35,142 bases of DNA, from the IMG/VR virus record IMGVR_UViG_2526164668_000014; one strand, written 5' to 3'. The translations under genes and the position numbers were made by a program. The notes beneath the pieces are model-generated. The model had not been told where the DNA came from. It saw only the letters and a list, made by a program, of their open reading frames with translations, and did not search any database. This DNA is from a virus (lineage: Duplodnaviria > Heunggongvirae > Uroviricota > Caudoviricetes). Within the stretch, counting starts at the first letter, position 1. The number at the start of each line of letters is the position of its first letter. Shown in pieces: positions 1 through 35,142 of this stretch.

Positions 1-378
1 ACGTTCGTGCTGGATGCACTGGAGCAGGCGTTGTGGGCCCGTCGGCCGTCCGGCACAATCCATCACAGTGATAAAGGTTCTCAGTATGTATCGCTGGCCT
101 ACACGCAGCGGCTTAAGGAAGCCGGATTACTGGCATCAACAGGGAGTACTGGCGACTCGTATGACAACGCGATGGCTGAGAGCATCAATGGTCTTTACAA
201 AGCGGAGGTAATACACCGTAAGAGCTGGAAAAACCGGACAGAAGTGGAACTGGCCACACTAACGTGGGTGGACTGGTATAACAATCGACGATTGCTGGAA
301 AGGCTGGGCCATATTCCTCCGGCAGAAGCAGAAAAAGCTTATTATGCTTCCATCGGAAATAATGATCTGGCAGCCTGA
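1..378 (+). CDS. IS3-family transposase OrfB, C-terminal part (5' end lies outside the window)
   Basis: Open frame runs from nt 1 to the stop at 378; contains the YDNA..ES integrase-core motif (DSYDNAMAESINGLYKAE) typical of IS3-family OrfB. Confidence 0.8.
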   Translation, partial: TFVLDALEQALWARRPSGTIHHSDKGSQYVSLAYTQRLKEAGLLASTGSTGDSYDNAMAESINGLYKAEVIHRKSWKNRTEVELATLTWVDWYNNRRLLERLGHIPPAEAEKAYYASIGNNDLAA

Positions 379-609
379 GTTCACAGATAAAACACTCTCC
401 AGGAAACCCGGGGCGGTTCAGACCTCATTTCCCCTTAACGCCGGGGTAGCGGAACTGTTTGCTGAGAACACCGTGCGGTGTCTTGATGGAGGTAATTTAG
501 TTTTCTCATTATTTTTCGTCAAGGTTTTTTGATTAGAAAACTCAAGTGTTGGCGCAAGATAAAGCCAATACATTGAAATGTAAGGCTTTAAAATTTTGTG
601 AAGGGATGA

Positions 610-1017
610 TTATTGATGCTTGTTGCGTTTGCGAGCCTCTAATAGCTCGGTGAACAGGCGATTAAAATTCTCAACGCGGGCGCGGAGTTCGCTGAGTTGT
701 GCTTGTTGCTCTGATTTAGGAAGTGCGCGATACAAACGCAGCATCTCTAACTCATCTTCCGATAAGTCTAAGGCACTATCGAGTGAAACAGGGGGAGCTG
801 GTGTTTTGTCCTCGTCGCCAAACAGTATCCAAGTTGGTGAACATTGCAATACCTCGGCGAGGCGATGCAAATTTTGCCCGCGCGGGGCTGTATGGTCACT
901 TTCCCATAATGAAATTGATGAGCCAGATACGCCAGCAGCTTTGCTTAAACCGTTTTGACTTAAGCCTACCTGCTTACGTCTTTCTCTAATGCGTTGACCT
1001 AAAGTTTTCTCGTTCAT
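610..1017 (-). CDS. dicA: DicA-like HTH_XRE repressor (cI analogue)
   Basis: 135 aa from the internal Met (MNEKTLGQRIRERRK...); C-terminal LQCSPTWILFGDEDK...NFNRLFTELLEARKR matches remembered K-12 DicA; the upstream ATG at 1068 is an alternative start. Confidence 0.85.
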   Translation of the reverse strand: MNEKTLGQRIRERRKQVGLSQNGLSKAAGVSGSSISLWESDHTAPRGQNLHRLAEVLQCSPTWILFGDEDKTPAPPVSLDSALDLSEDELEMLRLYRALPKSEQQAQLSELRARVENFNRLFTELLEARKRNKHQ

Positions 1018-1094
1018 ATTTAGATATCTTAATAACCCTTGACTTGAGATTCCTTGAGTGATTAGCATTGAGAAAACTCAATATTGGAGGTGCG
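1018..1094. promoter_or_regulatory. Divergent dicA/dicC promoter-operator region
   Basis: 77-bp gap between divergent genes; TTGACT...TTAGCAT promoter-like elements; repeated TTGAG half-sites including palindrome TTGAGAAAACTCAA. Confidence 0.5.
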
Positions 1095-1322
1095 ATGTTT
1101 AAATCAGACGTAATTAATTTTTACGGTACGAAAGCCAAAGTAGCGAAAGCTGCTGGCGTTGACCCATCTGCTGTTTCTCAATGGCAAGAGCTGGTTCCTG
1201 AAGGTCGCGCGATGCGTCTACAGGAGGCATCTGGCGGCGAGCTTCTGTATGATCCCAAGGTTTATGACGAATATCGTAAGACGAAGCGGGCGGGGCGGTT
1301 GAACAATGAAAATCACTCCTGA
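1095..1322 (+). CDS. dicC: DicC-like Cro-type regulator
   Basis: ATG preceded by GGAGGTG; 75 aa; divergent from the repressor; C-terminus VPEGRAMRLQEASGGELLYDPKVYDEYRK. Confidence 0.7.
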   Translation: MFKSDVINFYGTKAKVAKAAGVDPSAVSQWQELVPEGRAMRLQEASGGELLYDPKVYDEYRKTKRAGRLNNENHS

Positions 1323-1827
1323 ACAGGCTCGTGAGGCTCTGGATGCCTGGATATGTCGACCAGGAATGACACAGGAGCAGGCGACGATATTAATCACTGA
1401 AGCATTCTGGGCTTTGAAAGAGCGCCCGAACATCGATGTTCAGCGTGTCACAGATGAAGGTGGCGCGGTTGATCAGCGAGCACTTGGCGTTAATCGAGTG
1501 AAGATATTCGAACGCTGGAAGGCTATCGACACCAGGGATAAGCGTGAAAAGTTCACGGCGCTAGTGCCTGCAATTATGGAGGCTATTCGGATTAATGATT
1601 TCAGGTTGTATCGTGAAATTAGTGACGGAAAAAGCATCACGTACATGATCGCCGGGTTAAACAAAGAATATGGCGATGTGGTGGAGTCCGGACTGCTTTT
1701 TGCTGATCCTGCCGTAGTGGATCGTGAAACTGACGAACTTATAGAAAAAGCAATTGCTTTCAAACTTGCGTATCGACAGCAATACCAACAAAAAGCTGGA
1801 TGGAATTATGAGCCTTCTTTTTGCTGA
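1306..1827 (+). CDS. YdaT/YdfX-like phage regulatory protein in the cII position
   Basis: 173-aa ORF overlapping the dicC stop (translational coupling); same position as ydfX in Qin and ydaT in Rac. Confidence 0.6.
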   Translation: MKITPEQAREALDAWICRPGMTQEQATILITEAFWALKERPNIDVQRVTDEGGAVDQRALGVNRVKIFERWKAIDTRDKREKFTALVPAIMEAIRINDFRLYREISDGKSITYMIAGLNKEYGDVVESGLLFADPAVVDRETDELIEKAIAFKLAYRQQYQQKAGWNYEPSFC

Positions 1828-2773
1828 ACGCCCACTGGTTATAAACACACAGCTTGCGATGAAGATTGGCTTAAATGAAGCCATTGTGTTGCAGCAGTTG
1901 CATTACTGGTTGAGAGATACCAATTCCGGCATGGAATGTGATGGTGTTCGCTGGATTTACAACACAACGGAACAATGGCTGGAACAGTTCCCATTCTGGT
2001 CAGAGTCAACGTTAAAGCGCGCGTTTGCAAGTCTGAAAACGCTGGGGCTTTTGCGTTGTGAAAAGCTCAATAAATCAAAGCGCGATATGACCAATTTCTA
2101 CACGATCAACTACGGGAGCGAGCTTTTAGATGGTGGCAAATTGAGCGAATCCATCGGTTTAAAATGCGCCGCTCCATCAGGTCAAAATGACACGATGGAA
2201 GAGGTCAAAATGAAACGCTCCATTGGTTCAAAACGACCCAATGTCATCGGGTCAAAATGGCCTGATGATCTTACAGAGAATACAACAGAGATTACTACAG
2301 AGAATAAAAACACTTTTCGTCCGGAAGCTTCGCAACCGGACCCGCAGACCGCTGAACAGGATTTTTTAACCCGGAACCCCGACGCGGTTGTGTTTAGTGC
2401 GAAAAAACGCCAGTGGGGTAGCAGGGAGGATTTGGCGTGTGCGCAGTGGATTTGGGGGCGGATCGTGAACCTTTACGAACAGGCTGCCAGCGACGATGGA
2501 GAGATCATGCGACCAAAAGAGCCTAACTGGACAGCCTGGGCCAATGACGTGCGCACAATGCGGATGCTGGATGGCAGAAGCCACAGACAAATTTGCGAAA
2601 TGTTTGGTCGGGTACAGCGAGATCAATTCTGGGTAAAAAACATCATGAGCCCGTCAAAACTCCGCGAAAAATGGGACGAACTGGTCATCCGCCTGGGACG
2701 TTCACCTGTAAAGCGTTGTGTGAATCATATTTCTGAACCGGATACAGAAATTCCGCCTGGTTTCAGGGGATAA
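1808..2773 (+). CDS. Phage replication initiation protein (O-like replisome organiser)
   Basis: Start MSLLFAERPLV overlaps the upstream gene; iteron array inside the gene as for lambda O/ori; N-terminal HTH-like region. Confidence 0.65.
   Translation: MSLLFAERPLVINTQLAMKIGLNEAIVLQQLHYWLRDTNSGMECDGVRWIYNTTEQWLEQFPFWSESTLKRAFASLKTLGLLRCEKLNKSKRDMTNFYTINYGSELLDGGKLSESIGLKCAAPSGQNDTMEEVKMKRSIGSKRPNVIGSKWPDDLTENTTEITTENKNTFRPEASQPDPQTAEQDFLTRNPDAVVFSAKKRQWGSREDLACAQWIWGRIVNLYEQAASDDGEIMRPKEPNWTAWANDVRTMRMLDGRSHRQICEMFGRVQRDQFWVKNIMSPSKLREKWDELVIRLGRSPVKRCVNHISEPDTEIPPGFRG
2156..2259. repeat. Iteron array, candidate origin of replication
   Basis: Five copies of GGT(C/T)(A/T)AAA(A/C)(T/C)G starting at 2156, 2180, 2203, 2225 and 2250 (22-25 bp spacing), followed by three ACAGAGA(A/T)TA repeats at 2270-2307. 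Confidence 0.55.
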
Positions 2774-2813
2774 GTGTTGATTTTAGGGTATAAAGTAATG
2801 TTCAGGAGGACTT

Positions 2814-3233
2814 GTGGCAAAAGTTTTTACACAAGAAGAGCGGGAAAAAATTAAAGGGCAGGTGGTGGAACTCGTACGCCAGAGTGGGCGCGAGACGTTA
2901 CGACAACTGGAAGCTAAAACTGGGGCAACAAGATATCTGATGAGCGTTCTGGCCAGAGAGCTGGTTGCCAGTGGCGATGTATACAGCTCTGGTTACGGGT
3001 TATTCCCGTCTGAACAGGCGCGTAAGGACTGGCAAAACGCCCGCAAAAAACTCTCGAGGGCAAAGGTGAAGAAACCTGCTGTGGTTGATCCGGACCTTAT
3101 CTGGTCATTACCTGACGGAGAAATACGTCGCTACGACAGTCGTCTAAACATAATCTGTCGCGAGTGCCGGAAGGCAAGGAGAAGCAGGCTATTGTTAACA
3201 TCAAGCTGTAATGTCCCCTTTGAACCATTCTAA
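2814..3233 (+). CDS. Hypothetical phage protein (GTG start); 3' end abuts the transposase insertion
   Basis: SD CAGGAGGA before GTG; 139 aa; stop lies 34 nt before the transposase ATG, so the C-terminus may be altered by the insertion. Confidence 0.5.
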   Translation: MAKVFTQEEREKIKGQVVELVRQSGRETLRQLEAKTGATRYLMSVLARELVASGDVYSSGYGLFPSEQARKDWQNARKKLSRAKVKKPAVVDPDLIWSLPDGEIRRYDSRLNIICRECRKARRSRLLLTSSCNVPFEPF

Positions 3234-4980
3234 AATGTCCCCAGACAATTCTCTGGGGGATTTTTCATGATCAAAGAGACTGTTACGATGAGTCATAAGG
3301 AACTCCACCGACTTCAGATTATTCAGGAGTCAATTAATCGACATATTACTCAGGAACAAGCTGCGGCACGCATTGGCATTTCTATTCGGCAGGTTAAACG
3401 TCTGGTGCAACGGTATAGAAATGAAGGGCCTTCTGGTCTGGTTTCCCACCGACGTGGAAAGCGTCCTAATAATTCCTTTTCTACTGAATTCAGAGCAACA
3501 GTAATTTCACTCCTCAAAGGCCGTTACGCTGATTTTGGACCTACGTTTGCGTGCGAAAAATTGCGCGAGATACACGGTTTATCTTTATCCGTTGAAACTC
3601 TCAGAAAGTGGATGATAGAAGAGGGGTTATGGCGTGAACGCCGTCGTAAAATTGCCCGTATATATCAACGCCGCATGCGACGACCATCTTACGGTGAACT
3701 GATCCAGATTGATGGCTCACCTCATGACTGGTTTGAAAATCGAGGCCCCAGATGTACACTGATCGTTTTCATTGATGATGCCACCAGTGCGTTGATGGCG
3801 TTGCGTTTTGTGCCTGCTGAAACAACCCGGGCTTACATGGAAACCCTCCGGGGTTACCTTAATGATCATGGCGTACCGCTCGCTCTCTACTCTGATAGAC
3901 ACAGTATATTCAGGGTAAATAACCCAGAGCGGGAAGGTGAGCTGACCCAGTTCACTCGTGCGATAAAGACACTGGGCATCGAGCCAATCCATGCCAACAG
4001 CCCGCAGGCAAAAGGGCGGGTAGAGCGCGCCAATCAGACACTACAGGACAGGCTGGTCAAAGAAATGTGGCTTCAGAATATCAGTGATATTGAAACAGCA
4101 AATGCATGGTTGCCGACCTTTATTGAAGCCTATAACAACCGGTTCGCTACGTCGCCTCGTACTACTGATAATGCTCATCTTGATGTGCACCATTCTGAAG
4201 AGGAACTGGGTTATATCTTCAGCCTACAGGCGAAGCGCGTTCTGTCTAAAAATCTCACTTTCCAGTACAAAAGCAGTGCGTTTCAGGTACGCAGTGAGGG
4301 CCGGGGATATCGACTTAGGCATTCGGTTGTTACTGTATGTGAGAACTTTGACGGTGAAATTAACGTTCTGTATGACGGGAAAGCGCTGGGCTGGGAAAAG
4401 TATGTTGATGGCCCGGAGCCTATACCACTGGATGATGAAAAGAGTGTCCATGAACGAGTGGATAATGCCCGTATTGATTTACGCTCAAAATACTATGTTA
4501 AATCTAAAGCTGACCATCCCTGGCCTACGCGCCGAACGCAAAGTCATCAGCAAGTTAAGCCCCCGAAGTTACCTAAAAAGAAGCCTGATCCCGATAAAAT
4601 AGATTGAAACCAAGATCGATTCGGTTGAGTGCATATCCATTCATAGGGTAGATTCTTAAGTCGCGTTTCTGGTGTTCATTTTCGGGTGGTTTGTTACTTG
4701 TTTTACCGGGGATATGCCAGAAACGCGCTGAGTCAGTCTGGGCGGTGCGCGTAATGAGGCGTTATGGTAAATAGCCTATGCTAATGTCCGCTAAGAGCAA
4801 GAAGCGGAAGTTGGCAGTTTTGTGGACTGTCCCCACAAAAGTGACTACAGAAATAGTTGCAATTCATAATTGATCATGGGTTGTCAGTTAAACTCGTGGC
4901 GATTTAAATAGACTAATTGGGAGTGCGTCCATTACTTATATCTTGTAATGTTAACTATCAGAAATGATACAAAGATAATA
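3200..4980 (+). mobile_element. Insertion sequence carrying the DDE transposase (termini not resolved)
   Basis: Transposase flanked by about 370 bp of non-coding DNA before the flxA terminator; imperfect 20-bp palindrome CCCCAGACAATTCTCTGGGG at 3239-3258. Confidence 0.35.
3267..4607 (+). CDS. DDE (rve integrase-core) transposase of a single-ORF IS (IS481/ISNCY-like)
   Basis: 446 aa; N-terminal HTH; candidate D-D-E residues in IQIDGSPHDW, YSDRHSIF and GRVERANQTLQDRL. Confidence 0.8.
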   Translation: MIKETVTMSHKELHRLQIIQESINRHITQEQAAARIGISIRQVKRLVQRYRNEGPSGLVSHRRGKRPNNSFSTEFRATVISLLKGRYADFGPTFACEKLREIHGLSLSVETLRKWMIEEGLWRERRRKIARIYQRRMRRPSYGELIQIDGSPHDWFENRGPRCTLIVFIDDATSALMALRFVPAETTRAYMETLRGYLNDHGVPLALYSDRHSIFRVNNPEREGELTQFTRAIKTLGIEPIHANSPQAKGRVERANQTLQDRLVKEMWLQNISDIETANAWLPTFIEAYNNRFATSPRTTDNAHLDVHHSEEELGYIFSLQAKRVLSKNLTFQYKSSAFQVRSEGRGYRLRHSVVTVCENFDGEINVLYDGKALGWEKYVDGPEPIPLDDEKSVHERVDNARIDLRSKYYVKSKADHPWPTRRTQSHQQVKPPKLPKKKPDPDKID

Positions 4981-5000
4981 TGTCTTTAAAGAAAAGGCTG

Positions 5001-5029
5001 ATGGCGAAAAGTGGCCCGATGAGGGCCAC
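5001..5029 (-). terminator. Rho-independent terminator downstream of flxA
   Basis: GTGGCCC-N5-GGGCCAC hairpin followed on the minus strand by a T-run. Confidence 0.55.
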
Positions 5030-5043
5030 AATACGGCTGTCAC

Positions 5044-5376
5044 TTAGACGTAAATATCAATGGTGCCAGCGGTATTTGTATCGTCTTTTTTCTCTTCTTT
5101 TTTATCAGGCTGAACTGTCGCGTCTTTATTCTTTTTCTCTGCCTGCTGCCTTAACAACTGCTCCAGTTGAGCCCTGAGGCTTTCAATTTGCTTCTGTACC
5201 AATGCAGCCATTTCTTTTTTCTGCTGTGTCGTCATCCCCTCTTCCGATGAGATTTTCCCAAGCTTTTCAGTCAGCACCTGAATTTGTCTTGTGATTTTGG
5301 CTATTTCTGATGTTCCTTCCGGGGCGGAGTTGTTTGAAATAACGGTTGAGGTATTTCCCTGAATTGTGACAGACAT
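5044..5376 (-). CDS. flxA: FlxA (flagellar-regulon protein of Qin prophage)
   Basis: 110 aa MSVTIQGNTSTVISNNSAPEG... matches remembered K-12 FlxA; SD AAGGAG. Confidence 0.9.
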   Translation of the reverse strand: MSVTIQGNTSTVISNNSAPEGTSEIAKITRQIQVLTEKLGKISSEEGMTTQQKKEMAALVQKQIESLRAQLEQLLRQQAEKKNKDATVQPDKKEEKKDDTNTAGTIDIYV

Positions 5377-5399
5377 AGATTTCTCCTTTTAAAAAAGCA

Positions 5400-5426
5400 C
5401 TATCGGCATGCACAAAAAAATCTTTA
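5400..5426 (-). promoter_or_regulatory. Sigma-28 (FliA)-type promoter for flxA
   Basis: Minus strand reads TAAAGATT-N11-GCCGATAG, 7/8 and 7/8 matches to the FliA consensus TAAAGTTT-N11-GCCGATAA, about 25 nt upstream of the ATG. Confidence 0.6.
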
Positions 5427-5871
5427 ATCGTATTTCTTGTGTCATTAATTGTTTGATGTTCAGATTGTTTTCCTCGCGGGCTGGCGCGCCTCAGAAAGTA
5501 AAGCTTGTTGACAGGGGTAAACGTTCGGCAATAATTTTCTGCCGCATGCGGGTGTTGCATAAAACGTGCTACGTTCCTTTATCGACAGGTCAGGTCACCG
5601 CTCACCCGCCGACGAGAAAGCAACACTGACATGCTAAAGCAAAAAATAGATGAATAAGTTGAGTTGTGCATATGTAGCCTGACCGTCACAAAGTATATGG
5701 TGTCTGTACCAGTAAGATGATGGCCGGACTCTTTAAAAGCGAGCTGACCTGCACAATACAGGATGGACTTAGCAATGGCTGCTCCTGGCACAAAGCGGAC
5801 AGTGATCACCGTTCTTACGACTACTTTCTGACTTCCTTCGTGACTTGCCCTAAGCATGTTGTAGTGCGATA

Positions 5872-5897
5872 CTTGTAATGACATTTGTAATTACAAG
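5872..5897. promoter_or_regulatory. relO-like operator palindrome upstream of relB
   Basis: CTTGTAAT-N10-ATTACAAG inverted repeat with TTGTAAT hexads directly upstream of the relB SD. Confidence 0.55.
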
Positions 5898-5908
5898 AGG
5901 TGTAAGAC

Positions 5909-6148
5909 ATGGGTAGCATTAACCTGCGTATTGACGATGAACTTAAAGCGCGTTCTTACGCCGCGCTTGAAAAAATGGGTGTAACTCCTTCTGAAGCGCT
6001 TCGTCTCATGCTCGAGTATATCGCTGACAATGAACGCTTGCCGTTCAAACAGACACTCCTGAGTGATGAAGATGCTGAACTTGTGGAGATAGTGAAAGAA
6101 CGGCTTCGTAATCCTAAGCCAGTACGTGTGACGCTGGATGAACTCTGA
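5909..6148 (+). CDS. relB: RelB antitoxin
   Basis: 79 aa MGSINLRIDDELKARSYA...; stop overlaps the relE start. Confidence 0.95.
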   Translation: MGSINLRIDDELKARSYAALEKMGVTPSEALRLMLEYIADNERLPFKQTLLSDEDAELVEIVKERLRNPKPVRVTLDEL

Positions 6149-6435
6149 TGGCGTATTTTCTGGATTTTGACGAGCGGGCACTAAAGGAATGGCGAAAGCT
6201 GGGCTCGACGGTACGTGAACAGTTGAAAAAGAAGCTGGTTGAAGTACTTGAGTCACCCCGGATTGAAGCAAACAAGCTCCGTGGTATGCCTGATTGTTAC
6301 AAGATTAAGCTCCGGTCTTCAGGCTATCGCCTTGTATACCAGGTTATAGACGAGAAAGTTGTCGTTTTCGTGATTTCTGTTGGGAAAAGAGAACGCTCGG
6401 AAGTATATAGCGAGGCGGTCAAACGCATTCTCTGA
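6148..6435 (+). CDS. relE: RelE mRNA-interferase toxin
   Basis: 95 aa MAYFLDFDERALKEWRKLGSTVREQLKKKL... Confidence 0.95.
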   Translation: MAYFLDFDERALKEWRKLGSTVREQLKKKLVEVLESPRIEANKLRGMPDCYKIKLRSSGYRLVYQVIDEKVVVFVISVGKRERSEVYSEAVKRIL

Positions 6436-6506
6436 ACCAAAGCATGACATCTCTGTTTCGCACCGAAGGTGACACTTCTGCTTTGCGTTGACAGGAGAAG
6501 CAGGCT

Positions 6507-6662
6507 ATGAAGCAGCAAAAGGCGATGTTAATCGCCCTGATCGTCATCTGTTTAACCGTCATAGTGACGGCACTGGTAACGAGGAAAGACCTCTGCGAGG
6601 TACGAATCCGAACCGGCCAGACGGAGGTCGCTGTCTTCACAGCTTACGAACCTGAGGAGTAA
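6507..6662 (+). CDS. hokD: HokD (RelF) Hok-family membrane toxin
   Basis: Hand-translated 51-aa ORF MKQQKAMLIALIVICLTVIVTALVTRKDLCEVRIRTGQTEVAVFTAYEPEE, below the ORF-track cutoff; Hok-family hydrophobic helix. Confidence 0.85.
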   Translation: MKQQKAMLIALIVICLTVIVTALVTRKDLCEVRIRTGQTEVAVFTAYEPEE

Positions 6663-6732
6663 GAGACCCGGCGGGGGAGAAATCCCTCGCCACCTCTGAT
6701 GTGGCAGGCATCCTCAACGCACCCGCACTTAA

Positions 6733-6759
6733 CCCGCTTCGGCGGGTTTTTGTTTTTAT
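6733..6759 (+). terminator. Rho-independent terminator after relBE-hokD
   Basis: CCCGCTTCGGCGGG hairpin followed by TTTTTGTTTTT. Confidence 0.65.
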
Positions 6760-6878
6760 TTTCAACGCGTTTGAAGTTCTGGACGGTGCCGGAATAGAAT
6801 CAAAAATACTTAAGTAGCGCGCAGGGATAAGAGGGATGGTCCCTTAAAGGGGAGAGCTAATTATCCGGAAGGATTCTG

Positions 6879-7130
6879 ATGATGAACATCGAAGAACTGC
6901 GTAAAATTTTTTGTGAAGATGGCCTCTATGCTGTGTGCGTTGAAAATGGAAATCTTGTTAGTCATTACCGCATTATGTGTTTGCGAAAGAATGGGGCTGC
7001 GTTAATTAATTTTGTGGATGCTCGGGTCACGGACGGATTTATCTTGCGCGAAGGTGAGTTTGTCACTTCATTACAGGCATTGAAAGAGATCGGAATAAAA
7101 GCTGGCTTTTCTGCTTTTTCAGGAGAATAA
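6879..7130 (+). CDS. rem: Rem (Qin prophage protein of unknown function)
   Basis: 83 aa MMNIEELRKIFCEDGLYAVCVENGNLVS... Confidence 0.85.
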   Translation: MMNIEELRKIFCEDGLYAVCVENGNLVSHYRIMCLRKNGAALINFVDARVTDGFILREGEFVTSLQALKEIGIKAGFSAFSGE

Positions 7131-7196
7131 ACTCATCTACAATCTTGCGCGGGGCTGAACTCCCGCTGAGTAACACCGTGCCACCGGAGAAAACCG

Positions 7197-7475
7197 ATGG
7201 CACGCAACGCAAAATATTACAATTCTGATAATTCGCCCGTTCTTGCCTGCACGCACGGGCGGTATTCTCACGCATTCAAGTCTGAATGGTTCCAGCACCC
7301 TCCATGCACTGCAGAACAGGCCGAATGGCTGATTCATTCTTACCGCAGGCGCGGGTTCGAGGTTAAGAAAGCTCTCAGTCTCGACTATCGGCACTGGATA
7401 ATCTCTGTCAGGCTGCCTTATTCCGAACGCCCACCACGTGCGTCCCGCACTTTCCAGCAACGGATCTGGAGGTAA
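7197..7475 (+). CDS. Hypothetical protein, coupled to ydfU
   Basis: 92-aa ORF with GGAG SD; its stop is 2 nt before the ydfU GTG start. Confidence 0.45.
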   Translation: MARNAKYYNSDNSPVLACTHGRYSHAFKSEWFQHPPCTAEQAEWLIHSYRRRGFEVKKALSLDYRHWIISVRLPYSERPPRASRTFQQRIWR

Positions 7476-7476
7476 C

Positions 7477-8526
7477 GTGCGGGTATTACTTAGACCTGTT
7501 CTGGTGCCTGAGCTTGGGCTGGTGGTCCTTAAGCCGGGCCGTGAATCCATACAGATATTTCATAATCCTCGAGTGCTGGTGGAACCGGAACCAAAAAGCA
7601 TGCGTAATCTGCCATCCGGAGTCGTTCCTGCCGTTCGCCAGCCGCTGGCGGAAGACAAAACATTGCTGCCGTTTTTTAGTAACGAACGGGTGATTCGTGC
7701 TGCTGGCGGCGTTGGCGCATTGTCCGACTGGCTATTACGTCATGTTACATCCTGCCAGTGGCCTAATGGCGATTACCATCACACTGAAACAGTCATTCAC
7801 CGTTATGGTACCGGCGCAATGGTGTTGTGCTGGCACTGCGACAACCAACTGCGTGACCAGACATCGGAATCACTGGAGCTGCTTGCTCAACAAAATCTGA
7901 CAGCATGGGTGATTGACGTCATCCGTCACGCAATAAGCGGTACGCAGGAGCGGGAATTATCTTTGGCTGAATTATCCTGGTGGGCGGTCTGCAATCAGGT
8001 GGTGGATGCACTACCTGAGGCTGTATCGCGTCGTTCGCTGGGATTACCAGCGGAAAAAATCTGCTCGGTGTACCGCGAAAGCGACATCGTACCGGGAGAG
8101 CAGACCGCCACCAGCATATTGAAACAACGCACAAAAAATCTTGCACCGTTGCCTTACGCCCACCAGCAACAAAAATCACCACAGGAAAAGACGGTGGTAA
8201 GCATCACCGTTGATCCAGAGTCTCCGGAATCTTTCATGAAGCTGCCTAAACGTCGCCGCTGGGTTAAGGAGAAATACACACGTTGGGTTAAGACACAGCC
8301 GTGTGCTTGCTGCGGTATGCCAGCCGACGATCCGCATCATCTGATTGGTCACGGGCAGGGCGGAATGGGAACAAAAGCACATGATCTCTTTGTGTTGCCT
8401 TTGTGCAGAAAGCATCACAACGAGCTGCATACGGATACAGTGGCATTTGAAGATAAGTATGGCTCCCAACTGGAGCTGATATTTCGTTTTATCGATCGCG
8501 CGCTGGCAATTGGCGTACTGGCGTAA
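7477..8526 (+). CDS. ydfU: YdfU (DUF968) protein with HNH-like Cys/His motif
   Basis: GTG start after GGAGGT; 349 aa; motif PCACCG...DDPHHLIGHGQ...CRKHHNELH. Confidence 0.85.
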   Translation: MRVLLRPVLVPELGLVVLKPGRESIQIFHNPRVLVEPEPKSMRNLPSGVVPAVRQPLAEDKTLLPFFSNERVIRAAGGVGALSDWLLRHVTSCQWPNGDYHHTETVIHRYGTGAMVLCWHCDNQLRDQTSESLELLAQQNLTAWVIDVIRHAISGTQERELSLAELSWWAVCNQVVDALPEAVSRRSLGLPAEKICSVYRESDIVPGEQTATSILKQRTKNLAPLPYAHQQQKSPQEKTVVSITVDPESPESFMKLPKRRRWVKEKYTRWVKTQPCACCGMPADDPHHLIGHGQGGMGTKAHDLFVLPLCRKHHNELHTDTVAFEDKYGSQLELIFRFIDRALAIGVLA

Positions 8527-8539
8527 GTGGAGAACGAGC

Positions 8540-9292
8540 ATGAACCTTGAAGCCTTACCAAAATATTACTCCCCAAAATCTCCAAAATTGAGCGATGACG
8601 CTCCAGCGACAGGCACCGGTTGTTTAACAATTACGGATGTAATGGCAGCGCAGGGGATGGTGCAGTCGAAAGCACCACTTGGGTTGGCCTTATTTCTGGC
8701 AAAAGTTGGTGTTCAGGACCCTCAGTTTGCGATTGAAGGCCTGCTAAATTACGCGATGGCACTGGATAACCCGACATTGAACAAATTGAGTGAAGAAATC
8801 CGGTTACAGATTATTCCTTACCTCGTGAGTTTTGCCTTTGCTGATTACTCCAGGTCTGCGGCAAGTAAGGCTCGCTGTGAGCATTGTTCAGGTACGGGAT
8901 TTTATAATGTATTGCGCGAAGTGGTGAAACACTACAGACGCGGGGAATCTGTAATCAAGGAAGAATGGGTGAAGGAACTATGTCAGCATTGCCATGGTAA
9001 GGGCGAAGCCAGCACAGCGTGCAGAGGGTGTAAGGGTAAAGGGATTGTTCTGGATGAAAAAAGAACCCGGTTTCATGGCGTACCGGTATATAAGATTTGT
9101 GGGCGTTGTAATGGAAACCGGTTTAGTCGTTTACCGACCACGCTGGCACGACGTCATGTCCAGAAGCTGGTACCAGACCTGACCGATTATCAGTGGTATA
9201 AGGGGTATGCGGACGTCATTGGTAAACTGGTAACAAAGTGCTGGCAGGAAGAAGCATACGCGGAAGCGCAATTGAGGAAGGTGACGAGATAA
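8540..9292 (+). CDS. quuQ: Late-gene antiterminator Q
   Basis: 250 aa MNLEALPKYYSPKSPKL...; Cys-rich zinc-binding region CEHCSGTG...CQHCHGKG...CRGCKGKG. Confidence 0.9.
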   Translation: MNLEALPKYYSPKSPKLSDDAPATGTGCLTITDVMAAQGMVQSKAPLGLALFLAKVGVQDPQFAIEGLLNYAMALDNPTLNKLSEEIRLQIIPYLVSFAFADYSRSAASKARCEHCSGTGFYNVLREVVKHYRRGESVIKEEWVKELCQHCHGKGEASTACRGCKGKGIVLDEKRTRFHGVPVYKICGRCNGNRFSRLPTTLARRHVQKLVPDLTDYQWYKGYADVIGKLVTKCWQEEAYAEAQLRKVTR

Positions 9293-9323
9293 ATGATTTT
9301 TGCTGAAGATGGCGACATGATGT

Positions 9324-9352
9324 TTGCATTCTTCAAAAAATATGGATAAAAT
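9324..9352 (+). promoter_or_regulatory. Candidate late promoter PR-prime
   Basis: TTGCAT-N17-TAAAAT immediately downstream of Q. Confidence 0.55.
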
Positions 9353-9398
9353 TTTTTCAACGATGGGCTTTGTATACCCGACGTTAAGAAAAAGTAGA

Positions 9399-9421
9399 AA
9401 ACCCGCTGATGAGCGGGTTTT
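9399..9421 (+). terminator. Candidate tR-prime terminator (Q antitermination target)
   Basis: CCCGC-TGATGA-GCGGG hairpin plus TTTTGTGCTTT, about 45 nt downstream of the candidate PR-prime -10. Confidence 0.6.
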
Positions 9422-9703
9422 GTGCTTTAAATGGGGCAATGGTAATGTCCCGGGACTCATGTCTGTTAACTTATTATTTAGCTGGTGACTTGGTTATTTG
9501 CCTGATGTTTAAAATGTTTTCTTCCAGTACAATGTCCCTAAACACAATGAGTCTGCTTATTATATTATTAGCAGAGCTATTACGGCCAAAGTACAGCATA
9601 AGCTTTTAAAGCCAATCAACCAGTCATCAAGACAGACGGGGTTATTCATAAAAACTCTCCATGTGTGATCCGATGGGGCCTGAAATTAAAGCTTTAATAT
9701 AGC

Positions 9704-9916
9704 TCATGAAAGGTAAACATTGGCAGCTGAAGGGCCACGCAGACCATTTATCCGGCAAAATTCCACGCGTAATCCGGTGGTAATTTCTTCTGCATCGCGG
9801 AGATTGAGCGCTGAAACATGAAGCTGGACATCGATACGACCATCGGATGGGGTGATAAGACCCTTGCCGCTTTTGCCGTCAAAGGTTTTGACAATTCCTG
9901 TCATTTTACGGGACAA
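9704..9916 (-). CDS. cspF: Cold-shock protein homologue CspF
   Basis: 70 aa [26 protein letters not shown]...; CspA-family OB fold. Confidence 0.9.
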
Positions 9917-10215
9917 AAAATTCCTTAATACTGATAACTTGGCGCACTATACACACGTTCCTGAAGAAAGCTATAGTTTTTTGATGGGGTTGAAGATGGC
10001 TGGATGTCTAAAATAAACATTGCTTCATATGTTCAACTATGCGTTAATGATTGCGTCGGTTTGAAGAACAGACGATATACGAAGTAGTTTACTAAAGCAG
10101 TTCTCATTTCAGGTGTTATTCACTTATTCCTTCTTTGAGTCTCTCCAATTAAGTACGAAGTCGTTTCTGTTATGCAAACCATTTATGCCGAAAGGCTCAA
10201 GTTAAGGAATGTAGA

Positions 10216-10431
10216 ATGTCAAATAAAATGACTGGTTTAGTAAAATGGTTTAACGCTGATAAAGGTTTCGGCTTTATTTCTCCTGTTGATGGTAGTAAAG
10301 ATGTGTTTGTGCATTTTTCTGCGATTCAGAATGATAATTATCGAACCTTATTTGAAGGTCAAAAGGTTACCTTCTCTATAGAGAGTGGTGCTAAAGGTCC
10401 TGCAGCAGCAAATGTCATCATTACTGATTAA
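10216..10431 (+). CDS. cspB: Cold-shock protein CspB
   Basis: 71 aa [37 protein letters not shown]...; long upstream leader typical of cold-shock genes. Confidence 0.9.
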
Positions 10432-10713
10432 AATTCATCGCTCGTCTGTATACGATAACGAAGAAGGCTGATGCCTGAGTAGAGATACGGACAGAGTAGT
10501 GAATATTGGATCTCTTTAATAAAAAGTAAGGAGGTCCAATACATGAAACAATGGCTAGCATATTTGGCAAAATCTTAATCAGGAAAAGTATGCTAACCAT
10601 TGTGGTGAAGTGCAGGTTTGCTGCATGAATAGTTTTACAGCAGAAGCTAACTGCTGGCATGGCAAAACAAAGTGCGTAAGTGGATGACTCCCACAAAAAG
10701 CACCACAATCTCA

Positions 10714-10737
10714 AACCCGCTCAGGCGGGTTTTTTAT
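10714..10737 (+). terminator. Rho-independent terminator after cspB
   Basis: ACCCGC-TCAG-GCGGGT hairpin followed by TTTTTTATT. Confidence 0.55.
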
Positions 10738-10794
10738 TATCTGCTTTAAATATATTATTAAAATATAAAAAATACTTGTTACTAATAAAATCAA

Positions 10795-10965
10795 TCAGGC
10801 TACAGCTTTAAGATTTGTCTGGAATACTTTGTTGCAATGAGGGCAGATCAAAAGGGCACCTTTTTGTACTCTTGAAAAACTGTGTTCTGACTCTTGGGTG
10901 CAGTTTGGGCAGGAACATTTAACGAGATAATTACGGCGTGATTTTGAGTTTTTACGTTCTGACAT
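10795..10965 (-). CDS. YdfK/YnaE-like small zinc-ribbon protein
   Basis: MSERKNSKSRRNYLVKCSCPNCTQ...CPHCNKVF with two CxxC pairs; SD AGGAAA before this ATG; an upstream ATG at 11016 would give 73 aa. Confidence 0.65.
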   Translation of the reverse strand: MSERKNSKSRRNYLVKCSCPNCTQESEHSFSRVQKGALLICPHCNKVFQTNLKAVA

Positions 10966-11184
10966 AGGCTTTTCCTGTATAAATGGCCGTATACAGTACA
11001 CTAAATATGAAAACATTTCTCGTATTATTATTTTATATATGACTTTCTTTCAAAATAATTACCCACATTTTTAATGTGTATGTTTTTTTAGCGCCGTTGA
11101 GAACAACGTGTGCTGTCAAAACTACCCCGTAGACTCCGATCTTTTCAAACATATTGCACCATCCGTGTACATCGGGGTGAGGAT

Positions 11185-11400
11185 ATGAAATCAATGGATA
11201 AGTTAACAACAGGTGTTGCCTATGGCACATCGGCGGGTAATGCTGGTTTCTGGGCATTGCAGTTACTCGATAAAGTAACTCCGTCACAGTGGGCTGCAAT
11301 CGGTGTGCTGGGTAGCCTGGTTTTTGGCCTGCTGACGTATCTGACAAATCTTTATTTCAAGATTAAAGAAGACAGGCGTAAGGCTGCGAGAGGAGAGTAA
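11185..11400 (+). CDS. essQ: Class II holin (phage-21 S-type pinholin)
   Basis: 71 aa [28 protein letters not shown]...; Met1-Lys-Ser-Met4 dual-start motif; two transmembrane segments. Confidence 0.9.
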
Positions 11401-11404
11401 TCCA

Positions 11405-11712
11405 ATGACTCAAGACTATGAACTGGTTGTGAAAGGAGTCCGTAATTTTGAGAATAAAGTTACGGTAACTGTAGCCTTACAGGACAAAGAACGCTTTGAC
11501 GGTGAAATTTTTGACCTGGATGTCGCCATGGACCGTGTTGAAGGAGCTGCGCTGGAGTTTTATGAGGCAGCAGCCAGAAGGAGCGTCCGGCAAGTCTTCC
11601 TGGAAGTAGCAGAAAAATTGTCAGAAAAAGTTGAGTCTTATCTGCAGCATCAGTACTCCTTTAAGATTGAAAATCCTGCCAATAAGCACGAGCGTCCTCA
11701 TCATAAATATCT

Positions 11713-11716
<4 letters not shown>
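11405..11716 (+). CDS. ydfR: YdfR (DUF1327) protein between holin and endolysin
   Basis: 103-aa ORF tightly packed between essQ and the lysozyme gene. Confidence 0.8.
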
Positions 11717-12740
<1,024 letters not shown>

Positions 12741-13101
12741 GGTAATATTAAATCGGAACATTTACATCGCGGAATGTAAAATTTGAATAAAAAGGACTCT
12801 TCCATGAGCCAAAATTCCTGAAATCTTAAGGGTAAGATAAAAGGTCTTAATCAGAATGACACGTTTTATTAATAAATAAAGCTATTCTTTCATTGCTGTG
12901 TTTTTCTTTACAAAAGTAATCCTTGCTATGGGTGGTTAATCATGCGTTAATGGTGTTCTGGTTTGTTACAAATTTATCTGAAGCAGTCATTGTTATAATT
13001 TTATTATTTGTACCTCTTGAGATTTCCTTGTTGGTTTTTCTCTCTGATATTTTTTTCGGACCATTCTGCCCAAGGGCTAATTTCTTCAAAAGGTAATAAT
13101 T

Positions 13102-13314
13102 ATGTCTAACAAAATGACTGGTTTAGTGAAATGGTTTAACCCTGAAAAAGGTTTTGGTTTCATCACGCCGAAAGATGGCAGCAAAGATGTGTTTGTCCAT
13201 TTCTCAGCAATTCAGAGCAACGATTTCAAAACATTAACTGAGAATCAGGAAGTTGAATTTGGTATTGAGAACGGACCTAAAGGTCCTGCCGCTGTTCATG
13301 TAGTGGCGCTTTGA
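13102..13314 (+). CDS. cspI: Cold-shock protein CspI
   Basis: 70 aa [37 protein letters not shown]... Confidence 0.9.
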
Positions 13315-13402
13315 GGTAGACAATATTACAAACCATATTCACTTTAGATGCCCGTGTTGTCATGGTTCCCAGTATAGAACATCATCTTTTGATGTTTCTG
13401 AC

Positions 13403-13513
13403 ATGAATCCTTTCGGGGCAAAATGTATCTTTTGTAAATCAATGATGATTACATTTGATAATATTTCACAATACTTAAATGCCAGCCGTCTGTCGTTGGA
13501 TTTAAAAAAGTGA
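13403..13513 (+). CDS. YnfN-like small zinc-ribbon ORF (start uncertain)
   Basis: Frame open from 13304 encodes ...RCPCCHGSQYRTSSFDVSDMNPFGAKCIFCKS...; first in-frame ATG is at 13403, after the first Cys pair. Confidence 0.35.
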   Translation: MNPFGAKCIFCKSMMITFDNISQYLNASRLSLDLKK

Positions 13514-13521
13514 AAATGAAG

Positions 13522-13541
13522 GCTCCTTCGGGAGCTTTTTT
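13522..13541 (+). terminator. Rho-independent terminator
   Basis: GCTCC-TTCG-GGAGC hairpin followed by TTTTTTG. Confidence 0.5.
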
Positions 13542-13585
13542 GCTTGGTGTCTATTCGATGGATACTCACATACTACGGTAACATC

Positions 13586-13816
13586 ATGAAAAAAATCATA
13601 GTTTTTTTTAACTCTGAACCAGCAGTGGTAGTGCCAGCGATGACTGGAGTTAACACCATCATGCGTGAATATCCAAATGGCGAAAAAACACACCTTACTG
13701 TAATGGCCGCAGGGTTTCCATCTCTGACCGGAGATCATAAAGTCATTTATGTAGCCGCGGATCGACATGTTACTTCAGAAGAAATTCTGGAAGCAGCAAT
13801 AAGGCTCTTGAGTTGA
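13586..13816 (+). CDS. Hypothetical small protein (76 aa)
   Basis: ORF MKKIIVFFNSEPAVVVPAMTG... downstream of the terminator; no strong SD. Confidence 0.4.
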   Translation: MKKIIVFFNSEPAVVVPAMTGVNTIMREYPNGEKTHLTVMAAGFPSLTGDHKVIYVAADRHVTSEEILEAAIRLLS

Positions 13817-13987
13817 TTTGATGCTATTGCATTGATAATTCAGGAAAATTCTCTTTGTCTGTTTGTGTAAAATTTAGACTATCGTATGTTGATTATTGCG
13901 ATGTTTCATCTTATCTTTTACACGTTTGCACCATATAATCGACTTACTGTGTAACTGGAAAGTCATAACAGACTAAAAGAGGAAATG

Positions 13988-14161
13988 ATGAATATTGAAG
14001 ACTTAAAAACAAAAGCAGAAGCAGATATTTCTGAATATATAACAAAAAAAATTATTGAACTTAAGAAAAAGACCGGGAAAGAAGTTACCAGTATTCAGTT
14101 TACCGCACGGGAAAAAATGACGGGTCTTGAAAGCTATGATGTCAAGATTAATTTAATCTGA
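13988..14161 (+). CDS. gnsB: GnsB (GnsA/GnsB family small protein)
   Basis: Hand-translated 57-aa ORF MNIEDLKTKAEADISEYITKKIIELKKKTGKEVTSIQFTAREKMTGLESYDVKINLI, below the ORF-track cutoff; an extra in-frame ATG at 13985. Confidence 0.8.
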   Translation: MNIEDLKTKAEADISEYITKKIIELKKKTGKEVTSIQFTAREKMTGLESYDVKINLI

Positions 14162-14312
14162 TGTATTCAATAATAAAATTTATCCATAAACCTCGTTTTT
14201 ACGGGGTTTTGTTATATTTGAATGGTTCCGAATATCTAAATCACAATTGTTGATGGTTTTTATTAAACCAATGCAGTCCGGCTCAGGAGTGAGAGAAGCC
14301 GGACGTTATGGT

Positions 14313-14744
14313 TTAGCGTGGTAAGATCTGTGTAGTTTTCTGGATGCTTTCAGTAATTTTCTGGATGCTTTCAGTAAATAGTAATGAGTTATCAAAGGCA
14401 TAGTAATATCTTTGGTGTTCCTGGATATTTGTAACCCATCGGAAAACTCCTGCTTTAGCAAGATTTTCCCTGTATTGTTGAAATGTGATTTCTTTTGATT
14501 TCAACTTATTATAGGAGGTCTCTATAAGATGTTTGTTTCTGGAGAATTTAACATTTACGACCTTTTTGAGTCCTTTTACTAACACTATGTTGTCGTTTTC
14601 TAACACAATGTGAATATTATCTGTGGCTAAATAGTAAATATAAAGTGAGACATTGTGACGTTTTAGCTCAGAATAAAATAATTCACAGTTTAAATCTTTA
14701 CGCACTTGATCGAATATTTCTTTAAAAATGGCAGCCTGAGCCAT
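14313..14744 (-). CDS. ydfO: YdfO (DUF1398) protein with a 7-codon C-terminal duplication
   Basis: [33 protein letters not shown]...; 143 aa versus a remembered 136 aa for K-12. Confidence 0.85.
14336..14377. repeat. Perfect 21-bp tandem duplication inside ydfO
   Basis: TTTTCTGGATGCTTTCAGTAA occurs twice in tandem, encoding [14 protein letters not shown]. Confidence 0.9.
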
Positions 14745-15044
14745 TGGTAAACCTTCCATGTGATACGATGGCGCGTAGTTAGCATTATCGTGTTTATTGT
14801 TTCAATCTGGTCTGACCTCTTTGTGTTTTGTTGATGATTTATGTCAAATATTAAGCCTGTTTTTAATGAATAGTGTTGATTGCGTAACAAAATTGAGCCT
14901 TGCTGGCATCCAGGAGGGATATGCAACCGACAGATGTATGTAAGGTCGATGTACTCAAACTTTCATACTTTTCCTCTTTTATGCAGTAAGATTTGAAGTA
15001 ATATTTTAACCGCTAGATGACGAGCAAACGCATGGAGCGACAAA

Positions 15045-15251
15045 ATGAATAAAGAACAATCTGCTGATGAACTCTCGTTGGATGTGATTCGTGTAAAAAA
15101 TATGCTTAATAGCACCATTTCTATGAGTTACCCGGATGTTGTAATTGCATGTATAGAACATCAGGTGTCTCTGGAAGCATTCAGGGCAATTGAGGCAGCG
15201 TTGGTGAAGCACGATAAGAATTCGAAGGATTATTCCCTGGTGGTTGACTGA
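15045..15251 (+). CDS. Hypothetical small protein (YnfO-position ORF)
   Basis: 68-aa [26 protein letters not shown]... Confidence 0.5.
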
Positions 15252-15271
15252 GCACCATAACTGCTAATCAT

Positions 15272-15439
15272 TCAAACTATTTCACCTGTGACAGAGTCAA
15301 TATCGCATTCTGTCACTGTCAGGCTAATACAGAGCTGCAATTCAACTACTGCAATGTCCTCGTAATTAGGTGAATTTACAATATCGTCCTGTTCGGATGC
15401 CGGTTGCATTGCTGAAGATGAGGCATTTATGGTTCGCAT
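15272..15439 (-). CDS. Candidate 55-aa ORF convergent with the previous gene
   Basis: Hand-translated MRTINASSSAMQPASEQDDIVNSPNYEDIAVVELQLCISLTVTECDIDSVTGEIV; SD-like GAGGGG before the ATG. Confidence 0.3.
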   Translation of the reverse strand: MRTINASSSAMQPASEQDDIVNSPNYEDIAVVELQLCISLTVTECDIDSVTGEIV

Positions 15440-15627
15440 ATTTTCCCCTCATGCTCGTCAGTCCTGTGCGTAGGAAGAAACAGGACACTCACACTAATTT
15501 GTGTGGGCATGCTGTGATGTCCTTCTGAATTATTCCTATGCCATTATGTAAAGCGCTGTATCAGATGCTCATCACGGCTGTCAGGCTGTCAGGCTGTCGG
15601 GTCCTCCCGGTGGGGGCCCCTGCCACG

Positions 15628-15639
15628 GGGCGGGAGCGT
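15628..15639. other. Candidate cosN cohesive-end site
   Basis: ACG-GGGCGGGAGCGT-CGCGG, GC-rich with partial dyad symmetry, resembles remembered lambda cosN GGGCGGCGACCT in its CGCGG context; about 175 bp upstream of the terminase small subunit. Confidence 0.5.
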
Positions 15640-15813
15640 CGCGGAAAAAGGCTAGTTTTTGAAATTTCATCCGTCATCACCACTACTGTAATAGATTGAT
15701 ATTACAGTATTTTTATTTTTGTGGTGTCGATTTTGATTGTTTTTTGTTCATCACTAACACCGTTTGCCTAAAGTCGTTCGCAAGATGCATGTTTAAAACA
15801 TTCTGGAGCGGGT

Positions 15814-16308
15814 ATGGATCGAGAGTTAAAAAATCTGACGCTGAATATCAGTCAATTGGCGGCACTGTCAGGTGTACATCGCCAGACTGCTGCGGCAAGG
15901 CTGCAAAATCTACCCGTTGCAGGGGGGCATGAAAGCAACCTCAAGCTTTATCGGGTGGTTGATATTGTGTCGGCATTTCTGGCATTACCACCGCCGGTTG
16001 CAGAAGGCGAAATGGACGCACATGAGCGCAAAGCCTGGTATCAGTCTGAACGTGAGCGTCTTAAGTTCGAACAGGAAACGGCACAACTCATTCCGGCCAG
16101 TGATGTCAGACGGGAGTTTGCCATCTGGGCAAAAGCGGTCGTGCAGGTGCTGGAGACATTACCGGATATTCTTGAACGTGACTGCGGTCTGCAGCCTGCC
16201 GCTGTGAGCCGTGTTCAGTCCATTATTGATGATCTGCGCGATCAGATAGCCCTGCGGGTGACTGAAGCAGGTGCGGATGATGAGGAGGAATTACAGCAGG
16301 AGGAGTAA
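15814..16308 (+). CDS. Terminase small subunit (Nu1/NohA-like)
   Basis: 164 aa; N-terminal HTH (LNISQLAALSGVHRQTAAARL), acidic C-terminus; stop overlaps the large-subunit ATG. Confidence 0.85.
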   Translation: MDRELKNLTLNISQLAALSGVHRQTAAARLQNLPVAGGHESNLKLYRVVDIVSAFLALPPPVAEGEMDAHERKAWYQSERERLKFEQETAQLIPASDVRREFAIWAKAVVQVLETLPDILERDCGLQPAAVSRVQSIIDDLRDQIALRVTEAGADDEEELQQEE

Positions 16309-18410
16309 TGCTGAATCAGGAAACCGCAAAGGCAGCACGAACCGATTCAGGTTATATCCTTCGCGCACCGAGACGAATGCGGGTTGCTGATGCCGTTGCT
16401 CAGTATATGCGGGTGCCCATGGGGGCAGGGAACTCAGTCCCGTGGGATCCGCTGGTGGCACCGTATGTTATTGAGCCTATGAACTGCCTGGCCTCGCGTG
16501 AATACGACGCAGTGATATTTGTTGGCCCGGCACGAACCGGCAAGACTATCGGCCTGATTGACGGCTGGGTGATTTACAACGTGATTTGCGATCCTGCTGA
16601 TATGCTGATCATTCAGATGACGGAGGAAAAAGCCCGCGAACACTCCAAAAAACGACTCGCCAGAACGTTTCGCGTCAGCCCGGAAGTGGTCAGTCGCCTG
16701 AGTCCGAACAAAAATGACAACAACGTTTATGACAGAACATTCCTTGCTGGCAACTACCTGAAAATCGGCTGGCCGTCAGTCAATATCATGTCTTCATCAG
16801 ATTATAAATGCGTGGCGCTGACGGATTATGACCGTTTTCCGGAAGATATTGATGGTGAGGGGGATGCCTTCTCTCTTGCCTCAAAACGTACCACCACATT
16901 TATGTCCAGTGGTATGACGCTTGTGGAGAGTTCCCCCGGCAGGGATGTGAAGGATGTGAAATGGCGACGGACTTCACCGCATGAGGCTCCACCAACCACG
17001 GGGATCCTGTCGCTCTATAACCGTGGCGATCGCCGTCGCTGGTACTGGCCCTGTCCACACTGTGGTGAGTATTTTCAGCCCTGCGGCGATGTGGTTGCTG
17101 GTTTCCGTGATATTGCCGATCCTGTGCTGGCAAGTGAGGCGGCTTATATTCAGTGTCCTTCCTGTTCAGGACGGATTTTGCCTGAACAAAAACGCGAGCT
17201 GAACGGACGTGGGGTCTGGTTACGGGATGGTGAATCCATCAATGCAGATGGCAGTCGTTATGGTGATCCCCGGCGTTCACGTATTGCGTCATTCTGGATG
17301 GAGGGTCCGGCAGCTGCTTATCAGACACTCTCGCAACTCGTTTACAAACTGCTTACTGCAGAACAGGAATACGAGACAACCGGAAGTGAAGAGACACTCA
17401 AGACGGTTATCAATACCGACTGGGGATTACCTTATCTTCCCCGCGCCAGCATGGAGCAACGAAAAAGTGAATTGCTTGAGCAGCGGGCAGAGCCAGTTCC
17501 TTCCCGCAGTGTGCCGGATGGCGTTAATTTCCTTGTGGCGACAGTGGATGTGCAGGCGGGACGTCATCGCCGTTTTGTGGTTCAGGTAACGGGCTATGGC
17601 AGCCGTGGCGAACGCTGGATTATTGATCGTTACAACATCACGCAGTCATTGCGCGGTGACAGCGACGGGGAGAGCCAGCGAATTGATCCGGCCAGCTATC
17701 CGGAAGACTGGGATGTCCTGCTGACGGATGTTTTTCATAAAAGCTGGCCGCTGGCCTCCGCCCCTTCTCAACAAATGCGACTGATGGCAATGGCGGTGGA
17801 CTCCGGCGGTGAAGACGGGGTCACTGATAATGCCTATAAATTCTGGCGTCGTTGCCGTCGTGATGGCCTTGGTAAACGTATTTACCTGTTTAAGGGCGAC
17901 AGCATCCGGCGAGCAAAACTGATCACCCGTACATTCCCTGATAACACCGGACGAACGGGCCGACGGGCGCAGGCCGCAGGTGATGTGCCGCTCTGGCTTC
18001 TTCAGACGGATGCCCTGAAAGACCGGGTGAATAACGCGTTATGGCGTGACTCGCCAGGTCCCGGCTATGTGCATTTCCCTGACTGGCTGGGGAGCTGGTT
18101 TTACGACGAACTGACGTATGAAGAGCGGAGCAGTGACGGGAAATGGAGTAAGCCGGGTCGCGGTGCCAACGAAGCTTTTGACCTGATGGTGTATGCCGAG
18201 GCTCTGGTCATTCTGCATGGATACGAAAAGATCCGCTGGCCGGATGCACCGGAGTGGGCGAGCCGGGAAACCTGGCTGGAGTGTGTCCCGGACAGTACCG
18301 AACCGTCACCCTCACCGGAACCGGTACCCACGCCTGTTAAAAAACAAAAACGGAAGAAAACAGTAACTGACGATGTTAACCCCTGGCTGACTTCCGGAGG
18401 ATGGTTATGA
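16308..18410 (+). CDS. Terminase large subunit (gpA family)
   Basis: 700 aa; Walker A-like GPARTGKT; Cys cluster CPHCGEYF...CPSCSGRI. Confidence 0.9.
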   Translation: MLNQETAKAARTDSGYILRAPRRMRVADAVAQYMRVPMGAGNSVPWDPLVAPYVIEPMNCLASREYDAVIFVGPARTGKTIGLIDGWVIYNVICDPADMLIIQMTEEKAREHSKKRLARTFRVSPEVVSRLSPNKNDNNVYDRTFLAGNYLKIGWPSVNIMSSSDYKCVALTDYDRFPEDIDGEGDAFSLASKRTTTFMSSGMTLVESSPGRDVKDVKWRRTSPHEAPPTTGILSLYNRGDRRRWYWPCPHCGEYFQPCGDVVAGFRDIADPVLASEAAYIQCPSCSGRILPEQKRELNGRGVWLRDGESINADGSRYGDPRRSRIASFWMEGPAAAYQTLSQLVYKLLTAEQEYETTGSEETLKTVINTDWGLPYLPRASMEQRKSELLEQRAEPVPSRSVPDGVNFLVATVDVQAGRHRRFVVQVTGYGSRGERWIIDRYNITQSLRGDSDGESQRIDPASYPEDWDVLLTDVFHKSWPLASAPSQQMRLMAMAVDSGGEDGVTDNAYKFWRRCRRDGLGKRIYLFKGDSIRRAKLITRTFPDNTGRTGRRAQAAGDVPLWLLQTDALKDRVNNALWRDSPGPGYVHFPDWLGSWFYDELTYEERSSDGKWSKPGRGANEAFDLMVYAEALVILHGYEKIRWPDAPEWASRETWLECVPDSTEPSPSPEPVPTPVKKQKRKKTVTDDVNPWLTSGGWL

Positions 18411-18619
18411 ATCAGAATGATATTGAAGCCATGATTCAGCGTTATACGGAAGCTGAAATGGCGGTGCTGGACGGAAAATCCGTCACTTTTAATGGTCAGC
18501 AGATGACCATGGAAAACTTATCTGAGATCCGGCAGGGGCGGCAGGAGTGGGAGCGCCGCCTTGCGGCTCTGATTACACGACGACGGGGGCATCCCGGGTA
18601 CCGGCTGGCGAGGTTCTGA
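18407..18619 (+). CDS. W: gpW-like head completion protein
   Basis: About 70 aa; GGAGG SD before the second ATG; ATGA overlap with the terminase stop and TGATG overlap with the portal start. Confidence 0.7.
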   Translation: MNQNDIEAMIQRYTEAEMAVLDGKSVTFNGQQMTMENLSEIRQGRQEWERRLAALITRRRGHPGYRLARF

Positions 18620-20127
18620 TGGCAATTCTTGATGATGTGATTGGCGTTTTTTCACCAGGATGGAAAGCGGCAAGGCTGCGTTCCCGTGCGGTGATCCAGG
18701 CTTATGAGGCCGTAAAAACGACGCGGACACACAAAGCCCGACGGGAGAACCGAACTGCCGACCAGTTAAGCCAGTACGGGGCCGTGTCGTTACGTGAGCA
18801 GGCTCGTTACCTTGATAACAACCACGATCTGGTCATTGGTGTATTTGACAAGCTGGAAGAACGGGTGGTGGGGAAAAACGGGATTATTGTCGAGCCACAT
18901 CCGGTATTACGCAATGGGGCCATTGCCCGTGATCTGGCAGCGGAGATACGTACCCGATGGAGTGAATGGTCTGTCAGTCCGGAGGTCACCGGGCAGTTTA
19001 CCCGTCCGATGCTGGAACGTCTGATGCTGCGTACCTGGCTGCGCGATGGTGAGGTGTTTGCCCAGATGGTTTCCGGGCGCATAAACAGCCTGACGCCTTC
19101 TGCCGGTGTTCATTTCTGGCTGGAGGCGCTCGAGCCGGACTTTATTCCCATGACCAGTGATGAGAGCAACAGGCTGAATCAGGGCGTGTTTGTTGATGAC
19201 TGGGGGCGTCCCGAAAAATATCTGGTGTATAAAAGCCGTCCCGTATCCGGGCGGCAGATGGAAACCAAAGAAGTGGATGCAGAGCGAATGCTGCATCTTA
19301 AATTTGTTCGCCGTCTGCACCAGATGCGCGGGACGTCTTTGTTGTCCGGTGTGCTGATCCGCCTCAGTGCTCTGAAAGAGTATGAAGATTCTGAGCTGAC
19401 TGCAGCAAGGATCGCCGCTGCTCTGGGGATGTACATCCGGAAAGGCGACGGACAGAGCTATGAAACGGATGGTAATGACAGCAAGGAGAATGAACGCGAG
19501 CTTACCATTCAGCCAGGCATTATTTACGACGATCTGAAACCCGGCGAAGAAATCGGAATGGTGAAGTCGGATCGCCCCAATCCTAACCTTGAAACTTTTC
19601 GTAATGGTCAGTTGCGTGCCGTGGCTGCGGGCAGTCGTCTGAGTTTTTCCAGTACAGCGCGCAACTATAACGGCACCTACAGCGCCCAGCGTCAGGAGCT
19701 GGTTGAATCTACTGATGGCTACCTGATCCTGCAGGACTGGTTTATTGGTGCCGTCACCCGCCCGATGTACCGTGCCTGGCTGAAACAGGCTGTGGTATCC
19801 GGTGTTATCAGGCTACCCCGCGATCTGGACCGATCTTCACTGTATACCGCGGTGTATTCCGGACCGGTGATGCCGTGGATTGACCCTGTTAAGGAGGCTG
19901 AGGCCTGGAAAATTCAGATTCGTGGTGGAGCGGCGACAGAATCAGACTGGGTACGTGCAGGTGGTCGTAATCCAGATGATGTCAAACGTCGGCGCAAGGC
20001 CGAAATTGATGAAAACCGCAAGCTGGATCTGGTATTTGATACCGATCCGGCCAGTGATAAAGGAGGCAGCAGTGCCGCAACGAAACGACAGGAGCCGCAG
20101 CACACCGACGACCAGTCCGAAGAATAA
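18619..20127 (+). CDS. B: Portal protein (lambda gpB family)
   Basis: 502 aa from MAILDDVIGVF...; positioned between W and the protease/capsid gene. Confidence 0.85.
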   Translation: MAILDDVIGVFSPGWKAARLRSRAVIQAYEAVKTTRTHKARRENRTADQLSQYGAVSLREQARYLDNNHDLVIGVFDKLEERVVGKNGIIVEPHPVLRNGAIARDLAAEIRTRWSEWSVSPEVTGQFTRPMLERLMLRTWLRDGEVFAQMVSGRINSLTPSAGVHFWLEALEPDFIPMTSDESNRLNQGVFVDDWGRPEKYLVYKSRPVSGRQMETKEVDAERMLHLKFVRRLHQMRGTSLLSGVLIRLSALKEYEDSELTAARIAAALGMYIRKGDGQSYETDGNDSKENERELTIQPGIIYDDLKPGEEIGMVKSDRPNPNLETFRNGQLRAVAAGSRLSFSSTARNYNGTYSAQRQELVESTDGYLILQDWFIGAVTRPMYRAWLKQAVVSGVIRLPRDLDRSSLYTAVYSGPVMPWIDPVKEAEAWKIQIRGGAATESDWVRAGGRNPDDVKRRRKAEIDENRKLDLVFDTDPASDKGGSSAATKRQEPQHTDDQSEE

Positions 20128-20140
20128 TTCCTGGTTCAGG

Positions 20141-22099
20141 ATGCAGGCAGGTCACCAGAGTGACGCGGATATTTATATTTATGACGAGATTGGTTTCTGG
20201 GGTGTTACGGCGAAGCAGTTTATCAGTGATCTGAATGCACTGGGCGATATCACCCACATTAATCTCCATATTAATTCACCGGGTGGCGATGTCTTTGAAG
20301 GCATCGCCATTTTTAATGCACTGAAAACACATGGTGCGTCCATTACCGTTTATGTCGACGGTGTGGCGGCGTCAATGGCGTCGGTCATTGCGATGGTGGG
20401 AAACCCGGTCATTATGCCGGAAAACTCCTTCATGATGATTCATAAACCATTTGGCTTTACGGGCGGTGATGCGGAGGACATGCGCACCTATGCCGACCTG
20501 CTCGATAAAGTTGAGGCGGTTCTGTTACCCGCTTATGCACAGAAAACCGGGAAAACCACAGATGAAATTGCTGCCATGCTGGCGGATGAGACCTGGATGT
20601 CCGGTGCCGAATGTCTGGCACAGGGATTTGCTGATCAGGTGACACCAGCCGTTAAGGCAATGGCATGTATTCAGTCAAAACGTACAGAGGAATTTAAAAA
20701 GATGCCGGAATCCATTCGAAATATGATTACTCCGCCACGCAACAGTGCTCCACGCGTACAGGATGATGGACCTGCAGCCTCCCGGACACCAGTGCAGGCA
20801 GCAGCACCCGTGGTGGATGAAAACAGCATCCGTGCGCAGGTCCTGGCAGAGCAAAAAGCGCGTGTAAACGGTATTAATGATCTGTTTGCCATGTTTGGCG
20901 GGCGTTATCAGTCGTTGCAGGCTCAGTGTCTTGCCGATCCTGAATGTTCGCTGGAGCAGGCCCGCGAAAAGCTGTTGAACGAGATGGGGCGCGAGTCCAC
21001 GCCATCCAATAAAAATACCCCGGCTCATATTTATGCCGGTAACGGTAATTTTGTGGGGGACGGGATCCGCCAGGCGCTGATGGCGCGCGCCGGGTTTGAA
21101 AAAACTGAACGTGATAATGTCTACAACGGGATGACCCTGCGTGAATATGCCCGTATGTCACTGACTGAACGTGGTATTGGTGTTTCCAGTTATAACCCGA
21201 TGCAGATGGTCGGTGCGGCGTTCACACACAGTACGTCTGACTTCGGTAATATTCTGCTGGATGTTGCGAACAAAGCCATTCTGCAGGGCTGGGAAGATGC
21301 CCCTGAAACCTATGAACAGTGGACGCGGAAAGGTCAGTTGTCTGATTTTAAAATTGCCCATCGTGTGGGTATGGGGGGCTTCAGTGCTCTGCGTCAGGTG
21401 CGTGAAGGGGCAGAATATAAATACGTCACCACCGGAGATAAACAGGCCACTATTGCACTGGCGACCTATGGCGAGCTGTTCAGTATCACCCGTCAGGCCA
21501 TTATCAATGATGATCTGAATATGCTGACCGATGTCCCGATGAAGCTGGGCCGTGCGGCGAAATCCACTATTGCCGATCTGGTTTATGCCATTCTGACGTC
21601 TAACCCGAAAATCTCCACAGATAATGTAAGTCTGTTCGATAAAGCGAAACATGCAAACGTACTGGAGAGCGCGGCAATGGACGTGGCATCGCTGGATAAA
21701 GCCCGCCAGTTGATGCGCGTTCAGAAAGAGGGTGAGCGTCATCTGAATATTCGTCCTGCGTTCGTACTGGTACCGACGGCGATGGAGTCTGTTGCTAACC
21801 AGGTCATTCGCTCCTCAAGTGTCAAGGGGGCTGACATTAACGCCGGTATTATTAACCCGGTGAAAGATTTTGCGACCGTTATTGCAGAGCCTCGTCTTGA
21901 TGATAACAGCCAGACCACCTTCTACCTGGCTGCGTCCAAAGGCTCCGATACGATTGAAGTGGCTTATCTCAACGGTGTGGATACGCCATATATTGATCAG
22001 ATGGAGGGCTTCAGTGTGGATGGCGTGACAACGAAAGTGCGTATTGACGCTGGTGTTGCGCCAGTTGATCACCGCGGCCTGGTGAAATGTACGGCGTAA
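20141..22099 (+). CDS. Prohead protease (ClpP/S14-like) fused to major capsid protein
   Basis: 652 aa; N-terminal ClpP-like region with GVAASMASVI serine motif; C-terminal region about 330 aa in the major-capsid position; followed by a terminator. Confidence 0.8.
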   Translation: MQAGHQSDADIYIYDEIGFWGVTAKQFISDLNALGDITHINLHINSPGGDVFEGIAIFNALKTHGASITVYVDGVAASMASVIAMVGNPVIMPENSFMMIHKPFGFTGGDAEDMRTYADLLDKVEAVLLPAYAQKTGKTTDEIAAMLADETWMSGAECLAQGFADQVTPAVKAMACIQSKRTEEFKKMPESIRNMITPPRNSAPRVQDDGPAASRTPVQAAAPVVDENSIRAQVLAEQKARVNGINDLFAMFGGRYQSLQAQCLADPECSLEQAREKLLNEMGRESTPSNKNTPAHIYAGNGNFVGDGIRQALMARAGFEKTERDNVYNGMTLREYARMSLTERGIGVSSYNPMQMVGAAFTHSTSDFGNILLDVANKAILQGWEDAPETYEQWTRKGQLSDFKIAHRVGMGGFSALRQVREGAEYKYVTTGDKQATIALATYGELFSITRQAIINDDLNMLTDVPMKLGRAAKSTIADLVYAILTSNPKISTDNVSLFDKAKHANVLESAAMDVASLDKARQLMRVQKEGERHLNIRPAFVLVPTAMESVANQVIRSSSVKGADINAGIINPVKDFATVIAEPRLDDNSQTTFYLAASKGSDTIEVAYLNGVDTPYIDQMEGFSVDGVTTKVRIDAGVAPVDHRGLVKCTA

Positions 22100-22185
22100 A
22101 CGTCGCAGACAACAACTCTGATGGCCCGTAAGGGCTTTTTTTGTACCTGAAATCAGCCCCTGAACGGGGCTGTGCGGAGACAGTT

Positions 22186-22509
22186 ATGGCAAAGAATTTT
22201 GTAGAAGAAGGAAAAACGGTGGCGATTGTTGCCAGTGCAGCCATCAGCAGCGGAGATCTGGTGCAGGTGGGTGATGTTTTTGCGGTGGCGCTGACCGATA
22301 TTCCACAGGGAGAAACAGGCGACGGCATAACCGAAGGTGTGTTTATGCTGCCTAAGCTGAAAACGGATGACATGAAAACGGGTAAGAAGGTTTATCTGAA
22401 GTCAGGAAAAGTTCAGCTGACTAACAGCGGCTCTGATCCGCTGGTCGGGGTTGTATGGGCAGATGCCGGAACCAGTGCAGAAGAAGTGCCGGTAAAACTC
22501 AATGTCTGA
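22186..22509 (+). CDS. Small head-associated protein (possible decoration or connector protein)
   Basis: 107 aa after GGAGA SD, directly downstream of the capsid gene. Confidence 0.5.
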   Translation: MAKNFVEEGKTVAIVASAAISSGDLVQVGDVFAVALTDIPQGETGDGITEGVFMLPKLKTDDMKTGKKVYLKSGKVQLTNSGSDPLVGVVWADAGTSAEEVPVKLNV

Positions 22510-22777
22510 TCCCTTTTCCCGGCTGGCAGCGCGTATGGATGCGATCACGGTCAGAAAGATGGGAAAGACAGCCTCGATTAATGATGTCGATATGACTGTG
22601 ATCCCGGGAGAAACACTGGCAGAGCTGAATGCTCTGTCCGGACCTGCGGTCTCTCTGGTGGTGTTTTCTTCGGGATACCGCCCACGGCGCGGGGATCGCG
22701 TTGTTTATGACGGACAACAATGGACGGTCACACGGCATGAACGTTTTAACAGTAAGCCAATGATCTTTATTGAGTAA
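22502..22777 (+). CDS. Head-tail joining protein (hypothetical)
   Basis: 91-aa ORF overlapping the previous stop. Confidence 0.5.
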   Translation: MSDPFSRLAARMDAITVRKMGKTASINDVDMTVIPGETLAELNALSGPAVSLVVFSSGYRPRRGDRVVYDGQQWTVTRHERFNSKPMIFIE

Positions 22778-22788
22778 AGAGGTGTGGG

Positions 22789-23367
22789 ATGAAGGGGCTT
22801 GAGAATGCCATCCGCAATCTGAACAGCCTTGATACCCGTATGGTGCCACAGGCCAGCGCATGGGCGATAAACCGTTTGGCACAGAAAGCGGTCTCGGTTG
22901 CCACCCGGCAGGTTGCCGGGAATACCGTTGCGGGAGATAACCAGGTGAAAGGGATCCCCCTGAAACTGGTACGTCAGCGTGTCCGGGTGTTTAAAGCCAG
23001 TCCGTCAGGAAAAATGACGGCCAGGATCCGCGTTAACCGGGGCAATCTGCCCGCCATTAAGCTGGGGACAGCCCGGGTCAGACTGGCCCGGCGTGGTGGA
23101 AAACTGCAGTACCGTGGCAGTGTGCTGAAGGTGGGTAAATATCTTTTCCGGGATGCGTTTATTCAGCAACTGGCGAATGGTCGCTGGCATGTGATGCGAC
23201 GTATTGATGGCAAAAATCGTTACCCCATTGATGTGGTGAAAATCCCGCTGTCCGGACCGCTGACACAGGCATTTGAAGATGCCCGCGACCACATCATTGC
23301 TGCGGAAATGCCGAAACAGCTTGGGTATGCACTGAAACAACAACTGAGGTTATGGCTGACCCGATGA
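22789..23367 (+). CDS. Z: Tail completion protein Z-like
   Basis: 192 aa; conserved GRWHVMRRIDGKNRYPIDVVKIP segment as in lambda Z; gene order. Confidence 0.7.
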   Translation: MKGLENAIRNLNSLDTRMVPQASAWAINRLAQKAVSVATRQVAGNTVAGDNQVKGIPLKLVRQRVRVFKASPSGKMTARIRVNRGNLPAIKLGTARVRLARRGGKLQYRGSVLKVGKYLFRDAFIQQLANGRWHVMRRIDGKNRYPIDVVKIPLSGPLTQAFEDARDHIIAAEMPKQLGYALKQQLRLWLTR

Positions 23368-23765
23368 ACCGACATACACAAATCCGCCAGGCCGTACTGG
23401 CACGCCTTCGGGAACAGTGTGGAGACAGCGCCACGTTTTTTGACGGGCTTCCGGCATTTATTGATGCGCAGGAACTGCCTGCCGTGGCGGTGTGGCTGAG
23501 TGATGCTCAGTACACCGGAAAAATGACGGATGAAGATGACTGGCAGGCTGTTCTGCATATTGCCGTCTTCATCCGGGCACAGGCACCGGATTCAGAGCTG
23601 GATATGTGGATGGAGAGCACCATTTTCCCTGCCCTGAATGATATACCGGCACTTTCCGGACTCATCGACACCCTGATCCCACTCGGTTTTAACTATCAAC
23701 GTGATAATGAGATGGCCACCTGGGCGATGGCGGAAATCACGTACCAGATCACGTACACGAATTAA
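23364..23765 (+). CDS. U: Tail terminator protein U-like
   Basis: MNRHTQIRQAVLARL...ATFFDG...PAVAVWL matches remembered lambda U; ATGA overlap with the Z stop. Confidence 0.75.
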   Translation: MNRHTQIRQAVLARLREQCGDSATFFDGLPAFIDAQELPAVAVWLSDAQYTGKMTDEDDWQAVLHIAVFIRAQAPDSELDMWMESTIFPALNDIPALSGLIDTLIPLGFNYQRDNEMATWAMAEITYQITYTN

Positions 23766-23775
23766 GGAGGTGGTA

Positions 23776-24519
23776 ATGACCACACCAAATCCACTGGCAA
23801 AGACGAAAGGTGCGGGGACGACGTTCTGGATGTATACCGGCAACGGCGATGCGTTTGCGAACCCTTTGTCGGACACTGACTGGCTGCGTCTTGCGATGGT
23901 GAAGGATCTGCAACCTGGCGAAATGACCGCTGATGCAGAAGATGACACTTATCTCGATGATGAAGATGCAGACTGGAAAACGACAACCCAGGGGCAGAAA
24001 TCCGTTGGTGATACTTCGGCGACGCTGGCCTGGCGTCCGGGTGACAGCGGGCAGAAAAAACTGGTTCAGTTGTTCGACTCCGGTGAAGTCTGCGCGTTTC
24101 GTATCAAATATCCCAACGGCACTGTTGATGTTTTCCGTGGCTGGCTGAGCTCACTGGGTAAAACCATTGCCTCAAAAGACGTGATGACCCGCACTGTGAA
24201 AATCAGCGGTGTGGGGCGTCCGTATCTGGCAGAGGAAGGCACTGAAACCGTGAGCGTTACCGGGCTGACAGTATCACCGGCGTCTGCCAGTGTAAAAGTG
24301 GGAGCAACCACCACGCTGACCTTTACAGTAAAACCTGACGGAGCCAGTGACAAAGCGATCAGTGTGCATTCGTCAGATCCACAGACTGCCACGGTTACCC
24401 TGAACGGACTTGTGGCCACGGTAAAAGGCGTGAAGCAGGGCAGTGTCAGCATTGTGGGCATGACCGCTGACGGGAATTTTGTGGCTGTGACTGCGGTGAC
24501 TGTCAGCGCAGCAGGTTAA
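23776..24519 (+). CDS. V: Major tail protein V with C-terminal Ig-like (Big_2) domain
   Basis: AAGGAGG SD; 247 aa; C-terminal TVSPASASVKVGATTTLTFTVKPDGASD... Ig-like repeat. Confidence 0.85.
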   Translation: MTTPNPLAKTKGAGTTFWMYTGNGDAFANPLSDTDWLRLAMVKDLQPGEMTADAEDDTYLDDEDADWKTTTQGQKSVGDTSATLAWRPGDSGQKKLVQLFDSGEVCAFRIKYPNGTVDVFRGWLSSLGKTIASKDVMTRTVKISGVGRPYLAEEGTETVSVTGLTVSPASASVKVGATTTLTFTVKPDGASDKAISVHSSDPQTATVTLNGLVATVKGVKQGSVSIVGMTADGNFVAVTAVTVSAAG

Positions 24520-24539
24520 CAGGACGATACTCATCATTT

Positions 24540-24563
24540 GCCCCGGTTATGCGGGGCTTTTTT
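24540..24563 (+). terminator. Rho-independent terminator between V and G
   Basis: GCCCCG-GTTATG-CGGGGC hairpin followed by TTTTTT. Confidence 0.6.
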
Positions 24564-24576
24564 GCAGGTGGAGAAC

Positions 24577-24966
24577 ATGATGTTTCTGAAACAGGACACG
24601 TTTAATTATGAAAAACAGTCCGTGGTGCTCAGTGAGCTGTCCGGGCTGCAGAGAATTGAATATCTGACGTTTGTTCAGCAGCGAACGGCAAAGTTTGATG
24701 CCGGGGAGGGAGAACTGCCGGAGGCTGAACGACAGATTGCTTTTCTGCGGATGGGGATGGATATCAATGCCTGGCTGGTTTCCCGCTCACTGTGGAATGC
24801 GGATCAGTCTAAGGATGTAGAGACGCTTTGCGCATCCGTTATTACAACATGGTCGTATGATGCCCTGGGTGCGGGGGCGGAGATGGTTCTGTCGCTGAGC
24901 GGTATGGGGGCCATTGATAATGCCGTGGATGATGAGCATGAGGCGCTGACGCCGGAAAAGTCCTGA
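24577..24966 (+). CDS. G: Tail assembly chaperone G
   Basis: MMFLKQDTFNYEKQSVVLSELSGLQRIEYL resembles remembered lambda G (MFLKTESFEHNGVTVTLSELSALQRIEHL). Confidence 0.8.
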   Translation: MMFLKQDTFNYEKQSVVLSELSGLQRIEYLTFVQQRTAKFDAGEGELPEAERQIAFLRMGMDINAWLVSRSLWNADQSKDVETLCASVITTWSYDALGAGAEMVLSLSGMGAIDNAVDDEHEALTPEKS

Positions 24967-25304
24967 CGCGGGAAATGCAGTTTGTCATGCGGCTTGCCCG
25001 GGAGTTCCGGCGGGCAGACTGGCGGCGGATGCTGTCGGAAATGTCTGCCACTGAGCTTGGTGAGTGGGGCGATTATTTCCGGATGCAGAGCTTCAGTGAT
25101 GTGTGGATGGATGCACAGTTTGCCTCGCTGAAGGCATTGATCGTGAGAATGGTGTCCGGCAGCAGTGATGCTGCGGTGGCTGATTTCAGCCTTTTACCGG
25201 AAGAGAACGGGATACCGGAGCGAACGGACGAAGAACTGATGCATCTTGGGGAAGGTATTTCCGGAGGTGTGCGTTATGGACCAGATAGCCAACCTGGTCA
25301 TTGA
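24942..25304 (+). CDS. T: T segment of the G-T chaperone, expected to be expressed by a -1 frameshift from G
   Basis: The -1 frame is open from 24942 and overlaps the last 8 codons of G; candidate slip site GGAAAAG at 24954-24960. Confidence 0.6.
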   Translation, partial: GADAGKVLTREMQFVMRLAREFRRADWRRMLSEMSATELGEWGDYFRMQSFSDVWMDAQFASLKALIVRMVSGSSDAAVADFSLLPEENGIPERTDEELMHLGEGISGGVRYGPDSQPGH

Positions 25305-28300
25305 TTTGGGGATTGATGCGGCAGAGTTTAAAAATGAAATTCCCCGTATCAAAAACCTTCTGAATGGTGCAGCCAGCGATGCAGAACGGTCTTCTGCCCG
25401 TATGCAGCGTTTTATGGAGCGTCAGACTCAGGCCGCCCGGCAGACAACGCAGGCAGCTTCTTCGGCTGCAACAGCCGCATCCGTCCATGCGCAGACGGTG
25501 GAGAAGAACGCACAGGCTCATGAACGCATGGCCCGCGAGGTGGAGAAAACCCGCCAGCGCATGGAGGCACTGAGCCAGAAAATGCGCGAGGAACAGGCGC
25601 AGGCCATGGCTCTGGCGGAGGCTCAGGATAAAGCGGCTGCTGCGTTTTATCGTCAGATTGACAGTGTGAAACAGGCCAGTGCGGGGCTGCAGGAATTACA
25701 GCGTATTCAGCAGCAGATCCGACAGGCCAGAAACAGTGGCGGGATTGGTCAGCAGGATTATCTGGCGCTGATTTCTGAGGTTACTGCGAAAACCCGTGTT
25801 CTTACACAGGCTGAGGAAGAGGCTACCCGACAGAAAGTGGCGTTTATCCGTCAGCTTAAAGAGCAGGCAACCCGCCTGAATCTTTCATCTTCTGAGTTGC
25901 TTCGTGCTAAGGCAGCCCAGTTGGGGGTAAGCAGTGCTGCAGAAGTGTATATCCGCAAAATGGAGCAGGCAGGAAAAGCCACGCATTCGCTGGGTCTGAA
26001 AAGTGCAGCAGCCCGCCAGGAGATAGGCGTTCTGATAGGTGAACTGGCCCGCGGCAATTTAGGGGCGCTGAGGGGATCCGGGATAACGCTGGCTAACCGT
26101 GCCGGATGGATAGACACACTGATGTCACCGAAAGGCATGATGCTTGGCGGGGTTATTGGCGGTATTGCCGCGGCCGTCTATGGTCTGGGTAAAGCCTGGT
26201 ATGACGGTCAGAAGGAGGGGGAAGAATTTAACCGCCAGTTGTCGCTGACGGGGCATTATGCCGGAGTCACTGCCGGGCAGCTGTGGACGCTCAGTCGTGC
26301 TATTTCCGGGAATGGTATCACGCAACATGCTGCAGCCGGTGCGCTGGCTCAGGTGGTGGGGAGTGGTGCATTTCGTGGAAACGATATCGGTATGGTGGCG
26401 AGAGCTGCCGCACAGATGGAGCGATCGGTTGGCCAGTCGGTCAGCGATACCATAAATCAGTTTAAGCGGCTGAAGGATGATCCTGTAAATGCCGCGAAGG
26501 CTCTGGACAATGAGCTGCATTTTCTTACTGCCACTCAGCTTGAGCAGATACGTGTCCTTGGGGATCAGGGACGGTCCAGTGATGCTGCACGGATAGCCAT
26601 GTCTGCACTGGCAGAGGAAACCGGTCGGCGTACTGCGGATATTGATAATAACCTCAATGCGCTTGGCAGTACGCTGAAGTATCTGTCTGATTTGTGGAGT
26701 CGTTTCTGGGATGCGGCCATGAATATTGGTCGTGAAGACTCGCTGGATGAACAGATTGCCGCTTTACAGGAGAAAGTGTCGCGGGCGAAAAGACTCCCCT
26801 GGACGGCATCATCTTCTCAGGTTGAATACGATCAGCAGCGTCTTAACGATCTTCAGGAGAAAAAACGCCAGAAGGATTTGCAGGATGCAAAAGAGCAGGC
26901 AGAGCGGAATTATCAGGAGCAACAGAAACGCCGTAATGCTGAAAATGCTGCACTGAACCGGATGAATGAAACGGAAGCAGCACGACATCAGCGTGAAATT
27001 GCGCGTATTAATTCCATGCAGTACGCCGATCAGACTGTCAGGGATGCAGCGATACAAAGTGAAAATGAACGTTACGAGAAAGCCCTAGCATCCGGTAAGA
27101 AAAAAACACGCGAAACCCGTAATGATGAGGCCACCCGGTTATTGCTGCAGTACAGTCAGCAACAGGCACAGGTGGAAGGACAGATTGCTGCTGCAAGACA
27201 GTCAGCAGGCATTGCCACTGAAAAGATGACAGAAGCGCATAAACAGCTTCTGGCTCTGCAGCAGCGCATCAGCGATCTGGACGGGAAAAAACTGACGGCA
27301 GATGAAAAGAGTGTGCTGGCCCGTAAAGATGAACTGATTCAGGCACTGACGCTGCTGGATGTAAAACAGCAGGAGCTTCAGAAACAGACGGCACTCAACG
27401 ATCTGAAGAAAAAAACAATTCAGCTGACCAGTCAACTGGCTGAAGAAGAGCGCGCTCAGCGTCAGCAACATGACCTGGATATCGCCACGGTGGGTATGGG
27501 TGATCAGCAGCGGCAGCGATATCAGGTACAACTGAGTCTTCGCCAGAAATACCAGCAACAGCTGGAGCAGTTGAGGCGGGATAGTGAGCAGAAAGGGACA
27601 TATAACACGGATGACTACAGAAAGGCCGAGCAGGCGCTGACGGAGAGCCTGAACCGACAACTGAATGAGAATCGCCGTTACTGGCAACAGCTTGAAGTTG
27701 TGCAGGGTAACTGGAAAAACGGAGTCCTGCGTGCATTTCAGGATTTTACCGTGGATGCAGACAATACGGCAGGAACAGCAGAACAGGTGTTCTCGTCAGC
27801 CTTCAGCAACATGGGAAATGGCCTGGCAACTTTTGTCACTACCGGCAAACTCAACTTCAAATCCTTCACCTCTTCGGTGCTGTCAGATATGGCGAAAATT
27901 CTGGCGCAGGCAACCATGATGAAATCGATAAAAGGGATTGGCAGTGTACTGGGATTTGATCTCAGCAGCCTTTCCCTGAATGCCAATGGGGGGATTTATC
28001 AGTCTGCTGATTTGAGTCGTTACAGTGGCACGGTGGTTAACCGTCCGACGTTTTTTGCTTTTGCAAAAGGCGCGGGTGTGATGGGGGAAGCTGGACCTGA
28101 AGCCATTCTGCCACTGCGTCGTGGTGCTGACGGTAAGCTGGGGGTTGTGGCGGATATTGGTGGTTCAGGTATGGCGATGTTTGCCCCGCAGTACAACATC
28201 GAGATCAATAACGATGGCACGAACGGGCAGATAGGTCCGGCTGCCCTGAAGGTGGTTTATGACCTTGGGAAAAAAGCAGCAGCGGACTTTATGCAACAGC

Positions 28301-28341
28301 AGGCCCGTGATGGTGGTCGGTTAAGTGGAGCATATCGGTAA
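25276..28341 (+). CDS. H: Tail tape measure protein H
   Basis: About 1021 aa, long coiled-coil Q/A/E/R-rich, positioned between G-T and M. Confidence 0.85.
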   Translation: MDQIANLVIDLGIDAAEFKNEIPRIKNLLNGAASDAERSSARMQRFMERQTQAARQTTQAASSAATAASVHAQTVEKNAQAHERMAREVEKTRQRMEALSQKMREEQAQAMALAEAQDKAAAAFYRQIDSVKQASAGLQELQRIQQQIRQARNSGGIGQQDYLALISEVTAKTRVLTQAEEEATRQKVAFIRQLKEQATRLNLSSSELLRAKAAQLGVSSAAEVYIRKMEQAGKATHSLGLKSAAARQEIGVLIGELARGNLGALRGSGITLANRAGWIDTLMSPKGMMLGGVIGGIAAAVYGLGKAWYDGQKEGEEFNRQLSLTGHYAGVTAGQLWTLSRAISGNGITQHAAAGALAQVVGSGAFRGNDIGMVARAAAQMERSVGQSVSDTINQFKRLKDDPVNAAKALDNELHFLTATQLEQIRVLGDQGRSSDAARIAMSALAEETGRRTADIDNNLNALGSTLKYLSDLWSRFWDAAMNIGREDSLDEQIAALQEKVSRAKRLPWTASSSQVEYDQQRLNDLQEKKRQKDLQDAKEQAERNYQEQQKRRNAENAALNRMNETEAARHQREIARINSMQYADQTVRDAAIQSENERYEKALASGKKKTRETRNDEATRLLLQYSQQQAQVEGQIAAARQSAGIATEKMTEAHKQLLALQQRISDLDGKKLTADEKSVLARKDELIQALTLLDVKQQELQKQTALNDLKKKTIQLTSQLAEEERAQRQQHDLDIATVGMGDQQRQRYQVQLSLRQKYQQQLEQLRRDSEQKGTYNTDDYRKAEQALTESLNRQLNENRRYWQQLEVVQGNWKNGVLRAFQDFTVDADNTAGTAEQVFSSAFSNMGNGLATFVTTGKLNFKSFTSSVLSDMAKILAQATMMKSIKGIGSVLGFDLSSLSLNANGGIYQSADLSRYSGTVVNRPTFFAFAKGAGVMGEAGPEAILPLRRGADGKLGVVADIGGSGMAMFAPQYNIEINNDGTNGQIGPAALKVVYDLGKKAAADFMQQQARDGGRLSGAYR

Positions 28342-28670
28342 TGGAGACGTTTCACTGGAAAGTGCGCCCGGATATGAATGTGGTATCAGAGCCGAAAGTG
28401 GTGACAGTGAAGCTGGGCGATGGTTATGAACAGCGTCGTGCGGCGGGACTGAATAACCAGTTGTCGACTTACAGCGTGACGATACGTGTTCGTAAATGTG
28501 AACACCCATCTTTAAAAGCCTTTCTGGAACGGCACGGTGGCGTCCGCGCATTTCAGTGGACGCCACCTTATGACTGGAAGCCGATCAGGGTGGTTTGTCG
28601 TAAATGGTCGGCAAGCGTGGGGGCGTTGTGGGTAACCATAACGGCAGATTTTGAACAGGTCGTGGCATAG
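28341..28670 (+). CDS. M: Minor tail protein M
   Basis: METFHWKVRPDMNVV...GDGYEQRRAAGLN...WTPPYDW...FEQVVA resembles remembered lambda M. Confidence 0.85.
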   Translation: METFHWKVRPDMNVVSEPKVVTVKLGDGYEQRRAAGLNNQLSTYSVTIRVRKCEHPSLKAFLERHGGVRAFQWTPPYDWKPIRVVCRKWSASVGALWVTITADFEQVVA

Positions 28671-28679
28671 GAGTCTCTG

Positions 28680-29378
28680 ATGCTGGATATTCCACAGGAA
28701 ACACATCATGAGACGACACGCCTCACTCAGTCAGCCCAGGTGGTGCTCTGGGAAATCGATCTGACAGTGGTCGGTGGAGAACGTTATTTTTTCTGTAATG
28801 AGCAGAACGAAAAAGGTGAGCCGGTCACCTGGCAGGGGCGACAGTATCAGGCCTATCCCATTCAGGGGACGGGATTTGAACTGAACGGCAAGGGCAGTGC
28901 TGCCCGTCCGACACTGACGGTTGCTAACCTGCACGGCATGGTCACCGGGATGGCGAAAGACCTGCAGAGTCTGGTCGGAGGAACGGTGGTCCGGCGTAAG
29001 GTTTACGCCCGTTTTCTGGATGCGGTGAACTTCGTCAACGGAAACAGTGACGCCGATCCGGAGCAGGAGGTGATCAGCCGCTGGCGCATCGAGCAGTGCA
29101 GCGAACTGAGCGCGGTGAGTGCCTCTTTTGTACTGTCCACGCCGACGGAAACGGACGGTGCCGTTTTTCCGGGACGTATCATGCTGGCCAACACCTGCAC
29201 CTGGACCTATCGCGGTGATGAGTGCGGTTATCACGGTCCGGCGGTCGCGGATGAATATGATCAGCCGACGTCCGATATCACGAAGGATAAATGCAGCAAA
29301 TGCCTGAGCGGCTGTAAGTTCCGCAATAACGTCGGCAACTTTGGCGGCTTCCTTTCCATTAACAAACTTTCGCAGTGA
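28680..29378 (+). CDS. L: Minor tail protein L
   Basis: 232 aa; Cys cluster CTWTYRGDECGY...CSKCLSGC; gene order. Confidence 0.85.
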   Translation: MLDIPQETHHETTRLTQSAQVVLWEIDLTVVGGERYFFCNEQNEKGEPVTWQGRQYQAYPIQGTGFELNGKGSAARPTLTVANLHGMVTGMAKDLQSLVGGTVVRRKVYARFLDAVNFVNGNSDADPEQEVISRWRIEQCSELSAVSASFVLSTPTETDGAVFPGRIMLANTCTWTYRGDECGYHGPAVADEYDQPTSDITKDKCSKCLSGCKFRNNVGNFGGFLSINKLSQ

Positions 29379-29383
29379 ATCCC

Positions 29384-30127
29384 ATGACAGAGACAGAATC
29401 AGCGATTCTGGCGCACGCCCGGCGATGTGCGCCAGCGGAGTCGTGCGGCTTCGTGGTAAGCACGCCGGAGGGGGAAAGATATTTCCCCTGCGTGAATATC
29501 TCCGGTGAGCCGGAGGCGTATTTCCGTATGTCGCCGGAAGACTGGCTGCAGGCAGAAATGCAGGGTGAGATTGTGGCGCTGGTCCACAGCCACCCCGGTG
29601 GTCTGCCCTGGCTGAGTGAGGCCGACCGGCGGCTGCAGGTGCAGAGTGATTTGCCGTGGTGGCTGGTCTGCCGGGGGACGATTCATAAATTCCGCTGTGT
29701 GCCGCATCTCACCGGGCGGCGCTTTGAGCACGGGGTGACGGACTGTTACACGCTGTTCCGGGACGCTTATCATCTGGCGGGGATTGAGATGCCGGACTTT
29801 CATCGTGAGGATGACTGGTGGCGTAACGGTCAGAATCTCTATCTGGATAATCTGGAGGCCACAGGGCTGTATCAGGTGCCGTTGTCATCAGCACAACCGG
29901 GCGATGTGCTGCTGTGCTGTTTTGGTTCATCGGTGCCGAATCATGCCGCCATTTACTGTGGCGACGGCGAGCTGCTGCACCATATTCCTGAACAACTGAG
30001 TAAACGAGAGAGGTACACCGACAAATGGCAGCGACGCACACACTCCCTCTGGCGTCACCGGGCATGGCACGCATCTGCCTTTACGGGGATTTGCAACGAT
30101 TTGGTCGCCGTATCGACCTTCGTGTGA
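29384..30127 (+). CDS. K: Tail tip assembly protein K (JAB/MPN plus NlpC/P60 domains)
   Basis: JAB motif EIVALVHSHPGG; C-terminal Cys/His peptidase-like region; GTG at 29375 is an alternative start. Confidence 0.85.
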   Translation: MTETESAILAHARRCAPAESCGFVVSTPEGERYFPCVNISGEPEAYFRMSPEDWLQAEMQGEIVALVHSHPGGLPWLSEADRRLQVQSDLPWWLVCRGTIHKFRCVPHLTGRRFEHGVTDCYTLFRDAYHLAGIEMPDFHREDDWWRNGQNLYLDNLEATGLYQVPLSSAQPGDVLLCCFGSSVPNHAAIYCGDGELLHHIPEQLSKRERYTDKWQRRTHSLWRHRAWHASAFTGICNDLVAVSTFV

Positions 30128-30672
30128 AAACGGGGGCTGAAGCCATCCGGGCACTGGCCACACAGCTCCCGGTGTTTCGTCAGAAACTGAATGAGGGCTG
30201 GTATCAGGTGCGCATTGCCGGGCGTGATGCAGGCGAAACTGAATTGTCTGCCCGTCTTAATGAGCCGCTGGCAAATGGTGCCGTGATCCACATCGTGCCG
30301 CGTCTGGCGGGAGCTAAAAGTGGCGGTGTGTTTCAGGTGGTGCTTGGGGCGGCGCTGATTGCGGTGGCATGGTGGAACCCTGTGGGCTGGCTGGGTGCCG
30401 CGGCTGTATCGGGCATGTATGCGGCAGGGGCCAGTATGATCCTGGGCGGAGTGGCGCAGATGCTGGCACCGAAAGCCAGGACGCCCACGGCAGCAAGTAC
30501 AGATAACGGCAAACAGAACACCTATTTCTCCTCACTGGATAACATGGTTGCCCAGGGCAATGTTCTGCCCGTTCTGTACGGTGAAATGCGCGTGGGGTCG
30601 CGGGTGGTCTCTCAGGAGATCAGCACGGCAGACGAAGGGGATGGTGGTCAGGTTGTGGTGATTGGTCGCTGA
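30025..30672 (+). CDS. I: Tail tip assembly protein I
   Basis: 215 aa; central hydrophobic Gly/Ala-rich segment; C-terminus NVLPVLYGEMRVGSRVVSQEIS; the 5' end overlaps K by about 100 nt. Confidence 0.8.
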   Translation: MAATHTLPLASPGMARICLYGDLQRFGRRIDLRVKTGAEAIRALATQLPVFRQKLNEGWYQVRIAGRDAGETELSARLNEPLANGAVIHIVPRLAGAKSGGVFQVVLGAALIAVAWWNPVGWLGAAAVSGMYAAGASMILGGVAQMLAPKARTPTAASTDNGKQNTYFSSLDNMVAQGNVLPVLYGEMRVGSRVVSQEISTADEGDGGQVVVIGR

Positions 30673-30691
30673 TGAAAAACGTTTATGTGAA

Positions 30692-30712
30692 ACCGCCTCA
30701 GGGCGGTTTTGT
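30692..30712 (+). terminator. Rho-independent terminator-like hairpin after I
   Basis: CCGCC-TCAG-GGCGG hairpin followed by TTTTGTCGTTT. Confidence 0.5.
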
Positions 30713-30731
30713 CGTTTCTGGAGCGTGAGGA

Positions 30732-33700
30732 ATGGGTAAAGGCAGCAGTAAGGGGCATACCCCGCGCGAAGCGAAGGACAACCTGAAATCATCCCAGATG
30801 CTGAGCGTGATAGACGCCATCAGCGAAGGGCCGGTTGAAGGTCCGGTGGACGGATTAAAAAGTGTGCTGCTGAACAGTACGCCAGTGCTGGACAGTGAGG
30901 GGAATACCAATATCTCCGGTGTCACGGTGGTTTTCCGGGCAGGTGAGCAGGAGCAGACACCGCCGGAGGGATTTGAATCCTCCGGCTCCGAGACGGTGCT
31001 GGGTACGGAAGTGAAGTACGACACGCCGATTACCCGGACCATCACGTCTGCAAACATCGACCGTCTGCGCTTTACCTTCGGTGTGCAGGCACTGGTGGAA
31101 ACCACCTCAAAGGGGGACCGGAATCCGTCGGAAGTCCGCCTGCTGGTTCAGATCCAGCGTAATGGTGGCTGGGTGACGGAAAAAGACATCACCATTAAGG
31201 GCAAAACCACCTCGCAGTATCTGGCCTCGGTGGTGGTGGGTAACCTGCCGCCGCGCCCGTTCAATATACGGATGCGCAGGATGACGCCGGACAGCACCAC
31301 AGACCAGCTGCAGAACAAAACGCTCTGGTCGTCATACACCGAAATCATCGATGTGAAACAGTGCTACCCGAACACGGCACTGGTCGGCGTGCAGGTGGAT
31401 TCGGAGCAGTTCGGCAGCCAGCAGGTGAGCCGTAATTATCATCTGCGCGGGCGCATTCTGCAGGTGCCGTCGAACTATAACCCGCAGACGCGGCAATACA
31501 GCGGTATCTGGGACGGAACGTTTAAGCCAGCATACAGCAACAACATGGCCTGGTGTCTGTGGGATATGCTGACCCATCCGCGTTATGGCATGGGGAAACG
31601 TCTTGGTGCAGCGGATGTGGATAAATGGGCGCTGTATGTCATCGGCCAGTACTGCGACCAGTCGGTGCCGGACGGCTCTGGCGGCACGGAGCCGCGCATC
31701 ACCTGTAATGCGTACCTGACCACACAGCGCAAGGCGTGGGATGTGCTCAGTGATTTCTGCTCTGCGATGCGCTGTATGCCGGTATGGAACGGGCAGACGC
31801 TGACGTTCGTGCAGGACCGACCGTCGGATAAGGTGTGGACCTATAACCGCAGTAATGTGGTGATGCCGGATGATGGTGCGCCGTTCCGCTACAGCTTCAG
31901 CGCCCTGAAGGACCGCCATAATGCCGTTGAGGTGAACTGGATTGACCCGAATAACGGCTGGGAGACGGCGACAGAGCTTGTGGAGGACACGCAGGCCATT
32001 GCCCGTTACGGTCGTAACGTCACGAAGATGGATGCCTTTGGCTGTACCAGCCGGGGGCAGGCACACCGAGCCGGGCTGTGGCTGATTAAAACGGAACTGC
32101 TGGAAACGCAGACCGTGGACTTCAGCGTGGGCGCCGAAGGGCTTCGCCATGTACCGGGCGATGTCATTGAAATCTGCGATGATGACTATGCCGGTATCCG
32201 CACCGGCGGGCGCGTGCTGGCGGTAAACAGCCAGACCCGGACGCTGACGCTCGACCGTGAAATCACGCTGCCATCTTCCGGCACCACGCTGATAAGCCTG
32301 GTTGACGGGCAGGGGAGTCCGGTCAGCGTGGAGGTTCAGTCCGTCACCGACGGCGTGAAGGTGAAAGTGAGCCGTGTTCCTGACGGCGTTGCTGAATACA
32401 GCGTATGGGGGCTGAAGCTGCCGACGTTGCGCCAGCGCCTGTTCCGCTGCGTGAGTATCCGTGAGAACGACGACGGCACGTATGCCATCACCGCCGTGCA
32501 GCATGTACCGGAAAAAGAGGCCATCGTGGATAACGGGGCGCACTTTGACGGCGACCAGAGCGGCACGGTAAATGGTGTCACGCCGCCAGCGGTGCAGCAC
32601 CTGACCGCAGAAGTCACCGCAGACAGCGGGGAATATCAGGTGCTGGCGCGCTGGGACACACCGAAGGTGGTGAAGGGCGTGAGCTTTATGCTTCGCCTGA
32701 CCGTGGCAGCGGACGACGGCAGTGAGCGGCTGGTCAGCACGGCCCGGACGACGGAAACCACATACCGCTTCACGCAACTGGCGCCGGGGAACTACAGGCT
32801 GACAGTCCGGGCGGCAAATGCCTGGGGACAGCAGGGCGATCCGGCGTCGGTATCGTTCCGGATTGCCGCACCGGCAGCACCGTCGCGGATTGAGCTGACG
32901 CCGGGCTATTTTCAGATAACCGCAACGCCGCATCTTGCCGTTTATGATCCGACGGTACAGTTTGAGTTCTGGTTCTCGGAAACGCGGATTACCGATATCA
33001 GGCAGGTTGAAACCACAGCCCGCTACCTTGGCACGGGGCTGTACTGGATAGCCGCCAGTATCAATATCAAACCGGGCCATGATTATTACTTTTATATCCG
33101 CAGTGTGAACACCGTTGGCAAATCGGCATTCGTGGAGGCCGTCGGTCGGGCGAGCGATGATGCGGAAGGTTACCTGGATTTTTTCAAAGGCAAGATAACC
33201 GAATCCCATCTCGGCAAGGAGCTGCTGGAAAAAGTCGAGCTGACGGAGGATAACGCCAGCAGACTGGAGGAGTTTTCGAAAGAGTGGAAGGACGCCAACG
33301 ATAAGTGGAATGCAATGTGGGCTGTCAAAATTGAGCAGACCAAAGACGGCAAACATTATGTCGCGGGTATTGGCCTCAGCATGGAGGACACGGAGGAAGG
33401 CAAACTGAGCCAGTTTCTGGTTGCCGCTAACCGTATCGCGTTTATTGACCCGGCAAACGGGAATGAAACGCCGATGTTTGTGGCGCAGGGCAACCAGATA
33501 TTCATGAACGACGTGTTCCTGAAGCGCCTGACGGCTCCCACCATTACCAGCGGCGGTAATCCTCCGGCATTTTCCCTGACACCGGACGGAAAGCTGACCG
33601 CTAAAAATGCAGATATCAGTGGCAGTGTGAATGCGAACGCCGGGACGCTCAACAATGTCACAATTAATGAGAACTGTCAGATTAAGGGGAAACTGTCAGC

Positions 33701-34127
33701 CAACCAGATTGAAGGCGATATAGTCAAAACAGTGGGTAAGGCTTTTCCGCGGGACTCCCGGGCACCGGAGCGGTGGCCATCAGGGACCATTACCGTCAGG
33801 GTTTATGACGATCAGCCGTTTGACCGGCAGATTGTTATTCCGGCGGTGGCATTCAGTGGCGCTAAGCATGAGAGAGAGCATACTGATATTTACTCCTCAT
33901 GCCGTCTGATAGTGCGGAAAAACGGTGCTGAAATTTATAACCGTACCGCGCTGGATAATACGCTGATTTACAGTGGCGTTATTGATATGCCTGCCGGTCA
34001 CGGTCACATGACGCTGGAGTTTTCGGTATCAGCATGGCTAGTGAATAACTGGTATCCCACAGCAAGTATCAGCGATTTGCTGGTTGTGGTGATGAAGAAA
34101 GCCACCGCAGGCATCAGTATCAGCTGA
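30732..34127 (+). CDS. J: Central tail fibre / host-specificity protein J
   Basis: 1131 aa; N-terminus [20 protein letters not shown] as in lambda J; fibronectin-III-like repeats; gene order. Confidence 0.9.
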
Positions 34128-34147
34128 ATTTTATAACCCATATACGG

Positions 34148-34171
34148 GCGCCAGAAATGGCGCCTTTTTTA
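34148..34171 (+). terminator. Rho-independent terminator after J
   Basis: GGCGCC-AGAAAT-GGCGCC hairpin followed by TTTTTT. Confidence 0.65.
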
Positions 34172-34194
34172 TTGCAGAAAAGCGAGAGGTAATT

Positions 34195-34797
34195 ATGCGT
34201 AAACTTTATGCCGCCATTTTGTCCGCAGCCATTTGTCTGGCCGTATCCGGTGCGCCTGCATGGGCGTCTGAACATCAGTCCACGCTGAGCGCGGGGTATC
34301 TTCATGCCTCGACGAACGTTCCCGGCAGCGATGAACTGAACGGGATTAACGTGAAATACCGTTATGAGTTTACGGACACACTGGGGATGGTGACGTCATT
34401 CAGCTATGCAGGAGACAAGAATCGCCAGCTGACCCATTACAGCGATACCCGCTGGCATGAAGATTCCGTGCGTAACCGCTGGTTCAGCGTGATGGCGGGG
34501 CCGTCTGTGCGCGTGAATGAATGGTTCAGCGCGTATGCGATGGCGGGTATGGCTTACAGCCGTGTGTCGACTTTCTCCGGGGATTATCTCCGCGTAACTG
34601 ACAACAAGGGGAAAACGCACGACGTGCTGACCGGAAGTGATGACGGTCGCCACAGCAACACGTCTCTGGCGGTGGGGAGCGTGGCGTGCACGTTTAACCC
34701 GACCGAATCCGTGGCCATTGATATTGCTTATGAAGGCTCCGGCAGTGGCGACTGGCGCACTGACGGTTTCATCGTGGGTGTCGGTTATAAGTTCTGA
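34195..34797 (+). CDS. lom: Lom (Ail/Lom-family outer-membrane beta-barrel protein)
   Basis: 200 aa; signal peptide MRKLYAAILSAAICLAVSGAPAWA; C-terminal GFIVGVGYKF beta-barrel signature. Confidence 0.9.
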   Translation: MRKLYAAILSAAICLAVSGAPAWASEHQSTLSAGYLHASTNVPGSDELNGINVKYRYEFTDTLGMVTSFSYAGDKNRQLTHYSDTRWHEDSVRNRWFSVMAGPSVRVNEWFSAYAMAGMAYSRVSTFSGDYLRVTDNKGKTHDVLTGSDDGRHSNTSLAVGSVACTFNPTESVAIDIAYEGSGSGDWRTDGFIVGVGYKF

Positions 34798-34823
34798 TTA
34801 GCCAGGTAACACAGTGTTATGAC

Positions 34824-34851
34824 AGCCCGCCGGTTCAGGCGGGCTTTTTTG
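34824..34851 (+). terminator. Rho-independent terminator after lom
   Basis: AGCCCGCC-GGTTCA-GGCGGGCT hairpin followed by TTTTTT. Confidence 0.65.
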
Positions 34852-34861
34852 TGGGGTGAAT

Positions 34862-35142
34862 ATGGCAGTAAAGATTTCAGGTGTACTGAAAGACGGCACA
34901 GGAAAACCGGTACAGAACTGCACAATCCAGCTGAAAGCAAAACGTAACAGCACCACGGTGGTGGTGAACACGCTGGCCTCAGAAAATCCGGATGAAGCCG
35001 GGCGTTACAGCATGGACGTTGAGTACGGGCAGTACAGCGTTATTCTGTTGGTGGAAGGATTCCCGCCGTCACATGCCGGGACCATCACCGTGTATGAAGA
35101 TTCTCAACCGGGGACGCTGAATGATTTTCTCGGTGCCATGTC
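34862..35142 (+). CDS. stf: Side tail fibre protein Stf, N-terminal part (runs off the window)
   Basis: MAVKISGVLKDGTGKPVQNCTIQLKAKRNS... matches the remembered N-terminus of lambda Stf; open to the window end. Confidence 0.8.
   Translation, partial: MAVKISGVLKDGTGKPVQNCTIQLKAKRNSTTVVVNTLASENPDEAGRYSMDVEYGQYSVILLVEGFPPSHAGTITVYEDSQPGTLNDFLGAM

Follow-up and report, generated by a model that had tools for sequence, protein, structure and literature searches.

What does the single long reading frame between the portal gene and the tail genes of this lambdoid prophage encode, and does one frame mean one product? The window, that is, the whole 35,142-nucleotide stretch of DNA analysed (IMG/VR record IMGVR_UViG_2526164668_000014), had been described in an initial annotation, made from its letters, as carrying here one ORF that fuses an N-terminal ClpP/S14-like protease to a C-terminal major capsid protein. 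Both halves of this description held, with Pfam, the NCBIfam model NF045540 (ClpP-like prohead protease/major capsid protein fusion protein) and the frames of the homologues in agreement; neither of the two Pfam domain matches is fortuitous. The protein scored 984 bits against NF045540 (cut-off 475) in an end-to-end alignment, residues 9-651 covering model positions 2-651 of 652, and displayed a full-length match to PHROG 133. As in Gifsy-2-type genes, a protease, a central region of ~100-200 residues and a capsid domain share one frame between a portal and a decoration gene. With high confidence, we regard the locus as a tripartite capsid gene of the Gifsy-2 type, carried by a lambdoid prophage that lies close to mEp460. 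The five parts that share its one frame are, from the N- to the C-terminus, a ClpP-like protease, a disordered linker, a three-helix scaffold, a hinge and an HK97-fold capsid domain. Its architecture, family membership, fold and synteny all agree with this assignment.

The initial annotation had itself named what would overturn it, a sequencing frameshift that, once corrected, splits the ORF into two genes. More broadly, the long ORF might be an artefact or pseudogene in which a frameshift or a lost stop codon joined two separate genes. Of 5426 complete E. coli genomes, 2125 (~40%) contain the gene, annotated there as a fusion, and in 1988 complete genomes of the species its frame is uninterrupted at a coverage of at least 80%. 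The isolated, viable phages mEp460, cdtI, Ayreon and HannyBb carry it at 98-99.9% identity, and 195 distinct DNA versions across Gammaproteobacteria, with identities down to 49%, keep the frame uninterrupted. Among 80 loci on one-genome-per-species contigs (Enterobacterales, Pasteurellaceae, Pseudomonas, Shewanella and Photobacterium), all display a single uninterrupted frame of 627-667 aa, save 3 N-terminally truncated matches and 1 prematurely stopped copy, and of the best 150 cluster representatives (50% identity clusters), over 100 are collinear full-length fusions. Phage ClpP-like prohead proteases are mostly stand-alone (~1600 of 1649 phage records match the N-terminal third only), and the Vibrio astriarenae homologue is called as two genes. 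However, that copy is itself frameshifted, its upstream frame continuing ...AVASLTSNRIKDFHNMP, and the interval from portal to tail contains no further capsid gene that could serve as an alternative. An artefactual origin of the fusion is therefore of negligible probability.

The open frame described at first, with ATG 20141 at one end and a stop codon that finishes at 22099 at the other, also stood, but its start probably did not. The gene and its surroundings read as follows.

18619..20127, + strand: portal protein gene, lambda gpB family (Pfam Phage_portal_2, E 5e-82; PGAP coordinates)
20072..22099, + strand: most likely extent of the ClpP-like prohead protease/scaffold/major capsid protein fusion gene, 675 aa, 73.4 kDa, GTG start (Shine-Dalgarno, PGAP CDS, NF045540)
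20141..22099, + strand: ORF of the initial annotation, 652 aa, ATG start (ORF list), annotated likewise in the phage mEp460 record

Upstream of ATG 20141 the frame is still open, and an in-frame GTG lies 69 nt away, at 20072. We consider this GTG the most likely start, and the ATG a less likely one, because the GTG is preceded by a strong Shine-Dalgarno sequence, AAAGGAGG, with a spacer of 5 nt (duplex dG -11.6), whereas none was found at the ATG (dG -2.2); because the RefSeq (PGAP) CDS of a 100%-identical copy begins at the same GTG; because the 'SWF.M' residues preceding the ATG are conserved at the protein level into distant homologues; and because position 1 is Ile or Leu instead of Met in many homologues. 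The gene predicted in this way overlaps the end of the portal gene by 56 nt. Residue numbers of the parts listed below (Ser78, Met188 and so on) follow the 652-aa form counted from ATG 20141. Antisense ORFs within the fusion gene (e.g. 21158-21742, 194 aa) gave us no reason to call them genes, and we regard them as chance.

The N-terminal part belongs to the ClpP family.

20207..20644, + strand: ClpP-family (S14) serine protease domain (Pfam CLP_protease, NF045542, PDB ClpP matches)
20372-20374, + strand: catalytic residue Ser78 (homologue alignment)
20441-20443, + strand: catalytic residue His101 (homologue alignment)

Pfam CLP_protease (PF00574) matches residues 23-168 (E 4.6e-36), and ClpP chains of the PDB were retrieved with E-values of 8e-16 (single sequence) and 1e-33 (profile), the AAS(M) and IH(K/Q)P motifs being aligned. 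Is this domain an active enzyme? It may have become catalytically dead and act as a scaffold only, a host protease performing the maturation cleavage; indeed, in the alignment Glu150 occupies the place of the Asp that is the canonical third catalytic residue of ClpP, and Asp149 next to it varies. Yet none of 57 homologues departs from Ser78 or His101, and these two, together with the Gly48-Gly49 oxyanion motif, are again invariant in 90 homologues at 34-53% identity; Glu150 is conserved in 55 of the 57 and could be the protease's acid; and the domain scores 217 bits against NF045542 ('head maturation protease, ClpP-related', an equivalog-domain model; cut-off 120). A dead protease is thus very improbable, and we retain a putatively active one. 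To our knowledge, prohead proteases are not expected to form the stacked heptameric barrel with a Clp ATPase.

The remainder of the protein was assigned from homologue alignments and a structural model.

20702..20812, + strand: disordered hypervariable linker, Pro/Ala/Thr/Gln-rich, residues 188-224 (indels, poor conservation, pLDDT <50)
20819..20998, + strand: three-helix scaffold ('delta-like') domain, residues 227-286 (AlphaFold model)
20999..21043, + strand: disordered hinge of variable length, residues 287-301 (pLDDT <50; homologue indels at ~291-296), predicted maturation-cleavage zone
21044..22096, + strand: HK97-fold major capsid protein domain, residues ~302-652, ~38 kDa (Pfam, model, Foldseek)

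The AlphaFold model of the full 652 aa, built with 15 close homologues, was unusable (pLDDT 34.5). By contrast, that of residues 188-652, built with 42 more diverse alignment rows, reached a pLDDT of 74.9 and shows the domain layout: scaffold helices at 40-63, 70-78 and 84-97 in the numbering of the short form (pLDDT 70-85) and a capsid domain at ~80-90, bearing out the capsid assignment of the C-terminal part. Foldseek returned 246 PDB matches to this model at E<=1e-3, and each of the 50 matches listed is an encapsulin, a phage or PICI capsid or another capsid-like shell protein; we take all of these to be of the HK97 fold. Their TM-scores, target-normalised, are moderate (0.39-0.57), as expected with a flexible E-loop and N-arm. 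At the sequence level, Pfam Phage_capsid_4 (PF25209) matches residues 354-649 (E 6e-55) and Mu-like_gpT also matches (E 3.7e-08), while PDB sequence and profile searches with the fusion protein retrieved ClpP chains only and no solved capsid relative. The disorder of the hinge and its indels suggest that cleavage at residues 287-301 would free the capsid domain. The scaffold is conserved in a second fusion family as well, NF045541, which aligns with residues 197-649 only; the 399 bits obtained there lie below the cut-off of 525, and the protein was not assigned to that family.

To which lineage does this head module belong? The initial annotation held that the fusion replaces lambda C, Nu3, D and E, that small connector genes follow, and that the head module is of a different lineage from the lambda-like tail module.

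22123..22146, + strand: terminator-like GC hairpin with a T7 run, just past the capsid gene (also annotated as a rho-independent terminator in mEp460)
22186..22509, + strand: head decoration/cement protein gene, 107 aa, functional analogue of lambda D (Pfam, PHROG, Gifsy-2 synteny)
22502-22777: FII-like head-tail gene, second downstream of the fusion

The second small gene is indeed a connector, whereas the first encodes a decoration protein, matching Pfam Phage_cement_2 (E 2.8e-20) and PHROG 122 'head decoration' (E 5.5e-47) and being 61% identical to the gene at the same position in Gifsy-2; a PDB search gave no relative of it. Since this separate cement gene follows, the role of lambda D lies outside the fusion, and the fourfold replacement falls. 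As for lineage, tblastn with lambda Nu1, W, C, Nu3, D, E, FI and FII gave no match in the window at E<=1e-3, and the tail genes are lambda-like (Z 49%, U 54%, V 55%, G 33%, H 25%, M 56%, L 91%, K 98%, I 79% and J 90% identity), so that the mosaic is real. However, lambda A and B are 25% and 22% identical to their counterparts in the window, and the large terminase and the portal fall within the Pfam families of lambda gpA and gpB. The head module is therefore a distant relative of that of lambda and not a wholly unrelated lineage.

The second part of our question is whether this gene makes one protein or two. At the junction between protease and linker, we noticed the elements of an internal translation start.

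20687..20691, + strand: Shine-Dalgarno-like GAGGA, codons Glu183-Glu184 (motif conservation, codon bias)
20702..22099, + strand: proposed nested gene starting at Met188, encoding scaffold and capsid without the protease, 465 aa, 50.6 kDa

In all 195 distinct homologous ORFs, an AGGA, GGAG or GAGG motif lies 8-12 nt before the Met188 ATG. In the window itself, the Shine-Dalgarno duplex has a dG of -6.0, with a local MFE of -1.4; the equivalent site of Gifsy-2 reads GAGGAG...ATG CCG (dG -8.8). Along the whole gene, synonymous conservation is highest (z as high as 4.1) in the stretch of codons 170-193. From these signals, ATG 20702 and its ribosome-binding site probably also yield a 465-aa scaffold-capsid protein devoid of the protease. 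This conserved internal start, suggestive of a Nu3-like nested product, is the reason why one ORF probably does not equal one product.

The opposing explanation is that the gene makes the full-length polyprotein only, each capsid subunit carrying its own protease, and that GAGGA...ATG is conserved for a reason other than initiation, such as an F-x-x-M-P motif that ends the protease domain and serves in autocleavage or docking, combined with an RNA constraint (an AU-rich RNase E site, an unstructured linker). Indeed, in distant fusions (34-48% identity) the residue aligned to Met188 is not Met (Val in 21, Ala in 19 and Pro in 14 of 90), while Pro189 is retained in 83 of the 90, and the Phe or Tyr four residues before it is conserved as well. 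Because Pro189 is kept where Met188 is lost, part of the local conservation reflects a protein-level motif. In addition, the spacing of 10-11 nt between the Shine-Dalgarno core and ATG 20702 is suboptimal, at the long end of the range that works well in E. coli, and by our own estimate a T=7 prohead has room for ~415 copies of a 36-kDa internal part.

A protein motif, however, leaves the nucleotide pattern unexplained. Wherever codon 183 encodes Glu (47 of 47 cases), it is the rarer GAG, whose gene-wide fraction is 0.38 and which reaches at most 60% in the other 14 conserved Glu columns; codon 183 is the sole column of 335 conserved ones fixed for one codon. Where the amino acid changes at this site, the AAG, CAG or GGA replacements retain the AGG/GGA core. 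Met188 is invariant in 195 of 195 ORFs amid varying neighbours, and the mRNA structure of the gene is lowest exactly at ATG 20702 (mean MFE -3.93 at codon 188, compared with -10.46 +/- 1.99 gene-wide; 155 windows of 50 nt, 57 homologues). Finally, Shine-Dalgarno and ATG 'Met-Pro' sites occur, independently, at the same protease/scaffold junction of non-orthologous fusions, both in distant fusions and in the second family with its different protease (Stenotrophomonas phage S1 gp8, Ralstonia phage YO178_1, and two loci, L234 and L236, the only informative ones in scans for distant fusions, most matches of which were stand-alone proteases or members of the clade already covered). We thus consider a polyprotein-only gene unlikely, though a serious contender, and favour the nested start. 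The recurrence of such sites in fusions with an unrelated protease suggests that nested starts are a general rule for such genes.

Two further candidates were discarded. Cluster representatives P0224 and P0165, which start exactly at the Met188 equivalent, first looked like natural stand-alone scaffold-capsid genes; P0165 is no evidence for such a gene, since its locus is a frameshifted fusion, and no relatives of P0224 were found among viral contigs. The letters T AAA AAG immediately 5' of ATG 20702 were considered as a dnaX-like -1 frameshift site and rejected, since homologues do not keep codons 186-187 and the Shine-Dalgarno spacing is unfit.

How might such a gene build a head? By analogy with the 70%-identical Gifsy-2 system, the capsid domains would assemble on the lambda-family portal as a T=7 procapsid that keeps the scaffold and protease parts attached in its interior. 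If the internal start is used, the 50.6-kDa scaffold-capsid protein made from it would be the main building block and the 73-kDa read-through form a minority subunit. Being itself a capsid subunit, this long form would bring in the protease, at a dose set by the ratio between the two starts. The protease would digest itself and the scaffold and cut near the hinge, leaving a ~38-kDa shell protein. The shell would expand with DNA packaging, and trimers of the cement protein, which has a gene of its own, would stabilise it.

The fusion arrangement is not new, being of the Gifsy-2 type, known since 2010 and provided with its own NCBI naming model. Database product names nevertheless vary (protease, scaffold, Nu3, preconnector protease C, major head protein), and given this inconsistency the finding serves mainly to correct annotations. 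The possibly new point is the strictly conserved internal start signal. We found a nested start for these genes stated neither in the annotations nor in the accessible literature, to which the 2010 Gifsy-2 paper does not belong. That the nested in-frame gene pair is at once the real mechanism and so far undescribed is a joint claim that we put forward tentatively, with rather less than even confidence. If the nested start is true, it would explain how the phage avoids one protease per capsid subunit and would extend the nested protease-scaffold strategy of lambda, Mu and herpesviruses to the capsid protein itself.

The closest well-described relative is the 'tripartite capsid gene' of Gifsy-2, reportedly described by Effantin et al. 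(2010, Virology 402:355). The Salmonella gene (STM1034.3n, NC_010393) is 70% identical at the amino-acid level over residues 18-674 and displays the same protease-linker-scaffold-capsid order and the same internal start region. The gene order is identical too: terS (DUF1441-type), terL (gpA-family), W-like, portal (lambda-family), fusion, decoration (107 aa), FII-like, Z, U and V. It differs in host (Salmonella) and allele, the one described here being from E. coli; the linker is 21 residues shorter here, and the tail-tip genes L-J are nearly identical to those of lambda, unlike in Gifsy-2. Closer still, mEp460 gp05, the cdtI 'protease/scaffold protein' and WP_001136588.1 are the same gene (98.5-100% nucleotide identity), the mEp460 and RefSeq entries differing solely in annotated start (ATG, 652 aa, versus GTG, 675 aa) and product names.

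Members of the NF045541 family, such as Stenotrophomonas phage S1 gp8, share a homologous scaffold and capsid, a decoration gene that follows, and an internal AGGAG...ATG 'MP' at the junction, but their N-terminal protease region fails to align with the ClpP-like domain. Like HK97, the prophage has an HK97-fold shell protein with an N-terminal helical assembly domain, and the proposed short product would have the architecture of gp5. The delta domain of HK97 gp5 is removed by the phage protease (gp4) packaged in the prohead. That protease, by contrast, is encoded by a separate gene and belongs to the herpesvirus-like S78/U35 family, whereas the one described here is ClpP-like and fused; and HK97 relies on covalent chainmail cross-links with no decoration protein, whereas a cement gene follows here. 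Lambda C, Nu3, D and E occupy the same position between the portal and the FII and Z genes, and the capsid here, like that of lambda, is predicted to be decorated. The C protease (S49) and S14 belong to the same peptidase clan, and Nu3, nested in C, resembles the proposed shorter, in-frame, scaffold-containing product. However, no similarity to C, Nu3, D or E was detectable, the capsid here lies in the frame of the protease, and the decoration gene stands 3' of the capsid gene, not before it as in lambda. Phage Mu I/Z and herpesvirus UL26/UL26.5 follow the same nested-gene logic as that proposed here.

The open frame that begins at ATG 20141 and whose stop codon ends at 22099 encodes 652 amino acids, within which Pfam CLP_protease matched residues 23-168 (E 4.6e-36) and Phage_capsid_4 residues 354-649 (E 6e-55). 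The whole protein scored 984 bits against NCBIfam NF045540, for which the curated cut-off is 475, and the match to PHROG 133 spans it end to end. Because of these matches, the initial annotation was correct in describing a single 652-aa ORF with an N-terminal ClpP/S14-like domain and a C-terminal capsid domain. Its interpretation was essentially right, being imprecise on which codon starts the gene, on the decoration gene and on the distance of the head module from lambda.

A sequencing frameshift that, once corrected, would split the ORF into two genes was looked for and not found, the frame being intact in E. coli genomes, isolated phages and many species. Of 5426 complete E. coli genomes, 2125 carry the fusion sequence by megablast, 1988 of these with at least 80% query coverage and annotation as a ClpP-like protease/capsid fusion. 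The isolated phages mEp460, cdtI, Ayreon and HannyBb carry it at 98-99.9% identity, and Stx2 phages at about 77%. A scan of one genome per species yielded 80 loci (Enterobacterales, Pasteurellaceae, Pseudomonas, Shewanella, Photobacterium, Psychromonas and others), in which the gene is a single uninterrupted frame of 627-667 aa, the exceptions being three matches truncated at the N-terminus and one copy with a premature stop. Moreover, more than 100 of the best 150 representatives of 50%-identity clusters are collinear full-length fusions (34-60% identity). Several independent lines of sequence evidence concur that the fusion ORF is not an artefact.

The only split example examined, from Vibrio astriarenae, proved to be a frameshifted copy and not a natural two-gene state. 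In this contig (BBMQ01000056, locus L153, 2990-3060), a 1-nt frameshift just upstream of the putative internal start splits the homologous fusion, and gene callers then start at the internal ATG and report a '443-aa prophage Clp protease-like protein' without the protease domain. Phage records name the fusion gene variously 'Major head protein', 'head maturation protease', 'protease/scaffold protein', 'head-tail preconnector protease C' or 'preconnector protein Nu3'.

The frame and stop of the ORF annotated at 20141-22099 stand; its start is probably GTG 20072. The frame is open upstream of 20141, and the in-frame GTG, 69 nt upstream, sits 5 nt after AAAGGAGG (duplex dG -11.6), whereas ATG 20141 has no Shine-Dalgarno (SD) sequence (dG -2.2). 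RefSeq WP_001136588.1, the 100%-identical E. coli copy, is annotated from GTG 20072 (675 aa). The residues between the two candidates (..SWFR) are kept at the protein level in homologues of 35-50% identity, and many homologues have Ile or Leu, not Met, where the 652-aa form begins. For these reasons, the fusion gene most likely occupies 20072-22099, overlapping the portal gene's 3' end by 56 nt in another frame. Among database records the start varies, giving 652, 675 or 686 aa; residues are numbered here from ATG 20141. The neighbourhood is arranged as follows.

Head region of the window
15814-16308, DUF1441-type small terminase
16308-18410, gpA-family large terminase
18407-18619, W-like adaptor
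18619-20127, lambda-family portal
20072-22099 (+), most likely extent of the fusion gene, between the portal and the terminator-like hairpin
22123-22146, terminator-like GC hairpin with a T7 run, immediately following the capsid gene, ahead of the decoration gene
22186-22509, head decoration/cement protein, 107 aa
22502-22777, FII-like protein
then, in order, Z, U, V, G, T, H and further tail genes

Since a separate decoration/cement gene follows the fusion, the function of lambda D lies outside it. The proposal that the fusion stands in for lambda C, Nu3, D and E fails for D, and the small connector genes said to follow do not begin with the first downstream gene, which is no connector. The phage mEp460 record marks the hairpin as a rho-independent terminator. 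The FII-like head-tail protein (91 aa) is called 'DNA breaking-rejoining protein' in RefSeq, falls in Pfam PF13856 'Gifsy-2' ('ATP-binding sugar transporter from pro-phage') and is labelled minor tail protein by PHROG 153; given the gene's position, the RefSeq and PF13856 names look wrong. Just upstream of the terminase genes, a low-GC stretch (10000-15000; 0.34-0.45 versus 0.50-0.62 elsewhere) is probably lysis or cargo (moron) DNA; at the identical E. coli locus, the flanking genes there are gnsB, a DUF1398 gene and hypothetical genes.

Alignment of the protease domain with solved ClpP chains brings its catalytic Ser (AAS78M) and His (IH101KP) into line with theirs. Neither Ser78 nor His101 nor the Gly48-Gly49 motif varies in two sets of homologues, one of 57 and one of 90; where the triad would have its third residue, Asp, the alignment shows a conserved Glu150. 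Structure prediction failed for the full length on a shallow alignment (pLDDT 34.5); with 42 more diverse alignment rows and residues 188-652 only, it reached a pLDDT of 74.9.

Predicted model of residues 188-652
188-224, disordered, hypervariable Pro/Ala/Thr-rich linker
227-286, three-helix domain
287-301, second disordered hinge of variable length
302-652, well-predicted C-terminal domain

This model bore out the capsid assignment of the C-terminal part (computed mass about 38 kDa): of its 246 PDB neighbours at E<=1e-3, the 50 listed consist entirely of encapsulins, phage/PICI capsids and other capsid-like shell proteins, which we take to be HK97-fold.

Several signals coincide at Met188, and their simplest reading, from sequence comparison, is an internal translation start, so that translation probably also initiates at ATG 20702. 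In 57 non-redundant homologues (pairwise identity below 95%; 49-100% identical to the window), Met188-Pro189 is invariant while neighbouring residues vary, and an AGGA/GGAG/GAGG motif precedes the ATG in every sequence, against a background rate of 5% and 0-7% at the ten further conserved Met columns. The 47 sequences with Glu at codon 183 all use GAG for it (gene-wide GAG fraction 0.38), and the others have AAG, CAG or GGA, retaining the purine core. Among 335 conserved columns codon 183 is the sole one fixed for one codon, the rarer; the other 14 conserved Glu columns, a control sharing its phylogeny, reach at most 60% GAG. The excess of synonymous-codon identity is strongest gene-wide at codons 170-193 (z up to 4.1). 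Of 155 positions on which a 50-nt window was centred, with folding averaged over homologues, codon 188 shows the least structure (mean MFE -3.93 versus -10.46 +/- 1.99 gene-wide). With viral contigs and Gifsy-2 added, ATG and motif at 8-12 nt spacing occur in 195/195 distinct ORF sequences. The window's site, GAGGAATTTAAAAAGATG (20687-20704), has an SD dG of -6.0 and a local MFE of -1.4, compared with an SD dG of -6.6 at the accepted start of the cement gene. Against an internal start, the SD spacing is rather long and the motif is partly conserved at the protein level. In more distant fusions the aligned position is not Met, yet Pro189 is retained, and those with DNA obtained have their own SD and ATG 'Met-Pro' at the protease/scaffold junction: AAGGAG, a 7-nt spacer and ATG in locus L234 (dG -8.7) and a similar site in L236 (dG -6.5). 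Stenotrophomonas phage S1 gp8 and Ralstonia phage YO178_1, from a second fusion family with a different protease, have one too. Initiation at Met188 would yield a 465-aa, 50.6-kDa scaffold-capsid protein, and the long form would be a minority subunit bringing the protease into the shell.

Lambda Nu1, W, C, Nu3, D, E, FI and FII had no match in the window; A and B are 25% and 22% identical to their counterparts. The tail genes Z, U, V, G, H and M are 49, 54, 55, 33, 25 and 56% identical, and L, K, I and J 91, 98, 79 and 90%. The proposed mosaic of a head lineage unlike the lambda-like tail is therefore upheld, although terminase and portal are remote lambda-family members. Identity jumps from 25-56% over 22786-28664 to 79-98% over 28341-34112, implying that a recombination junction lies close to the M/L boundary, at about 28665-28680. 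The gpG-like gene ends (24945-24980) in CCG GAA AAG TCC TGA, followed by a T-like ORF (MQFVMRLAREF...); a -1 slip on A AAG would continue into it, in what looks like a lambda-type G/GT tail-chaperone frameshift.

The fusion arrangement was reportedly described in 2010 as a 'tripartite capsid gene' by Effantin et al. (Virology 402:355), for Salmonella phage Gifsy-2. Its protein is 70% identical to the window's over its whole length, with syntenic neighbouring genes 42-71% identical; the system is therefore of an already known kind, the gene is already known, and the finding is not new. The Gifsy-2 capsid is listed as T=7 (PMC8814770) and among those whose 3-fold axes bear a trimeric cement protein (PMC8538268). 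A nested CDS is annotated in none of the phage and RefSeq records examined, and the proposed nested start is a testable addition to an otherwise known finding. The proposed 465-aa product would share the architecture of HK97 gp5, and the nested start would mirror the annotated nested pair lambda C/Nu3. Further nested protease/scaffold parallels are Mu I/Z and herpesvirus UL26/UL26.5.

Follow-up and report, generated by a model that had tools for sequence, protein, structure and literature searches.

The G and T genes and their surroundings

We analysed a stretch of 35,142 nucleotides of phage DNA (the window). The region examined here comprised the letters of positions 24400-25500 and their translation in three frames. 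By sequence comparison it is 97-99.7% identical to the E. coli phages PhiR55_1, mEp460, cdtI, Ayreon and others. Judged by its sequence, the source belongs to the lambdoid E. coli phages of the mEp460/cdtI type.

The genes follow in the order V, G, an open reading frame in the -1 frame, and the tape measure gene (Table 1), the same V-G-T-H arrangement as in lambda. The two overlapping ORFs are flanked by the genes for the major tail protein and the tape measure protein, and the start of the latter gene overlaps the end of T by 29 nt. The hairpin between V and G corresponds to one that the records of mEp460 and Ayreon mark as a rho-independent terminator. Of 5426 complete E. coli genomes, 1846, about a third, contain this very G-T module.

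Table 1. Genes, reading frames and candidate regulatory features around the G/T overlap (positions in the window)
Feature	Position	Strand	Basis or remark
Major tail protein V homologue	23773..24519	+	PF16461 (5.1e-67) and Big_2; major tail protein in public annotation
Terminator-like hairpin GCCCCG-GTTATG-CGGGGC followed by T6	24540..24563	+	between V and G
Gene G, tail assembly chaperone, 128 aa	24580..24966	+	ATG 24580 as in RefSeq/PGAP; TGA 24964-66
GAGG, possible weak Shine-Dalgarno-like stimulator	24940..24943	+	10 nt 5' of the heptamer; hypothetical
-1 frame ORF (T frame), 120 codons	24942..25304	+	preceded by TGA 24939-41; stop 25302-04
Candidate slip heptamer GGAAAAG, phase G GAA AAG	24954..24960	+	sole re-pairing site in the overlap; conservation
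T part as translated after the slip, 114 aa, VLTREMQFVMRLAREF...	24960..25301	+	frame translation
Predicted G-T fusion CDS, 241 aa	24580..25304, join(24580..24960, 24960..25304)	+	matches the G and T equivalog models
'T' annotated as its own CDS starting at an internal ATG, 109 aa	24975..25304	+	public records of mEp460, PhiR55_1 and RefSeq
Tape measure protein	25276..28341	+	PF06791, PF09718, PF24622; start taken from public annotation

The upstream ORF belongs to the gpG family. It matches PF06894 (3.8e-40) and the phage_lambda_G equivalog model TIGR01674 (184.7 bits, cut-off 74.45), and the records of mEp460, PhiR55_1 and RefSeq E. coli name it G. In mEp460 the start is placed at ATG 24577, which gives 129 aa instead of 128 aa. 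The downstream ORF, a member of the gpT family (PF06223, 5.1e-15), is read in the -1 frame and has no conserved start codon of its own. When the two frames are joined into a conceptual fusion of 241 aa, the phage_lam_T model TIGR01715 matches residues 132-238 (134.1 bits, cut-off 77.35). This match begins five residues past the junction and upstream of the annotated ATG 24975. The junction peptide of the predicted fusion is ...EALTPEK/VLTREMQ..., with the slash at the junction, and the spanning sequence is EALTPEKVLTREM. G and T are given as separate genes in mEp460, Ayreon, PhiR55_1 and RefSeq E. coli.

The candidate slip site and its known counterparts

The G frame ends with ...GAG GCG CTG ACG CCG GAA AAG TCC TGA, and its overlap with the -1 frame is 25 nt (8 codons and 1 nt). 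All eight pairs of P-site and A-site codons of the overlap were enumerated. Only one pair can re-pair after a shift by one base, GAA moving to GGA and AAG to AAA; each of the remaining pairs would incur at least two transversion mismatches. Alternative slip sites within the overlap were rejected on this enumeration. By moving from AAG to AAA, the only tRNA-Lys of E. coli stays on a cognate codon. In the shift from GAA to GGA positions 1 and 3 are kept, and tRNA-Glu, with its anticodon UUC, can form a G.U pair at position 2.

These results agree with the preliminary description, in which the -1 frame (T) was open from 24942 and G stopped at 24966, any shift was confined to the eight codons between, and GGAAAAG in the context CCG GAA AAG was the only candidate. 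The two coordinates are borne out by the sequence and the frame translations, the confinement by the length of the overlap, and the choice of the heptamer by the enumeration. The description had also noted that GGAAAAG is not of the form XXXYYYZ and departs from the GGGAAAG of lambda. This is correct as well, the third position being A, and lambda indeed has GGGAAAG at the homologous codons.

Thus, GGAAAAG does not formally fit the pattern X_XXY_YYZ: its position 3 is A and not G, and the P-site shift alters the second codon position. Still, it appears to act like a heptamer of this type. The tetramer pattern Z_ZZN (Sharma et al. 2014) is represented by an in-phase A_AAG with cognate re-pairing in the A site (A AAG, 24957-60). 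Predictors limited to X_XXY_YYZ heptamers will miss the GGAAAAG site. GGAAAAG occurs 12 times on both strands of the 35 kb, with about 6 copies expected. From the latter number, the chance of an in-phase GGAAAAG in a given interval of eight codons is about 6e-4. A chance origin of the heptamer was ruled out by its conservation.

The same heptamer is annotated in other phages. In the GenBank record of N15 a misc_feature at 10027-10033, the 'slippery sequence for -1 translational frameshift', reads GGAAAAG. In the record of LLS, a joined CDS is accompanied by a 'minus-one programmed translational frameshift site GGAAAAG'. The site is of a recoding type already described in a known phage family, and, given the N15 and LLS annotations, the GGAAAAG variant is not new. 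Furthermore, a 'twofour' slippery motif is listed among annotated tail-chaperone frameshifts in the PRFect paper (PMC10885494), and this name would stand for XXYYYY.

Genes 14/15 of N15, gp13/gp14 of phi80 (ACG GCG GAA AAG) and genes 11/12 of LLS share with the source phage the heptamer, its phase, the G/T overlap and the setting between the major tail and tape measure genes. However, their G proteins are only about 33-35% identical to that of the source phage. The codon preceding GAA AAG is GCG or GTG in these phages, as opposed to CCG here, the G stop lies five codons past the heptamer and not one, and there is no GAGG 10 nt upstream.

In Gifsy-2, the genes STM1039/STM1041.1n belong to the same G clade (56% identity) and have the identical end ACG CCG GAA AAG TCC TGA. 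The Gifsy-2 record describes the downstream ORF as 'part of G+G' frameshift hybrid protein' and leaves the slip site unnamed. The overlap there is 31 nt, compared with 25 nt here, and T has no in-frame ATG close to its beginning.

A further relative is lambda (Levin, Hendrix & Casjens 1993; Xu, Hendrix & Duda 2004, 2013, 2014). It has the same TIGR01674 and TIGR01715 families, the same genomic position and direction of shift, a homologous slip-site lysine codon, and the same presumed function, the setting of the G:GT ratio for tail assembly (PMC5009743). The differences are in the site itself and in the extent of divergence. Lambda has the canonical G GGA AAG with GGA (Gly) in the P site, whereas here this codon is GAA (Glu) and re-pairing needs a G.U pair at the second position. 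The lambda G protein is 32% identical to that of the source phage, and the overlap is 64 nt in lambda and 25 nt here.

Conservation of the predicted slip site

Some 360 related loci were drawn from IMG/VR, from GTDB genomes and from phages in GenBank, and the end of G was analysed in each of them. A scan of genome contigs with the G alignment yielded 11 loci, including relatives with GGGAAAG from Serratia and Symbiopectobacterium. The clade to which G of the source phage belongs comprises loci from E. coli, Shigella and Salmonella, Gifsy-2 among them, and one locus from Symbiopectobacterium, with G protein identities of 42-100%.

Over this whole range of identity, an in-phase GGAAAAG stands one codon before the G stop (184 of 184 usable loci). 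The length of the overlap varies within the clade between 19 and 46 nt, and the heptamer is always inside it. The shortest overlap, only 19 nt, was observed in three Salmonella relatives (L103, L105 and L107) ending in T TCG CCG GAA AAG TCC TGA. Hence an in-phase slippery sequence is conserved in the relatives within the overlap.

The conservation is seen at the protein level and at synonymous positions. The residues Pro-Glu-Lys just before the last residue of G are invariant, and the rest of the acidic G tail is highly variable. Among 58 distinct CDS, there are 31 invariant amino-acid columns with degenerate codons; a single codon is used in 8 of them, and three of these 8 are the consecutive CCG, GAA and AAG. 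This pattern shows purifying selection on the heptamer at synonymous sites. The base preceding GAAAAG is G in all 266 loci that have this sequence. It occupies a four-fold degenerate position in CCG, GCG and GTG, upstream of the translated part of the -1 frame.

The -1 frame gives a complementary picture. Its peptide is conserved throughout the superfamily from GK/VL..E..F...LAREF.R.DWR.ML onwards (the slash marking the junction), and the sequence upstream is unrelated. Conservation of the -1-frame protein begins exactly at the slip-site lysine. This lysine is 11 residues before the LAREF motif of T in the source phage, in lambda and in LLS, and the distance is the same in every clade.

Different heptamers are found at the same place. 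The Serratia locus L094 and the Symbiopectobacterium loci L093 and L095 (35-36% G identity) have ACG CCG GGA AAG TCT TAG, that is, GGGAAAG at the very position of GGAAAAG, one codon before the stop. At the homologous codons, lambda and 80 lambda-type loci read GCG GGA AAG, and GAA AAG preceded by GCG or GTG is found in phi80, N15, LLS, an Enterobacter Ravinvirus and about 80 relatives from IMG/VR. Altogether, of the three large clades into which the sampled lambda-like G/T genes of enterobacteria fall, two use GGAAAAG. Since GGAAAAG and GGGAAAG occupy homologous codons across clades, the former is a recurrent and interchangeable one-base variant of the latter, and not an oddity of the source phage.

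Expression of T and the proposed slippage

The preliminary description read the G-T overlap as a programmed -1 frameshift of the lambda type. This reading is supported by the G and T families, by the uniqueness of the site and by its positional homology. We consider it very probable that an ordinary programmed -1 ribosomal frameshift at the predicted slip site G GAA AAG makes a lambda-type G-T fusion. Most ribosomes would translate G to its stop codon and produce the chaperone of 128 aa. A minority would slip one base back on G GAA AAG, with tRNA-Lys in the A site moving from AAG to its cognate AAA, and tRNA-Glu in the P site moving from GAA to GGA with positions 1 and 3 kept and G.U at position 2. 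Reading would then resume with GTC CTG ACG... and continue to 25304, giving a fusion of 241 aa with the junction ...TPEK/VLTRE....

In lambda, G together with GT covers the tape measure protein and T brings in the major tail protein, at a G to GT ratio of about 30:1 (PMC5009743). By analogy, G and the G part of GT would coat the tape measure protein of the source phage, the T part would recruit its major tail protein, and a low rate of slippage would set the G:GT ratio. The sequences themselves establish the layout of the locus, the gene families, the match in position to G GGA AAG of lambda and the selection on the heptamer; the occurrence of slippage, its rate, the manner of slippage (two tRNAs or tRNA-Lys alone) and the roles of the proteins are all what we infer here.

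A different possibility is that T is an independent gene translated from ATG 24975 without any frameshift, and that the overlap of 25 nt is incidental. There is indeed an in-frame ATG at this position, and it is from this codon that the public records (mEp460, PhiR55_1, RefSeq) derive the 109-aa T. However, relatives do not all keep this start: in Gifsy-2 (L084) and L107 the T frame is devoid of ATG, GTG and TTG up to approximately residue 28-32 of the -1 ORF. Their first in-frame starts come after the conserved segment LAREFRRPDWRR, and therefore T cannot be expressed alone in these phages. Moreover, the -1 frame is already conserved upstream of ATG 24975 (K VL..E..F), and the TIGR01715 match begins upstream of it as well. 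The purine-rich run before this codon is only GGGAA at a distance of 0-2 nt, too close under the normal rule of Shine-Dalgarno spacing. Finally, an independent T would not explain the synonymous invariance of CCG GAA AAG. For lambda, Levin et al. in 1993 reportedly found that T is made solely as GT. The same is stated in a later summary, where T is produced only as a part of GT (PMC5009743). On the comparative evidence of start codons, -1 frame conservation and extent of the TIGR01715 match, independent translation of T was rejected. T starting at ATG 24975 is probably not an independent gene, and a frameshift-free arrangement with an incidental overlap seems to us highly improbable.

The probable lambda-type frameshift has a consequence for annotation. 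In the RefSeq, mEp460, cdtI-type and PhiR55_1 records, T stands as a CDS by itself that starts at a non-conserved ATG. Biologically little is gained, the G-T frameshift being a classic example of recoding, and the practical gain is a correction of these annotations from T to the joined G-T product.

The loss of one A in transcripts of the AAAA run at 24956-24959 would give the same change of frame by transcriptional slippage, with no ribosomal slip involved. It is well established that productive slippage of this kind needs runs of about 7-9 or more identical bases; the subject is reviewed in PMC5009743. Four As are far too few for it. Besides, neither the conserved flanking G nor the terminal G of the heptamer is explained by such a mechanism, and its probability is practically negligible.

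If the slip is ribosomal, it might still be made by tRNA-Lys alone on the tetramer A AAG, either while it is still in the A site or after it has reached the P site, ahead of the next codon TCC, and without meaningful re-pairing of tRNA-Glu. No tetramer in E. coli shifts more readily than A_AAG, which attains 5.6% when helped by a strong pseudoknot (PMC4066793), and the second-position mismatch of the GAA to GGA shift was deemed unfavourable by Peng et al. (PMC6924986). However, without a stimulator the lone tetramer is at background in vivo, approximately 0.15% (PMC4066793), and no downstream stimulator was found here. Nor does a pure tetramer model predict the G before GAAAAG, which is present in 266 of 266 loci in three codon contexts and is not constrained by the protein. 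The invariant G thus argues, with moderate force, for slippage of two tRNAs with tRNA-Glu on GGA over slippage of tRNA-Lys alone; the force is only moderate because CCG, GCG and GTG are preferred E. coli codons. The two models cannot be separated by sequence, since their protein product is identical. On balance, we regard slippage of tRNA-Lys alone as unlikely, although it deserves to be kept in mind.

Whichever tRNAs take part in the programmed frameshift, the site itself is a weak one. In the reconstituted E. coli system of Peng et al. (2019), AUG GAA AAG served as the 'less slippery' control for G GGA AAG and gave mainly the 0-frame product (PMC6924986). By published data, GGAAAAG is intrinsically weaker than the canonical site. 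The work of Peng et al. was the only one relevant to GGAAAAG in the literature searched, in which no experimental support for any G-T site with this heptamer was found. It follows from the comparison of clades that a sequence used in vitro as a 'poorly slippery' control, G GAA AAG (PMC6924986), is relied on by two of the three large clades. This poses a mechanistic question, that of a P-site mismatch tolerated by a natural low-level frameshift, and directs attention to the efficiency of G GAA AAG in vivo and to the role of the upstream GAGG.

Candidate stimulatory elements

We folded 70-100 nt downstream of the heptamer in the source phage, Gifsy-2 and the lineage represented by L124, and none of the folds was more stable than those of shuffled sequences (z-scores of the 70-nt folds 0.5, -0.8 and 0.2). 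An alignment of 10 diverse lineages contained no conserved or covarying fold in this region (consensus -8.5 kcal/mol, covariation term -0.12). The only 'conserved' helix in the alignment fold paired the flank of the slip site with the DWR codons of T. A downstream stimulatory structure was rejected on these grounds, and the strong hairpin or pseudoknot on which Z_ZZN sites depend to exceed background (Sharma et al. 2014) was not found here.

The frameshift site of E. coli dnaX (A AAA AAG with an upstream Shine-Dalgarno element and a downstream hairpin) shares with G GAA AAG the A-site slip of tRNA-Lys from AAG to AAA and, possibly, a Shine-Dalgarno-like element about 10 nt upstream. Unlike in dnaX, the P-site codon here is not canonically slippery and a downstream hairpin is lacking. 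Efficiency is expected to reach a few percent at most, as opposed to approximately 50% in dnaX, and the products and their biology are unrelated.

One possibility is that in this clade frameshifting on the weak G GAA AAG is boosted, as in dnaX, by the Shine-Dalgarno-like GAGG or GGAG situated 10-11 nt upstream. In sites of the dnaX type such an element is expected about 10-14 nt 5' of the slip site, and elements at the distance seen here are reported to enhance the -1 frameshift of dnaX (Larsen 1994). Such a boost complements the programmed frameshift at G GAA AAG and does not replace it. A core GGAG, GAGG or AGGA at this spacing is present in most lineages of the clade, compared with 6.7% of the background. 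At the GAGG site, all 25 distinct relatives that have glutamate encode it by GAG, and elsewhere in the tail there are 26 GAG and 23 GAA codons. However, the figure of 25 out of 25 is overstated because the sequences are related and represent about 7 independent lineages, and the glutamate itself may be under selection at the protein level. The core is only 4 nt long, and 14% of background positions form an anti-Shine-Dalgarno duplex at least as good as the -5.6 kcal/mol of GAGG. The element is also absent from the L124/L115 lineage and from the whole phi80/N15/LLS clade, which shares the heptamer. On balance, stimulation by such an element is a rather doubtful possibility.

On the other side, among relatives with the canonical heptamer, L093-L095, which have GGGAAAG, and lambda lack the Shine-Dalgarno-like element. 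It may be, and we suggest this with somewhat greater reserve still, that GAGG or GGAG raises the weak G GAA AAG of the mEp460/cdtI/Gifsy-2 clade to a useful efficiency, and that G GGA AAG of lambda needs no such help. If the boost is real, exchanges of GGGAAAG and GGAAAAG, together with gain and loss of the upstream element, would be the means by which lambdoid phages tune the G:GT ratio.

Probable slip sites at the G-T junction

The tail assembly chaperone gene G of four related loci from IMG/VR (L108-L111, 37-40% identity in G) ends with ...CCA CTG GCA AAA TAG, and neither GGGAAAG, the slip heptamer of lambda, nor GGAAAAG, the candidate heptamer of the window, is present at this end. Despite that, the T frame is retained in -1 in all four (121-125 codons). 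Slippage would likely take place on A AAA beside the stop codon (G GCA AAA TAG), giving a third variant of the G-T slip site.

Counted over both strands, the window has 12 copies of the heptamer GGAAAAG (6.1 expected), a number reached in 1 of 100 shuffles. The plus-strand copies at 22405 and 25972 are out of the X_XXY_YYZ phase in their ORFs.

Two database proteins, P0039 and P0025, are natural in-frame G-T fusions that arose by deletions. In P0039, G runs from approximately residue 96 straight into ...AGKVLTREMQ, and in P0025 ...SLSG is joined to FVMRLAREF. These may be assembly artefacts, or else come from defective prophages producing only the fusion protein GT.

Features flanking G and T

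Coordinates of features in the window
Feature	Position	Strand	Description
ORF, 739 aa	19880-22099		apparent protease-capsid fusion, judged by eye from translation
Terminator-like hairpin	24540-24563	+	stem-loop GCCCCG GTTATG CGGGGC, then TTTTTT
Tape measure gene start	ATG 25276	+	GGAGGTG upstream of the ATG

The strong terminator-like hairpin sits in the 60 nt that separate the major tail gene from G, and is annotated as a rho-independent terminator in mEp460 and Ayreon. It may reduce transcription of G, T and the tape measure gene relative to that of the major tail protein.

G starts with tandem ATG codons (24577 and 24580). The first is the annotated start in mEp460 (129 aa), and the second in RefSeq and PhiR55_1 (128 aa). 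Nearly all database homologues of G have the N-terminus MFLK.

The final 29 nt of the T frame (25276-25304) are also the first of the tape measure gene, and therefore ribosomes completing GT terminate within the tape measure start region. Translation of GT and of the tape measure gene may be coupled through this overlap.

Capsid region

The 739-aa ORF looks like a putative fusion of a ClpP-like prohead protease and an HK97-type major capsid protein.

Follow-up and report, generated by a model that had tools for sequence, protein, structure and literature searches.

The window, a stretch of 35,142 nt from an E. coli prophage, carries an intact J gene within the order L-K-I-J-lom-stf, which is also that of lambda and of an annotated relative. 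The L-like, K-like and I-like open reading frames start at 28680, 29375 and 30025, respectively, and are followed by J, lom and stf (Table 1). The lom product was 84% identical to the Lom of VT1-Sakai and 43% identical to that of lambda, while the N-terminus of stf (MAVKISGVLKDGTGKPVQNCTIQLKA...) was close to lambda orf-401/Stf. Among complete E. coli genomes, none matched the entire second half of the window with an identity above 97.5%.

Table 1. Features of J and its downstream neighbourhood, in window coordinates.
Feature	Position	Strand	Description
J (tip attachment / central tail fibre protein)	30732..34127	+	Intact ORF, 1131 aa plus stop
Lambda-like part of J, aa 1-973	30732..33651	+	Hub, FNIII/Ig domains, helical shaft and most of the beta-prism fibre
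Short segment of a third type, ~aa 974-1007	33652..33752	+	Last fibre layers above the receptor-binding domain; A8/phi330-like protein; downstream boundary approximate
Receptor-binding domain (RBD), aa 1001-1131	33732..34124	+	Ig-like, PF12421; 1A2 / VT1-Sakai allele type; predicted OmpC binder
Variable loop HEREHTDIY, aa 1046-1054	33867..33893	+	Counterpart of the phi330/A8 hairpin ENFNSNNQQS, ~6 residues shorter; multiple alignment
Loop VNNWYP, aa 1104-1109	34041..34058	+	Counterpart of the phi330/A8 hairpin ANNWTP; alignment
Terminator-like hairpin and T-run	34146..34170	+	GGGCGCCAGAAATGGCGCCT then TTTTT; consensus scan, pattern match only; just 3' of the J stop
lom (Ail/Lom outer-membrane protein), EHEC-phage type	34195..34797	+	ORF; genomic context
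stf (side tail fibre), 5' end	34852..35142	+	Cut by the window end; genomic context

J was assigned to the lambda type by its full-length colinear homology to lambda gpJ. In a phmmer comparison, residues 1-1130 of the query aligned with residues 1-1131 of the lambda gpJ chain in PDB 8iyk (8iyk_J), with a score of 2333 bits. The Pfam domains of J also followed the lambda order, all of them well over cut-off, and included FNIII-A_GpJ (PF24801), Phage-tail_3 (PF13550), Ig_J (PF24421), Ig_J_second (PF24489), Phage_Tail_Tip (PF09327) and Ig_GpJ_C (PF12421).

The initial annotation had described most of J as lambda-like and the last 150 or so residues as unlike the LamB-binding C-terminus of lambda, and both statements were borne out by a global alignment with lambda J (NC_001416 15505..18903). 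Across aa 1-965, 941 of the 965 residues were identical (97.5%, 24 substitutions), compared with 78 of 167 (46.7%) across aa 966-1131 and 40.9% within the RBD (aa 1001-1131), giving a divergent stretch of about 160 residues. Nucleotide identity to lambda J in 150-nt bins was 91-100% as far as position 33581 and then 77%, 60%, 57% and 62%. A nucleotide likelihood scan placed the best single breakpoint at 33652, codon 974, with mismatches to lambda J at 4.3% of positions upstream and 40.8% downstream (Fisher p ~1e-99). The divergence from lambda is genuine and abrupt, and it far exceeds what chance would give. Its onset lies about 50 nt downstream of the start first proposed for it (33600, which is codon 957 and in frame), and the first peptide quoted in that proposal starts at aa 967 (33630). 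Within the lambda-like part, the differences from lambda were mostly synonymous, with a nucleotide identity of ~95.7% and an amino acid identity of 97.5%.

Immediately after the breakpoint, the DNA of a short segment (Table 1) was unlike that of lambda and also unlike that of 2G7b, VT1-Sakai and Stx2a_2409, and near identity to 2G7b and Sakai was observed from ~33753 on. At the protein level this segment matched A8 (PDB 9wca) and phi330 rather than 1A2 or Sakai. The 65 residues before the FPR motif were 95% identical to A8 gpJ and phi330 J, and only the segment of ~35 residues above the RBD is A8-like.

The fold of the C-terminal domain can be taken as settled, since it aligned without large gaps to two solved RBD structures (A8 gpJ, 9wca, E=1e-108 to 3e-108; lambda gpJ, 8xcj, E=1e-85) and aa 1001-1131 matched the whole of the Pfam RBD profile (Ig_GpJ_C, positions 1-135 of 135, E=2.6e-37). 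By this homology, the tail of J is no foreign or unrelated domain; it belongs to the same Ig-like RBD family, as a divergent allele. Its allele type was determined from identities over the last 127 residues of J, which begin with the FPR motif (aa 1005). These were 98.4% for VT1-Sakai, 98.4% for 2G7b and 99.2% for Stx2a_2409, compared with 56.8% for A8, 41.4% for lambda and 39.1% for 434. Accordingly, aa 1005-1131 belong to the 1A2/VT1-Sakai type, being nearly identical to VT1-Sakai J. They are not of the lambda/LamB type, whose variable segments are replaced, or of the A8/phi330 type, whose hairpin is 6 residues longer. More broadly, the RBD was 98-99% identical to the J of VT1-Sakai (Sp15), long-tailed Stx1a and Stx2a phages, PPompW, P-EibA and 2G7b. 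Only two of the 127 residues differed from VT1-Sakai, namely R1048K and S1129T (R and S in the window, K and T in Sakai); R1048 was also found in Stx2a_2409 and 2G7b, and S1129 in Stx2a_2409. DNA related to the divergent tail of J was observed in 4001 of 5426 complete E. coli genomes. The anatomy of J, its breakpoint, the identity of its allele and the prevalence of that allele are thus direct observations.

Two loops within the RBD have counterparts in OmpC-using relatives. The hairpin ENFNSNNQQS of phi330 points into the OmpC barrel in an AlphaFold3 model by its authors (PMC12502783), and the shorter loop at aa 1046-1054 may play a similar role in J. The loop VNNWYP may likewise act as the second phi330/A8 hairpin does; its NNW(Y/T)P pattern is common to J and A8/phi330, and an N-N/Q-W motif also occurs in the OmpC binder 434 (GNQW), while lambda has neither (SADIPP). 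In lambda, the RBD binds LamB via four bottom loops (PMC11101478). Use of OmpC by these relatives is documented by PDB 9wcb, in which A8 gpJ713 is seen together with OmpC chains, and by the Stx2a siphophage phi330, which lost plating on the Keio delta-ompC strain and regained it on complementation (PMC12502783). We also considered phi330 (PV189401) as a carrier of the window's RBD allele and rejected it, as its translation is of the A8 type (129 of 131 RBD residues identical to A8). The prophage-derived PhiR phages from ECOR strains that carry the allele have ECOR13 or E. coli C as recorded hosts and none has K-12, which is circumstantial support for OmpC use. The SNIPE/ECOR PhiR paper is silent on the receptors of the PhiR phages; a 2026 receptor-prediction preprint, which covers Drexlerviridae GpJ only, gives nothing on natural phages with this allele, and neither does the phage 21 paper (PMC11336670).

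Functional data on the allele come from gpJ 1A2, an engineered lambda tail tip (Brödel et al., Nature 2024, PMC11338833). In the gpJ chimeras of that study, 1A2 included, the fusion point was lambda aa 964, and the exchanged region thus matches the part of J that is divergent here. On MG1655 delta-lamB delta-ompC, 1A2 particles delivered only when a compatible OmpC was supplied from a plasmid; in these assays, which measured transduction by lambda chimeras with a P2-type side fibre and not infection by a natural phage, 20 of 23 OmpC alleles, including that of EDL933, gave at least 76% GFP+ cells at the highest MOI, and the remaining 3, including that of K-12, gave 2% or less (PMC11338833). [quoted passage not shown]

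The 1A2 gpJ DNA was available to us from a machine-read supplementary PDF with dropped bases (PMC11338833), and a plain tblastn search with it returned HSPs broken over three frames. These were stitched by frameshift-tolerant alignment, leaving ~10 of 127 RBD residues unreadable. At every cleanly read position the 1A2 C-terminus equalled VT1-Sakai J, with the exception of one F-to-L change, possibly a misreading. The raw identity of 94% understates the true value because of the unreadable residues and of artefacts such as 'ITFCVY'. No exact DNA words of the window were found in the 1A2 supplement (PMC11338833), and 1A2 was compared at the protein level because its deposited C-terminus uses different codons.

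The proposal that this phage would use a receptor other than LamB is upheld to the extent that its RBD, with 2 of 127 residues differing from VT1-Sakai, is of the allele of the OmpC-dependent, LamB-independent 1A2. Homology strongly indicates that J would use OmpC rather than LamB, and we expect it to behave like 1A2. The OmpC dependence and LamB independence of 1A2, the use of OmpC by A8 and phi330, and the docking and triggering of lambda J are taken from the literature.

We consider it very probable that J is a mosaic of a lambda body, an A8-like segment and an RBD of the 1A2/VT1-Sakai type, and that its porin is a non-K-12 OmpC and not LamB. Homologous recombination among lambdoid prophages would have produced this mosaic, in which a lambda-type body (aa 1 to ~973) is followed by a short A8-like distal fibre segment and then by the RBD, the allele being that of VT1-Sakai (Sp15), the long-tailed Stx phages, 2G7b and gpJ-1A2. 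Three copies of J would form the central fibre, as in lambda, and their three RBDs would dock by the bottom loops onto a trimeric outer-membrane porin. This porin would be the OmpC of most natural E. coli variants, the EDL933 type included, rather than the K-12 variant or LamB.

J may instead be a passenger in a decaying prophage, with a specificity that is no longer exercised and an allele that records past recombination only. The prophage lies at a Qin-type locus, close relatives have a partial ISEsa1 transposase and a frameshifted stf, lom in the window has three 1-bp insertions, and the J of VT1-Sakai is itself split by mutation. However, J here is uninterrupted over 1131 codons and differs from lambda mostly by synonymous changes, and L, K and I upstream are likewise uninterrupted, leaving decay a minor but real chance in our judgement. 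Decay concerns the use of J and not what its domain binds, and is compatible with a mosaic J directed at OmpC.

It is quite improbable that R1048 and S1129, together with the A8-like segment, direct J to a third receptor, such as OmpF or another outer-membrane protein, or give it an OmpC range unlike that of 1A2. Single J substitutions do alter porin use in lambda and phage 21, and one to four were enough for gain of OmpC or OmpF use in these phages (PMC11336670); the combination of an A8-like linker with a 1A2-like RBD is also unlike the 1A2 construct. However, R-to-K is a conservative change, as is S-to-T, and natural members of the allele group have each of the window residues, the linker lies above the RBD and away from the bottom loops, which in lambda make the porin contacts (PMC11101478), and the parental types A8 and 1A2 both use OmpC. 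That the RBD still binds LamB, its divergence reflecting drift or immune-type diversification with no change of receptor, is very unlikely indeed: the fold family PF12421 is shared with lambda's RBD, phage 21 natively uses LamB through its J and lambdoid RBDs can accept more than one porin (PMC11336670), but identity to the lambda RBD is just ~41% with all variable segments replaced, and LamB is neither needed nor involved for 1A2, since the allele is active without LamB and fails when, in delta-lamB delta-ompC cells, the OmpC supplied does not match (PMC11338833). Returning to the mosaic J that we favour, there is a slim chance that its combination with R1048 and S1129 differs from both parents in OmpC-allele range or in triggering; in that event the altered range might include K-12 OmpC or a second porin, and the mosaic would be an intermediate, found in nature, on the way from one host range to another.

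Ever since the lambda h434 hybrids, the C-terminus of J has been known to be exchanged as a module. J here is ordinary host-range module swapping with an RBD module that is very common and already characterised; the pattern and the allele are both published, and conceptually nothing is new. The sequence predicts that particles of this prophage would ignore LamB and need a non-K-12 OmpC, which would account for the failure of such phages to plate on standard K-12 indicator strains. This bears on the spread of lambdoid prophages, Stx-converting ones included, among STEC lineages. A large share of the E. coli genomes sequenced so far carry the RBD allele, which has already been exploited in engineered delivery vectors.

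Compared with known systems, J is colinear over its full length with lambda J (P03749; PDB 8iyk, and 8xcj with LamB), with the same Pfam series and gene order, and the two probably have in common a trimeric fibre with an Ig-like RBD. The lambda RBD is ~41% identical, and the variable segments, where the bottom loops would lie, are replaced in J here. Phage 434 J (lambda h434, OM418627), the classical lambdoid tail tip for OmpC, is built on the same principle, its lambda-like body ending in an exchanged C-terminal RBD that leads to OmpC, but its RBD is only 39% identical to that of J, has other loop lengths and represents a separate allele lineage. A8 gpJ (PDB 9wca; OmpC complex 9wcb) and phi330 J, whose receptor is OmpC, share with J the domain family, the NNW-x-P loop and the C-terminal strand; however, their RBD is only 57% identical, their hairpin is longer (ENFNSNNQQS, compared with EREHTD here), and they use K-12 OmpC while the 1A2 type does not.

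Other known systems have the same RBD allele. Among phages, J of lambda_2G7b (LR595866) gave the best match over the full length (100% coverage, 95.9% nucleotide identity); its RBD is 98.4% identical, and it differs from J here by a few substitutions, N1106G and S1129T among them, and by a linker of the 1A2 type. In its published description, identity to lambda exceeds 97% across the N-terminal 982 aa and is 40-60% across the C-terminal ~150 (Andrews & Fields, bioRxiv 10.1101/2020.06.25.171868). The gpJ-1A2 and the J of VT1-Sakai/Sp15 (AP000400) likewise combine this RBD allele with a lambda-type body at the same junction place, although the VT1-Sakai J is split by mutation and J here is intact. 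Above the RBD, J reads QIKGK...DIVK where these two read RVLGK...DLVK, with ~7 differences from 1A2/Sakai among 40 residues.

We compared J, the lambda-type tail-tip protein of the window, with lambda J (NC_001416 15505..18903) and observed 97.5% identity over residues 1-965 (24 substitutions), 68.6% over residues 966-1000 and 40.9% over residues 1001-1131. Nucleotide identity in 150-nt bins was 91-100% through position 33581 and then 77%, 60%, 57% and 62%, while a single-breakpoint likelihood scan placed the switch at 33652 (codon 974), with 4.3% mismatches to lambda before this point and 40.8% after it (Fisher p ~1e-99). The initial annotation had described J as lambda-like over most of its length with a C-terminal domain that may differ, starting at 33600 (codon 957, in frame) and quoting a peptide that begins at codon 967 (33630). 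Both parts of this description were borne out, and the drop in identity together with the breakpoint statistic confirmed that the C-terminal divergence is not a chance fluctuation.

The divergent tail is not a foreign domain. Residues 1001-1131 matched the whole Pfam profile PF12421 ('Tip attachment protein J, C-terminal receptor binding domain', hereafter RBD; E=2.6e-37), and the remainder of J carried the lambda series of domains. The last 232 residues aligned end to end with gpJ713 of A8, a natural C-terminal variant (PDB 9wca/9wcb, E=3e-108), and with lambda gpJ713 (8xcj/8xck, E=1e-85). Lambda J combines hub domains, two FNIII domains, a helical shaft and a beta-prism fibre with an Ig-like RBD that inserts four bottom loops into the LamB trimer (PMC11101478). 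In a multiple alignment, conserved RBD blocks (FPR, SGT-TV-V-DD--FDRQ, NG--IY, DMPAG-G, KK---GIS) alternated with fully replaced segments, the pattern expected of a conserved scaffold with exchanged loops.

The last 600 nt of J were also aligned as DNA with lambda and with the J-bearing phages 2G7b, VT1-Sakai (Sp15) and Stx2a_2409. Up to ~33638 the sequence was lambda-like, unlike the other three, whereas from ~33753 to the stop codon it was almost identical to those three. The ~110 nt between them, just above the RBD (~33639-33752), matched none of the four, and the encoded peptide equals the type found in A8 and in phi330, a natural Stx2a siphophage. This stretch indicates that the final 500 nt of J hold a second recombination junction. 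With its three segments, J is a mosaic of the kind that recombination among lambdoid prophages typically produces.

This tip allele is among the commonest in E. coli: a megablast search with the 501-nt 3' end of J hit 4001 of the 5426 complete genomes, at a median of 2 copies each, and several STEC genomes, such as O103:H2 12009 and an O45:H2 strain, carried it at 100% identity. A tblastn search of 50,697 phage records found the last 165 residues at 95-99% identity in 52, including long-tailed Stx2a- and Stx1a-converting phages, VT1-Sakai, PPompW prophages, 2G7b and ECOR-derived PhiR phages. P-EibA was 99.2% identical to the window's J over the J portion present in its record. From the FPR motif to the C-terminus of J (127 residues), identity to the window was 99.2% for Stx2a_2409, 98.4% for both VT1-Sakai and 2G7b, 56.8% for A8, 41.4% for lambda and 39.1% for 434.

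Brödel et al. (Nature 2024, PMC11338833) exchanged the lambda gpJ C-terminus from residue 964 onward for the natural variants A8 and 1A2, amplified from E. coli strains, and so retargeted particles from LamB to OmpC. We translated both constructs across frameshifts from the Supplementary Information, a machine-read text with dropped bases. The 1A2 C-terminus equalled VT1-Sakai J at all cleanly read positions but one (including RVLGK, DLVK, HEKEH and GITIS), the exception being an F-to-L mismatch that may be a reading error. Within the RBD the window differed from VT1-Sakai only at R1048 (K in Sakai and 1A2) and S1129 (T), and against 1A2 we counted these two conservative differences plus about seven in the linker just above the RBD, subject to the reading errors in the 1A2 text.

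In MG1655 delta-lamB delta-ompC complemented with 23 OmpC alleles, 1A2 particles at the highest MOI turned 76-99% of cells GFP-positive with 20 of the alleles and <=2% with three (G1, G2, G40), and no delivery was achieved by wild-type lambda gpJ in this delta-lamB background (PMC11338833). The G1 numbers are identical to those of the K-12 OmpC panel (Extended Data Fig. 2). The 1A2 delivery values of the permissive G17 equal the EDL933-OmpC series (Extended Data Fig. 8), and we therefore take G17 to be the EDL933 allele. These results are direct evidence that the 1A2-type RBD uses OmpC in an allele-selective manner and does not need LamB. By its near identity to 1A2, the window's J very probably binds in an OmpC-dependent, LamB-independent manner. 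A different receptor or allele range is improbable, though lambda and phage 21 can change their porin use through single J substitutions (PMC11336670). Continued use of LamB is the least credible reading, 1A2 particles having delivered to cells that lack it.

The host records of the PhiR phages fit OmpC use of the 1A2 type circumstantially, in that the allele is unable to use K-12 OmpC: those with this J tip (PV340545, PV340560, PV340565, PV340566, PV340570, PV340571) were recorded on ECOR13 or E. coli C, none on K-12. PhiR11_1, recorded on K-12 MG1655, matched the window's J only through nt 2957, so its tip is another allele.

J and neighbouring features of the window
Feature	Position	Strand	Remarks
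L-, K- and I-like ORFs	upstream of J		ORF list
J	30732..34127	+	intact ORF, 1131 codons
Terminator-like GC hairpin and T-run	34146-34170		directly after J; pattern match only
lom	34195..34797		downstream of J
Terminator-like GC hairpin and T-run	34824-34850		directly after lom; pattern match only
stf start	34852 onward		downstream of lom

Flanked by these terminator-like hairpins, lom may form a transcription unit of its own, which would be in keeping with a moron expressed in lysogeny. Within lom (34660-34699), three 1-bp insertions were observed within ~20 nt relative to VT1-Sakai lom, CTGGC(G)GTGGGGAGC(G)TGGCGTGCA(C)GTTT, with the frame restored and AWGAGVQF changed to AVGSVACTF in an otherwise conserved Lom stretch; they may be an artefact of sequencing or assembly, or may represent a compensated frameshift.

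A lambdoid prophage present in several E. coli genomes, OkiPb01675 and O157:H7 493/89 among them, matched the window's first 24 kb (from base 421) at 99.9-100%. In OkiPb01675 this prophage abuts rspB, with the integrase next to it, and carries dicB, ydfA, relBE, hokD, cspB/F/I, Q (annotated ydfT), lysis genes, a lambda-like tail module and a partial ISEsa1 transposase, with a prohead protease/major capsid fusion gene in place of lambda's head genes. It appears to be a full-length relative of the Qin/Kim cryptic prophage of K-12. The last 11 kb (24001-35142, tape measure to stf) had no full-length match above 97.5% in the 5,426 complete genomes, so this exact mosaic is not represented among them; the window joins a common early and head module to a tail module not represented in that set.

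Exchange of the J C-terminus is a textbook host-range determinant, as in lambda h434 (cited in PMC11101478), and the receptor of this J allele has already been determined and exploited. The C-terminal divergence is a correct finding that was already known. The sister allele, A8, also supports OmpC use. In PDB 9wcb, A8 gpJ713 is accompanied by three chains of an OmpC variant, and the phi330 RBD is identical to that of A8 at 129 of 131 residues. Phi330 fails to plate on Keio delta-ompC, a defect that complementation reverses; in an AlphaFold3 model its hairpin E953-S962 (ENFNSNNQQS) lies inside the OmpC barrel, with A1015-P1020 (ANNWTP) at the barrel rim (PMC12502783). The window's homologue of the hairpin, HEREHTDIY (residues 1046-1054), is about six residues shorter, which may underlie the different OmpC-allele range. 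At the second site the window has VNNWYP (residues 1104-1109) and 434, another OmpC user, has GNQW, whereas lambda has SADIPP.
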